The notes under the pieces are model-generated. The model was not told the origin of the DNA, made no database searches, and saw only the letters and a program-made list of their open reading frames with translations. A stretch of 54,366 nucleotides of DNA, the filler included, from Deltaproteobacteria bacterium (GTDB lineage: Bacteria > JACQOV01), in the NCBI GenBank assembly GCA_016202395.1. It is 4 parts of 4 records of this genome, joined end to end, with 100 filler letters (N's around TTAATTAATTAA, not from the genome) between each part and the next. Parts side by side here need not be neighbours in the genome. Positions count along the whole stretch, not along the records: positions 17,060 to 36,558 come from JACQOV010000020.1; 3 more parts are not named here. One strand, given 5' to 3'. Each line of letters starts with the position of its first letter. Within the stretch, counting starts at the first letter, position 1. Made by a program: the position numbers and the translations under genes. Below are positions 1 to 54,366 of this stretch, piece by piece.

Positions 1-117
1 AAAAAGGCCCAGATGCTAGGCAGGCGGAGGAGGCCGAGTGAGGCGTACTTGAGCGGTACGTCGAACGAGTGCCGACGACGCCAACGACGCAGATGGGCCT
101 TTTTCAACAGCCTGCTA
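1..117. mobile_element. MITE-like repeat family A (IS5/IS1182-like ends), truncated by window start
   Basis: Internal IR aaaaaggcccagatgc...gcagatgggccttttt, ends tttttcaacagcctgcta; homologous to 24488-24646; same ends as 49842-50012. Confidence 0.75.
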
Positions 118-133
118 AGTTTCATAGGTTCTC

Positions 134-412
134 CTAGGTCATTGGATCAATTTGTTGCGCGAGATTAAAATCCTTCTCTGTCAATCCGCTGAATTCATGA
201 GTTGTTAGCGAAAGGGTCACTTTCTTGTAATTAATGGTGATATCCGGATGGTGATTGTTCTTTTCTGCAAGTTCTGCAATTTTGTTGACGAATTGGATGG
301 CCGCCACGAAATTGGGAAACACGAACTGACGTTGGATTGCTTTGCCAACAACCGACCATCCTTGCAACTTTTTAAGCCCTTCTCGAATTTGTTCTTTAGA
401 ATAAGTTGACAT
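134..412 (-). CDS. phhB: Pterin-4-alpha-carbinolamine dehydratase
   Basis: 92 aa with AEKNNHHPDI and LTTH..SGLTEKDF motifs. Confidence 0.9.
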   Translation of the reverse strand: MSTYSKEQIREGLKKLQGWSVVGKAIQRQFVFPNFVAAIQFVNKIAELAEKNNHHPDITINYKKVTLSLTTHEFSGLTEKDFNLAQQIDPMT

Positions 413-421
413 GAAGTCCTT

Positions 422-607
422 TTAAGAAGGATCGATCAGCTCTTTTAGGACATTATAAAGTTTTCCGCCTGAATCTTGAACGAGATAATGCCGCTTCCAT
501 TCTTTTAAGATTTTGACCTCGTTCCCTTCTTGAAAAGAGGCCTCCTGTGGGGTATCCGTTTTTGTGGATTGCTGTTTTAAGGCTGTTGCCTTCTTAAATT
601 TTGCCAT
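422..607 (-). CDS. Small hypothetical protein (possibly SH3-like)
   Basis: 61 aa, GAGGAGG RBS upstream, co-oriented with phhB. Confidence 0.65.
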   Translation of the reverse strand: MAKFKKATALKQQSTKTDTPQEASFQEGNEVKILKEWKRHYLVQDSGGKLYNVLKELIDPS

Positions 608-696
608 TCCGTCCTCCTCATTCTATCTCCCTACTCTCATATCACACTCCATCGAATTGCCGCAAGGTTTGGAATTAGAGTGCCTGCTTATTTTAT

Positions 697-821
697 TTGG
701 CCCCGTGGGTCCTGTCATGGGGCTTCCCCCAGGCGTGCTCCATGGTCCGCGCGCCTGGGGGTCCCCCGCCCCATGCCACCCACGGGGCCAAGCAAGAGAA
801 ACTGTGGGTGAAGGTGGAAAA
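697..821 (+). repeat. GC-rich palindromic repeat family B
   Basis: 14-bp terminal IR ttggccccgtgggt/acccacggggccaa, inner cccccaggcg/cgcctggggg; near-identical copies at 46741-46853 (-) and 54301-54366, tail at 36659. Confidence 0.85.
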
Positions 822-888
822 AAACATTCCTGTGCATTGACGGGTATTCGCTTGTCGTTGGGCGTGGGTTCCTGTATAAACGGAGGGG

Positions 889-1914
889 ATGAAAGCCGTT
901 GTTCTTGAGAAGTGTGGTGGGCCTGAGGAGCTTCACTACCAGGATTGGGAGCTGAAGAGGCTTGAGCCTGACGAGGTTTTGGTCCGTGTTCGAGCTTGTG
1001 GAGTTTGTTACCGCGATATCCTCGATCGAAGCGGGAAATTTCCGATGATCCAGCTTCCGATTATTCCAGGGCATGAGTTTTCTGGAGAGATTGTTGAGGT
1101 GGGATCGGATGTCCATCATTTCAAAGTGGGAGATCGCGTGACGAATCTTCATCGTGCCCCTTGTGGTCGTTGCCGTTATTGTCAAAAAGGGGATGAGATT
1201 CATTGTGAGGAGGCCTGGCCCAGTTTTGGACTCACGATCCATGGGAGCTACGCGGAGTTTGTCATGGCCCCTGCGGGGGCTTTAGTTCCAATCCCTCGGG
1301 AGCTCTCTTTTGAGAAGGCAGCTCCGTTGATGTGCACGGCGGCGGTGGCTTTGCGAGGGCTTCGAGAGCGCGCTCACGTTCAAAAAGGGGAAACGGTTTT
1401 AATCACGGGGGCCAGCGGTGGTGTGGGAAGCGCTGCGGTCCAGGTGGCCAAGCTTCTGGGATGTCGCGTGATTGCGGTTACCACGTCGGAGTTGAAAATT
1501 CCGTTCCTCAAACAACTCGGAACCGACGAAGTGGTGGTGAGCGCCGATGGGATCTTTCACAAGAAACTCCTGTCGCAGATTCCCGAAGGGGTGGATGTGG
1601 CGCTTGAAATTGTGGGGTCGATCACTTTTAACTCCAGCCTCCGTTCGCTTCGGAAAGGGGGGCGATTGGTTCTCATTGGGAATGTAGCGTCGATGCGGAT
1701 TGAGATCAATCCTGGCTATCTTATTTTAAATGGGCTTACCATTCTCGGTTCTGATTCGGCCACCCGCAAAGATTTGGAGCAGGTCTTAGAGTGGGTGGCT
1801 TCGGGAACTCTCCAACCCCAAGTCTCTGTAAAACTCCCATTGACAGAAGCAGCGAAAGCGCATCGATTGCTGGAATCTCGGCAAACCACCGGCCGCATTG
1901 TTTTGGTGCCGTAA
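889..1914 (+). CDS. Zinc-dependent medium-chain alcohol dehydrogenase/reductase
   Basis: ACGVCYRD, GHEFSG, CGRCRYC..C Zn site, GASGGVG nucleotide-binding motif. Confidence 0.9.
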   Translation: MKAVVLEKCGGPEELHYQDWELKRLEPDEVLVRVRACGVCYRDILDRSGKFPMIQLPIIPGHEFSGEIVEVGSDVHHFKVGDRVTNLHRAPCGRCRYCQKGDEIHCEEAWPSFGLTIHGSYAEFVMAPAGALVPIPRELSFEKAAPLMCTAAVALRGLRERAHVQKGETVLITGASGGVGSAAVQVAKLLGCRVIAVTTSELKIPFLKQLGTDEVVVSADGIFHKKLLSQIPEGVDVALEIVGSITFNSSLRSLRKGGRLVLIGNVASMRIEINPGYLILNGLTILGSDSATRKDLEQVLEWVASGTLQPQVSVKLPLTEAAKAHRLLESRQTTGRIVLVP

Positions 1915-1962
1915 ACAAATAATATATTGACGTGAGAGGTTTAAGCCTTTAATCTTAGGAGC

Positions 1963-2427
1963 ATGGAAGAGATGCCACAGAACGAAGCGCCCCAAGACAA
2001 TAGAGGGCGGCCGGATCGGCGGCGAAAACCCACGCCGTTTTTCTCCAAGTACACCTTGGTGGGACGGCGGAAGAATAATCGGCGTGGGAGTGATCCTCGG
2101 GCCAATTACTATGTCGATCGGATTGGCTCTAGGGCGTGGTTCTATGTGGTCATCTTAGTGTTTCTGAGCTTTGTGGATGGCGGATTTACGATCTATTTTT
2201 TGGACCACCATGATGGTTTTAGCGAAGCAAATCCTGTCATGCAGATTGCTCTTGTGGTGGGCAATGAGGCCTTTATTTTTTCGAAGTATGCCCTTACGAT
2301 TATTGGAGCGTTGGTCATTTGTCTTCACAAAAATTTTAACTATGTTCGGATCGTGGCCTTTTCTCTTTTTGGTCTCTACATTCTGCTCAATAGTTACCAC
2401 CTCTACCTTTACTTCAACAAAATATGA
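1963..2427 (+). CDS. Membrane protein, DUF5658-like
   Basis: Arg-rich N-terminus (PDRR, GRRKNNRR), LSFVDG..T, EANPVM, three TM segments. Confidence 0.7.
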   Translation: MEEMPQNEAPQDNRGRPDRRRKPTPFFSKYTLVGRRKNNRRGSDPRANYYVDRIGSRAWFYVVILVFLSFVDGGFTIYFLDHHDGFSEANPVMQIALVVGNEAFIFSKYALTIIGALVICLHKNFNYVRIVAFSLFGLYILLNSYHLYLYFNKI

Positions 2428-3581
2428 ACCACGCAGTGGTCCACTACCATGAGATCGCGTTAAAAGGGAAAAATCGGCCGCTGTTTGTCCGGAAGTTGGT
2501 TGAGAACATTCGAGGCGCGTTGAAGGATCTACCTCTCCGATGGGTGGAGGGAGTGGGAGGGGGGGTGTTGTTGACCTTTGGTAACCCGGTTTCCTCCGAG
2601 GCGGTTGCGGAACGACTCCGGTGGGTTTTTGGGATCGCCAATTTTTCGTTAGGTTCTTTAGGTTCGCGCGATCTCGATAGCTTAAAACAGGAAATCGCTC
2701 GCGCGCTCGATGGGAGAGAGCTCCAGAGCTTCCGCGTTCGGACTCGTCGTTCGGATAAAAGTTTTCCACAAAACTCGATGGAGGTCGATCGAGAGTTGGG
2801 AAAGTGTCTCGTAGATCGATTCCATTGGCCTGTTCAGCTTGAGGACCCAGAGCTCACCGTTCATGTGGAAATCGCGCCAAAGAAAACGTTCTTTAGTTTT
2901 GAGAAAATTGCAGGGCCTGGAGGGTTGCCTGTGGGGATCAGTGGCAGGGTGATGACGTTGATTTCAGGAGGGATCGATTCTCCGGTAGCCGCGTATCGGA
3001 TGATGCAACGAGGCTGCATGGTCGATTTTGTTCATTTTCATTCTTATCCTTTTTTGAGCAAGGCCTCCATCGAAAAAGTTGAGGAATTAATTCCCCTTTT
3101 TCAGCGCCATCAAAAGACGATTTCTCTTTTCTTAGTTCCCTTCGGCGAGATCCAACAAGAGGTGGTTGCGAAAGCTCCTGAGCCGCTTCGTGTGATTCTC
3201 TATCGTCGATTGATGGCGCGGATTGCGGAGAGGCTTGCCAAAAAACAGAAGGCCTTGGCTCTTGTTACTGGAGAAAGTTTAGGTCAGGTTGCCTCGCAGA
3301 CATTGGAAAACTTGCGCGCGATTGAGCAATCGGTAGAGATTCCCATTTTTCGTCCTTTAATAGGAATGGATAAGATCGAGATCGAAAATTCCGCCCGTAA
3401 AATTGGGACTTATGAAATTTCCATTCAAGAAGACCAAGATTGCTGCCAGCTCTTTATTCCGAAAAACCCCACCACCAAAGCGCATTGGAGATCTCTCGAG
3501 CAGGCAGAAAAAAGTTTAGATATCGAGGGCCTGACTCAACAAGGGATCGATCGAACCATCCTCAAGAAATTTTCATGTTGA
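2424..3581 (+). CDS. thiI: tRNA 4-thiouridine synthase (THUMP + PP-loop, no C-terminal rhodanese)
   Basis: HYHEIALKGKNR, LISGGIDSPVA, TGESLGQVASQT, RPLIGMDK, DCC. Confidence 0.95.
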   Translation: MNHAVVHYHEIALKGKNRPLFVRKLVENIRGALKDLPLRWVEGVGGGVLLTFGNPVSSEAVAERLRWVFGIANFSLGSLGSRDLDSLKQEIARALDGRELQSFRVRTRRSDKSFPQNSMEVDRELGKCLVDRFHWPVQLEDPELTVHVEIAPKKTFFSFEKIAGPGGLPVGISGRVMTLISGGIDSPVAAYRMMQRGCMVDFVHFHSYPFLSKASIEKVEELIPLFQRHQKTISLFLVPFGEIQQEVVAKAPEPLRVILYRRLMARIAERLAKKQKALALVTGESLGQVASQTLENLRAIEQSVEIPIFRPLIGMDKIEIENSARKIGTYEISIQEDQDCCQLFIPKNPTTKAHWRSLEQAEKSLDIEGLTQQGIDRTILKKFSC

Positions 3582-3591
3582 CCCAGGTGTC

Positions 3592-3652
3592 TGTCATTGC
3601 GAGCGAAGCGAAGCAATCCCCTGGAGATTGCTTCGCTTCGCTCGCAATGACA
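3592..3652. repeat. Palindromic REP/RPE-like hairpin (GTCAT...ATGAC class), possible bidirectional terminator
   Basis: 27-bp perfect IR tgtcattgcgagcgaagcgaagcaatc with 7-nt loop between convergent thiI and sppA. Confidence 0.85.
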
Positions 3653-3664
3653 TGCTTTGAACCG

Positions 3665-4645
3665 CTAATTTCCGGGTGGAAGCCAGAGATACAGAAAATT
3701 CGGATCCAAATTGAGCAGTGGCGACAAAGGCCCCAAGAGCGCCGGATACTGCGCTCGAGAATCGATCCCTGAATAGATCGTTTCGCGAGGTTTGTCAGGA
3801 GTGGTGTAGATCACCACAAGGGCTTGAATCACGCCGGCCCGCTTTTTAGCCTCTTCAATCGCGTCATCGAGATAGCCAATCTGATCGATCAAACCGGCGC
3901 TCAAGGCTTGTTCTGCAGTGTAGATTCTCCCGTCCGCGAGTCGTCGCACCTCTTTTTCTGAGAGGGTTTTTCGCCCCTTTTGCACCACGGAAACAAACGT
4001 TTGGTAGTGGCTATCGATCACGCTTTGCAAAATCTTTTGATCTTCGGTGGAAAGATCCTTAAAAGGGGTTCCGATGTCTTTGTTTTCTCCTGAGACGATA
4101 TTCGTTCCAGAAACGCCGATTTTTTGAAGCAACCCTTCCACGCTAATGTGGGTCATGATGACGCCGATACTCCCAGTGATGGTGGTGGGATGTGCAATCA
4201 CTTTGTCGGAGGCCATCGCCACGTAGTAAGCCCCTGAGGCGGCTACATCCATCATCGCGACAATAACAGGGATTCGTGTCTGGTCTTTGAACTCTAGTAT
4301 TTCATGATACAGGATATCGCTGGCGGTGACGGTGCCACCTGGGCTGTTGACACGCAATATGACAGCAACCACATTCGGATCATGGCTTGCGGCTTGGAGT
4401 CTTTTCACGACAGCTTCCACGGGGCTCTCTTTGGAACCCAAAAAAAAGGGGCGATCTTCTGTCTCCAGCTTGAGAACGCCCGAGATGTCGATCAAAAGGA
4501 TCTTTGCGCGCCCTTCGCCGGTAAGCCTCACCTCTTGAAGCGGGAGTGGGCCTCCTCCGGCCAGCGGGCCGAGGTTGGGGGAGATGAAAAAACAGCCATT
4601 GAACAGAAAAAACCCTAAGCAAAGAAATTTGAGATAGAAACGCAT
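3665..4645 (-). CDS. sppA: Signal peptide peptidase SppA (S49), probable lipoprotein
   Basis: LRVNSPGG, AASGAYY, TGSIGV, DGRIYTAEQA; start reassigned to MRFYLKF at 4645. Confidence 0.9.
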   Translation of the reverse strand: MRFYLKFLCLGFFLFNGCFFISPNLGPLAGGGPLPLQEVRLTGEGRAKILLIDISGVLKLETEDRPFFLGSKESPVEAVVKRLQAASHDPNVVAVILRVNSPGGTVTASDILYHEILEFKDQTRIPVIVAMMDVAASGAYYVAMASDKVIAHPTTITGSIGVIMTHISVEGLLQKIGVSGTNIVSGENKDIGTPFKDLSTEDQKILQSVIDSHYQTFVSVVQKGRKTLSEKEVRRLADGRIYTAEQALSAGLIDQIGYLDDAIEEAKKRAGVIQALVVIYTTPDKPRETIYSGIDSRAQYPALLGPLSPLLNLDPNFLYLWLPPGN

Positions 4646-4707
4646 AAACACCCTCCTTCTAAATCTGAGAGTGTCATAACACGAGTCTCCAACCAGGTCA
4701 ATCGGAC

Positions 4708-5421
4708 TTATCGCAGGAAGCGCATGATGAGGACGGAGAGTTCGTAGAGGAGGATCATCGGAATCATAATGCACATCATCGAAATAACATCCGGTGGCGT
4801 GATAATGGCCGCAACGATGGCAATAATGATAATCGCATAACCCCGTTTTTTTACCAGCGTCTCACGACTTATTACCCCTACTTTATTCAGCAGCACAAGA
4901 AATACCGGGAGTTCAAAGGAGAGTCCCGAGGCCAGCATCATCAGAATCGTGAATGACAAGTATTGCTGGATCGAGGGGAGCGGACGGATCCACTCCGAAG
5001 AGAAATCGTTGATAAAAAAGGGGAGAACCACGGGAAGAATCACGAAGAAACCAAAAAGGGCCCCGGTTGTAAATAAAATTAAAGTCGATCCCACAAATAG
5101 GATGGCGTACTTTTTTTCTTGGTCGTAAAGTCCAGGGACCACAAATCTCCAGATCTCGAAAAGGAGGTAGGGGATGGCAATCAAAAAAGCGGTGTAGAAG
5201 CCCACTTTGAAATGGGTGAGAAAACCTTCAACAATCCCTGTGAAGATCAGGGTCTGTCCTTCGGGCAAAACCTGACGCAGGGGAGAGGTCAGCCATTCGA
5301 AGATTGTGGAGGAGAGGGGATAAAGAGCAAAAAATAGGACTCCAACAACAATGAAACACCGGATCAACCGTTTTCGGAGCTCTTCCAGATGAGATAAAAA
5401 AGGGAGCCGCTCTTCACTCAT
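4708..5421 (-). CDS. tatC: Twin-arginine translocase TatC
   Basis: HLEELRKRL, WRFVVPGLY..E, FELP, ITPPD. Confidence 0.95.
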   Translation of the reverse strand: MSEERLPFLSHLEELRKRLIRCFIVVGVLFFALYPLSSTIFEWLTSPLRQVLPEGQTLIFTGIVEGFLTHFKVGFYTAFLIAIPYLLFEIWRFVVPGLYDQEKKYAILFVGSTLILFTTGALFGFFVILPVVLPFFINDFSSEWIRPLPSIQQYLSFTILMMLASGLSFELPVFLVLLNKVGVISRETLVKKRGYAIIIIAIVAAIITPPDVISMMCIMIPMILLYELSVLIMRFLR

Positions 5422-5644
5422 TGGGTTTTGGGGTTTTAGGGTCTTCTTTTAAAGCATCGGAGAGGACTTCTTGACCCAGATTTTCGACCTGTTGGACCTC
5501 TTTTTTGATGTCATCGGTGGCTCTTCGAAATTCGTTGATGGCTCGGCCGAGCCCTTTGGCGATCTCGGGAAGGCGTTTGGGGCCAATAAAGATCAGCGCA
5601 ATCACTAGAATCACCAAAAGTTCCGACATTCCAATTCCAAACAT
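5414..5644 (-). CDS. Twin-arginine translocase TatA/TatB
   Basis: MFGIGMSELLVILVIALIFIGPKRLPE; start reassigned to 5644. Confidence 0.9.
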   Translation of the reverse strand: MFGIGMSELLVILVIALIFIGPKRLPEIAKGLGRAINEFRRATDDIKKEVQQVENLGQEVLSDALKEDPKTPKPNE

Positions 5645-5882
5645 GCTCCCCAGTCTAGCTCGAAAGGCCCAACGGGGCAATGGCTCATCATTTCCGAACT
5701 AATGTAATTGATTCGAATAGTTTTAAGCTCATAATGAGGAAGTAATGGTTCGGAAAGTTCGGAAAACTGAAGAAAATGCTCTGATCCGCTCGGCTGTAAT
5801 TTTGGTCTCTGGGTGTAGCGGTTTTATTTACTTTTTCAAGGGGTTGGGTTATGTTGTGGCGTGGCGAAAGGAACTTTCCACG

Positions 5883-6503
5883 ATGGAAGAGGTCTTAAAA
5901 AAGGGGAAAGAGAGTGTCATCCTGGAGGAGGATCTTGAAGGGGAATTCCTCAGCCGATTACTTCAGGGAGACGCAAGCGCCTTTCAGGAGGTGGTGGCGA
6001 GGTATCAGAGAGGGATCTTTGGGTTCTGTTTGAGAATGATTGGGAATGTGGCCGAGGCGGAAGATTTGGCTCAAGAGGTTTTTCTTCGGGCGTTTCGGTC
6101 GATTCGGCGGTTCCGAGGGCAGTCGAAATTCTCCACCTGGCTTTATCAGATTGCGCGCAATCTTTCGCTCAACCGGATCCGCTATTTGAGACGGAGGCGA
6201 ACCTCCGATTTACAGAGTGTGTCCATGGAAAACGAAGCCTCATTAGCCGTGATTTTTGAGAATGGGGAGATCGACTCGCCGGAGGGGGCTGTGTTGGAGC
6301 AAGAGAGGAGACGCCATCTTTCGGAGGCGATTGTTTCGCTCGATATCTTGTATCGAGAGGTGATCCTTCTGCGGGATGTGGAAGGGCTTTCTTATGAGGA
6401 GATCTCGGAGGCTCTGGGGACTGCGGTGGGGACTGTGAAATCGAGGCTCCATCGCGCCCGAATGGAGCTTCTAAAACAGATGAAGAAACGGGGCATGCTA
6501 TGA
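5883..6503 (+). CDS. ECF sigma factor (sigma-24/RpoE-like)
   Basis: AEDLAQEVFLRA, FSTWLYQIARN, GLSYEEI, GTVKSRLHRAR; start uncertain. Confidence 0.9.
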   Translation: MEEVLKKGKESVILEEDLEGEFLSRLLQGDASAFQEVVARYQRGIFGFCLRMIGNVAEAEDLAQEVFLRAFRSIRRFRGQSKFSTWLYQIARNLSLNRIRYLRRRRTSDLQSVSMENEASLAVIFENGEIDSPEGAVLEQERRRHLSEAIVSLDILYREVILLRDVEGLSYEEISEALGTAVGTVKSRLHRARMELLKQMKKRGML

Positions 6504-7207
6504 GTTCCGATTGTAAAAATTATTCAGAAAAGCTCTCCGAATATTTAGAGGGGGATCTGATCCTCGTTGAGGAGAAAGCCATAGAGGAGCATCTGGCGGG
6601 TTGCTCCGGTTGCCAGAAGGATCTCAAGGATCTTCGTGGACTTCTTCATTCCTTGGAGTCGCTGCGTGGTGAGGCGGTTTCGCGTCAGCTTTGGCCGGCA
6701 ATTCACGCCAAGCTCCATCCTCCTTCACGAGGGTGGTCTCTAGGATGGCATCTTATTCCTCGCCCTGTTTTAGCCTTGGCTGCGGTGTTGTTGGCGGTAG
6801 TCATTGGTTTGTGGTTTCAAGATTTTCCGGGTCATCACGATCTCACCTCGAACGACAAAGATAGGGTCTTAGCTCCCGAGCAACCGGTTCAAGAGTGGTT
6901 TCTCTCGATGCCATCGCTCTTGGCTGATTCTCAGAAAGAGATTGATCCCTTGCTCGCATCGGTGGTTCAGCGGATGCGGATGATCCATCATCCCTATACC
7001 CTTCGTGTGGAAGGATATCGCCGGCCTCAGGAGGCTGCCCATCTCTCCGAGCTTCGCGCTCGAAGAGCGATGGAGGCCTTAGTGACGTCGGGGATTCCAC
7101 AGGAGCGGATCTTTTTAGTCGATAAAGGATTGACGCCCGAGTCGGAAGAGGATGAAGATTCTTCTAAGGGGGATGTCCGATTGGTGCTAGAACCGGTCAA
7201 CCGCTAA
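6500..7207 (+). CDS. Zinc-finger (HxxxCxxC) anti-sigma factor with TM helix and C-terminal OmpA-like domain
   Basis: HLAGCSGC, TM LALAAVLLAVVIGLWF, C-terminal LRVEGY...LSELRA...LVTSGIPQERI. Confidence 0.75.
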   Translation: MSSDCKNYSEKLSEYLEGDLILVEEKAIEEHLAGCSGCQKDLKDLRGLLHSLESLRGEAVSRQLWPAIHAKLHPPSRGWSLGWHLIPRPVLALAAVLLAVVIGLWFQDFPGHHDLTSNDKDRVLAPEQPVQEWFLSMPSLLADSQKEIDPLLASVVQRMRMIHHPYTLRVEGYRRPQEAAHLSELRARRAMEALVTSGIPQERIFLVDKGLTPESEEDEDSSKGDVRLVLEPVNR

Positions 7208-7211
7208 CCCG

Positions 7212-7874
7212 ATGGAGACCCAACCATTACATCGTTGGGATGTTACACCCCAAGAAGCTATTCAGATCCAACAAAGGCTTCGGCAGCAGGTGGTCCCGTT
7301 CCATGATTTCTCAGAGATTCGGACCATTGCCGGCATCGATATCTCTACTCGGAATGAAACGGCACGGGCTGCTGTTGTTGTTCTATCGTTCCCAGATTTA
7401 AGATGCATGGACCAGGCTACCGCTTCTCTCCCATTGACCTTCCCCTATGTCCCTGGGCTTCTCTCTTTTCGCGAGAGCCCTGCAATTCTCAAGGCCTTTG
7501 GGCGACTCCAAGTGAGACCCGATCTCCTCATGATCGATGGGCAGGGGATGGCTCATCCGCGGCGTTTTGGGATCGCATGTCATTTAGGGCTTTTGCTGGA
7601 TATCCCTTCGATCGGTTGTGCCAAGTCGCTCCTTTGTGGCGCGTTTAAAGAGCCAGGTCCAACCGCGCCCGGGTTTTCCGATCTCATCGATCATGGAGAG
7701 ATCATTGGGGCGGTCCTTCGCACTAAGAACAACACCCATCCTCTCTTCATTTCCATTGGGCATCGGATTGACCTGAAGAGATCGATCGAGTATACGTTGC
7801 GGTGTTGTCGAGGATATCGATTGCCGGAGCCGACTCGCTTGGCTCATCAAGCAGCTGGAGGATTGCATTCATGA
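7212..7874 (+). CDS. nfi: Endonuclease V
   Basis: IAGID, FPYVPGLLSFRE, DGQGMAHPRRFGIACH, GCAKS, RLPEPTRLAH. Confidence 0.95.
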   Translation: METQPLHRWDVTPQEAIQIQQRLRQQVVPFHDFSEIRTIAGIDISTRNETARAAVVVLSFPDLRCMDQATASLPLTFPYVPGLLSFRESPAILKAFGRLQVRPDLLMIDGQGMAHPRRFGIACHLGLLLDIPSIGCAKSLLCGAFKEPGPTAPGFSDLIDHGEIIGAVLRTKNNTHPLFISIGHRIDLKRSIEYTLRCCRGYRLPEPTRLAHQAAGGLHS

Positions 7875-9274
7875 AAACACGCACTGAAAAAGATTCGATA
7901 GGGGAGTTCCAAGTTCCTGCGGACGCTTATTGGGGGGTTCAAACCGCCCGAGCGGTTGAGAATTTCCCGATCAGCGGCCTTTGTTTCCATCCCGATTTCT
8001 TCTGGGCGATGGCCCACATCAAATACGCCGCCGCCCAAGCCAATCGTGCGCTCGGCAAACTCGATAAGAAGCGGACAGAGGCCATTCTCAAAGCGGCCGA
8101 AGAGGTGATCGAAGGTAAATTTAACGATCAATTTGTTGTGGATGTCTATCAAGCCGGAGCCGGCACCTCCACTCACATGAATATGAATGAGGTGGTTGCC
8201 AATCGCGCCAATGAGGTTCTAGGGAGCCCTAAAGGATCTTACAAAGAGCTCAATCCGAACGACCATGTCAACCTAGGGCAATCGACCAACGATGTGATTC
8301 CAACAACCATTCGAGTTGGCGCTTTGCGTTTGGTGAAGAAGTTATTGTCTGAGCTGCAAGCCCTTGCCGCCGCTTTCAACAAGAAGGCCTGCGAATTTTA
8401 TCCGATTGTTAAGAGCGGTCGCACGCATCTTCAGGATGCAACACCGGTCCGTTTGGGCCAAGAGTTTGGGGCCTATGCCGAGTGCTTGAAAGGGTGGGGC
8501 CAGAGGATCGATCAGGCCTCCAAAGATTTGGAATGGCTTGGCATCGGTGGAAGCGCCACAGGCACCGGTTTAAACACCCATCCTCAGTATCGCGAAAAAC
8601 TCGTTGCCGTGTTGGCCCAGCGAACCGGTTTTAGTCTCAAACTTTCACCCAATCTCTTTGAGGCGATGCAAAGCATGGCGCCGTTGATTCATGTTTCCAA
8701 CGCTGTTCGCGGAACGGCTTTGGATCTCATTCGAATCTGTAATGATCTTCGATTGTTAAGCTCCGGGCCTCGCACCGGTTTCGCTGAAATTATTTTGCCA
8801 CCCGTGCAGCCCGGCTCTTCGATCATGCCAGGAAAAGTGAATCCGGTTTTGCCAGAGATGATGAGTATGGTCTGTTTCCAAGTTCTTGGACATGACTCTA
8901 CCATTGCGTATGCCTCTCAAGCGGGACAGCTTGAACTCAACGTGATGATGCCTGTCATTGGCTATAATCTCCTTCAGATGCTTGAGATTTTTCGCACCGC
9001 TTGCACGGCTCTGCGTGCCCGTTGTGTCGAAGGGATCCAGGCTGATAAAGAACGTTGTCGTTGGTATGCGGAACAAACGCTAGGGTTAGCCACGGCCCTC
9101 AATCCCTTCATCGGCTATCTCAAAGCGGCCGAGGTGGCCAAGGAGTCGCACCAATCGGGCCGCACCGTGCGTGAAGTCATTCTCGAGAAAAAAGTTTTAA
9201 CGGAAAAGGAACTCGAAGAGCGTCTCTCCCCCGAAAACTTGACCGAACCCCACGACATTACACAAAAAGCGTGA
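7871..9274 (+). CDS. Aspartate ammonia-lyase / class II fumarase family
   Basis: GSSIMPGKVNP, KSGRTHLQDA, QSTND; start reassigned to MKTRTEKDS; aspA vs fumC not resolved. Confidence 0.9.
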   Translation: MKTRTEKDSIGEFQVPADAYWGVQTARAVENFPISGLCFHPDFFWAMAHIKYAAAQANRALGKLDKKRTEAILKAAEEVIEGKFNDQFVVDVYQAGAGTSTHMNMNEVVANRANEVLGSPKGSYKELNPNDHVNLGQSTNDVIPTTIRVGALRLVKKLLSELQALAAAFNKKACEFYPIVKSGRTHLQDATPVRLGQEFGAYAECLKGWGQRIDQASKDLEWLGIGGSATGTGLNTHPQYREKLVAVLAQRTGFSLKLSPNLFEAMQSMAPLIHVSNAVRGTALDLIRICNDLRLLSSGPRTGFAEIILPPVQPGSSIMPGKVNPVLPEMMSMVCFQVLGHDSTIAYASQAGQLELNVMMPVIGYNLLQMLEIFRTACTALRARCVEGIQADKERCRWYAEQTLGLATALNPFIGYLKAAEVAKESHQSGRTVREVILEKKVLTEKELEERLSPENLTEPHDITQKA

Positions 9275-10338
9275 ATAATTTAGTCGCTTTAAAGATTCGC
9301 AAGGGATTAATTCAATGGTATCGTAAACATCGGCGCGATCTTCCGTGGCGTCAGAATAAGGATCCTTATCGTATCTGGCTCTCGGAGGTGATGCTTCAGC
9401 AGACCCAGGTCGATACGGTGATTCCTTATTATCATCGTTTTTTGAAGCGTTTCCCAACGGTTCAGTCGCTTGCGAAAGCTCCGCTTGATGATCTGCTTGC
9501 CCGATGGTCGGGGCTCGGTTATTACAGTCGCGCTCGGTCGCTTCATCGTGCCGCTCAAATCGTTGTGAATGAAAAAAAAGGGGAGTGGCCTTCCGATTTA
9601 GAAGGGTGGATGAGATTGCCCGGGATTGGTCGCTACACCGCGGGAGCCATTCTAAGCATTGCTTTTGAAAAGCGGGTTCCTATTCTCGATGGGAATGTCA
9701 TGCGTGTCTTATGCCGACTTTTCGCCCTGGATGGAGACCCGCGCGCAGAACCTCTGAATAGTAGACTTTGGAAACTTGCCGAGGAAATTTTGCCTCGTAA
9801 GAATCTGGGTGATTTCAATCAATCGTTGATGGAATTGGGGGCTATGGTTTGCACGCCTGTTTCTCCCCAATGTCTCCTATGCCCTTGTCGCTCCCTCTGC
9901 AAGGCTTTTGCTTCAGGAGATGTGGAGCGATTCCCACGGCCGAAAAAGCAGGCCTCGACCCTCCATGTTCAGATGGCTGCGGCCGCAGTCCGGATGAACG
10001 GAAAATTCTTTTTGCAAAAACGCAGAGAAGGAGAGGTTTTGGGGGGACTTTGGGAGTTTCCAGTGGTGGAGTTCAAAGGGAGAAAGAATCTAGAGTCTCA
10101 ACTTCAGAAAGAATTAAGTCAGAAATTTTTAGGGCCCTTCCTCTCCAGTCAACATCGAGGAGCCGTTCAGCACAGCATCATGAATCGGCGTCTTAAAGTC
10201 GATGTCTACGAGTTTGATTGGCCCATGGGCCGTGTTGCCGAATCGAACGAAGGGTCTCAATGGTTTGAACTTAAAGACCTGAAGAAGATCCCTATTTCCT
10301 CCCTCCATCGCAAAATCGCCCAGGTAGTAAGTGATTGA
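9271..10338 (+). CDS. mutY: A/G-specific adenine glycosylase
   Basis: LSEVMLQQTQV, WSGLGYYSRA, LPGIGRYTAGAI, DGNV.RV, 4Fe-4S CxxxxxxCxxCxxxxxC. Confidence 0.95.
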   Translation: MNNLVALKIRKGLIQWYRKHRRDLPWRQNKDPYRIWLSEVMLQQTQVDTVIPYYHRFLKRFPTVQSLAKAPLDDLLARWSGLGYYSRARSLHRAAQIVVNEKKGEWPSDLEGWMRLPGIGRYTAGAILSIAFEKRVPILDGNVMRVLCRLFALDGDPRAEPLNSRLWKLAEEILPRKNLGDFNQSLMELGAMVCTPVSPQCLLCPCRSLCKAFASGDVERFPRPKKQASTLHVQMAAAAVRMNGKFFLQKRREGEVLGGLWEFPVVEFKGRKNLESQLQKELSQKFLGPFLSSQHRGAVQHSIMNRRLKVDVYEFDWPMGRVAESNEGSQWFELKDLKKIPISSLHRKIAQVVSD

Positions 10339-10386
10339 ATCTGAAATGTAAATTTTGTAAGATTTCAGAGTAATGGTGAAATCGAG

Positions 10387-11055
10387 ATGAAGAGCCATTT
10401 TCGGCTTCCTAAAATTGTTGTAGAAATCGCCTCCAGCTTTTTAGCCTTCTATACGCGGCTTGTTTATCGTTTTGGCGAACATCGAGAGATTGGAAAAGAA
10501 AAAGTTCTCTCTCTTTTAAAAGAAGGGCGTTCTGTGATCTGTCCCATCTGGCATCAGCGGTTGAGTTATTACCTAAAAAGAATGGGAGATTTGAACGCGC
10601 TTATCATGATTACGACTCATCCTCGATTAGATACGATTGCGCGATTTTGTGAAAAACTGGGGATCGAGGTCGTTCGAGGGGGGAGTGGTGATGGCCATGG
10701 CATGGAGGCTTTAGAGGAGATGGCAAGAAGATGTCGGCAACGACCCCGGGTCATCGCGCTGGCTCCGGATGGCCCCGCAGGTCCTTACCATCAAGCCCGT
10801 CCTGGAGCGGTTTTGCTGGCAAGCAAGATTGGAGCCCCTATTGTTTCTGTGAGTTGGATCTCTACCCGCGAGCACCGAAGTAAAAAAAACTGGGATCATC
10901 GCACCTGGGCCATCCCCGGCGGCAACGCTGTTTTTGTTTACAGTGAACCACTTTGGGTCCCTTCAAAGATTGATCCGATTCAGGTTTCAGAATTTTCTCA
11001 AAAGTTGGCTCAGGCCCTAGACAATGTCGAAGCTAAAGTAAAAGAATCAATGTAA
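10387..11055 (+). CDS. DUF374 / lysophospholipid acyltransferase family
   Basis: IWHQ, VRGGS, APDGPAGP, PGAVLLA, WD motifs. Confidence 0.8.
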   Translation: MKSHFRLPKIVVEIASSFLAFYTRLVYRFGEHREIGKEKVLSLLKEGRSVICPIWHQRLSYYLKRMGDLNALIMITTHPRLDTIARFCEKLGIEVVRGGSGDGHGMEALEEMARRCRQRPRVIALAPDGPAGPYHQARPGAVLLASKIGAPIVSVSWISTREHRSKKNWDHRTWAIPGGNAVFVYSEPLWVPSKIDPIQVSEFSQKLAQALDNVEAKVKESM

Positions 11056-11111
11056 TATATTGCTATTCATGAGATTCGATGGTATACTTGTATTACAAAG
11101 GAGGATAGTCG

Positions 11112-11330
11112 ATGTCAACAGCTCTTTCCATTCGATTGCCTGACGAACTCGAGGGGGCGCTAGAAAAACTAGCTCGTGTCATAGATCGTCCAAGAAGTTA
11201 TCTTGTTCGGAAAGCCATTGAGACCTACCTCGCGGAGTACGCCGATTATCAAATCGCTTTGGATCGGCTCCGAGACAAGGATGATGAAACTATCGATGGG
11301 GTTGAGTTGAGGAAACGCCTTGGCCTATAA
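11112..11330 (+). CDS. Ribbon-helix-helix antitoxin (RelB/DUF6290-like)
   Basis: LSIRLPDEL...RSYLVRKAIETYL; overlaps downstream toxin. Confidence 0.85.
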   Translation: MSTALSIRLPDELEGALEKLARVIDRPRSYLVRKAIETYLAEYADYQIALDRLRDKDDETIDGVELRKRLGL

Positions 11331-11571
11331 CATTTCCTACAAAGCCTCTATTGAAAAAGATCTCAAACGGCTCGATCGGCCGACGATCTCTCGAATTCTT
11401 AAAAAGTTAGAGCAAGTTTTGGGAAATGATCCCAGTGCAGGTGAGCCTTTAGTTGGAGAATTCAAAGGATGCTTTAAGTACCGTGTTGGAGATTATCGCA
11501 TTATTTATACCAAAACAATGGATGGGATTTTAGTTTTAAGGATCGGACATAGAAAAGAAATCTACCGGTAA
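11320..11571 (+). CDS. RelE/ParE-family toxin
   Basis: KDLKRLD, YRVGDYRIIY, LRIGHRKEIYR. Confidence 0.9.
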   Translation: MAYNISYKASIEKDLKRLDRPTISRILKKLEQVLGNDPSAGEPLVGEFKGCFKYRVGDYRIIYTKTMDGILVLRIGHRKEIYR

Positions 11572-11577
11572 GAACCA

Positions 11578-12006
11578 ATGAAAATCTTATTTCTTTGCAC
11601 GGGGAATTCGTGCCGGAGTCAAATGGCCGAAGGATATGCACGCGAACTTTTTGGCGAGAAGGCTCAAATATATAGCGCGGGCGTTATTTCTAGTTTTGTT
11701 CACCCGATGGCCATTCGCGCAATGAACGAAGAGAATATTGATATGAGTGGACATGTCTCCAAAACCATCGAGGAAATCAAGCCTCAAATCGGAGATTCTG
11801 TGGATTATGTTATCACTCTTTGCTCGCACGCAGAGCAGGTTTGCCCTCGATTTCCGGGAGAAAAAAAGCACCTACATTGGCCGATTGAAGATCCTGTTCA
11901 GTATTTTGGGCCGAAGGGAGATCGAAAATTTCGCGAGGTTCGAGACCAAGTTAAACAAAAGATTCAGGATTTCTATGAGGAGCTTTATGGGAAAGCTTCA
12001 AAATAA
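11578..12006 (+). CDS. arsC: Arsenate reductase ArsC / LMW protein-tyrosine-phosphatase family
   Basis: CTGNSCRSQMAE, LC...CP, HWPIEDP. Confidence 0.85.
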   Translation: MKILFLCTGNSCRSQMAEGYARELFGEKAQIYSAGVISSFVHPMAIRAMNEENIDMSGHVSKTIEEIKPQIGDSVDYVITLCSHAEQVCPRFPGEKKHLHWPIEDPVQYFGPKGDRKFREVRDQVKQKIQDFYEELYGKASK

Positions 12007-12712
12007 GTTGGCATTAATCACCGGCGGAGGCTCAGGAATTGGGCGGGCCGTGGCCATTGCTTTCGCGCAAGAAGGGGCCGATGTGATTATCTGTGGACGG
12101 ACTGTTCCCACGCTTAAAGAAACAGTTCGAGAGATCTCCCAAAAGGTGGGGCGTCCCGCTTTTTGGAAAGTCGTCGATGTCTCTAAAGAAAAGTCAGCAT
12201 CCGAGCTGGCTCGGTTTATTGAAAAGAAATGGGGGAGGCTTGATATTTTGGTTAACAATGCTGGAATTTTAGGATTCATGATCTCTATTGAAAAATATCC
12301 TTTCAAGGAATGGAAAACGGTTCTTCAAGCCAATCTGGATTCTGTTTTTCTGGTTTCTCAAAAAATGATTCCGTTGTTGCGTAAAGGAAAAAATTCGATC
12401 ATTGTGAATGTGACCTCCACGGTGGGAAGCCAAGGACGAAAGCTCTGGGGAGCTTATTCTGTGAGCAAGTTTGGAACCGAGGCTTTAACTCAGATCCTCG
12501 CCCAAGAATTGGAGAGTATCCGTGTTTATTCGATCAATCCCGGTGGCGCCAGAACCTCGATGCGGGCTCAGGCCTATCCTCAGGAAGATCCCAAAACCTT
12601 GCCGACCCCCGAAGAGGTGGCAAAGGCCTTTGTCTACTTGGCCTCTTCGGAATGCGCGCTTAAAAGTGGCGAGCGTTTAAACGCGCGCGACTGGCTTGGC
12701 GTAAAAAAGTAG
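11987..12712 (+). CDS. Short-chain dehydrogenase/reductase (YciK-like)
   Basis: TGGGSGIG, NNAG, WGAYSVSK, NPGGARTSMRAQAYP; start reassigned to 11987 behind GAGGAG. Confidence 0.9.
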   Translation: MGKLQNKLALITGGGSGIGRAVAIAFAQEGADVIICGRTVPTLKETVREISQKVGRPAFWKVVDVSKEKSASELARFIEKKWGRLDILVNNAGILGFMISIEKYPFKEWKTVLQANLDSVFLVSQKMIPLLRKGKNSIIVNVTSTVGSQGRKLWGAYSVSKFGTEALTQILAQELESIRVYSINPGGARTSMRAQAYPQEDPKTLPTPEEVAKAFVYLASSECALKSGERLNARDWLGVKK

Positions 12713-12713
12713 T

Positions 12714-12801
12714 GTCATCCTGAGCCCTTCGAAAGACTCAGGACAGGCTCCGCGAAGGATCCCTTGACTTTGACGAGATTCTTCGCTTCGCTTAGAATGA
12801 C
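12714..12801. repeat. Palindromic GTCAT...ATGAC class repeat
   Basis: gtcatcctgagc...gcgaagga / ttcttcgcttcgcttagaatgac between convergent SDR and MBL genes. Confidence 0.7.
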
Positions 12802-12809
12802 GAAGGTAG

Positions 12810-13871
12810 TCATGCTGAAAGATTCAACTGCTTTAAAATAGCTTCCGAGCCCCGAACATAACGATAGACGGGATTGGGATGATCGGCAATCTCTTCCACA
12901 TTCTTTACACGGAGCGCCCCTCGTTCCCATAGATACTCGACGTGCGCTCCCGCTTCTTGAAGACCGAGTAATCGATTATATCCCTGCAGCGTCCCGAATA
13001 AGGCCTTGCTGATTTCGGCGATCGTTTTGGATTCTCGACAGATCTCCAAAACTTTCAAGAGTCGGCCATAATGAAAATCGACGATCTCGTCAATCCGCTT
13101 TTGCAGTCCTTCGAAATCATTACCATGCCCTGGAAGAACCCGATCGATCCCTTTCTCTTTTCGAACTCGCATCAAGGAATTCAGATAATTGTCGAGGCCG
13201 CAAAAGAGCACAATGCTAGCCGGCGATTGGTGAGGTGTAATTCCAGGAAGGATATGATCTCCGGTGATCAGAAAATTATCAACTCGGAGACAAATCTCTC
13301 CCGGGCAGTGCCCTGGAGTGTGAATTACTTCATAACCGTTAATGATCTCGTCATGATCTTTCATGACGGTGTCGATAGGGTTGGAACTGTAGAGAGCCTT
13401 GTAGTGGCCGTACAGAGTCATCAGTTCCTCAACCGTTTCAGCATTGGCCCCCGATCGTTCAAGAAAGATCTGGATATCTTTGGAAGTCAGGATCAATCGT
13501 TCTTCAAAAGAGCTTAACACTTTTGTGTCGTACTCATGAACGTAGATCTTGGCCTTTGTGTTTTCGCGAAAATAAGCAATATTTCCGTAGTGGTCCAGGT
13601 GGCCATGGGTAATCACCACGTGTTGAATTTCATGAGGCTTGACTTTGCGGCCAAACTTTTCGCGCAGCAAGTCCAAGGCTTCCAAAAAACCTTCCGTTGT
13701 TTGAGGCAAAGGGGATCCGACATCCACAAGTGTTACGTGCTTGTGGTCGAGAATGAGGTAGAGATTATTCACGTGATTCGTGAACGTTTCTATTGCCAGT
13801 CGATAGACCGTGATTCCTCCGGCCGTTTTTAATTCAAAAATCTCTGGCTTTTTGTAGCTTCTTTCAGTCAT
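12810..13871 (-). CDS. Metallo-beta-lactamase-fold hydrolase
   Basis: THGHLDHYG, HTPGHCPG, TGDH, LPGHG; start reassigned to MTERSY. Confidence 0.9.
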   Translation of the reverse strand: MTERSYKKPEIFELKTAGGITVYRLAIETFTNHVNNLYLILDHKHVTLVDVGSPLPQTTEGFLEALDLLREKFGRKVKPHEIQHVVITHGHLDHYGNIAYFRENTKAKIYVHEYDTKVLSSFEERLILTSKDIQIFLERSGANAETVEELMTLYGHYKALYSSNPIDTVMKDHDEIINGYEVIHTPGHCPGEICLRVDNFLITGDHILPGITPHQSPASIVLFCGLDNYLNSLMRVRKEKGIDRVLPGHGNDFEGLQKRIDEIVDFHYGRLLKVLEICRESKTIAEISKALFGTLQGYNRLLGLQEAGAHVEYLWERGALRVKNVEEIADHPNPVYRYVRGSEAILKQLNLSA

Positions 13872-13925
13872 TTCTATGCTAGGAAGGATACAAAAGCCGC
13901 TCTGGAAACGCAACTGCCAGAGGTA

Positions 13926-14324
13926 TTAGGAAACTCTGAGCAGTGAACTGGATTCGGGGTTCACTTAGCAATTCTCACCTAGCCACTGTAGGCTTCGCAA
14001 AGCAGCTCCGTCCCCCGATTTCTCTTCCTGGAGGGGGTGGGAGTGTTGGGAAAGCGGTTCGTGCCGAGAGGGAGCGGGTACCCACCGAGGGCGAGCCGGG
14101 CGAGGAAAGCCGGTTATACCGGAAGGCTTTTTCCCGCCGGCTCGCCCCGGAAGGGTGCGACCGGAGGCTCTGAGCCGCTTTCCCAACACTCCCACCCCTG
14201 GAGGAAAAGGGGAATACGGATCCGATCTTGAGCCCTCCGCTTCGCTGCTCTGCAAAGCCAACAGTGGCACGGTTCGAATTGAATCGTTCACCCCGAATCC
14301 AGTCCACTTCTCAGAGTTTGCTAA
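13926..14324. mobile_element. Non-coding nested inverted-repeat element (MITE-like) carrying the family C core
   Basis: 35-bp terminal IRs (13926-13960/14290-14324, 3 mismatches), inner IR ggggtgggagtgttgggaaagcgg/ccgctttcccaacactcccacccc; core arms shared with 17060 and 36680 repeats. Confidence 0.8.
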
Positions 14325-14371
14325 CATTGCCTAAAGTTGTAAGTTTTTGAGAAGTGACGTAGAATCTCCCT

Positions 14372-16852
14372 GTGAGTTCAGATAGCGAGCCAATCCAGTT
14401 CAATGGGGATGTTCTCCCGCGGGTTCTGTCTGTCTTCGAACAACGGGATCGAGAGATTGTGGATATCCCTAAAAAACAATCCATTCGCATTCTTGTTGCC
14501 GATGATGAGGAGAGCGTAAGAACGATGTTAGAGCTTGCCTTGAAGGATGAGGGATATCAAACGGATGTTGCCGTCGATGGAGCGGATGCGGTTCAGAAGA
14601 TTGCCGCTCAAAATTTTAGTGTCGTGGTCACCGATATCCGCATGCCGATAAAAGATGGGATTGAGGTGTTGGAGATGGCCAAGAAGGTCAACTCCGAAAC
14701 AGAAGTGATCATGATGACCGGCTATGCGAGCTTAGAGACAGCCAAAGACGCTGTGAGATTGGGGGCCTACGAATACCTCATCAAGCCCCTTCCCAACATC
14801 AAAGAATTGATGAAGATTGTCCATCGAGCGGTGGAGAAACAACTCCTCGCCAATCAAAATCGTCAATTGATGAAGGCATTGCACAAAAAGGTTCATGAAC
14901 TCAATGTGTTCTATGAGATTAGCCAGAGCGTCAATTATCTTCTGGATTACCAACAGCTCATTCACTTGATGATGACCTCTCTCCAAAAGGTTATTGATTG
15001 CGATGTCGTGGCCTCCTGCGTTTCAGAGCAAGACCGCGCGGAAATCCACGTCTATCTTTCTCGCCCCGCTTCTTCCGAGGAGATGATCGATCAAATTAAG
15101 GAAAAAGTGCTGATCTCCTCCAAAGGTTCTTTTGGAAAATCTCTGGCGATGAAGAAGATAGATGTCTCTGTGGAGGTGCTGAAGAAGTCTGGGGAGCGCG
15201 AGATCGGACCGATTCAAAAATTGGAATCTTTCTTGGATCTACCCCTGGTTATTCAAGGGCAAACGATGGGTGTGATTCATGTGGCTTCTGAGAGAGCAAA
15301 CGCGTTTTCAGAAGAAAGCGCGATTTTGTTGAAAACAATTGCCAATCAGATGTCGGAATCGATGGGTCGGCTCAGGAATGTGATCGCTGAAGAGAAATCG
15401 AGGGTCGACTCGATGGTGGCCTCCATGACCGATGGAGTGATTATGACGGATGAAAAAGGGAGAGTGGCGGTCATGAATCCGGTGGCTCGGGCGATATTGG
15501 GTTTTTTGCCCGATGAGACCATTGAAGCGAGGCGCTTGGCCTTGCGATTTGAACAATTGGGGGCTCCAGAGATTCGCGTTCGCGAGATCCTTCCTGTGGA
15601 TGAAGAAAAGGGGAAGGAGATTACGCTCGAGGTGGAGACAAAGCGATATCCTCAACAGGTGCTCGGAATTCATCAAGCTTTTGTAAAGAACATTCAAGGG
15701 AAGATCATTGGTCTTGTCACCATTCTTCGAGACATCACAGTCCGCAAAGAGATCGAACGGATGAAAGATGAGTTTATCGGCACCGTATCTCACGAACTTC
15801 GCACGCCGCTCATGATCGTGAAAGGGGCGGTGAGCAACCTCAAAGATGGGATTGCGGGGGAACTCACCTCTAAGCAGATCCATGTTGCGGAGACGGCTTA
15901 TCGGAACATCGATCGTTTGGAAAGGATTATTAATGATTTATTGGATCTTTCGCGGCTCGAATCCGGCAGGGCGAACCTGCGTCGCTCGAATGTGAATTTG
16001 AGAGATTTGATTGAGGAGGTTCTGCGTGGATTTCATGTGGGAGGAGGAGATCAAAAGATCGAGCTCCAGTCCGATCTTCCTAAACAGTTGCCCTCTGTTT
16101 ACGCGGATCCCGATCTTGTGATTCAGGTGCTCAATAATCTGTTGAGCAATGCGCTCCGTTTTGCAAAATCGAGGGTTCGGGTGCGGGCGCGCTCGCGAGA
16201 GGATGCCCCCTTCGTTCAGATCGATGTCATCGATGATGGGCCCGGAATTGAACCGGAGAAAAAAGGGTTCCTCTTCAACAAATTTATTCAGCTCCATCGT
16301 TCTCAAGGAGGGGGCGGATACAAAGGGACAGGATTGGGGTTAGCCATTTGTAAAGAGATTGTTCAGCTTCATGAGGGGCAGATTGGGGTGGAGAATCAAG
16401 TCGGAAAAGGGGCCCGATTTTATTTTACACTCCCTATTTATTCGGAGGAGATCGATTTTCATGCTCGTATGGAGGGGATTCTCAAAGAGGCTCCAGGAGA
16501 AGGCCTAGCCTTTGTCGCTTTTTCGATCCAAAATTTTAGGGAGCTGTGTGAGGTTGGTGACGAAAAAGAGATAGAAAAATCCTTTCAAGAAGTAGAAGAG
16601 CGGATCCAAAAACAGGCGTTGCGGCGAGGCGACCAACTGTTGCGATATAGCCCGTCTGTTTTTGTGGTATTTTTGGGGCACATCACTCGAGAGGGGGCAC
16701 AGCGAGTCGTGGAAAGAGTGACCCAAATCATCCAACCCTCGGATTTTAAGCCATCGGATTTTAAGGTGGAGTGGGAGATCGCGGTTTATCCGGAGGACGG
16801 TTCGACGGCAGCAATTTTTGTGCAAAAAATGCTAAAAAAGTGGATTTCATAA
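14372..16852 (+). CDS. Hybrid sensor kinase: REC-GAF-PAS-HisKA-HATPase plus degenerate GGDEF-like tail
   Basis: [43 protein letters not shown]. Confidence 0.9.
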   Translation: MSSDSEPIQFNGDVLPRVLSVFEQRDREIVDIPKKQSIRILVADDEESVRTMLELALKDEGYQTDVAVDGADAVQKIAAQNFSVVVTDIRMPIKDGIEVLEMAKKVNSETEVIMMTGYASLETAKDAVRLGAYEYLIKPLPNIKELMKIVHRAVEKQLLANQNRQLMKALHKKVHELNVFYEISQSVNYLLDYQQLIHLMMTSLQKVIDCDVVASCVSEQDRAEIHVYLSRPASSEEMIDQIKEKVLISSKGSFGKSLAMKKIDVSVEVLKKSGEREIGPIQKLESFLDLPLVIQGQTMGVIHVASERANAFSEESAILLKTIANQMSESMGRLRNVIAEEKSRVDSMVASMTDGVIMTDEKGRVAVMNPVARAILGFLPDETIEARRLALRFEQLGAPEIRVREILPVDEEKGKEITLEVETKRYPQQVLGIHQAFVKNIQGKIIGLVTILRDITVRKEIERMKDEFIGTVSHELRTPLMIVKGAVSNLKDGIAGELTSKQIHVAETAYRNIDRLERIINDLLDLSRLESGRANLRRSNVNLRDLIEEVLRGFHVGGGDQKIELQSDLPKQLPSVYADPDLVIQVLNNLLSNALRFAKSRVRVRARSREDAPFVQIDVIDDGPGIEPEKKGFLFNKFIQLHRSQGGGGYKGTGLGLAICKEIVQLHEGQIGVENQVGKGARFYFTLPIYSEEIDFHARMEGILKEAPGEGLAFVAFSIQNFRELCEVGDEKEIEKSFQEVEERIQKQALRRGDQLLRYSPSVFVVFLGHITREGAQRVVERVTQIIQPSDFKPSDFKVEWEIAVYPEDGSTAAIFVQKMLKKWIS

Positions 16853-16959
16853 CATATTAAATAGGCAAATTTTGCGTATTAGTGCCATAATAGCTCACAT
16901 TTATAAAGTTTCTGAAAGCGTCTTTTCTGGGATTGTTCAAAAAATTATTTTAAATTCAA

Positions 16960-17059
16960 NNNNNNNNNNNNNNNNNNNNNNNNNNNNNNNNNNNNNNNNN
17001 NNNTTAATTAATTAANNNNNNNNNNNNNNNNNNNNNNNNNNNNNNNNNNNNNNNNNNNN
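16960..17059. other. Artificial contig linker
   Basis: 44 N + TTAATTAATTAA (stops in six frames) + 44 N. Confidence 0.98.
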
Positions 17060-17253
17060 AGCGGAGCGGATGGCCCACAATCGGTGTCGATCCGTCAATC
17101 CTATCCTTTCCGTGCGTGTTTCCTCAAGGGTGAAATTGGGGGACGTAGCTGCTTTGCGAAGCCTACAGTGGCTAGGCGAGAAATGCTAAGCGAGTCCAGA
17201 GACCTACCTCCCTGAGAGGGGTCAAAAATTCTTGAAGGTTGCTCAAAGAATAT
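17060..17253 (+). repeat. Repeat family C, partial at contig start
   Basis: Near-identical to 36745-36943 (gggggacgtagctgctttgcgaagcctacagtggctaggcgagaaatgcta...gagacctacctccc). Confidence 0.85.
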
Positions 17254-17323
17254 CTGGTAGTGAAGAGGAATGAAGAAAGTATTGGATTGGGAACTGGAGC
17301 GGTGGTAGTATAGTAACTTGGCC

Positions 17324-19585
17324 ATGAAAAAAAGACTCTTACTCCTCCCCATCATTTTTATAGCCTTAATTTTTGCGCGTTGCGCCTCTACGCCGCAGGG
17401 ATGGGAGCTCCCTGCTCCACTCGACCCCATTGAAAAGATCTCTAAACTCTACGAAAAAGGGGAGTGGCGAACGGCGCTCCGGCATCTTCATCCTCTACTG
17501 AGTGAGAGCCCTAGGGATGCCAAGCTCTATTATCTAAAGGGGCAACTCCTTCTCCACCTCGAGGAGTTCGAGGAGGCCCGCGAATCGTTAGAGATCACGC
17601 GGGACGAGATTCCAGCGCTTGCGGACTACGCCCTGTTTAGCATCGCCGAAAGCTATCGTCATCAGAATAGACCGGACAAAGCTCTGCGAAACTATCAAGA
17701 GCTTTTGCAAAATTATCCTTTGAGTCGCTATCAGATCGATGCCTCCATCGCGCTCGCAGAGATTCTATTAACTCGGGGAAAAGCCCAAGAGGCCTGGGAA
17801 ACTCTCGATCCCATTTTACACAAAGTTCAAGGGGAAACCGCTTTGGGGGCCCTCTCTACGGCGGCTCACGCGGCTGAGTTATCCAATAATCCTGAAGTCC
17901 TAAATCTGTGGCAGAGGATCTGGATTGAATTCCCCAATACTGAAGAAGCCAAGATTGCCGAATCTCGCCTGAAGAAGGTGGAGAAATTACAACCGTCCGT
18001 TTACCACGCGAGGGCTTTAAATCTGATGAAGGAGTACGACTACGGAAGAGCCTGCCCTCTCTTCCAAAACGCCGTAAAGAGGAGCGCCGAAGAGGGGCTT
18101 GCGGAGGCCTCTCCGATTAAACTCGACTACGGAAAATGCCTCTACCAGTCGAAAGAACTGGATTCGGCTCTGGAAATTTTCCATGAAATCTATTGGGAGC
18201 AAGAAAAAAATTCTCCCCAACGGGAAGAGGTCCTATTTTGGTTAGGGAAAACCTACGATCGCTTAGAAAAGGCGGAGCTGGCCCAATCGAGCTATGAAGA
18301 GTTCCTTCGCCTCTACCCCCAAGGGAGTAAAGCCCCCACCGTTCTGGTGAATCTCGCTTTTTTGAGACACACTCAAGGGGATGAAGAGGGATCAAAGGCC
18401 TTATGGGAACGATTGGTCGTGGAATATCCCGATTCCACCCAAGGGCGAGAGGCCCGCTGGCGCCTGGGATGGAGCGCTTTTCGAGAAGGGAATTACGCCC
18501 AAGCGATCGATTATTTTGAACAGGCCTTCAACGCCCCCTCTTCCCCTGTCACGGAACAGGCTCAAAGCCTTTTCTGGATGGCGCGAAGTTACGACGCCCT
18601 AGGAAAGAAAGAGAAGGCAAAAGAGATCGACCAATACCTCTTGAATCAACTCCCTCCCAACTATTACTCCCTTCTTTTGATCCAGAACGGCAACAAGACC
18701 TCGTTTTGGAAAAAGACGGAGGCGGTGGAGTATCCTCCCCCCTTTTCCTATCCCGTTCCCGCTCCTTTGCTGGATTCCCAAGAGGCGCGGTTTCATTGGG
18801 AACGATTCAAAGCCCTCTATGAGCTTTTCCTTTTCCAAGATGCGGCAGAAGAGCTCAAACTTTTGGAGCTGGCCTCCCCCCAAGATCGAAAGACGGTCCC
18901 GTGGCTCAGCCAGCAATGGCTCCGGATCGAGAAATACCACCAGTCTCAGAGGGTTGTGCGGCTGTTTTTTCAGGAGACACTTCAAAAACCGATTACGAAT
19001 GACGAGATTCCCGCATGGAATCTGGCCTATTCTAAAGGTTTTCAGCCTCTCGTAGAACACTACGCAAAACAACAGGGTCTCGATTCTCTTCTCGTGTACT
19101 CCTTAATTCAAGAGGAGAGCCGCTTTCAAGCCGATGCCCTTTCGAGTTCTCGCGCCTACGGGCTGATGCAGATTATCCCCAAAACAGGAAATTATCTGGC
19201 GCATCGCGCGGGACTGCGAGGATTTTCTGTAGAGCAACTTCACGATCCTGAAACGAACATCCGATTGGGAACGGCCTACCTTCGAGAACTCCTGGATGAT
19301 TTCTCCGGAAACTGGATGCTAGCGCTGGCGGGATACAATGGGGGACCGCACTATGTGAAAAAATGGCTGCAGGCGAACGGCCATCACTCCCCGGCCGAAT
19401 TTGTGGAGGAGATCCCTTTCCGAGAGACCCGAAATTATGTTAAAAAGGTTTTGACGAGTTATGCCATTTATAGCCAAATCTACGGAGGAGGGATTCCCTT
19501 TGAACCAGCGGCGCCAGCACAAAACAATCAAGCGTTTTGGGCCCCTGTCCATTCTTCTACTCTGTTCCATCTGGACTCTCGCTAG
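17324..19585 (+). CDS. TPR-repeat soluble lytic murein transglycosylase (Slt-like lipoprotein)
   Basis: Lipobox-like FARC, TPR repeats, IQEESRF, GLMQI, AGYNGGP, IPFRETRNYVKKV. Confidence 0.9.
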   Translation: MKKRLLLLPIIFIALIFARCASTPQGWELPAPLDPIEKISKLYEKGEWRTALRHLHPLLSESPRDAKLYYLKGQLLLHLEEFEEARESLEITRDEIPALADYALFSIAESYRHQNRPDKALRNYQELLQNYPLSRYQIDASIALAEILLTRGKAQEAWETLDPILHKVQGETALGALSTAAHAAELSNNPEVLNLWQRIWIEFPNTEEAKIAESRLKKVEKLQPSVYHARALNLMKEYDYGRACPLFQNAVKRSAEEGLAEASPIKLDYGKCLYQSKELDSALEIFHEIYWEQEKNSPQREEVLFWLGKTYDRLEKAELAQSSYEEFLRLYPQGSKAPTVLVNLAFLRHTQGDEEGSKALWERLVVEYPDSTQGREARWRLGWSAFREGNYAQAIDYFEQAFNAPSSPVTEQAQSLFWMARSYDALGKKEKAKEIDQYLLNQLPPNYYSLLLIQNGNKTSFWKKTEAVEYPPPFSYPVPAPLLDSQEARFHWERFKALYELFLFQDAAEELKLLELASPQDRKTVPWLSQQWLRIEKYHQSQRVVRLFFQETLQKPITNDEIPAWNLAYSKGFQPLVEHYAKQQGLDSLLVYSLIQEESRFQADALSSSRAYGLMQIIPKTGNYLAHRAGLRGFSVEQLHDPETNIRLGTAYLRELLDDFSGNWMLALAGYNGGPHYVKKWLQANGHHSPAEFVEEIPFRETRNYVKKVLTSYAIYSQIYGGGIPFEPAAPAQNNQAFWAPVHSSTLFHLDSR

Positions 19586-20189
19586 TTGTATCCAAGGGGT
19601 GAAAGAGACCTCAGAAGAAGATTCCAATGTGCAGGTGGGGATGGCCTCGTGGTACGGCCCGACTTTTCACGGGGAGGCAACCACCAGCGGTGAAATTTAC
19701 GACCAAAATGCGATGACGGCGGCTCATCCAAGCCTCCCGATGAACACCGTCGTTGAAGTAACAAACTTAGAAAATGGGAAAGAGGTGCAGGTTCGGATCA
19801 ACGACCGAGGCCCGTTCGCCAAGGAACGGATCATCGACCTTTCCCACGCTGCGGCGGAAAAACTGGACATGCTGGGACCTGGCACCGCCAAGGTGAAGGT
19901 GGAGGTGCTGGAGTGGCCTGAAGGGATTCCCGCTTCAATTCGCAACATCCACCGCACCCTGCATTACACGATCCAGGTTGGCTCTTATCTCAATCGAGAA
20001 AACGCGGAAGGGATGGAGAAGGTCATGAAACGGCGTTTCCGCGATGTCGCTCTCAATTCCGTTGAGGTCCAAGGGACCCCGTATTATCGAATCGAGATTG
20101 GGGACTTTACCGATCGACAAGAGGCTTTAGAGATCGCCATCTCCCTCAGCCGCGAAGGCCTGAACCCTATCGTCATCGAGAAAGAATGA
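19500..20189 (+). CDS. rlpA: Septal ring lytic transglycosylase RlpA with SPOR domain
   Basis: GMASWYG..FHG, TAAH.SLP, VRINDRGPF, RIIDLS, IQVGSY; TTG start inferred from GGAGG. Confidence 0.9.
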   Translation: MNQRRQHKTIKRFGPLSILLLCSIWTLASCIQGVKETSEEDSNVQVGMASWYGPTFHGEATTSGEIYDQNAMTAAHPSLPMNTVVEVTNLENGKEVQVRINDRGPFAKERIIDLSHAAAEKLDMLGPGTAKVKVEVLEWPEGIPASIRNIHRTLHYTIQVGSYLNRENAEGMEKVMKRRFRDVALNSVEVQGTPYYRIEIGDFTDRQEALEIAISLSREGLNPIVIEKE

Positions 20190-20191
20190 AG

Positions 20192-20229
20192 TTGACAAAT
20201 GATAACATTTTTGATACAAATGTTATCAT
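20192..20229 (+). promoter_or_regulatory. Promoter and operator of TA operon
   Basis: TTGACA-N17-TACAAA; perfect 12-bp IR atgataacattt/aaatgttatcat overlapping the ATG. Confidence 0.75.
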
Positions 20230-20452
20230 GATAAGAACACAGATCAGTCTTCCCGAAAAAGAGTACCTTTTGGTCCAAAAAGAGGCGAAACGAGAAGGGA
20301 TCTCCCTGGCCGAATTTTTCCGCCGCGCTCTGCGTAGCGCCTTGCCTTTCTCGAAGGGAAAGCGATGGATGCGCTATGCGGGGTTGATAGAGTCCGGAGA
20401 TCCTCAGTCCAGTCAAACTATTGATGACTTAATTTATGGCAAAAAAGACTAG
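20228..20452 (+). CDS. CopG/RHH-type antitoxin (VapB-like)
   Basis: MIRTQISL...GISLAEFFRRAL...IDDLIYG; upstream of PIN gene. Confidence 0.8.
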   Translation: MIRTQISLPEKEYLLVQKEAKREGISLAEFFRRALRSALPFSKGKRWMRYAGLIESGDPQSSQTIDDLIYGKKD

Positions 20453-20508
20453 AACCCATTTCATAAATACTAACGAAATCCAAAATTGCAGCCGGAAGGA
20501 TTCATGAG

Positions 20509-20916
20509 ATGGGTTCTAAGCGCTACGTAGACACCTCTGCCTTTATTGCATTCCTAGATCGATCGGATTCTTACCATTCCCTGTTTCTGCGGCTTTTTGC
20601 GGATCCCCCTTCGTTAGTGACCTCTTCTTTGGTTATTGCGGAGGGGCATGCCTGGTTTTTAAAGCGATATGATTCTTTTCGCGCCATCCAATTTCTGAAT
20701 TTCATCGAAGACTTAACGGTTCTGTCTGTGGAGCCGGTGGGAATGGAAGAGATTCATAAGGCCACGCGTGCCATTCGTCAATTCTCAGATCAAGGGCTCA
20801 CCTGCGCTGATGCAGTCGGTTTGCTATTGATGAATCGATATAAAATAGAGAGTTGTTGGTCTACAGATCGCCATTTGAGTTTAACGGGCATCCCTTTGGT
20901 GATCCATCAGATTTGA
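20509..20916 (+). CDS. PIN-domain toxin (VapC family)
   Basis: YVDTSAFIA, VIAE, LTCADA, STDRH. Confidence 0.9.
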   Translation: MGSKRYVDTSAFIAFLDRSDSYHSLFLRLFADPPSLVTSSLVIAEGHAWFLKRYDSFRAIQFLNFIEDLTVLSVEPVGMEEIHKATRAIRQFSDQGLTCADAVGLLLMNRYKIESCWSTDRHLSLTGIPLVIHQI

Positions 20917-20930
20917 CGCTGAATTTGGTT

Positions 20931-22094
20931 CTATTGAATTCGTTGGTATCCCGCAACAACATCGGCGAGTCCATTTCCGATGCTTTGTAAAAGAGTCCTC
21001 GTCTCTTCTTCGGCCAATGCCCGCCACTGAGAAGTATCGTTAAAAGCCTCAAACGCAAAAGTGGGCTCTCCCTGCTTATAAGCAACAAGGACAACGCCAC
21101 TAGGATCAACAAGTGCCTGTGCCTGTCTGGCAGATTCAATAGCTCCTTGTCGTATATGTTCTAATGGATCTAACAATGCATAATGATCCAGTAGAGTGAG
21201 CGGCGCGGGGCCGGGTTGATTTAATACCACGATGGGAGCACGAACTCCTTGATTGGCAAGTTCCTCAGCTGTACCGAAATAATGGAAAACCCTTCCCATA
21301 ACACCTCGAAAATAACGATAGAAACCGGGATTGGGAGCTGCTGCAGGATCTACCGAAACGACGACATCTCGTATCGTATCAGCAATTCTAAAAGGATTGC
21401 GTGTTCCGTTCGCGCCAACTTCAATAACCCTAGGTCGGAGAGAAGCAAGATCCCTTAGGTTATCGAGTCGCCCGAAACCAAAAAACGCAAAGTCAACCGC
21501 CCTTCTCACAAGGGGTGACTTAGAAAACCTCCTCGCAACGCCATATCCCCCCGGCAATATCGGGGCCGCGACAGCGACGGTGTCATAGGCTAATCCAGCG
21601 CGATCCCACCAACTATCACAATTCTCAGCGCATTGCGCCAAAGATAGATCCAACGATGCCACATCCCAGACACTTTCGACATAATTCCCAGTTGAATCGA
21701 GGTAAAGCATGGGATTATTCCGCGCATAGGAATAGGGGTTTCGTTGCTGAGGATCGTGGAGGTTGCCGCCTGAAAAGATGGGATCGACGGAGAGAAACCG
21801 AGAAAGAGTAGCGTCATAATACCGGGCGTTGAAATAAGAGAGTTCTGAGGTGGCGTCCCGTTCCTGGCCGGTGAATTGATAGTGTGAAGAGTCCAGTGTG
21901 GAGTGTAAAGTGCCTGAGATTTCTCCAAAGGGGGTGTATTGAAAAGATTCGACCACCTCCCCTTCTGAATTCGAAACCAAGCTTGTGGAACCGAGGTGAT
22001 CAGGGTAAAGATAGTTTACCTCGGCCTCAACCCACGAGTTGGCTAACAGGAAGGCCAACCCTATCCCCACCATGCGCATGAAAGCTTGCCCCAT
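20931..22094 (-). CDS. Mini-Rhs protein 1: signal peptide + Rhs-associated core + methyltransferase-like C-terminal domain
   Basis: VEA|EVNYLYPDHLGS, YTPFGE, FTGQERD, ARYYD, RFLSVDP, NNPMLYLDSTG; start could be 22094, 22079 or 22073. Confidence 0.85.
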   Translation of the reverse strand: MGQAFMRMVGIGLAFLLANSWVEAEVNYLYPDHLGSTSLVSNSEGEVVESFQYTPFGEISGTLHSTLDSSHYQFTGQERDATSELSYFNARYYDATLSRFLSVDPIFSGGNLHDPQQRNPYSYARNNPMLYLDSTGNYVESVWDVASLDLSLAQCAENCDSWWDRAGLAYDTVAVAAPILPGGYGVARRFSKSPLVRRAVDFAFFGFGRLDNLRDLASLRPRVIEVGANGTRNPFRIADTIRDVVVSVDPAAAPNPGFYRYFRGVMGRVFHYFGTAEELANQGVRAPIVVLNQPGPAPLTLLDHYALLDPLEHIRQGAIESARQAQALVDPSGVVLVAYKQGEPTFAFEAFNDTSQWRALAEEETRTLLQSIGNGLADVVAGYQRIQ

Positions 22095-22134
22095 CCCTTC
22101 ACCCCCCCAAGCATTCGTCAATACACTTTAGGCG

Positions 22135-23208
22135 TTAATACGCCTCAGTCTCAGGACTCGGTTTAGCAGGTCTTTCCAGACTCTGCAAGTGAGCCATAGG
22201 ACAGGCTTCCTCAGGGGTAGCTTCTTCTTGAGTCATTTCGACAACCCACAGAATTAAAGCCGCACCTGCCCCTCCTAAAGGGCCGAAGGCCAGCGTGGAT
22301 CCCCCCACGATACCGAGTTTTGCAGCGTACTCCCCCGCCTCTTCATAATTCCCTGCGTAAACCTCATCCCCTATTTGGTAAACATCGTAGGTGGTTAAAG
22401 CAACAACCGCGGTCCCACCCAAGAGGCGAGCAGGGCCACGGAGGAGCCGTAAGGTCCCATTAGCAGATTGGGTGGTGGGAACACCGGCTCTACCAGCCGT
22501 CTCCACAGCAGAATCTATACCACGCAAACTGCGGGCGATAGAGACACGATCGGGGGCGCGTAGGGAGAATCGTCTTCCCTCCGGTAAGCTCCGATTCAAG
22601 GAACGTTGTAGGTCACGCCCCGATTCAATTCGCTCAGCCAGCTCAGGATTTTTCATCACAATGTCCACCCTCATGTCATCAAGTTGACGGAGTACTTCCC
22701 GCAATTCTTCCATCCGGCCAGGCGATTCCACCTCCCGAGCAATTCTCACGGCCTCCGTCCTTAACCGAGCATAGGGAGCAATAGGGTCAGCGGGATTCCG
22801 ACCCTCAGGATCGACAAGGCGGATCGGATTATTCCACACATAGGCGTAAGCGTTGAAACTCTGAGGCTGAGCAGGCTTTCCTGCAACGGGATCCACACTC
22901 ACGAATCGCGCCACCGCAGGATCGTAGCGCCTCGCGCCGTAATCGTACAAATCGATTTCGTGATCGAGCTCTTGGCCGGTGTAAAGATAAGAGATAGCCC
23001 CCTCACCCAAACCCTCTCCCCTTTGGGGAGAGGGAAAAGGGTGAGGGGTTACAATCTCACCAAAAGGGGTGTAAAGCTCTGTTTGCTGAACCGTGCCCAC
23101 CGCATTTGTTCCCACTGCGGTAGAACCCAAATGATCCGAATGAAAATAGCGCACCTCGGCCTGAACCACGCTACACCATAACGCAAAAATGAAACTCCAT
23201 CGTATCAT
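22135..23208 (-). CDS. Mini-Rhs protein 2: signal peptide + Rhs core + Gly-rich hydrophobic C-terminal domain
   Basis: VQA|EVRYFHSDHLGS, YTPFGE, YTGQELD, YGARRYD, RFVSVDP, NNPIRLVDPEG. Confidence 0.85.
   Translation of the reverse strand: MIRWSFIFALWCSVVQAEVRYFHSDHLGSTAVGTNAVGTVQQTELYTPFGEIVTPHPFPSPQRGEGLGEGAISYLYTGQELDHEIDLYDYGARRYDPAVARFVSVDPVAGKPAQPQSFNAYAYVWNNPIRLVDPEGRNPADPIAPYARLRTEAVRIAREVESPGRMEELREVLRQLDDMRVDIVMKNPELAERIESGRDLQRSLNRSLPEGRRFSLRAPDRVSIARSLRGIDSAVETAGRAGVPTTQSANGTLRLLRGPARLLGGTAVVALTTYDVYQIGDEVYAGNYEEAGEYAAKLGIVGGSTLAFGPLGGAGAALILWVVEMTQEEATPEEACPMAHLQSLERPAKPSPETEAY
22999..23048. repeat. Palindromic repeat embedded in frame in mini-Rhs 2
   Basis: cccctcaccc-aaa-ccctctcccc-ttt-ggggagaggg-aaaa-gggtgagggg, encoding PHPFPSPQRGEGLGEG. 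Confidence 0.8.
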
Positions 23209-23256
23209 TAAATTCAAATAACTTGTCAACACGCGACTGGACCCCAGTTATTCATC

Positions 23257-23365
23257 GTCATTCCCGCGAAAGCGGGAATCCAGTACTGGATCCCCGCTTT
23301 CGCGGGGATGACCTGGATTCCCACTTTCGTGGGAATGACGGGATCCCCGTTTTCACGGGGATGAC
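23257..23365. repeat. Cluster of four dRS3-like palindromes (ATYCCC-N8-GGGRAT with GTC/GAC flanks)
   Basis: gtcattcccgcgaaagcgggaatc followed by three reverse-oriented variants ending ggg(a/g)atgac. Confidence 0.85.
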
Positions 23366-23399
23366 GCGTGAATTACCGAAGCCGGACCCGCTTATTCTG

Positions 23400-24461
23400 C
23401 TACTTGGGACTCCTCTCTTGCTGCAATGTACTCAAAAGATCGAGAGCAGAAGGAGATAGCACTGGTAATTCTCGTTCATATACGGAGGTCTCCCAAATCT
23501 CGCCTCCCTCTGAAGGTTCATCCCCCGTACCCTCTTCCCGTATCAGCCTTAATCCAAACACTACTTTCTTCACTGCTTTTCCGTCTAACTCCACTACCGG
23601 CGTAAATATCCCTGTTCTAAGATTAAGCTCTACCCGCTCATCATTCATTAAATAAAATGCAACATACCCACAACCGTCATCCAATACTGAAGAAAGAGCC
23701 CTAAAAGTGTTGTAACTACGGGCTAAGTCCTCAACCCCAGCAGTTGCTTCACCACTCGTTTTCTGTGCCCCCCGCCGAAATGAGGAAGGAGGAAGTTGAA
23801 TCTCCAAACTATAGCGATATTCGACTCCAGAGTTAGGATCTCTTGTAAAAAACTCTTTTCCTGTCTCGGGATCCACAGGACGCAATGTAAAACTAGCTCC
23901 TCCTTCTTTGTCAAACTTAATATCCGTAGGAAAGGAAACCCACTTGACGGGGAGATCCCCAAACAGCGAGGGGACTTTAAATGGCTCTCCCCATTCTCCA
24001 CTCTGTCCATACTGATCATAGAAGGCACCATACAAATTATCGTAACTTTTAGGTTCCTTCCCATCAGGATCCAGATATGCAACAGGGTTGTTGATAGCAT
24101 AGGTGTAGGAATTCAAAGATTGTGGTTTTCTGGGATTGCTTTCGGCTGGATCAACAGAGATAAATCGGGTGAGCGCCGTGTCGTAATACCGGGCGCCGTA
24201 GTAGTGAAGCGCTGCCTCGGAATCGAGCTCTTGGTCGGTGAAACGGAAAGGGACGGAGGCGGTTTCCTCAGGAACGCTTTTGTGCGAAACCTCTCCGAAT
24301 GGAGTATAGAGAATCGCCTCCGTAATCTCTGCGCGTTCATTGGTCATCGTTATCGCGGAACCGAGATGATCAGGATGGTAATAAACCACGCCCGCAGAGA
24401 CAAGACTCGATCCCAGCGAGAAAATCACGCTCCCCATGCCTATTTTCCATGAATTCTTCAT
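23400..24461 (-). CDS. Mini-Rhs protein 3: signal peptide + Rhs core + unknown C-terminal domain
   Basis: VSA|GVVYYHPDHLGS, YTPFGE, FTDQELD, YGARYYD, RFISVDP, NNPVAYLDPDG. Confidence 0.85.
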   Translation of the reverse strand: MKNSWKIGMGSVIFSLGSSLVSAGVVYYHPDHLGSAITMTNERAEITEAILYTPFGEVSHKSVPEETASVPFRFTDQELDSEAALHYYGARYYDTALTRFISVDPAESNPRKPQSLNSYTYAINNPVAYLDPDGKEPKSYDNLYGAFYDQYGQSGEWGEPFKVPSLFGDLPVKWVSFPTDIKFDKEGGASFTLRPVDPETGKEFFTRDPNSGVEYRYSLEIQLPPSSFRRGAQKTSGEATAGVEDLARSYNTFRALSSVLDDGCGYVAFYLMNDERVELNLRTGIFTPVVELDGKAVKKVVFGLRLIREEGTGDEPSEGGEIWETSVYERELPVLSPSALDLLSTLQQERSPK

Positions 24462-24487
24462 CTCTCTAAAACCAAAATGCTAAGGGT

Positions 24488-24646
24488 CTATCAGGTTGCT
24501 GAAAAACTCATTTTCCCTCAGGCTGTTCAAAAAGGTCCAGATGCGAGGCAGCCCGAGGAAGCCGACTGAGGCGTACTTGGTTAGTACGCCGCAAGGAGCG
24601 CCGACGAGGGCAACGAAGCAGATGGGCCTTTTTCAACAGCCTGCTA
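24488..24646. mobile_element. MITE-like repeat family A
   Basis: Doubled left end (caggttgctgaaaaa...caggctgttcaaaaa), right end tttttcaacagcctgcta whose CTA is the stop of mini-Rhs 4; interior homologous to 1-117. Confidence 0.8.
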
Positions 24647-25804
24647 CTTTTCTACCAATCGGCTCCCTTTCAGAGAAGCAACAGCATCTAGAGGAACGCC
24701 CCACTCCTTTAAAGCGTCCTGAATCAATGGGCCTATCTCTTCCAAAGCATTCGCTCTTTTCTCCAGCCGGTCCGGTCCCCAATCGGATCGGGACCCCACC
24801 CATTCTCCTTGAATCATTAAAGGCACATTCGGGGCATCGGTTCGTGTGAGAGTGTACCATACCCCTTGCTTGTTTCTTACGGCAATACTAGCTAGGCCTC
24901 GGGTCTCTTTTTCGAAACCGAGAACCTTGGCATTCAGTGTCATTCCAGAGGCAAAGGGGGCGTCTTTGGTTGGCCCCAAAATTATAAAGCCAACCACTTT
25001 GGGCCCTTCCGGTAGAGAAGTGGCAAGAACCGTAAAATCATGGTATCGCACCTCATCGGTGAGTCTGGCCACCGCAGAACTTCCTTTGACCCCTTTGGCC
25101 TCAATCTTCTGTCCTCCGGAGTCACTAGAAATTGGGCTTGTATGAACCCCGTAGGTCTTCCCTTGAACTTTCCACTCATTCCCTCTCTGGAGTTGAAAAG
25201 TTCCACCAACAGGGACTCCCACCACATCGTTTACAGAAACCGCAACGTTGTTTCCTCCATGAACCACAAAATCTTTGGTGGTAACGGTTACAAGAGATTG
25301 GCCTTTAAAAAGATCGAGATATGGACCGTCCAACAAAGTACTGAAAGCGGCAGGCATCTGGGGAACCGCTCCCGCTACCAGTTTCCCCTCTATGTCGATG
25401 TGTCGGATAGGATTTCCTAAAGCGTAAGAATACCCATTCCATCGCGCGGGCTGGAGAAGATAAATCTCTGGAAGCGATCCTTGAAGCAGCGGGTCTTGAC
25501 TGAGTAACACCGTGAGAATGGAATCATAATAGCGAGCGCCGTAGTTGTAAAGTTCGGACGCGGAATCGAGTTCTTGGTCGGTGAAACGGAAAGGGACGGA
25601 GGCGGTTTCCTCAGGAACGCTTTTGTGCGAAACCTCTCCGAATGGAGTATAGAGAACCGCCTCCGTAATTGCTGCATATTCATTGGTCATCGTCATCGCG
25701 GAACCGAGATGATCGGGATGGTAATAAACCACCGCCGCAAAAGCCCCATCAACCCCCAATGACAATATTCCGCTTAAAATGACTATCTTCCAAGCATGTT
25801 TCAT
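24644..25804 (-). CDS. Mini-Rhs protein 4: signal peptide + Rhs core + C-terminal domain homologous to mini-Rhs 5
   Basis: AFA|AVVYYHPDHLGS, YTPFGE, FTDQELD, YGARYYD, SQDPLL, GNPIRHIDIEG; start reassigned to MKHAWK. Confidence 0.85.
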   Translation of the reverse strand: MKHAWKIVILSGILSLGVDGAFAAVVYYHPDHLGSAMTMTNEYAAITEAVLYTPFGEVSHKSVPEETASVPFRFTDQELDSASELYNYGARYYDSILTVLLSQDPLLQGSLPEIYLLQPARWNGYSYALGNPIRHIDIEGKLVAGAVPQMPAAFSTLLDGPYLDLFKGQSLVTVTTKDFVVHGGNNVAVSVNDVVGVPVGGTFQLQRGNEWKVQGKTYGVHTSPISSDSGGQKIEAKGVKGSSAVARLTDEVRYHDFTVLATSLPEGPKVVGFIILGPTKDAPFASGMTLNAKVLGFEKETRGLASIAVRNKQGVWYTLTRTDAPNVPLMIQGEWVGSRSDWGPDRLEKRANALEEIGPLIQDALKEWGVPLDAVASLKGSRLVEK

Positions 25805-25857
25805 CTCTCTAAAACCGAAATACCGAAGCCTGACCCCTCCTTCTGACCCCTCCTTTT

Positions 25858-27021
25858 TTATTTCGTGACCCATCTTTCCTTTTCTAAAGTACCTTTAATA
25901 TCGAAGGGAATACCATTCTGATCAAGGATCTGTTGCATCCTTGCCACCAACTTATCTTCATCACCCCGTAGCCTGAAATGACCAGGGCCTTTATCCGAAC
26001 GAGTAACCGCTATGCTCCCTCTTACCACGAGACGAATATCTAGACCGTCCGTTCTAGCCGCAGTATAGAGAATCCCTGTCTTAGGATCTTGCACCAAGAC
26101 AGTAGGCCCTGTATGAACTTCAGAAACAGGCAGTCTTAAAATTCTAACGACTGCATGAAAGTTTGTTAATGGGGCATCTAAAGAATAACCGATGACAACA
26201 GGATCATCCGGATTCGATGGACGAGGGATGGGACTCCCTTCAGGAAGTGCACTCCCTGGAATAGTAAATGCCAAGCCATTGTAAATATTGGCCCCCCCTT
26301 CAAATACGTAATTCCCAGAATTTCCACCGGGTCCAGACACCTCCACATCTTGGGCCCCCGTATCCTGCGATCTCCCTTGATAGAAAAACCCAGGCTTCCC
26401 CTCCCACGAACCCGTTCGAGTCAATTGAAAAGTCCCCCGCACGCTATCAGATCCATTCTTAGGGAGCTGATCTCCGCCATGTATCATGTAGTGGAGAGTG
26501 GAGATATCCACCCCCTGGGGAACATTCCCCCCGACTTTCCTCAACTCCATTAATTGGTTGGACTGGGCCGCCACCATTTCGGGGAACTGCCCTGTTTCCA
26601 ACATCCCTTCTAAATCAATCCTAGTGATGGGTCTACCGCGAGTATAAGAATACCCGTTCAAACGACCCGGTTCTATGAGATAGAGATAAGGGATTTCACC
26701 TTTGAGAAGAGGATCCTGGCTGGTAAGAGCACAAAGTACAGGATCGTAATATCTTGCACCTAAATAATAAAGCTCGGAGGAGCGGTCGAGTTCTTGGCCG
26801 GTGTAGAGATAATCGGCCGATGCGGTGGTAACGTGTTGGATCTCTTCACCATAAGGGGTGAAGTGCGAAATCATTTTGGGGTTTCCTTGCTCATCGGTGA
26901 GGATCTGCGAAGATTGAAGCAGATCTGAATGATAAAAAGAGACGCTCGCTTGCAAGGTTCCAACATGAACGCACAAAAAAAGAAACAGTCCCAGAATGCC
27001 ATTCTGCAGGAATGTCTTCAT
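25858..27021 (-). CDS. Mini-Rhs protein 5: signal peptide + Rhs core + unknown C-terminal domain
   Basis: LQA|SVSFYHSDLLQS, FTPYGE, YTGQELD, LGARYYDP, SQDPLL, GRPITRIDLEG; GAGGAGG RBS before ATG 27021. Confidence 0.85.
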   Translation of the reverse strand: MKTFLQNGILGLFLFLCVHVGTLQASVSFYHSDLLQSSQILTDEQGNPKMISHFTPYGEEIQHVTTASADYLYTGQELDRSSELYYLGARYYDPVLCALTSQDPLLKGEIPYLYLIEPGRLNGYSYTRGRPITRIDLEGMLETGQFPEMVAAQSNQLMELRKVGGNVPQGVDISTLHYMIHGGDQLPKNGSDSVRGTFQLTRTGSWEGKPGFFYQGRSQDTGAQDVEVSGPGGNSGNYVFEGGANIYNGLAFTIPGSALPEGSPIPRPSNPDDPVVIGYSLDAPLTNFHAVVRILRLPVSEVHTGPTVLVQDPKTGILYTAARTDGLDIRLVVRGSIAVTRSDKGPGHFRLRGDEDKLVARMQQILDQNGIPFDIKGTLEKERWVTK

Positions 27022-27076
27022 TCGAATCCTCCTCGGGTCAGTAGATGTCGTTTTGATAGCCCTAGCCGGAATTTTA

Positions 27077-27092
27077 TGCAAAATTCATGCCA
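27077..27092 (-). promoter_or_regulatory. Sigma54 (-24/-12) promoter of the mini-Rhs array
   Basis: Minus strand TGGCATGAATTTTGCA = GG-N10-GC with consensus flanks, about 55 bp upstream of the first ATG. Confidence 0.8.
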
Positions 27093-27119
27093 TGAGGGGG
27101 TTTCCGAAAGGCTATTTTT

Positions 27120-27132
27120 TAACTTGTTGATT
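27120..27132 (-). promoter_or_regulatory. IHF-binding consensus site 1
   Basis: AATCAACAAGTTA matches WATCAANNNNTTR, just upstream of the -24 box. Confidence 0.6.
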
Positions 27133-27227
27133 TATAAACTGATTTTTATGAATTTTGGGAAACTTGGATGGGCTTTGAACTCAAGACTGTGTTTAATTTT
27201 TTTAACACCTTTAAACGAAAACTAACA

Positions 27228-27240
27228 TAACTTATTGATT
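27228..27240 (-). promoter_or_regulatory. IHF-binding consensus site 2
   Basis: AATCAATAAGTTA matches WATCAANNNNTTR in an AT-rich tract. Confidence 0.55.
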
Positions 27241-27315
27241 ATATTATTCTTTTATGGATTAATTTTTCTTCACACCCCCCTGTTAATTTTTTTCAACAAC
27301 AGGCGCCCAACAAGA

Positions 27316-27822
27316 TTAGGCGGCGGTGCGGGCTCTGGCCTGTTCCCGAGCTCTTTGAACCCTCTGGAACTCGCGCAGCTTCTCTTGAAGGTCTTTGACC
27401 AAATCCGACAAGGGGAGCAACAGATACTGACCTTGAGCCTTCAAAACATCCAGCACTTCCTGGTCGCCTCGGCAGAGATAGAAATTCTTCACTCCATCGG
27501 TGAGCAAACTAATCGGCTGCTCGCTGCTCAAGGCCTCGTGGAAAGGCCTCTCAATCCCAAACGCTTTGCGCAGATATTCGAGCGTTTTACGAATCTTCTG
27601 AAAACTCATCCCCTTCCTTTTAAGAGTGACAACGGCCTGAAGAACGGCAACATCGAGGGTCGAATAGAGCCTTTTGAGTCCCCCTTTGCCCGAAGCGCGC
27701 TGAATGCTGGGAGAGAAAACCCCTTCTTCATCCCAATACTGAAGGTTCCGATTGGTAAGGCCGGTGAGCTCCTGAATCTCACCGCTGGTGAACCCCTCTT
27801 TTTTCGAAAGAAACACCATCAT
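27316..27822 (-). CDS. MerR-family HTH regulator
   Basis: FTSGEIQELTGLTNRNLQYWDEEG..PS...RLYS.LD...L.RKGMS. Confidence 0.85.
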   Translation of the reverse strand: MMVFLSKKEGFTSGEIQELTGLTNRNLQYWDEEGVFSPSIQRASGKGGLKRLYSTLDVAVLQAVVTLKRKGMSFQKIRKTLEYLRKAFGIERPFHEALSSEQPISLLTDGVKNFYLCRGDQEVLDVLKAQGQYLLLPLSDLVKDLQEKLREFQRVQRAREQARARTAA

Positions 27823-27861
27823 CTTCTCCCGTTAGCAGAGTAACAAGGGATTCCACATCGG

Positions 27862-29121
27862 TCAATGGTTGAGATTTGCGACAAAGTCTTTGGGAGCCCG
27901 ACGGAGGAGGAGCCACCCTGCTACAAAGAAAAGGATCAGGGAGAGGGCGGCCCAACGGGGGGTTCCGGTGAGCGAAGAGAGAAGTCCAAAGAGGAGAGGC
28001 CCTAAGGCCGAGGAAAGTTTGGAGCTCACGCCATAAAATCCGAAGAATTCGTTGCGCTTCTCTTGAGGGGCTTGGCGACTCCAATAGGTGCGGCTGACCG
28101 ATTGCGTGGAACCCATGGCAAGGCCAGCGGCCACCCCAATTCCCCAAAAAAGCCCCTTCCCTTGAACAAAGAAAGCGGCGATCGCGACAAACCACCACAA
28201 CAACAAGGCCCACGAAAGAGAGAATTTGGCGCTCCACCGATCGGCGATCCAACCAAAGATAAGGGCTCCGATGATCCCAGCCCACTGCATGACCAAATAA
28301 AAGAGAATAAGCTCTTTCATTTTGAAACCTAATTCTTGCACCGCAAAAATGGAGGCAAAGTAGATGATAGCGGCGATCCCCTCGGAAAAGAAAAAGAAGG
28401 CGATCCAAAAGCGGAACAGCCCTCGGTACTCTTTCAATCTTTGAAAAGTTTGGAGAGTCCGCCGCAACCCTTCTGGAATAGCCTGGACAAAACTCGTTTG
28501 AGATTTTTCCAAACGATTCTCTTTGAGAAAAAAGAAGGCAGGAAGAGAAAAGATTAAGAAAAAAGCGGCTTGAAGAGCAAAAATGAGGCGAACCCTGGGT
28601 TGCGCCCAGTCCTCTCCAACCTCTTTGAGGATTGGATAAAAAAGGGCGAGGGTGACAAAAGCCCCCAAATAACCGGCCGCCCAACCCCAAGCCGAAAACC
28701 GCCCCTGTCGTTCGGGGCGCTCTAATTCCGGAAGAAAGGCGTTGTAAAAGACCATCCCACAGAGGTAACCCACATTGGCCAGAATGAAAAAGGCCATCCC
28801 TAAAACAAAATTGTTGAGCGGAACGAGAGCTAAAGCCGCGGAGAAACAGACCGAGAGGAGAGTAAAAAAAATGAGGAACTTTTTCCGAAGCCCAAACCGA
28901 TCGGCCATTGCTCCAAGAACGGGGGAAAGAATTGCGGCAACGACCATCGAGAAGGAACCGCTCAATCCCCAAAAGAGATCTTTGGGGCCACAATCCTGAC
29001 AAAGAACATTCCGAAAATAGACCGGGAAAAGGAGTGTGACCATCCACACCATAAAACCGGTGTTCGCAAAATCATAGAGCAACCACGCTATTTTTTGTTT
29101 TTTTGATGTTCGTGGAGCCAT
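27862..29121 (-). CDS. MFS transporter (UMF1/Atg22-like)
   Basis: AWLLYDFANT, PVLGAMADR, FYNAFLPE, SQ..SR, EFFGFY; about 12 TM segments. Confidence 0.9.
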   Translation of the reverse strand: MAPRTSKKQKIAWLLYDFANTGFMVWMVTLLFPVYFRNVLCQDCGPKDLFWGLSGSFSMVVAAILSPVLGAMADRFGLRKKFLIFFTLLSVCFSAALALVPLNNFVLGMAFFILANVGYLCGMVFYNAFLPELERPERQGRFSAWGWAAGYLGAFVTLALFYPILKEVGEDWAQPRVRLIFALQAAFFLIFSLPAFFFLKENRLEKSQTSFVQAIPEGLRRTLQTFQRLKEYRGLFRFWIAFFFFSEGIAAIIYFASIFAVQELGFKMKELILFYLVMQWAGIIGALIFGWIADRWSAKFSLSWALLLWWFVAIAAFFVQGKGLFWGIGVAAGLAMGSTQSVSRTYWSRQAPQEKRNEFFGFYGVSSKLSSALGPLLFGLLSSLTGTPRWAALSLILFFVAGWLLLRRAPKDFVANLNH

Positions 29122-30068
29122 TTTTCGATGTAAGGATAAACCTCGTTCGGCGCGCTCCGCGAGAGAAGGAGCCCCCAATGACTGTAATCCTCCTTGTCCT
29201 GATACCCAATACTAAAAAGACGATAGGTTTTGTCTTCAAACTCGATGTGCCGATAAGTCTCGCGAACCATCGCGGGATGGGCCCACGGATCGAGCTTGCC
29301 TCCAACCAAAAGAATCGGGAGTTTCCACGTCGCCAGCGACGCAACAGGAGATGCCTCCCCCTCCTGATACCACTTTTGAATTTCACCCATGAAGGTTTGA
29401 GGAATCGGCTTTAAACCTTGATCTAAAAACTCGTTGCGAATTTCAGGAAGAACGGAGCGGTCCCAAACCAAAATATCAAAATAGGTCTCGCTACTTCCTT
29501 CAAAAGGGACCTTCCTCTGAGCTCCTAGACTCGGATCCAACGACGCTGCGCTCACTTTTTTAGAGGCTTCCAGTAAATATTGAATCAATCGGCTCGGATA
29601 ACGGAGATAAGCCGTGGTCCCCAACGTGACCACACGATCGATAGGAGACTCAGCGTTTTGCGAGACATAAGCCATCCAGGCCAAGCCACTTACGTCCAAA
29701 CCGATCACCGCAAGATGTCTCTTAACTTGAACGGCCTCCAAAGCTTTAGGAATATCTACTTCCACCCAATCCTTAAAGGTGGGAGGATTGGAATCGGCAA
29801 CCCACACCTCCATCCCCTTCTTTTGAAGATATCGAGCCAGCGAATAATGACGATCCAAATCGTACACAAAATGAGTCGTCCCCAGCCCAGGCCACAGCAA
29901 GACATGATCCCGTGGCGCCCCATCGGGGAGATAGTGGTAAAGCTCTAAAGTTCGTCCATCGGGGAGCAAAAGGCTTTGTTGTGCAATATTCGGATAATTA
30001 CCCGCAGCTTGGCTGAAAGAAATGAGAGCAAAACAGATGAAGACACCTCGAATAATGTATAGAATCAA
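29088..30068 (-). CDS. Secreted alpha/beta-fold hydrolase (PhaC/lipase-like) with atypical nucleophile elbow
   Basis: Signal peptide, LLWPGLG, SLARYL..KG.EVW, IGLDVSG, GKLDPW, DYSHWGLL. Confidence 0.7.
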   Translation of the reverse strand: MILYIIRGVFICFALISFSQAAGNYPNIAQQSLLLPDGRTLELYHYLPDGAPRDHVLLWPGLGTTHFVYDLDRHYSLARYLQKKGMEVWVADSNPPTFKDWVEVDIPKALEAVQVKRHLAVIGLDVSGLAWMAYVSQNAESPIDRVVTLGTTAYLRYPSRLIQYLLEASKKVSAASLDPSLGAQRKVPFEGSSETYFDILVWDRSVLPEIRNEFLDQGLKPIPQTFMGEIQKWYQEGEASPVASLATWKLPILLVGGKLDPWAHPAMVRETYRHIEFEDKTYRLFSIGYQDKEDYSHWGLLLSRSAPNEVYPYIEKWLHEHQKNKK

Positions 30069-30081
30069 GTTACCACCTCTC

Positions 30082-30164
30082 TAACTCCCCCTAACCCCCT
30101 CTTATTCTAAGAGGGGGGAATTATTATTCCTCCCCTTAGGATAAGGGGAGGTCAGGAGGGGTTA
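30082..30164. repeat. C/G-rich double-hairpin intergenic repeat
   Basis: ccccctctta/taagaggggg and cctcccctta/taaggggagg arms at the lpxH stop. Confidence 0.65.
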
Positions 30165-30884
30165 CTTCCAGTATTTGAGTTCCCACCGATTCTCCTGGAG
30201 TGTAACATAGCTATACTGCGTGAGCCAATCCCCGGTGTTGATGTAGAGCCCCTTTCGAGATCCTGCCTCTATCTCCGCAAAATCAGGGAGATGATTGTGT
30301 CCCAGAATCACGACATCGGCCCCTTTTAAGATCTTTTCTCCCGCAAAATCTCGATAAATCTTTTTGCAATCGACATTCTTATGAAGTGTGGTGTAAACCC
30401 GGCTCGTCCTGGACACTTTTTGAGCCATCTTGAAAGTGAGAGAATACGGCAGGCCTTGAGCCAACGCGCGAGTTAAACGATTTCGAAGAATCGGCCGCAA
30501 CAATCGGTAACCATAGTCTTTCTGATAAACACGATCTCCATGGGCAAGATAAACATTTTTCCCCCCAAGGTTTAAGAGGCAATCGCCAGAATAAAGTTCA
30601 GCGCGCCAGCGTCTTTTGGAAAAATCTCCAATAAAAAAATCGTGATTGCCCAAAAGATAAACGATTTTTCCACTGCGAGCGGAATAATCATCCAACCACC
30701 GGATGAAAGGCGCGAAATTTTCCTCCATCAAAGGATTCTCCGGAAGCCAATAATCGAAAAGGTCTCCCAAAATAAAGAGGGCATCGGCAGATTGCGCTGT
30801 CTCGTTTAAAAATTTTAAGAAACGAAGGGACCGCTCATCGGTGGAGTTCTTGAGATGGACATCGGAAACAAAGATGGCTTTCAT
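30162..30884 (-). CDS. lpxH: UDP-2,3-diacylglucosamine diphosphatase
   Basis: SDVHL, LGDLFDYW, GNHDF, AHGD, GHNH, NTGDW. Confidence 0.85.
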   Translation of the reverse strand: MKAIFVSDVHLKNSTDERSLRFLKFLNETAQSADALFILGDLFDYWLPENPLMEENFAPFIRWLDDYSARSGKIVYLLGNHDFFIGDFSKRRWRAELYSGDCLLNLGGKNVYLAHGDRVYQKDYGYRLLRPILRNRLTRALAQGLPYSLTFKMAQKVSRTSRVYTTLHKNVDCKKIYRDFAGEKILKGADVVILGHNHLPDFAEIEAGSRKGLYINTGDWLTQYSYVTLQENRWELKYWK

Positions 30885-32086
30885 TGGGATTCTAAATAAC
30901 GTTCCGCATCAATGGCGGCCATGCACCCGCTGCCCGATGCTGTCACCGCTTGCCGATAAACGGCATCTTGCACATCCCCTGCGGCAAAAACTCCAGGGAT
31001 GTTCGTGGCCGTTCCCTTGTAAGTTTTAAGATAACCCACCTCATTCATATCTAATGGACCTTTAAAAAGATCGGTATTCGGTTTATGGCCGATAGCGACA
31101 AAAAAGCCTTGGCAGGAAAGCTCCGAACTTTTCCCTGTCTTGATGTTTTTTAAACGAAGACCTGTGACCGCTTTTCCATCTCCAAGAACCTCGTCCACAA
31201 CGGTATCCCAAACAAACTCGATCTTTGGATTTTTAGAGGCTCGATCTTGCATGATTTTGCTCGCGCGAAGTTTGTTGCGCCGATGGATCACATACACTTT
31301 GGAGGCATGCTTGGTGAGAAACAAGGCCTCTTCCATGGCGGTGTCCCCTCCTCCCATCACGGCAACCACCTGATTGCGGAAAAAAAAGCCATCGCACGTG
31401 GCGCAAGCGGAGACCCCTTTTCCACGATACTTTTGCTCCGAAGGGAGTCCCAACCATTTGGCAGAGGCTCCGGTTGAAACGATGATCGCTCGGGCCTGAT
31501 ACTCCACTTCCCCAGCGCGCACACGAAAAGGCCTCTCCTTCAATCGAATCTCCGTTGCGTCTCCGGGGATGATCTGGGTTCCAAAGCGCTCCGCCTGTTT
31601 CTTGAAAAGCTCCATCATCTCGGGACCCTGAATTCCTTGAGGGAAACCAGGATAGTTCTCGACATCGGTGGTGGTCATGAGCTGGCCTCCTGTCTCCACC
31701 CCCGCGATGAGCAACGTTTTCAAATTGGCGCGTGAAGCATAAATTGCGGCGGTGTAGCCGGCAGGTCCTGACCCCACAATGATCACATCCCAAAGAGAAT
31801 CGCTGGATGACATTTTCTGCTCCTTTCGTTCAATACCTAAGACGGCATCGAGTTTTCCTTGAGCGTCTAAAGCATGAATCTCATCACAATCCCCGATGTG
31901 TTTCCCATCGACAAAGATCTGGGGGACCGTTTTTCGCCCTGACCGCTTCTGCATCTCGATCTGCCCCTGCCTATCCTGAGTGATGTCACACTCTCGGTAT
32001 TTCACCCCTTTTCGACTGAGAAGATCTTTCGCTCGCCGGCAGTAGGGGCAGTAATCTTTGGTGTAAATCTCAACCTTGGACACCAT
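30881..32086 (-). CDS. trxB: Glutaredoxin-3 / thioredoxin reductase fusion
   Basis: N-terminal CPYC, TVPQIF; then GSGPAGYTAAIY, SACATCDGFFF, FAAGDV, YRQAVTASGSG. Confidence 0.9.
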   Translation of the reverse strand: MVSKVEIYTKDYCPYCRRAKDLLSRKGVKYRECDITQDRQGQIEMQKRSGRKTVPQIFVDGKHIGDCDEIHALDAQGKLDAVLGIERKEQKMSSSDSLWDVIIVGSGPAGYTAAIYASRANLKTLLIAGVETGGQLMTTTDVENYPGFPQGIQGPEMMELFKKQAERFGTQIIPGDATEIRLKERPFRVRAGEVEYQARAIIVSTGASAKWLGLPSEQKYRGKGVSACATCDGFFFRNQVVAVMGGGDTAMEEALFLTKHASKVYVIHRRNKLRASKIMQDRASKNPKIEFVWDTVVDEVLGDGKAVTGLRLKNIKTGKSSELSCQGFFVAIGHKPNTDLFKGPLDMNEVGYLKTYKGTATNIPGVFAAGDVQDAVYRQAVTASGSGCMAAIDAERYLESQ

Positions 32087-32790
32087 TAAAAACTCTTCAA
32101 GATGTCTGAAATCTCTTGACGAATACAGGTAAAGACCGGCGTATCTTTCAAAGTGTAACCGGTTGCTTTAGAGGAGCGCAGATCCATCACCAGATCCAGG
32201 AAATCCTCAGGCTTGTCACTTTCAAACGCAACAACAAACTCCTGATCATCTAATCCGAAAGAATAGGTCGTGTGGAGCTTAACCGAAGGATAGCGATGCC
32301 CGGTCTCAATGTGTTCATTCATCGCCTTTTGACGTTCCTCTTGACTCAACTGATACCAGGCTTTCGTCTTAACAAAAGGATAAACGAAGAGATACTTTGC
32401 CTTTCCAGGGACAACGGTGAGTCGCGTCCCTTCTTGTCCTTCATGCTGGTGCTGATCGACATAGGTCGAGCGCTTCGTCATGGCCAAATAAGAATACGGG
32501 GTTTGGAGATGCTTCCCCAGGGCCGTCTTTTGAATCGCTATAGCCAACTGGTTCAGGCTCTCTAGGTTGGATGCGATCTTCCAAAGCATAAAATCGCAAT
32601 CGGCTTTCATCCCCAGGGTAGAATAGCTTCGGAGAAGAACTCCATCTGAAACTTGCTTGATGGTTTGAGTCCATTCCTCTCCGTTCGCTTGTTTCTCCTT
32701 TTCAGACAGACGCTTCCATTCAGAATCCACTTTATAAAAAGTGAAGCTCACAAATTGGCGACTTTCATTATTTATTTTGGCATCGGCCAT
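32086..32790 (-). CDS. Chlorite dismutase family protein, probable coproheme decarboxylase (ChdC/HemQ)
   Basis: YPFVKT..WYQL, M.EH..G, TYSFGLDDQEFVV; start reassigned to MADAK. Confidence 0.85.
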   Translation of the reverse strand: MADAKINNESRQFVSFTFYKVDSEWKRLSEKEKQANGEEWTQTIKQVSDGVLLRSYSTLGMKADCDFMLWKIASNLESLNQLAIAIQKTALGKHLQTPYSYLAMTKRSTYVDQHQHEGQEGTRLTVVPGKAKYLFVYPFVKTKAWYQLSQEERQKAMNEHIETGHRYPSVKLHTTYSFGLDDQEFVVAFESDKPEDFLDLVMDLRSSKATGYTLKDTPVFTCIRQEISDILKSF

Positions 32791-32870
32791 TAGGGTAAAT
32801 TTATCGATCCCCCCTCCAAAAGTCAATTCGCTTGAATCGGCTGGACAAGATGCTATAATCAACAAGTTCC

Positions 32871-33926
32871 ATGGAATCAGTTACTATGAAAGAAAATCAA
32901 CAGGATCCGAAGGTGGACCCCATCAATCGAAAGATTTTGAACCGGATTCAGGCCGATTTCCCGCTGGTTCAACGCCCTTTTGCAGAGATGGCTCAAAGCT
33001 TGGGGACTACCGAGGAAGAGGTCCTAGAACGTGTTCGCCAACTCTTCCAAGCCAAGATCATCCGTCAGATTGGGCCGATCTTCGACACACGGAATCTGGG
33101 TTATGCCAGTAGCCTCGTTGCTTTCCGAATCCCGCAAGACAAGCTCATCGCTGGGGCTAAAATGATTAACTCTCACCCTGGAGTGAGCCACAACTATGAA
33201 CGAAATAACGATTTCAATCTCTGGTTCACTATCGCAGTTCCCCCAGGAGAGAACCTGGAAAAACATATAGAGGCTTTAACACAACTCACCCATGCGGAAT
33301 CGGGACGGATCCTTCAAACGATTCAACTTTTCAAGATTGGGGTTCGTCTCGATATCGGGGATGCTGTGGGAGGACGAGGCCGCGAAGAGGATGATTTTGG
33401 AGTTTACGAGAAAATAGCGGGGGCCCCTTCCGCTGAAGAACAACGGATGATTGCCGTGCTGCAAGAAAATATTGAGCTTACCGAAGAGCCCTTTGCAAAA
33501 TATGCTAAACAGCTTGACACAACCCAAGAGAAAGTTTTGGAAGCCCTCCATCGATTTAAAGAAAAAGGTTACATGCGCCGATTCGCCGCAATCTTAAGAC
33601 ACCGCAAGGCTGGATTTATGGCCAATGGGATGGCCGTATGGAAAGTTCCGCCCGAGCGGGCCACGGAATGCGGCCAGATTATGGCGAATTTCAGGGTGGT
33701 GAGTCATTGTTATCAACGCCCCACGTATCCCGATTGGCCCTATGCCCTCTTTTCAATGATTCATGCCAAAACAGAAGAGGCCTGTTGCGAGGCAGCTCGC
33801 GAGATCTCTGAAGCCACAAAACTCACGGATTACGCTGTTTTATTTAGTCTGAGAGAGTTTAAGAAATCCCGCGTCCGCTACTTCGACGGCTCGATTCAAC
33901 AATGGACTGCTCAATACGTTCATTAA
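32871..33926 (+). CDS. Fused siroheme decarboxylase AhbA-AhbB (NirDL/GH-like)
   Basis: Two Lrp/AsnC-like halves with GVSHNYER and VSHCYQRP..PDWPY.LFSMIH. Confidence 0.9.
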   Translation: MESVTMKENQQDPKVDPINRKILNRIQADFPLVQRPFAEMAQSLGTTEEEVLERVRQLFQAKIIRQIGPIFDTRNLGYASSLVAFRIPQDKLIAGAKMINSHPGVSHNYERNNDFNLWFTIAVPPGENLEKHIEALTQLTHAESGRILQTIQLFKIGVRLDIGDAVGGRGREEDDFGVYEKIAGAPSAEEQRMIAVLQENIELTEEPFAKYAKQLDTTQEKVLEALHRFKEKGYMRRFAAILRHRKAGFMANGMAVWKVPPERATECGQIMANFRVVSHCYQRPTYPDWPYALFSMIHAKTEEACCEAAREISEATKLTDYAVLFSLREFKKSRVRYFDGSIQQWTAQYVH

Positions 33927-35071
33927 GCGGCAAGCCTCTTTTGTGAAGTGGTTGTTGTTTGAAGCATCCGTTCTAAAGCAACGCGAGCCCACTGTTTTAC
34001 TTCCTTAGGAACTTGAATCCGATTTACAACCTTTCCTTGAGCTAGATTTTCTAAAACCCACAGAAGATGGCGAGGATCGATGCGAAACATCGTGGAGCAA
34101 ACACAAACGGTGGGAGAGAGAAAATAGATCTCTTGATCGGGATGATTTTTCTTAAGACGATTTACTAAGTGAAGTTCCGTGCCAATCACCCATTTCGAGC
34201 CTGCTGGAGCTTGCTCAACCGTTTTGATAATAAACTCGGTCGATCCCACGGAATCGGCCTGATCCACCACCTCCATCACGCATTCGGGATGAACAAGAAC
34301 CTGAACTCCGAGATGCCTCTTCCGAAACAGATCCACATGCTCTGGGCGAAACATCCCATGCACGGAACAATGCCCTTTCCACAAAATCACCTTTGCTCGT
34401 CTTAAATCCTCGAGAGAATTTCCACCGAGCTCTTCATTGGGATCCCAAATAACCATTTGACTCAATGAGATCCCCATCCTTTTCGCCGTATTCCGACCCA
34501 GATGTTGATCAGGAAGAAATAAAACCTTCTCGCGCTGTGAAAATCCCCATTCCATTAGGGCTTGCGCGTTAGAAGAGGTGCAAACCGCCCCCCCTCTCTT
34601 GCCGCAAAACGCTTTAATGTCGGCGGCCGAGTTCATATAGGTGATTGGCATTACCCCTTCTCTGCCAAAATATTTTTCTAAAGCGCTCCAGGCCCATTCG
34701 ACCTGCTCGAGCACAGCCATGTCGGCCATGGAACAGCCGGCCTCCAGATCAGGAAGGATCACGATTTGATCATCACGGGTTAGGATATCGGCGCTCTCTG
34801 CCATGAAGTGAACGCCGCAAAATAGGATGTAGGAGGCTTTTTGTTCGGAGGCAGTCTTGGAGAGTTTATAAGAATCTCCAGTAAAGTCGGCAAACTGAAT
34901 GATCTCATCTCGTTGGTAGTGGTGCCCCAAGACAGTGATAGAGTCTCGGAGGTCTTTTTTAAGGCGAGCGATGCGCTCTAAAACCTCGTTTTCTGGAAGG
35001 GAATTGTACCTCTCTGGAATCGGTTGCCCTGCCATGTCTTCAAGGGTATCGAAAATGCCGCTCTGTGTCAA
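33923..35071 (-). CDS. nadA: Quinolinate synthase
   Basis: GHHYQRDE, FCGVHFMAE, AGCSMAD, TYMNS, CTSSNA, HPEC, GTE. Confidence 0.95.
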   Translation of the reverse strand: MTQSGIFDTLEDMAGQPIPERYNSLPENEVLERIARLKKDLRDSITVLGHHYQRDEIIQFADFTGDSYKLSKTASEQKASYILFCGVHFMAESADILTRDDQIVILPDLEAGCSMADMAVLEQVEWAWSALEKYFGREGVMPITYMNSAADIKAFCGKRGGAVCTSSNAQALMEWGFSQREKVLFLPDQHLGRNTAKRMGISLSQMVIWDPNEELGGNSLEDLRRAKVILWKGHCSVHGMFRPEHVDLFRKRHLGVQVLVHPECVMEVVDQADSVGSTEFIIKTVEQAPAGSKWVIGTELHLVNRLKKNHPDQEIYFLSPTVCVCSTMFRIDPRHLLWVLENLAQGKVVNRIQVPKEVKQWARVALERMLQTTTTSQKRLAA

Positions 35072-35083
35072 TCCAAGGTTGGG

Positions 35084-35860
35084 TTACAAAGCTGACGGAA
35101 TAACGGCTCGGCCTTGCTCGAGTTCTTCGAGCCACCAACGGTAAAACCCCTTTGAAACCAGCCATTCGATCCGATCTCCCCTCCAAACGATCTTTTGGCT
35201 CTCATAATGAGAATTTTCCCCTTGGAGCTTTTCGGCAGCGCATTTTTTGATGTATTCCTGGTCGTTCTTGACGATCTCCATGGAACGGAGACGTCTGTAC
35301 CAACTGGAGACATGAGGATAGGAATCGCTATCCACGGGAAATCCCAAAACTTTCAGGGCGGATAAATGAGGAAAAAGGGAAAGATCAGCTATGGAAAGAC
35401 TGTCACACACATACTCGCGGTCGGTAAGAGCGCCGTTCAGGATTGACAGAAACTTCAAAAGATCCTTTGTGCCAACCTCGATAAGCCCCGGAGGGGGCTG
35501 GTCTTTCCGCTGGAGAGTAGGCCACGTCCAAATAGAGATATCGTGGATGATCGCATCCAAGACGGTATCCGATAACCTTTGCCAATGCCGCGCCCTGGCC
35601 CTTAAAGCGGAAGATCGAGGGAAAAGAGGGGGTTCCGGATGACAATCCTCGAGATAAGCGACGATATCTGCGGAACCGATAACACACAAATCTCCGTCGA
35701 CCAAAACCGGCACCTCCCCTCGCGGATTTATGGTTTTAAGCTTATCGATCCGGTCCAACGCCAGAGCGTCAACGCGGGAATACTCCAGATTTTTGAATCC
35801 AAGAACAAGACGGACTTTTCGGGCAAAAGGACTGAATGGATTATCATAGAGAATCAACAT
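35084..35860 (-). CDS. Glutathione S-transferase family
   Basis: SPFARKVRL, NPRGEVPVL, SADIVAYLE, SIADL. Confidence 0.9.
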   Translation of the reverse strand: MLILYDNPFSPFARKVRLVLGFKNLEYSRVDALALDRIDKLKTINPRGEVPVLVDGDLCVIGSADIVAYLEDCHPEPPLFPRSSALRARARHWQRLSDTVLDAIIHDISIWTWPTLQRKDQPPPGLIEVGTKDLLKFLSILNGALTDREYVCDSLSIADLSLFPHLSALKVLGFPVDSDSYPHVSSWYRRLRSMEIVKNDQEYIKKCAAEKLQGENSHYESQKIVWRGDRIEWLVSKGFYRWWLEELEQGRAVIPSAL

Positions 35861-36012
35861 AAAATGGTCTGAACAGCTTTTTTTATTCTTGAAAACTAGT
35901 CAACACGCGACGACCCCATTACTTTCTGATGATATTGCATGGCGTAAAGATCAAGAAGACAACCTTTTCTCGAGGACTTCTAAACGACTTTGAAGATCGA
36001 GGATTTGGAACT

Positions 36013-36558
36013 TTAATCGAAGATTTGGGACTTTAATTGGCCGACCTCTTGTCGGAGAGCTTTTCTCTCTCGCACCTCTTCCAGCAGGCATTCTTCAATC
36101 CGACTTAAAGCCGATTTAATCGACTGATACTCTTGACCTAGATCCTCAAATTTTTTGTATAGCCCGTCGATGTGGTTATAGACGTCACTAAACCTTTCAT
36201 CCATCCGATTTTCAATCCGATCCAGCCGTTGGTCCGTCCGGTCAAAACGTCTCTCAATCTGAACAAAATAGGCATCGTGTTGAGTAAGTCGTGTCTCAAT
36301 CCTGTCAAACCGGCCATCCATTTGTTTAAATTGATCGTCAACCTTCCCAAATCGAGCATCCACTTGCTTAAATTGATCGTCAATCTTCTCAAACCGACCG
36401 TTGACTTGCTTAAATTGATCGTCAATCTTCTCAAACCGACTGTTGACTTGCTTAAATTGATCGTCAACCTTCTCAAACCGACTGTTGACTTGCTTAAACT
36501 GATCGTCAACCTTCTCAAACCGACTGTTGACTTGCTTAAACTGATCGTCAACCTTCTC
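36013..36558 (-). CDS. Heptad-repeat coiled-coil protein, 5'-partial (runs into linker), possible C-terminal frameshift
   Basis: Open frame from the gap; EKVDDQFKQVNSRF repeats, then RF/RL heptads. Confidence 0.75.
   Translation of the reverse strand, partial: EKVDDQFKQVNSRFEKVDDQFKQVNSRFEKVDDQFKQVNSRFEKIDDQFKQVNGRFEKIDDQFKQVDARFGKVDDQFKQMDGRFDRIETRLTQHDAYFVQIERRFDRTDQRLDRIENRMDERFSDVYNHIDGLYKKFEDLGQEYQSIKSALSRIEECLLEEVRERKALRQEVGQLKSQIFD
36307..36558. repeat. 42-bp coding tandem repeat, at least 6 units
   Basis: Unit aaaccgactgttgacttgcttaaactgatcgtcaaccttctc, diverging toward 36307. Confidence 0.9.
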
Positions 36559-36658
36559 NNNNNNNNNNNNNNNNNNNNNNNNNNNNNNNNNNNNNNNNNN
36601 NNTTAATTAATTAANNNNNNNNNNNNNNNNNNNNNNNNNNNNNNNNNNNNNNNNNNNN
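36559..36658. other. Artificial contig linker
   Basis: N44-TTAATTAATTAA-N44. Confidence 0.98.
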
Positions 36659-36679
36659 AGGCCAAGCAAAAGAAATGGT

Positions 36680-36943
36680 TGGGGGAGGTAGGACTCGAAA
36701 CGAGCGGTTCATTTCGAGCCGTGCCCCTGTTGGCTCCGCAAAGCAGCGGAGCGGATGGCTCACAATCGGTGTCGATCCGTGAAACCTACCCTTTCCGTGC
36801 GTGTTCCCCCAGTGTGAAATCGGGGGACGTAGCTGCTTTGCGAAGCCTACAGTGGCTAGGCGAGAAATGCTAGCGAGTTCAGAGACCTACCTCCCCTCAT
36901 GGGTACTCCGAAAATTTCTTGAAGTTCGCTCAAAGAACATTCC
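36680..36943 (+). repeat. Repeat family C, complete copy, abutting a family B tail
   Basis: Ends ggggaggtagg/cctacctcccc; core shared with 17060 and (reverse) 13970-14285; conserved tail aaaatttcttgaagttcgctcaaagaacat. Confidence 0.8.
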
Positions 36944-36957
36944 TCAGTGCTAAATAG

Positions 36958-38148
36958 TTAGAACTCTTGGACCGATTTCAGATAACCCTTGTAATTCCGT
37001 ATCGTCTCCTCCAGCGAATCCCCACCAAATTTCTCCAGAAAAGCTCGCGCAATCTCAAACGCAACCACTCCCTCTGCCACCACACAGGCTGAAGGGACCG
37101 CACAGAAATCGGAACGCTCCACCGTGGCCTCAAACGTCTCCTTCGTCTCAATATCCACGGAACGCATCGGTTTGTAAAGGGTTGAAATTGGCTTCATGGC
37201 TCCACGCACCACAATCGGCTGGCCATTGCTCATCCCCCCTTCCGTTCCACCGGCGCGATTACTCCCCCGATGAAATCCCATCTCAAGAAGGTTCGGTTTT
37301 TTGTAAAAAATCTCATCGTGCACCTCGGAGCCCCATCGCCGAGCCGCTTCAAACCCCAATCCTATCTCAACCCCTTTGATCGCCTGAATGCTCATGACCG
37401 CTTGAGCCAATCTCCCATCTAACTTTCGATCCCACTGGACATGACTTCCCAAACCGATCGGAACGCCCAAAGCTTGAACCTCAAAAACCCCACCCGAGGT
37501 GTCGCCGCGAGACTTGGCCTCATCAATTTTCTCCATCATCGCTTTTTCCAAGTTTTTATCCGGAACGCGAAGCTCAGAGGCCTCCGATTTTTCAAAGATC
37601 GCTTTCGGCCCCTTTGCAAGCCATTTTTGATACTCTTCCTCCGAGAGTCGAATCCCTCCGATCTCTACAACCCAACCGATCACTTCGATCCCAAATTCCT
37701 TGAGAAATCTCTTAGAAATAGCCCCCACGGCTACTCTTGTCACCGTCTCTCGCGCAGAGGCCCTCTCTAAAATATTACGAAGATCCCGATGCCCATATTT
37801 AACAGCCCCCGCAAGGTCCGCATGGCCCGGACGCGGTTTGGTAACCACTCGAGAGATCTCTCCCCCCACCTCGGCAATCGACATAATCTTTTCCCAATTT
37901 TTCCAATCCTTATTCTCGATCCGAAGAGCAATAGGAGAGCCTAAAGTTTTTCCCTGTCGAACCCCAGATAGAATCTGCGCCTGATCTTTCTCAATCTTCA
38001 TCCGCCCGCCACGCCCATATCCTCTTTGACGACGAACAAGCTCCTGATTAATCTCCTCTTCAACTAGAGGAAGCCCAGCAGGAATCCCTTCAAGAACAGC
38101 AACGAGACAAATTCCATGTGATTCTCCTGCATTTAAATAGCGCAACAT
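36958..38148 (-). CDS. aroC: Chorismate synthase
   Basis: [45 protein letters not shown]. Confidence 0.97.
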
Positions 38149-38185
38149 CCTTTAACCTCTTAATTTCCCTACTCGAAGGGGTTAT

Positions 38186-40318
38186 TCATATTTGTGGTGG
38201 CGGAGTCATGACTTTCGGAGTAATAAAAACGAGGAGCTCCGATTTATCCTGATCCACCGATCTGCGCCGAAAGAGCCAACCGATAACGGGGATATCTCCC
38301 AAAACGGGAACTTTCGTCACAGCCGTTGTATCTGTGACCTCAAAAATCCCGCCAATGACCGTCGTTTCTCGATCCTTTACCAAAACCTCGGTGTTGGCCG
38401 ATCGCTTTGAGATCGCAGGCCCTGCTCCCTGAGTATCGATGCTGGTGTCAGGAGCATTTCGTTCCACGGTGATCTTCATAATCACCGACCGATCGGCCGT
38501 AATATGAGGGGTTACCTTCAGTGTCAGCGTGGCATCGATAAAGATGGTGGTTGTTCCTAAAGAAGAGGTTGTTTCAAAAGGGATCGTCACCCCTTGTTGG
38601 ATTGTGGCCTCCCGATTGTCCAACGTCGCCACACGCGGAGTGGAGATGATTTTGGCTTTTCCCGTGCTCTCCAGAGCGGAGAGTCGAAGATCGAGAAGAG
38701 CCGTGTCTCCAATTTGCCCTAACAAGACGCCGAGTGAACCTGCGGGGGTCGTCGTCGTGGGAAGATTCACAGCAAAGTCGGGTGTTGTGGGAGCGCCGGC
38801 CCCTCCTGCATTCCCTCCTGTCACACTCACATCCCCTTCGCCATAACTTCCTCCCCATTGAACTCCAAGCTCCTCCGTTAAATTGGAGGTCACTTGGACA
38901 ATTCGAGCCTCAATCATAACCTGAGGGGTCGCTTGATCCAAACGATGCAACAGCGCTCGCATCTCATCCACAACGGACGGGATATCTTTAACGACGAGCG
39001 CGTTGGTCCGACTATCGACTTTTAGAGAACCTCTCTCGCTTAACAACGGTTTTACCTGCTCCTGAATCTCCTCGGCGTCCGCATAATTCACCGGCAACAC
39101 TTTCATCACCAACTCTTCCAATTTTTCCTTGGAACGCATGGCTTCCAACTCTTTGGCCTCCTCCTCGCGAAGAGTCTCTAAGGGGGCGATGCGAACCACA
39201 TTCCCCATCCGTTTTTGCCCCAAACCTGAAGAAGACAAGATCACCTCTAACGCTTGATCCCAAGGGACATCCACAAGTCGCATCGTTACCTTTCCTTCGA
39301 CATCCTCCCCTGCGATGACATTGAGTTGGCTCACCTCCGCAATAAGCCTTAAAACATTCTGGATATCAGCATCCTTGAGATCCAAAGAGATCTTCCTTCC
39401 AATGAATTCCTTTTCTCTCGGCTCCAACTCCTCAAAATTCTGGGAGGGTTGAGGAACCGGGACGAGGGTCGTTACAGGGGCCGGTTTCGGGGTAGAAGGA
39501 ACCACGGGGTTTGCGGAAATCTCTTCTTTGGGCCTCTCAATCCCCGCCATAACCACCAACTGATTCCCCTCCTCCGAGATTTGATACGGGGGAAGCTCGC
39601 TCTTTTTCGTATCAAGAACCAAACGGACTCCTCCATTAGAGCTCCCTAAACGAACCTGGGAGATACCTCCCTTTTCAACCACATATTTTTGCTTCTTCGT
39701 TTTTAAAACAGCGCCCGGAAGATCGATCACCAATCGATTCGGATCGATCATCTCAAAAGAATGAAAGCTTCCTCCCTCCCCTTCTCGCGTAAATCGGATC
39801 TCCACCTGATCCTCTCCTCCACCCACTTCTACAGAGACAACCGAAGAAGCCCCGTGAGGCGCCTCTTCTTCCTTCGTCTCTACCTCCGCCGTTTTATCTT
39901 CCCCTTCCAAAAAGAGAACGACCTTGTTCCCATCGACACGCGCCTCATGAGCCATCGATTGAGCCAGATGGACCTCCACGCGAACAATCTCTCCCAACTC
40001 CGGACTCAAAGGAAGCACTTTGACCCCCACATCCGAATCCTGGATAATGGGGGGAGGATCCTCTCCAACCCACACCGCAGAATTTAAATCCAATGTGACT
40101 TGATTCGATCCTTCCACCTCAAACACCGTAAAGACAGGAGAACGGGATCCCTCGACGATCACCTCCCACCCCTGTGGGGTTTGGGAAAGATCGATGGAGC
40201 GAATCTCATTGGGCCCTTCTTGTTCCTGGAGCTCTGGTTTTGGAGCCGACGCGCACCCCAAAATGAAACTGAGGATCCAAAGGGCTGCCATTTTTTTATG
40301 GGGATTTGGATGTTTCAC
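38186..40318 (-). CDS. pilQ: Type IV pilus secretin with AMIN domains
   Basis: ISLDLKDADI, VPWDQAL, QVMIEARIV, KVPVLGDIPVIGWLF, ELLVFITP. Confidence 0.93.
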   Translation of the reverse strand: MKHPNPHKKMAALWILSFILGCASAPKPELQEQEGPNEIRSIDLSQTPQGWEVIVEGSRSPVFTVFEVEGSNQVTLDLNSAVWVGEDPPPIIQDSDVGVKVLPLSPELGEIVRVEVHLAQSMAHEARVDGNKVVLFLEGEDKTAEVETKEEEAPHGASSVVSVEVGGGEDQVEIRFTREGEGGSFHSFEMIDPNRLVIDLPGAVLKTKKQKYVVEKGGISQVRLGSSNGGVRLVLDTKKSELPPYQISEEGNQLVVMAGIERPKEEISANPVVPSTPKPAPVTTLVPVPQPSQNFEELEPREKEFIGRKISLDLKDADIQNVLRLIAEVSQLNVIAGEDVEGKVTMRLVDVPWDQALEVILSSSGLGQKRMGNVVRIAPLETLREEEAKELEAMRSKEKLEELVMKVLPVNYADAEEIQEQVKPLLSERGSLKVDSRTNALVVKDIPSVVDEMRALLHRLDQATPQVMIEARIVQVTSNLTEELGVQWGGSYGEGDVSVTGGNAGGAGAPTTPDFAVNLPTTTTPAGSLGVLLGQIGDTALLDLRLSALESTGKAKIISTPRVATLDNREATIQQGVTIPFETTSSLGTTTIFIDATLTLKVTPHITADRSVIMKITVERNAPDTSIDTQGAGPAISKRSANTEVLVKDRETTVIGGIFEVTDTTAVTKVPVLGDIPVIGWLFRRRSVDQDKSELLVFITPKVMTPPPQI

Positions 40319-40809
40319 TCTTCCCCCTCCTCTTTTCTCAATTTTATAATCTCCTCATGGGTTCGAACACGCCCCAGAGGATCGTTATACTCTTCAACCA
40401 CCTTGATCCAATCGGAACCGACCTCTGCCACTTTCCCTCCACTCTTGCCAACCCCTGTTCCTATCTGAACAATATATCCCTTCCCATCCGGATCCTCTAA
40501 CATCGCTCGAGGCTCCGCGATCCCTGAAACAACCCCCACCAACACCAACTGGCTCAGATCATACTGCTGCAAAGGGGTGAGAAGAGCCTCCCCCTCTTTT
40601 CTCTTACGCTCCACCAAAAGTGGCTGAAAAGGATCTGGCTTGTCATCAGAGGTGTAATGATATTCTAGAACCTCTGGACTGGCAACCGAGTCTGAAGAAG
40701 CTCCTTTCTGAACCGCTTCAGGGACAGCGATCGGTTGTGGTGGGGAGGTCTTCTCTTTCTCACAACCTAGAACCAAAACCATCAGTGACACTATAAAAAC
40801 TTTCTTCAT
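40315..40809 (-). CDS. pilP: Type IV pilus lipoprotein PilP
   Basis: Lipobox VLGC, DPFQP, PLQQYDLSQL.LVG; start reassigned to 40809. Confidence 0.9.
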   Translation of the reverse strand: MKKVFIVSLMVLVLGCEKEKTSPPQPIAVPEAVQKGASSDSVASPEVLEYHYTSDDKPDPFQPLLVERKRKEGEALLTPLQQYDLSQLVLVGVVSGIAEPRAMLEDPDGKGYIVQIGTGVGKSGGKVAEVGSDWIKVVEEYNDPLGRVRTHEEIIKLRKEEGEE

Positions 40810-40813
40810 TTCT

Positions 40814-41401
40814 TTATAAAACCTCTTCCCGCCCTTCTTCAACAAAACGATAAGCCTCTGCAATAAAGGAGGCTGAGACCACATAGCCATGTTTGGAAAG
40901 TTCCACCTCTCCAATCGACACATCATGGATGTGAACCACCCGCGGCATCTGGCCCACCTTCTCAAAAAAGAGGGCGAGATCATGAAAATTCCCAACCACT
41001 TTCATTTGGATGGGCAGAACTGCGTAAAATTCCTTCACCCCCTCTGTTTGAGGGCCAAACGACCGAACATCCAAACTGGATTGTTTTGCTAACGCGGAAA
41101 TATCCGAAAGAAGCTGGGCAATCTCTCCCTCCGCCGGAAGTTTGTGAAGAGCCTCCTTAAATTCCTGGTCGATCCGTTCAAACTCGTTTCGGAAGAGCTC
41201 CCAATGGTCCGTGACAACCTTTTGATCGGCATAGAGCTGCTGGACCCCCTGGAACTGCTGGACCAACTGCGTTTTGTTTCCCATTAAAGGGAACAGATCC
41301 AACATTCCAAAAATAGCAACGGTCCCCCCTAACAAAACCCCTCCAAGGAGGAGGCGACGCCTTCGAGGAAGTTGCAACCATTTTTCTAAGAAACGATTCA
41401 T
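40814..41401 (-). CDS. pilO: Type IV pilus protein PilO
   Basis: LP..GEIAQLL.DI, EFYAVLPI...GNFHDL..FF; start reassigned to 41401. Confidence 0.9.
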   Translation of the reverse strand: MNRFLEKWLQLPRRRRLLLGGVLLGGTVAIFGMLDLFPLMGNKTQLVQQFQGVQQLYADQKVVTDHWELFRNEFERIDQEFKEALHKLPAEGEIAQLLSDISALAKQSSLDVRSFGPQTEGVKEFYAVLPIQMKVVGNFHDLALFFEKVGQMPRVVHIHDVSIGEVELSKHGYVVSASFIAEAYRFVEEGREEVL

Positions 41402-41994
41402 TCCAAACCTCCGACCGAATCTCCAATTGGAGGGATCCGAAGTTCGCAACGGATCTGAAAACGGGTCAGCTGGATCCCTTTTTCTTCCACCCATTCGGTA
41501 GAGTGCAACACCACCGTATCAAAGTAGGGGGAGCGATCTAGATTCATGAGAAACTCCGCAACCCCCTCGGGAGAAAGAGCCATGCCTATGAATTCTACCT
41601 TGGTTCCGACTTCTTTGTAAGAGGTAAGCCAAAGTTTCTGAGGGATGTCACTCTGAGAATCGGTCGGGATCGAGGAAGCCAGTTGATCGAGGATCTTCAC
41701 AGCGTTCAATTTCCCCTCTTCCAAAGCGCTAATCACTTTAAGCTTCTCCTCCAAAATCTCTTTCTTGCGTTTGAAGGTATCGACCTCTTCGGAAACCTGC
41801 TGCAATCGTGTGATCTCCTGTTGTAACTGTTGAATCGCACTTTGCATCCCTTTCACTCCCGAAGAAAAAAACAGATGAAGCGAGACCATTAACAGAAGGA
41901 CCCAAAAAAGGCCGCCCCCCATTAGGGTCAGCTCCCGCTTAGCCCGAAGACGGCGACGTTCCTCCCAATTCGAAAGAAGATTAATGCGAATCAT
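41398..41994 (-). CDS. pilN: Type IV pilus protein PilN
   Basis: MIRINLL, TM, coiled coil, LWLT, SPYF. Confidence 0.9.
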   Translation of the reverse strand: MIRINLLSNWEERRRLRAKRELTLMGGGLFWVLLLMVSLHLFFSSGVKGMQSAIQQLQQEITRLQQVSEEVDTFKRKKEILEEKLKVISALEEGKLNAVKILDQLASSIPTDSQSDIPQKLWLTSYKEVGTKVEFIGMALSPEGVAEFLMNLDRSPYFDTVVLHSTEWVEEKGIQLTRFQIRCELRIPPIGDSVGGLE

Positions 41995-43022
41995 CGACTT
42001 TCCCCTCTCATGGCAAGACCAAAGGCTACGGCAAACTGGGAACCTTCCGCCTCACCACGCAAGCTGGAATCCAACCCTAAACGCTCAAAAGGATCTAAAA
42101 TTTCAACGGGAATCCCCATACGCTCTCCGAGAGCCTCTTGCAGACTTGGCGTTTTGGCCCCTCCTCCGGTGAGATAGACTTTCTGGATCCCAATCTCTCG
42201 AGAGGAGGCCGGAGCGAAATCGAGGGACCTCTGAATCTCTAAAACAACTTGTTGTGAAACCTGCCGAAGAATCTCCTTCAGCTCGACATCGCAGTCTCCT
42301 TGCCTTTTCTTCACTTCAGCCTCCTCATAACTCAGGTGAAAACGTCGCTGAAGCTCTTCGGTGTAGAGCTTGCCCCCTACGGGAATCTCCCGTGTAAACA
42401 CAGGGATCCCTTTCTGAAGCATCAAAACGTTGGTGGAGGTAGCTCCCACATTGGCCAAAAAGACCGATTCGGCAGGAGAGGTTCCATTGGAAAGTTCTAA
42501 AAAGTTAATCAAAGCGATCCCCTCGAGATCTACAATAATCGGCCTCAAGCCCGCTTCCACCAAAAGTGAACGCACGTCTTCCACGACATCCCTTTTGGAA
42601 GCCACGAGAAGCGCTCGAAGTTGTGTGGGATCTTCCTGAACCGGTTCCAGCGCTTGAAAGTCAAAATGCACATCAGCCATATCAAAGGGGATGGAGCGTT
42701 CGGCCTCCATTCGGATGCTCTCTTCAACCCTCTCGCTTTCCCCGCGAGGGACAACAATCGTTTTCAGAATGACAGAGCGACCCTTGATGGCTGTAACCAC
42801 TTCTGCTTTCCCTAAAGAAAGCTCGTCAGCCGCCAAACGTATGGCCTCCGAGATTGCAGAGGGGATCATCAAGGTTCCTTCCACAATGGCATCGGGAGGA
42901 AGCTTGCGCATAGCAACTCCTTTCAAGGCCCAACGCTTCCCTTTTCTCTTCAGAGCCACTACCTTGACACTCTCAGAGCCGATATCGACCCCTACCCACG
43001 GTTTTGAAATAAGAAATTTCAA
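41991..43022 (-). CDS. pilM: Type IV pilus actin-like protein PilM
   Basis: VGVDIGSESVK, EIQRSLDF, LTGGGAK, AFGLAMR. Confidence 0.92.
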   Translation of the reverse strand: MKFLISKPWVGVDIGSESVKVVALKRKGKRWALKGVAMRKLPPDAIVEGTLMIPSAISEAIRLAADELSLGKAEVVTAIKGRSVILKTIVVPRGESERVEESIRMEAERSIPFDMADVHFDFQALEPVQEDPTQLRALLVASKRDVVEDVRSLLVEAGLRPIIVDLEGIALINFLELSNGTSPAESVFLANVGATSTNVLMLQKGIPVFTREIPVGGKLYTEELQRRFHLSYEEAEVKKRQGDCDVELKEILRQVSQQVVLEIQRSLDFAPASSREIGIQKVYLTGGGAKTPSLQEALGERMGIPVEILDPFERLGLDSSLRGEAEGSQFAVAFGLAMRGESR

Positions 43023-44401
43023 GATCCCCCCTCTCCAATATGCCCTAGTTCGTATTCCTTAATCTTGTAGAGAAGAGCTCGATGACTGATCTCTAAAAGT
43101 TTGGCGGCATGGGTTCGATTCCCGTGGGTTTTCTGTAAAGCTCTTTGAATCAAGTCCACCTCCATCTCTCGCGTTGCCTTCTTGACGGAAAGATCGGTAT
43201 CGAGCAAAGGCCCGCGCGGGGAATACCCCCGCTGAACGGGGGTGGGCAGATCCTCCAATTTAATTTTATCCGTCTTAGTTAACACCGTGGCCCGCTCTAT
43301 CGCGTTCTCAAGCTCGCGCACGTTCCCTTTCCAGTCGTACTCCATAAACATCTTCATCGCTGGAGAATCCACTCCTTGAATCGTCTTTTCCATCCGCTGA
43401 TTGTATTTTACAACAAAATGCTCCACGAGTAACGGAATATCTTCACGCCGTTCACGTAAAGGGGGAATGTGGATCGGCATCACGTTCAAGCGGTAGAAAA
43501 GATCCTCCCGAAAACGCCCCTCTTTCATCTCTTGTTCGAGGTTGCGAATGGTTGCGGCCACGATTCGGACGTCCACTTTAATAGGCCGAGTGTCTCCCAC
43601 CCGACGGATCTCCTCTTCCTGCAAAACGCGAAGAAGCTTCACTTGAAGCATCAGGGGAAGTTCTCCAATCTCATCCAAGAAAAGGGTCCCCCCATGAGCC
43701 TCTTCAAAAAGTCCTTTCTTCGTTTGAGTGGCCCCTGTAAAAGCCCCTTTCACATGCCCAAAGAGTTCACTCTCCAACAGGTTTTCAGGGATGGCGCCGC
43801 AATTAACGGTTACAAAAGAACCTCCACTCCGTTGGCTGTTGTAATGGAGGGCCTTGGCAACCAGCTCCTTCCCCGTGCCACTCTCTCCCAAAATTAAAAC
43901 GGTGGTCTTGTAATCGGCAATCTTCTGAATGGTTTGAAAGATCTGAAGCATGGAGGCGCTCTTGGCGATCATGCTCTCAAATCCATAGTTATGATGAACC
44001 TCTCGCTTCAAACTCTCGTTTTCTCGCAAAAGCCGTTGTCTCTCCTCGGCCTTCTTTAGGGTGAGAAGAACCTCATCCTCTTTGAACGGTTTTGAAACGT
44101 AATCGAAGGCCCCCGCCTTCATCGCCTCAATGGCCGTATCCACAGTCCCAAAGGCAGACATCATGATAATGGGGCTCTGAATCCCGTTAGATTTGCATTG
44201 TCTGAGAAATTCCATCCCGTCCATGTCGGGCATTCGAACGTCGCACAGGATGAAATCGAGGATATTTTTCTCCATTTTTCGAAGGGCCTCCTTTCCATCG
44301 GCCGCCGTCTCCACCGTGTACCCTTCAAACGAAAGAAGGTCCTTTAAGAAGTTGCGCATCTCCTGTTCATCATCCACAATCAATATCGAATGTTTTTCCA
44401 T
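43019..44401 (-). CDS. Sigma54-dependent response regulator (PilR2/NtrC-like)
   Basis: REC, GESGTGKE, GAFTGA, LFLDEIGE, FREDLFYRL, C-terminal HTH. Confidence 0.93.
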   Translation of the reverse strand: MEKHSILIVDDEQEMRNFLKDLLSFEGYTVETAADGKEALRKMEKNILDFILCDVRMPDMDGMEFLRQCKSNGIQSPIIMMSAFGTVDTAIEAMKAGAFDYVSKPFKEDEVLLTLKKAEERQRLLRENESLKREVHHNYGFESMIAKSASMLQIFQTIQKIADYKTTVLILGESGTGKELVAKALHYNSQRSGGSFVTVNCGAIPENLLESELFGHVKGAFTGATQTKKGLFEEAHGGTLFLDEIGELPLMLQVKLLRVLQEEEIRRVGDTRPIKVDVRIVAATIRNLEQEMKEGRFREDLFYRLNVMPIHIPPLRERREDIPLLVEHFVVKYNQRMEKTIQGVDSPAMKMFMEYDWKGNVRELENAIERATVLTKTDKIKLEDLPTPVQRGYSPRGPLLDTDLSVKKATREMEVDLIQRALQKTHGNRTHAAKLLEISHRALLYKIKEYELGHIGEGGS

Positions 44402-44403
44402 CT

Positions 44404-45645
44404 TTATTCCCCTTTCTCTTCAGCCTCCACAGCTGGCAAAAGGATCGTGAATGTCGTTCCCTGATTTAACACACTTTGAACCCGGATCGCCCCGTCAAAG
44501 GAATCCACAATCCTCTGACAGATCGCAAGCCCCAGTCCCGTTCCTTTGCCGGGCTCTTTTGTCGTAAAAAAAGGATCAAAAATTCGATACAGATCCTCCG
44601 AAGAGATCCCACAACCAGAGTCTTGAACCTGAATGCGAACCAATAACTGCCCGGAGAGAAATCGATCCTCGCGAACTCGGCGCGTAGCGGAAAAGTCAAC
44701 ATCGGGAGGATCCCCACGCCGTCTCCTTTCCACGGGAACGAGACTCCCCTCTTCGTAGCGGATAGAATCGCAGGAGAGCTTGAGCTTTCCGCTGCCGCTC
44801 ATTGCATCGACCGCATTCACAATGAGATTGACAAAAACCTGCTGAAGCTGATGGGAATTAGCCATCACCGAGGGGACCGAACAGGCAGAGACCTCACAGT
44901 CAATCCTTTTAAGCAATCCCTGATGCTTCAAAAGCTCCACGGTGCCTTGCACAACCTGAGAAACTTGAACCTTTTCTAAAGTGATCTCTCTCTGTCGCGA
45001 AAAATCGACCAACTCTCGAATAATTCGATGAATGCGATTCAATTCTTGAGACATCCGCTGGGAGTAATTTTGGGTCGGCTCGTCCCCTCGTTTCTTGAGA
45101 ATCTCCACATAGCCTTGAACCGCGCTTAAAGGATTTCCGATTTCATGAGCGACCCCCGCAGCCAGTCGCCCGATAGAGGCCCATTTCTCGGCCCGAATGA
45201 CCTCGCCCTGAGCCTCCGTGAGCTGTTGATTGACCCTCTCTAGAGCCTTCACATGATCCTGAATCAACTCTTTCTGAAGCTTTAAACTTTGAACCATCCT
45301 TTGGAAGGCTCGGGCTAGCTCTCCAATCTCGTTCTTGGTGTCAATCCGAACCTCAGCATCGAACCTTCCTTGAGCCACTTTCTCTGTTGCGTCCAGCAGC
45401 TGCCGTAGGGGGCGGACAACCCGTTCCGTGAGAACAAGAGAGCCAAACAAAATGATGACTAAGAGATCGGCGGCTAAGAGGAGCAACAGAATCCTTTTCG
45501 TATTTTCAAACTCCACACCATAGTAGATCGCCACAGCAAACACGGTTCCTAAAAGAGAAAATGTTCCGACCACTAAAACCGTAATGGTCAAAAGGAGCTC
45601 GCTCCTTAGTCCTAATCCAAATTTCTTTGACTTTTCCAATAGCAT
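44404..45645 (-). CDS. HAMP sensor histidine kinase (PilS2-like)
   Basis: Two [38 protein letters not shown]; start reassigned to 45645. Confidence 0.9.
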
Positions 45646-45680
45646 AAAGTCTCTGAGCAACGCTGTAGCCGCTTTTGTGT

Positions 45681-46427
45681 TCACCCTTTTTCTCCCCAAA
45701 ACAGAATAATAGCCGCAGCGATCGACAAAAACGGCCCGAAGGGGATCGCGGTTTTTAATCCCTTCCGATAACGAATCCACAGCAATAAACCGACAAGGGA
45801 TCCCAAAAGAGAACCGATAAAAAGGGTTAAAAAAGCCCCGAAAACTCCTAAAAATGAACCGATCATGGCTAAGAGTTTGACATCCCCTCCCCCTAACCCT
45901 TCCATCCCGCGGAGCGAACGGTAGATGAAAGCCACCAGATAAAGCGAGCCTCCTCCGATCAAACACCCTAGGAAAGATTGAAGGGGAGAGCCTGTTGGAA
46001 GAAAAAAAGAGGATCCTAAACCAACACCCATTCCTGGGAGTGTTAAGAGATCAGGGATGATCTGATGTCGGGCATCAATCACAACAATCACCAAGAGAGA
46101 GAGAAGAAAATAGAGATAAACCCCAAAGGAGAGAGACCCACCCAGAAGAGCGTAAAGTCCAACAGCGAGAAGAGCGCTTGTCCCTTCTACCAATGGATAC
46201 TGTAGGGAGATGGAGGCCTTGCAGAAACGGCAACGCCCCCTTAAAAAGAAGAAACTGAAGAGAGGAATATTGTCGTGCCACCGGATCGATTTCTGACAGC
46301 GAGGGCAGCGAGAACGGGGTCGCACGACCGATTCTCCTTGAGGAAGCCTCAGGATACACACATTGGCAAAGCTTCCTAAGGCGGCTCCGAGAAGGGCTGA
46401 TAGGATGAAACCTGGGGCATCGTTCAT
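45681..46427 (-). CDS. pilD: Prepilin peptidase/N-methyltransferase
   Basis: GSFANVCI.RLP, two CxxC, GGGDVKL, IPFGPFL. Confidence 0.95.
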   Translation of the reverse strand: MNDAPGFILSALLGAALGSFANVCILRLPQGESVVRPRSRCPRCQKSIRWHDNIPLFSFFFLRGRCRFCKASISLQYPLVEGTSALLAVGLYALLGGSLSFGVYLYFLLSLLVIVVIDARHQIIPDLLTLPGMGVGLGSSFFLPTGSPLQSFLGCLIGGGSLYLVAFIYRSLRGMEGLGGGDVKLLAMIGSFLGVFGAFLTLFIGSLLGSLVGLLLWIRYRKGLKTAIPFGPFLSIAAAIILFWGEKG

Positions 46428-46499
46428 GCGGTTTTCCTCGCTAAGAGTTGATTTTCTCTATACTATCACAACTACGCAAAATTTGCAAAGATTTCCGAA

Positions 46500-46682
46500 G
46501 AGGTAGTTCTCTGAACTTGCTAGTGTAGTGTCTCCAACGCTTCTTTACATATACCGTTCGCCCTGAGCTTGTCGAAGGGCGAACTACATCGCGGGGTTCC
46601 GTTCATGGTTCGACAGGCTCACCACGAACGGATTGTAAGTGATTACTGAGACACTACACTAGCGAGTTCAGAGACCTAACTC
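46500..46682. mobile_element. Nested IR element: family C ends enclosing tagtgtagtgtctc/gagacactacacta arms and a REP-like hairpin
   Basis: 35-bp IRs 46500-46534/46648-46682 with 3 mismatches; inner ccgttcg...cttgtcgaa / ttcgacagg...cgaacgg. Confidence 0.75.
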
Positions 46683-46740
46683 CCCTAAGGAACATCCCAA
46701 AAATTCCGTAACGTTCGCTCAAAAAAACATCCCCGTGAAC

Positions 46741-46853
46741 TTTTCCCACCTTCACCAACAGTTTTTCTTGCTTGGCCTCGCGGGTGGCATGGGGCGGGGG
46801 ACCCCCAGGCGCGCGGACCGTGGAGCACGCCTGGGGGAAGCCCCATGACAGGA
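46741..46853 (-). repeat. Repeat family B, partial at contig end
   Basis: Reverse complement of about 710-821. Confidence 0.85.
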
Positions 46854-46953
46854 NNNNNNNNNNNNNNNNNNNNNNNNNNNNNNNNNNNNNNNNNNNNTTA
46901 ATTAATTAANNNNNNNNNNNNNNNNNNNNNNNNNNNNNNNNNNNNNNNNNNNN
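46854..46953. other. Artificial contig linker
   Basis: N44-TTAATTAATTAA-N44. Confidence 0.98.
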
Positions 46954-47011
46954 AATACTCCCACTGTTACCGATGTATCTCAACCTCTTCAATACGAGTT
47001 ACAGGGTGCCT

Positions 47012-47686
47012 CTATGGAGATTCCACAAGTTTTGATTTCAAGTAGCCCAACCGACTGCTTAACACTACTTTCTTCTCTGGATCACTCAGAATCGAACCGA
47101 GCACAACTTTGAAATCCTGATCCGAAAAATCGTTCAATACCCATCGTATTCTTTCTCGTATGGAAGAGGAAAGCTTGTTAAAATCTCCCGCTCCTCTTCG
47201 AGTTAAAAACTCGAGATCGTAGGCATCTCGAATTTCTTTACGATCCACCAAAGCTTGCACCTTATTTCCCCACATTTGTCCGAGCGTAAGAGTTCGTAAT
47301 CGCACCTGAATGGAGAAAAATGGCGAATGGGCAATGTTTAATTCCGTCTTTTTAGCGCGCTCCGGATCTTTGCGCACTTCAATTTTCAACCGCCGAGGAT
47401 AAGGGGTCATTCGAAGCTCCCAAAGAAACGAAAAATGCTTTTCATGCTCATCCGTAATATCAGCCCCCATGCGCCTCAGAGCTTTGGAAAAATTTTCCGC
47501 TAACGGAATAAACTTCTCCCTTTCTTTAAGGAGATAGAAGTCAAAATCCACGGAATAGCGAGGAAGATCAAAACAAAGCCGCAACATGGTTCCGCCTCCA
47601 AATGCGAGCGCATCTAAAATTTTGACTTTCCTCATTTCGTCTAAAATAAGCATCTCAAACTGTTCATGTTGTTCTAGAACTTTCAA
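47012..47686 (-). CDS. AbiEii-family nucleotidyltransferase toxin (type IV TA)
   Basis: FGGGTMLRL...RYSVDFDF, K..AL..R...RDAYDL. Confidence 0.88.
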   Translation of the reverse strand: MKVLEQHEQFEMLILDEMRKVKILDALAFGGGTMLRLCFDLPRYSVDFDFYLLKEREKFIPLAENFSKALRRMGADITDEHEKHFSFLWELRMTPYPRRLKIEVRKDPERAKKTELNIAHSPFFSIQVRLRTLTLGQMWGNKVQALVDRKEIRDAYDLEFLTRRGAGDFNKLSSSIRERIRWVLNDFSDQDFKVVLGSILSDPEKKVVLSSRLGYLKSKLVESP

Positions 47687-48272
47687 TCTCTTTCCTCCAT
47701 TTCTCGTAAAATTGATTCACACGTTTTGGATAATTCTTGAGCCGCTTTTCAATAGAATTCCAGTGAATGTCTTTGAGGTTCAAAGCAGAATGATCTAAAG
47801 CATACCTCCCTATCGAAGTGAAGTAGAGGCAATCGAGAAGCGCTTTCTCAGGATCTGCAATAAACAAACCATCCATGCGACGATACCCAAAGTAAAAAGA
47901 AGGCTGACAATAATAATATTTGAACGAAATGGATTGAACCTGATAATTCTTACTCCGGACTGGGTTTGCAGCCTCAATGAGGTTCTGATGAAGCTGCGTC
48001 GTCAAACCATAAAAAGATAGAGCTGTCTGAAAAGAAACATATGACGGAGTTTGGATTAGATTTGAAAGAAGGAATAGCTCCCTCTCTCCAAGTTGATTCC
48101 ATTTTTCGCTTAAAATGTAGAGATCCCGTCGAAGTCGAATGAGATCGCCCGATTTCACTTTCCGATTACAAAACACGCGTGCCGAAGGCCTTGAAATTTC
48201 CAAGATTTTAGAAATATCCTCTAAGGCATAGCAAGAACGATGTAATTTTCTTAGCAAACCTATGCTTTTCAT
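47664..48272 (-). CDS. AbiEi-family antitoxin (type IV TA)
   Basis: LIRLRRDLY, PSYVSFQTALSFYGL, IADPEKALLD. Confidence 0.88.
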   Translation of the reverse strand: MKSIGLLRKLHRSCYALEDISKILEISRPSARVFCNRKVKSGDLIRLRRDLYILSEKWNQLGERELFLLSNLIQTPSYVSFQTALSFYGLTTQLHQNLIEAANPVRSKNYQVQSISFKYYYCQPSFYFGYRRMDGLFIADPEKALLDCLYFTSIGRYALDHSALNLKDIHWNSIEKRLKNYPKRVNQFYEKWRKEIESSRTT

Positions 48273-48276
48273 ATAT

Positions 48277-48304
48277 AGAAGATTAGCATATTTGATAATC
48301 TTCT
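48277..48304 (-). promoter_or_regulatory. Operator IR overlapping the abiE promoter
   Basis: agaagatta-N10-taatcttct perfect 9-bp arms just upstream of the ATG. Confidence 0.65.
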
Positions 48305-48331
48305 GTCTATAGTTTTATTTTGGGGAAACCC

Positions 48332-48360
48332 TTGACCCTTTCTTATAGACTCTATACCCT
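48332..48360 (+). promoter_or_regulatory. Sigma70-type promoter of tRNA
   Basis: TTGACC-N17-TACCCT. Confidence 0.55.
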
Positions 48361-48375
48361 ATCTCCTTGGGAATC

Positions 48376-48452
48376 GCGCCCGTAGCTCAGATGGATAGAG
48401 CGGTGGCCTCCGAAGCCACAGGCCGCAGGTTCGATTCCTGCCGGGCGCACCA
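48376..48452 (+). tRNA. tRNA-Arg(CCG)
   Basis: Acceptor gcgcccg/cgggcgc, D arm, anticodon stem gtggc-ctCCGaa-gccac, GGTTCGATTCC, encoded CCA; 77 nt. Confidence 0.97.
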
Positions 48453-48501
48453 TTTTTACTTTCACTCTCGTCCCTGATATAATTCGACAAAGGAGGTATC
48501 T

Positions 48502-48723
48502 ATGAAAACAAAATGCTTTGTTTGCAATATCGTCGGTCTCTTAGTGATTATTGGCGCGCTCAACTGGGGATTAGTCGGAATCTTCCAATTGAACGTCGTG
48601 GATGCGATCTTCGGAGAGATGAGCATCTTAGGCCGAGTCCTCTACAGCCTAGTGGGCCTGGCAGGGGTGATGAAGCTCATCACCTGCTTTAAAGACTGCC
48701 CCAAGTGTAAAAAAGAGGCCTAG
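48502..48723 (+). CDS. DUF378 small membrane protein
   Basis: LVIIGALNWGLVG...N.V..IFG...R..Y.LVGLAG. Confidence 0.9.
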   Translation: MKTKCFVCNIVGLLVIIGALNWGLVGIFQLNVVDAIFGEMSILGRVLYSLVGLAGVMKLITCFKDCPKCKKEA

Positions 48724-48738
48724 ACCGGTTCACAAGGA

Positions 48739-49845
48739 ATGACACAAGAAAGTTTTCTGCTCCCAACCCTCCTTAAAGCATTGAGTATTCCTTTATGCAT
48801 TTTTCTAAATGCCTTTTTCGTGGCGGCTGAATTTGCTTTGGTGGCAGCGCGGCGCACTCGGCTCCAGGAACTTGCCAACGCCGGAAAAGGGGGTGCGAAA
48901 GCGGCGCTGGCGAGCGTTAAGAACCTCGATACCTCCATCGCCGCCACACAACTGGGAATTACTCTTGCCTCCATCGCCTTGGGATGGCTTGGAGAACCGA
49001 TCCTGGCCCACGCCATCGACACAGGGTATCAAATCTTATTTCCAAGCACTCTGCTCTCTTCCATCGCGGTTCACTCCATCGCAACCGCTCTGGCCTTTAC
49101 CTTGATCTCTTTTCTGCATGTGGTCTTCGGAGAACTCGCGCCAAAAGCTCTGGCCCTACAAATGCCGGAGCAAGTGGCCCTTCGATTGGCTTGGCCCTTG
49201 ATCCTTTTTGAAAGGCTATTTCGACCTTTCATCTGGGTCCTCAACGGCGCTGGAAATGCCATCGTGAAAATATTGGGCCTTCGATCCGATCCGCGTTCCA
49301 GGGTTCATTCCATCGAGGAGCTCAAAATGCTTTTGGAACAAACCCATGAGGCAGGGGTTTTGCCTCAAAGCCAAAGGGATCTTGTCCGGAGGGCTTTTGA
49401 ATTCGGGCCCAAGAAAGTGAAAGAGGTAATGATCCCTTACAACAAAGCCATTGCCATCGAACTTCGCACCCCTCCGGAACAACTGATCGAACTGATGACC
49501 GAGGCCGGGCACACGCGCATCCCCGTATACGATGAAAATCCGGACCATGTGATGGGCATTCTCCATACCAAGGATCTGTTTAATATTGCTGTGCACAGAG
49601 AACTCTTCCACCTCATCGATCTTCTTCGCCCCCCCATCTATTTTGAGCCGAACCAAAGCCTGGAGGCGGCTTTCCGAGAGTTCCAGCAAACGCGAACCCA
49701 CATGGCCTTGGTTAAAGAGAGGGGTAAAATCGTGGGCCTCGTGACGTTGGAAGATCTGATCGAGGAGTTATTTGGAGAGATCGAAGACGAATACGATATC
49801 TCTCGACAAAAGGCCGCGTTGAAAAAAGGTAAGGGACGTCTCTAG
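48739..49845 (+). CDS. CNNM/HlyC-CorC family transporter with CBS pair
   Basis: NAFFVAAEFAL, TQLGIT, GELAPK, HTRIPVY, GLVTLEDLIEELFGEIEDE. Confidence 0.92.
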   Translation: MTQESFLLPTLLKALSIPLCIFLNAFFVAAEFALVAARRTRLQELANAGKGGAKAALASVKNLDTSIAATQLGITLASIALGWLGEPILAHAIDTGYQILFPSTLLSSIAVHSIATALAFTLISFLHVVFGELAPKALALQMPEQVALRLAWPLILFERLFRPFIWVLNGAGNAIVKILGLRSDPRSRVHSIEELKMLLEQTHEAGVLPQSQRDLVRRAFEFGPKKVKEVMIPYNKAIAIELRTPPEQLIELMTEAGHTRIPVYDENPDHVMGILHTKDLFNIAVHRELFHLIDLLRPPIYFEPNQSLEAAFREFQQTRTHMALVKERGKIVGLVTLEDLIEELFGEIEDEYDISRQKAALKKGKGRL

Positions 49846-50012
49846 CAGATTGTTGAAAAACTCATCTGCAGGCTGTTCAAAAAGCTCTCTTTCTGTCATT
49901 GCGACCCCGCCGTTAGCGGGGGAAGCAATCTCCTCGCATGGAGATCGCCACGCCCCCCGCCAGAGGCGGGGGGCTCGCGATGACAAGCTTGAGTTTTTCA
50001 ACAGCCTGCTAG
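49842..50012. mobile_element. MITE family A ends with CTAG direct repeats, carrying a GTCAT...ATGAC hairpin
   Basis: CTAG-cagattgttgaaaaactc ... gagtttttcaacagcctg-CTAG; interior tgtcattgcga...tcgcgatgaca. Confidence 0.85.
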
Positions 50013-50476
50013 GTGATTTCCAAAGGGATCTCCAAAAAATCCCTCCTCTCCGCATCCCAAGCATAGACACACACCTCTTTAACAACGCGATTGTAGACCG
50101 AGAGGACGAGGTAGGCGGAATCGGGATAGGTCGGCTCGTCCCAGGCCATCGCCCGCGCTTTGTCCTCTTGGGAAAAATAGGCGTCGTGTTCTGGATGAGA
50201 ATGATAGAAGGCTTTAAGTTTTTTCCCTTCCTCCACCTCTTTAAGCGCCCATAAAAGTTCCCTCGGTTCCATGAAATAGGCTGTTCTGGCATCCCGCGGA
50301 TACTCTTCGGGATTCTTCTGATGAAGGGAGTTTTGAATGTTGAGGATGCGATGAACCACCTCTTGGCCTTCACGCTCTAAAATCATGCCACAGCACTCTT
50401 CCGGATAGGTGGAAAGCGCGTGGGCCTCCATCGCTTGAAGCGCTCTTTTGTGGATTTGAATCTGTTCTATGGCCAA
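50009..50476 (-). CDS. JAB/MPN+ (Mov34, M67) metallopeptidase, Mec-like
   Basis: YPEECCG, YHSHP...AYFSQED; TTG start inferred. Confidence 0.88.
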   Translation of the reverse strand: MAIEQIQIHKRALQAMEAHALSTYPEECCGMILEREGQEVVHRILNIQNSLHQKNPEEYPRDARTAYFMEPRELLWALKEVEEGKKLKAFYHSHPEHDAYFSQEDKARAMAWDEPTYPDSAYLVLSVYNRVVKEVCVYAWDAERRDFLEIPLEIT

Positions 50477-50483
50477 AATTCTC

Positions 50484-50954
50484 TCACTTGTGAATGACGA
50501 AGGGAACTTGATCGGGTCGGGCATCGCCTTTACCACACAAAACCTGCTGCGCTGAGATCGGCTGGCCGTCGAGCTCGAGTCGAAATGTGACATGTTGCGC
50601 TTTTTCAGACTGAAATTGAAAGCCATCCTGCCCACCGGCCGCGAAACCGGAAAACTCAACCTTGCGAGGCCCCGCTTTTCGAACAAAATCCCCCCCCTCC
50701 ATCTTGTGCTCCATCCGGACACGCTCGATCGCCTCCACCTCGGCATCTGCGGTCACCGTTCCGCTAAATCGATGACCTTCCTTCTTTTTAGAAGTCCATC
50801 GAACATGATACTCATCGCCATCGACCCACACCGCATACCCAACTCCGTCACCCGGATTGAACCCCTTCGGTTTCCCCTGACACTCCTCTGCCTGCAAAGC
50901 AAACCCTTGATAAGACAAGAACATCATCATAAGCAAAATAACCCATCGATTCAT
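50484..50954 (-). CDS. Secreted hypothetical beta-rich protein
   Basis: Signal peptide MNRWVILLMMMF..GFA, GAGGAGG RBS. Confidence 0.75.
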   Translation of the reverse strand: MNRWVILLMMMFLSYQGFALQAEECQGKPKGFNPGDGVGYAVWVDGDEYHVRWTSKKKEGHRFSGTVTADAEVEAIERVRMEHKMEGGDFVRKAGPRKVEFSGFAAGGQDGFQFQSEKAQHVTFRLELDGQPISAQQVLCGKGDARPDQVPFVIHK

Positions 50955-50965
50955 TGGACTCCTCC

Positions 50966-51376
50966 TCACTCGAAAACCTTTACTCCCGCCCTCCGTGCAG
51001 CCGTTGCAAGTTTTCGATCTACAGTAGCTAATCCGATCCCCTTCCTCAAGGCCAGTTCCAAATAAGCGGCATCATAAGCCGATATGGAATAATCCTTAGC
51101 CAACATGGAAAAATGCCACACAAGATCCGGCTCCAAATCGACATCGGTACAAATAGGAACGGCAGCGTAGAGCTCAATAAAGCGTGAAATATCCGCCTGG
51201 GCTAATCTTTTTCGACTTTGAGCAACGGTTAATCCATTGGAAATCTCATACCACCACAAAGCGGGAACCCACAAAACGCCATCCTGAACCTCCTCAAAGA
51301 ATCGATCCGAGCAATCTGAATTTTCGTCTGGCAGCGACCACGCCAAAGCGATCGAAGCATCTAATACCCAATCCAT
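50966..51376 (-). CDS. PIN-domain toxin (VapC family)
   Basis: VLDASIALAW, PALWWYE, SAYDAAYLELA, TVDRKL. Confidence 0.9.
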   Translation of the reverse strand: MDWVLDASIALAWSLPDENSDCSDRFFEEVQDGVLWVPALWWYEISNGLTVAQSRKRLAQADISRFIELYAAVPICTDVDLEPDLVWHFSMLAKDYSISAYDAAYLELALRKGIGLATVDRKLATAARRAGVKVFE

Positions 51377-51630
51377 TAATAACGACGTCCTTCCTCGATC
51401 AACTCAAGGACATTCACAGTTCCTTTGATCTTGCTCCGAAGCTCCTGGAAAGCAGCGCGAATCTTCGAAGGGTTAAAAGGTTCCTTTCGCGAAGTCGCAG
51501 GGATCAACCGTGCAACAACCTTGCCATGCCTCTCGATGATGTAAGACTTCCCTTGCTCAGCTCCCCGTAACAACTCCGAAAGGTGTGTTTTTGCCTGAAA
51601 GGCACTAAATCGAGATTCTTTTCTCTTCAT
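51376..51630 (-). CDS. Phd/YefM-family antitoxin
   Basis: AFQAKTHLSELL...G....IERHGKVVARLIP. Confidence 0.9.
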   Translation of the reverse strand: MKRKESRFSAFQAKTHLSELLRGAEQGKSYIIERHGKVVARLIPATSRKEPFNPSKIRAAFQELRSKIKGTVNVLELIEEGRRY

Positions 51631-51639
51631 ACTTGAACC

Positions 51640-51668
51640 AGTTTAATAAACTAGTTTAATTTTGTCAA
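51640..51668 (-). promoter_or_regulatory. Promoter/operator of phd-vapC
   Basis: TTGACA-N17-TAAACT containing palindrome aaactagttt. Confidence 0.7.
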
Positions 51669-52288
51669 ATATTCTTCAAACCATCCGGTGGCAAGTCGGG
51701 CGACCTCTTCGAGAGCGCCTGGCTCTTCAAAAAGATGACTGGCTCCCGGAACAATGACAAGCCGTTTTTGGCTCCGGATCTGCTCAAAGGCCTCCTCATT
51801 CATGCCAATAACAGGGCCATCCTCCCCTCCAATGATGAGCAGTGTCGGAGATTTTACTTTGGGAAGATCCTCCATCGCAAGATCGGGGCGCCCACCGCGT
51901 GAAACAACCGCCTTGATCTTTAAATCGGAGCGAGCCGCCGCTTTGAGGGCGGCAGCCGCGCCGGTGCTCGCGCCAAAGTAACCGATGGGGAGCCATCGGA
52001 TCATCGGTTCGTTTTCGGCCCAAGCGAAAGCCCCTTGCAATCGCTCTGTCAGAAGGTCGATATCAAAAACTTTGGAACGATCCCTCTCCTCTTCCGAGGT
52101 CAAAAGATCGATCAAAAGGGTCGCAAAACCTGCCTTTTGAAGAACCTTTGCCACAAAGGTGTTCCGAGGGCTTAAACGACCACTGCCACTCCCATGAGCA
52201 AACAGGATGAGTCCATGAACGGGTTCAGGAATCGAGAGAATCCCTTTTGTGATAATCTTTCCACATGGAATGTCCACCTCACGTTCCA

Positions 52289-52289
<1 letters not shown>
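51651..52289 (-). CDS. Dienelactone hydrolase-like alpha/beta hydrolase
   Basis: FAHGSGSGR.SPRN, GYFGASTGAAAAL, SRGGRPDL, HLFEEPG. Confidence 0.88.

Positions 52290-54366
<2,077 letters not shown>

Follow-up and report, generated by a model that had tools for sequence, protein, structure and literature searches.

What purpose could be served by a row of short Rhs genes that encode the end of an Rhs toxin and none of its shell? In ordinary Rhs proteins, the core (~115 aa) is a strip that seals the YD cocoon at its C-terminal end and bears a two-aspartate autoprotease, and encapsulation in Rhs and Tc toxins is thought to involve either one chain folding round its own C-terminus or two chains assembling in the cytoplasm. 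In the window, by which we mean the whole 54,366-nucleotide stretch of DNA that was analysed, five same-direction genes lie within 20931..27092 on the minus strand and encode proteins of 353–387 aa. Each consists of a signal-like segment, an abutting TIGR03696 Rhs-associated core and a variable tail of 214–246 aa. The array is a real feature and a previously undescribed variant of Rhs toxins, with a mechanism that we infer. Our leading answer, held tentatively and at slightly less than an even chance, is that each of the five genes specifies a plug-and-cargo subunit, exported on its own, of a split, two-component Rhs toxin.

Gene A, 25858..27021, minus strand: signal-like segment 1–25 (..GTLQA/S), core ~26–140 (ending IDLEG), tail ~141–387; open reading frame 25858–27081, start taken at 27021, 387 aa.
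Gene B, 24644..25804, minus strand: signal-like segment 1–23 (..GAFA/A), core ~24–141 (IDIEG), tail ~142–386; open reading frame 24644–25873, start taken at 25804, 386 aa.
Gene C, 23400..24461, minus strand: signal-like segment 1–23 (..LVSA/G), core ~24–135 (LDPDG), tail ~136–353; open reading frame 23400–24461, start taken at 24461, 353 aa.
Gene D, 22135..23208, minus strand: signal-like segment 1–17 (MIRWSFIFALWCSVVQA/E), core ~18–137 (VDPEG), then a helical tail; open reading frame 22135–23232, start taken at 23208, 357 aa.
In-frame palindromic insert in the gene D core, 22998..23047, minus strand: translates to ..PHPFPSPQRGEGLGEG.. and is flanked by the motifs PFGE and YxYTGQE.
Gene E, 20931..22094, minus strand: signal-like segment 1–24 (..SWVEA/E), core ~25–137 (LDSTG), PT-TG-like linker, tail without assignment; open reading frame 20931–22121, start taken at 22094, 387 aa.

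The open reading frames, TIGR03696 and an alignment confirmed the layout of signal-like start, Rhs core and variable tip that the original prediction had given for five co-oriented genes of about 350–390 aa. None of the five frames is broken; each opens with its own ATG, and an in-frame stop codon lies 5–29 codons upstream of the chosen start. Every gene exceeded the curated TIGR03696 cut-off of 32.5 bits, at 60–81 bits (E 1.8e-16 to 5.2e-23; A, 1.8e-16; B, 2.8e-16; C, 5.2e-23; D, 1.3e-20; E, 4.6e-20), Pfam RHS_repeat had no match in the array genes, and a custom core HMM matched exactly genes A–E among the 737 window frames of at least 40 aa. None of these 737 frames matched a shell HMM at E ≤ 10 and none was YD-rich, so that the core-only architecture, proposed to have no barrel, was upheld. 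The individual ATGs and signal-like segments and the lack of a shell remnant support individually start-coded, signal-bearing plug-plus-tail genes, not the decayed ends of a long rhs gene.

As predicted, every gene keeps the aspartate of both the SxDP and the xDxxG column (D103 and D136 of gene A). The cleavage motif PxxxxDPxG proposed with them holds in part, with DPxG closing the core of C and D only, while A reads DLEG, B DIEG and E DSTG. According to PMC8765631, cleavage in RhsA uses two aspartates 22 residues apart and the cocoon is sealed by a C-terminal protease domain.

Each N-terminus runs from Met through K/R and an uncharged hydrophobic stretch to a small-x-small site, with predicted cleavage at LQA/S (A), AFA/A (B), VSA/G (C), VQA/E (D) and VEA/E (E), and a conserved xVxY(Y/F)HxD(H/L)LxS strand follows directly. 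Signal peptides were scored by a crude rule only, which all five genes passed; it is weak alone because 15 of 53 control ORFs of the window passed as well. In gene C, a helix at residues 4–17 was predicted by AF2. The signal layout has stronger support in its recurrence, as 58 of the best 150 relatives share it. These relatives were obtained by comparing a profile of signal plus core with 1.84 billion protein representatives, which gave 304,730 matches at E ≤ 1e-3. A script sorted the best 150 into 58 signal+core proteins, 55 intermediate forms, 19 long proteins and 18 short ones lacking a signal. We refer to the short signal, core and tail proteins without a YD shell as minis; four of the 58 are the window's own, and the other 54, each a separate 50%-identity cluster, retain the layout, which argues for selection on the signal. 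The survey of relatives thus revealed a wide family. The architecture is not unique to the window; no description of a shell/core-split Rhs form was found in the literature searched.

The sequence around and between the genes contains the following features.

C–D spacer repeat, 23256..23365, no strand assigned: a 28-nt palindromic REP-like element, repeated about four times (families D6, I1 and I2).
B–C spacer repeat, 24519..24643, no strand assigned: 26-nt inverted repeat with arms 73 nt apart (pair I3).
Region 5' of gene A, 27082..27315, minus strand: A+T-rich, 234 bp, a possible array promoter region.
RHH antitoxin-like and PIN (VapC-like) pair, 20186..20916, plus strand: convergent with gene E.

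With the chosen starts, the spacers between array genes measure 53, 182, 191 and 40 bp. Spacers of 40–190 bp, mostly filled with repeats, had been predicted; the lengths agree, and palindromic repeats fill two of the spacers, the other two being simply short. Summed contig depth was 1,086–20,634 in the C–D repeat bin (23112–23412) and 176–3,953 in the B–C repeat bins (24316–24917), compared with 4–15 in most unique bins. The only intergenic ORF of at least 40 aa within the array is a 42-aa frame inside the B–C repeat, and all other same-strand frames there overlap a gene in a different frame. No credible immunity-sized ORF was found in the window, in agreement with the claim that the spacers leave no room for one. 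Gene E ends 14 bp from the convergent PIN-domain gene (20509–20916; PF01850, E 2.8e-8), as described earlier for a vapC, and the RHH gene lies at 20186–20452 (PF01402, E 2.4e-7). At the other end, the A+T-rich region is downstream of a MerR-family gene (27316–27822; MerR_1, E 6.7e-15). The window also encodes a LigA whose closest match among reference genomes is 60% identical.

The lack of immunity ORFs sets this array apart from its relatives. In other loci, a small same-strand ORF (69–188 aa) follows 10 of 10 complete minis, one of these ORFs passing the Pfam Imm40 cut-off, compared with none of five in the window. On this comparison, the lack of any need for self-immunity that was originally proposed for the array does not fit the family, and the absence of small ORFs after the window genes is a real exception within the family. 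Tails are also longer in the window genes (214–246 aa) than in the minis with immunity genes (118–173 aa).

The same absence could suggest that the genes are silent or decaying cassettes, either rhs-CT modules stored until they recombine into a main rhs gene at another site or leftovers of a system whose shell has been lost, with no working protein expressed. A 2024 preprint (10.1101/2024.02.26.582050) interprets 43 short Rhs proteins as a reserve for recombination that is not expressed, minis in another genome (G607) lie beside a truncated shell only, and a simple scan of 27082..27315 upstream of the array disclosed no sigma-70 consensus promoter. Against silence stand the five intact frames, each with an ATG and a signal-like segment, the strong GGAGG 6 nt upstream of the gene A ATG at 27021, and the layout kept in the 54 other clusters. 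In addition, the window genes have no trace of the pre-core shell remnant (..KYIFAG..RIA..) that is common in long, intermediate and no-signal relatives. We consider the silent-cassette explanation quite improbable.

The tails offer a different perspective on function. Those of A and B are paralogous (29% identity, E 3e-20), and gene B as a whole is a mosaic, its 5' part resembling C and its 3' part A. Nucleotides 70–250 of gene B are 88–100% identical to C, identity falls to ~40% past nucleotide 280, and the 3' part is 55–70% identical to A, placing the breakpoint inside the core; exchange of this kind is expected for polymorphic toxins. Matches of gene A in the PDB were confined to the core region, and the gene B tail has a single relative (P0121, 80% identity) among 5.8 billion proteins. 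The gene D tail, which ends in a glycine-rich hydrophobic stretch, had no match in the PDB, and the protein has a weak match to the T6SS effector BTH_I2691 (E 0.068). Its signal segment is near-identical in P0128, P0130, P0133 and P0151, and its palindromic insert forms an insertion column in the five-gene alignment, with similar peptides at the equal position in P0128, P0130, P0136 and P0147. Gene E gave a weak Ntox10 match (E 0.016, residues 134–192) and leads below threshold to PT-TG in the Atlas (0.81) and to Rossmann-like folds (TM 0.35–0.44).

None of the five tails matched a toxin family above threshold, and no relatives of known function were found for the tails of A and B. Together with the greater tail lengths, these results could indicate that the proteins are not toxins at all, with a core that is secreted and either cleaves itself or serves as an anchor, and tails used in adhesion, nutrient capture or signalling. 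The missing immunity genes would be explained if the tails were non-antagonistic. However, Ntox8, Ntox44 and Tox-REase-9 domains turn up elsewhere in the family, in one of the 58 minis each, and the PT-TG-like linker lead in gene E, the glycine-rich hydrophobic end and weak effector match of gene D, and the cassette-type mosaicism of the array are all in better agreement with toxins. A non-toxin role is therefore quite unlikely in our view.

To place the minis in their genomic context, loci were drawn from three genome samples of 401, 351 and 68 genomes (two phyla and one class). Seven loci were informative: five combine minis with an adjacent intact shell, one has a truncated shell (G607) and one has none (G684). 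In the five (G259, G031, G428, G678 and G785), an intact, signal-bearing YD protein of 1498–1870 aa adjoins the minis on the same strand and stops exactly where the mini core begins. The G259 shell, for example, has a YD region ending in ..LLNGKLVAKV, precisely where fused relatives run on into the core. The two shells scanned, G259 and G031, contain DUF6531 and RHS repeats and no core domain. The G259 shell shares this lack of a core with 91 of its 120 best relatives; the other 29 have one. Two further genomes (G273 and G216) contain a single open frame leading from the shell through a membrane segment that includes an Arg-rich run, matching CFI-box-CTERM in G273 (E 1.7e-21), to a Met, signal and core. 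These intermediate forms show that a signal ahead of the core recurs as a design.

The pairing does not extend to all minis. For the G684 mini, no shell was present within ~9 kb and none was found genome-wide with one shell query; this locus and G607 indicate that minis can persist without an intact neighbouring shell. In the topology of a FastTree analysis of ~115 aa of the core, all loci with an adjacent shell fell in an 'HTDPAGTP' clade, and the window's five genes in a different clade composed almost only of minis. A separately encoded shell, one option of the original prediction, is therefore found in other genomes (five of seven loci, all in that other clade) and not in the 54-kb window, so that the shell partner is hypothetical in this organism.

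Minis might instead work as stand-alone secreted pro-toxins, in which the bare core folds or pairs alone and cuts off a tail whose site of action is the periplasm, vesicles or the cell's surroundings, free of any shell. The absence of a shell from the window, the mini without one in G684, the spread of minis over at least seven different contigs in a related NCBI MAG, and both aspartate columns kept in all five genes would suit this explanation. In solved Rhs proteins, on the other hand, the core is a strip spiralling into the cocoon (PMC8765631), and when AF2 models the core on its own, no compact fold results (pTM 0.24); the core-less shells of the five loci would stay open at one end without a mini. 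The gene C model, with core hairpins at pLDDT 77–89 and a tail below 50, is weak evidence that may fit a strip needing a partner. Shell-free action is possible, though we regard it as rather unlikely.

Known systems resemble the array in part. With canonical Rhs/YD toxins (T6SS PAAR-Rhs proteins such as RhsA and Tse5, and Sec-dependent WapA-type proteins) it shares the TIGR03696 core, the two Asp positions, the variable tail after xDxxG and recombination inside the conserved core, but its proteins lack the YD shell, the N-terminal plug and the PAAR/VgrG part, and carry a signal-like segment directly on the core. Without a shell in the same polypeptide or an immunity gene downstream, the array is not a canonical single-chain Rhs. 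Orphan rhs-CT cassettes are likewise short, tandem core-and-tail genes with shared 5' homology. However, they lie behind a full-length rhs gene and have immunity genes, neither of which applies here (there is no main rhs in the 54 kb), and in the sampled loci they show the opposite of the window genes, a shell-coding remnant before the core and no signal. An orphan assignment was rejected on the individual ATGs and signal-like segments, the lack of a remnant and the lack of an rhs gene in the window. The Tc BC cocoon is formed by two separately encoded proteins, TcB and TcC, as in the proposed split Rhs, and the core/toxin-bearing TcC is reported to be interchangeable and sometimes encoded at a distant locus (PMC11067744). 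TcC, in contrast, still provides much of the YD shell, and assembly takes place in the cytoplasm, whereas the split Rhs would divide at the shell/core junction with Sec signals on both parts. Sequence likeness to TccC3 and YenC2 is restricted to the core, and with no Rhs-repeat half-cocoon and no TcA or TcB in the window, TcC was also rejected. The signal, core and tail genes of the five split loci (~300–335 aa) have the same core register; they differ in their adjoining core-less shell, the small ORF after each mini and their core clade.

The split-toxin explanation builds on four observations: how the genes are laid out, the family to which they belong, the core-less shells paired with minis in other genomes, and the gene B mosaic. 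A Sec signal peptide would carry each array protein across the inner membrane, and its core would dock onto a YD shell made and exported as a separate core-less protein. The variable tail would be the cargo, kept by or inside the shell and severed behind the xDxxG motif, and the array would supply one shell with exchangeable cargoes, diversified via recombination within the conserved core. We infer that the proteins are exported, dock, undergo cleavage and are toxic and, most of all, that this organism has a shell. Loading in trans into a separate shell is supported for the family by the other genomes and is a hypothesis for this window, and we know of no precedent for loading cargo into a shell after export. 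A bolder version, which we think unlikely as a whole, is a widespread two-gene Rhs form in which the YD cocoon leaves through Sec while still empty, and exchangeable signal-plug-cargo subunits then close and load it, so that a single shell serves many cargoes. The window would then be a five-cargo magazine whose tails have no known relatives and no need of self-immunity, and its targets would be non-kin, for example, eukaryotic grazers or tiny episymbiotic groundwater bacteria.

If the split-toxin explanation is true, a natural shell/plug split with a signal on each part would make encapsulation possible after membrane translocation, and cargo could be exchanged by gene choice instead of recombination into a main gene. 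Many short database entries named 'RHS repeat-associated core domain-containing protein' would then be working subunits instead of junk or silent cassettes, and a shell plus a mini would provide a simple pair for studying how a cocoon is closed and loaded. The array tails, for which no relatives are known, are candidate sources of new toxin activities.

The five-gene array forms a run of consecutive open reading frames on the minus strand, for which start codons were chosen from sequence and alignment.

20931-27081, minus strand: run of five consecutive open reading frames
27021, minus strand: start of gene A
25804, minus strand: start of gene B
24461, minus strand: start of gene C
23208, minus strand: start of gene D
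22094, minus strand: start of gene E

A GGAGG motif lies 6 nt upstream of the gene A ATG, and the upstream regions of genes B and C are alike. All five proteins scored above the threshold that NCBIfam has curated for TIGR03696, the Rhs-associated core (E 1.8e-16 to 5.2e-23), and a Pfam scan disclosed no RHS repeats in them. An HMM of the core, built from genes A-E, matched exactly these five among the 737 window frames of at least 40 aa, and an HMM of the YD shell, built from 50 shells, matched none of the 737 at E <= 10. This confirmed the core-only architecture without a barrel that had been proposed for the array. A reading of the five genes as 3' ends of disrupted long rhs genes was ruled out: every start is preceded by an in-frame stop 5-29 codons away, and all five matches to the core profile open between its positions 1 and 6.

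The array is flanked on its 3' side by an RHH antitoxin-like and PIN (VapC-like) pair (20186-20916) and on its 5' side by a MerR-family gene (27316-27822). A promoter and terminator scan returned fewer sites than shuffled sequences did, and there were no RNA datasets among the holders listed for the array. Elsewhere in the window, a type IV pilus cluster (38186-43022) encodes the PilQ secretin (E 1.2e-135) and PilM (E 2.1e-75), which indicates that the organism is diderm with an outer-membrane secretin.

Each N-terminus opens with Met and one or two K/R, after which 10-19 uncharged, hydrophobic residues lead to a small-x-small site that lies 0-2 residues ahead of the strand xVxY(Y/F)HxD(H/L)LxS. 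A rule-based signal check passed all five genes, yet it also passed 15 of 53 other window ORFs and is a weak test. A lipoprotein reading was rejected by eye, as none of the predicted cleavage sites has a small residue with Cys behind it. As the original prediction had it, two Asp positions are kept throughout: both columns are invariant in the alignment and, judged by position, correspond to the RhsA cleavage aspartates D1324 and D1346 (PMC8765631). The canonical DPxG is retained in genes C and D and changed in A, B, and E.

The genes are separated by spacers of 53, 182, 191, and 40 bp, and gene E ends 14 bp from the convergent PIN gene with its RHH partner. Palindromic repeats occupy both long spacers. 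Apart from one 42-aa frame inside a spacer repeat, no intergenic frame of at least 40 aa occurs in the array, in agreement with the claim that the spacers leave no room for immunity ORFs. Summed contig depth over the spacer repeats reached 176-20,634 (bins 23112-23412 and 24316-24917) versus 4-15 over most unique parts in four groundwater metagenome runs from one study; palindromic elements of this small type are therefore present in very large numbers throughout that groundwater community. Contig joints were considered as variants and rejected, since their sides span at most 30 letters within conserved core motifs; they were read as assembly-graph links between paralogs.

The tails of genes A-E measure 214-246 aa, and none scored above threshold against toxin families; the best sub-threshold scores were Ntox10 for gene E (E 0.016) and BTH_I2691 for gene D (E 0.068). 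The tails of A and B are paralogous (29% identity, E 3e-20), and among 5.8 billion proteins just one relative of the B tail turned up, P0121, which is 80% identical and located on a 1.1-kb contig. An atlas search returned no usable match for the tail of B and leads below the bar for that of E. Sequence searches of the PDB matched the core of gene A and nothing else of that protein, and nothing in the tail of D. Gene B is a mosaic: nt 70-250 are 88-100% identical to gene C, but at the GARYYD motif this identity falls to ~40%, and from there on B resembles A. No close relatives of gene C were found in reference genomes. In gene D, a palindromic REP-like element (22998-23047) interrupts a loop of the Rhs core without breaking the reading frame and reads ..PHPFPSPQRGEGLGEG...; similar peptides occur at the same core spot in several other proteins of this signal, core, and tail build (P0128, P0130, P0136, and P0147), and the tail of a shell in genome G019 contains a resembling ..PSPLRGEGRGEGE.. 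stretch. An AF2 model of gene C from 58 aligned proteins of that build (mean pLDDT 52.7, pTM 0.24) displayed an N-terminal helix and, in the core, hairpins at pLDDT 77-89, whereas the tail stayed under 50; the gene B model, from a 3-row alignment, gave no usable structure (pLDDT 31.8).

To look for proteins of the same signal, core, and tail build (minis hereafter) beyond the window, a profile of the five signal and core regions was searched against 1.84 billion representatives, with 304,730 matches at E <= 1e-3 and 240 at E <= 1e-30. A script classed the best 150 of the 304,730 as 58 minis, 18 short proteins without signal, 19 long, and 55 intermediate, a ranking in which inclusion of the signal segment favours minis. 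The 58 minis are ~310-410 aa long; four come from the window itself, and two appear to be wrongly classed. At least seven named minis derive from different contigs of one NCBI MAG labelled Deltaproteobacteria bacterium, and others from Candidatus Peregrinibacteria and a Patescibacteria MAG. Ntox8, Ntox44, Tox-REase-9, and DUF6973 were each found in a single member of the 58 by Pfam scan. Thus, such proteins do exist outside the window.

Among the reference-genome matches listed, which are spread over several phyla, the organism's LigA is at most 60% identical. Because no close relative appeared among these matches, broader samples were searched with the profile (two phyla, represented by 401 and 351 genomes, and one class, represented by 68), and every locus whose match reached into the signal segment was taken. 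In five genomes (G259, G031, G428, G678, and G785), minis of 271-336 aa adjoin a same-strand, signal-bearing protein of 1498-1870 aa. The two such shells that were scanned, those of G259 and G031, contain DUF6531 and RHS repeats, have Ig-like, choice-of-anchor D or fn3 domains behind these, and lack a core. The YD region of the G259 shell terminates at ..DYILLNGKLVAKV, and in the fused relative P0319 from Syntrophotalea carbinolica the same strand continues straight into the core, ..VFFYHTDFAGTP. The gene is therefore split exactly at the junction of shell and core. In a sixth genome, G607, a stop falls inside the shell match on a 3.6-Mb contig, and what looks like a decaying split-Rhs locus (L195, G607:C1) is arranged as follows.

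12386-14101: region behind two minis, with the shell gene reduced to a 295-aa remnant of the shell N-terminus
13733-14101: 122-aa ORF behind the remnant

In genome G684, no shell lies within ~9 kb of a mini, and one shell query of the genome returned none; its second mini, on a 3.4-kb contig, was left out as uninformative. Intact shells thus accompany five of seven informative mini loci, with a remnant at one and none at one. A separately encoded shell, one of the two alternatives proposed for the array, is accordingly found next to minis elsewhere, but not in the window, where no frame matched. Among the best 120 of 140 relatives of the G259 shell at E <= 1e-20, 91 have no core and 29 have one, and nearly all start with a signal-like segment; names among these relatives include Geobacter, Desulfobacteraceae, Marinobacter, Rhodocyclus, and Nitrospiraceae. 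Proteins P0348-P0364, from Marinobacter and Rhodocyclus, are bare signal and YD shells of ~1150 aa with neither core nor extra C-terminal domains.

A metagenome scan of short frames in 80 loci revealed no clear signal-bearing mini and one doubtful candidate (L110), which has no YD-rich ORF of at least 120 aa within its 20 kb; scored by script, 77 of the 80 loci contained no core-less shell. The scan offered no context for the core clade of the window's genes. Ten further LigA-located sequences contained no signal-bearing mini.

Intermediate forms were also encountered. In genomes G273 (L190, G273:C147) and G216 (L191, G216:C64), one open frame encodes a shell, repeats that are Cys-rich or of the acidic double-disulfide type, a membrane segment carrying a run rich in Arg, and then a complete mini (Met, K/R, hydrophobic run, AxA, core, and tail). 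The membrane/Arg segment matched CFI-box-CTERM above cut-off in L190 only (E 1.7e-21). This frame could encode a polyprotein that a sorting enzyme and signal peptidase cleave, or it could represent two genes that lack an intervening stop. In G019 (L176, G019:C88, 2934-13567), a 1915-aa core-less shell precedes three cassettes, each with two or three YD repeats, two hydrophobic segments split by a K/R loop (a membrane hairpin), core, and tail; the cassettes are followed by ORFs of 128-209 aa. These forms indicate that a signal-like segment before the core is a recurrent design rather than a chance feature of the window.

The array differs from the shell-linked minis in several respects. A same-strand ORF of 69-188 aa follows all ten complete minis of the sampled loci, one such ORF scoring above the Pfam cut-off for Imm40 and one below that for Imm32, whereas none follows the genes of the array. 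In a FastTree phylogeny of the ~115-aa cores, arbitrarily rooted and with supports not inspected, all the shell-linked minis group together in a clade that also contains fused proteins scattered among them, while the window's five fall in another composed almost entirely of minis. The window's tails are also longer.

Full-text literature searches returned no description of signal and core-only proteins, nor of their pairing with core-less shells. The literature compared included a 2012 polymorphic-toxin survey (PMC3482391) and a 2026 paper on bacterial teneurin-like proteins. A 2024 preprint (10.1101/2024.02.26.582050) takes 43 short Rhs proteins as unexpressed recombination stock. The nearest analogue of a mini completing a separate shell is the BC cocoon of Tc toxins, with TcC subunits that are reportedly also encoded elsewhere in the genome (PMC11067744). 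For this window, the favoured though tentative reading, with a little under an even chance, is that genes A-E encode exported plug-and-cargo subunits that would complete a separately encoded shell; we go no higher because no shell was seen in the window and because immunity genes, which other members of the family have, are missing from the array. Genes A-E do belong to a split form of Rhs toxins that is widespread and, in the literature searched, undescribed.
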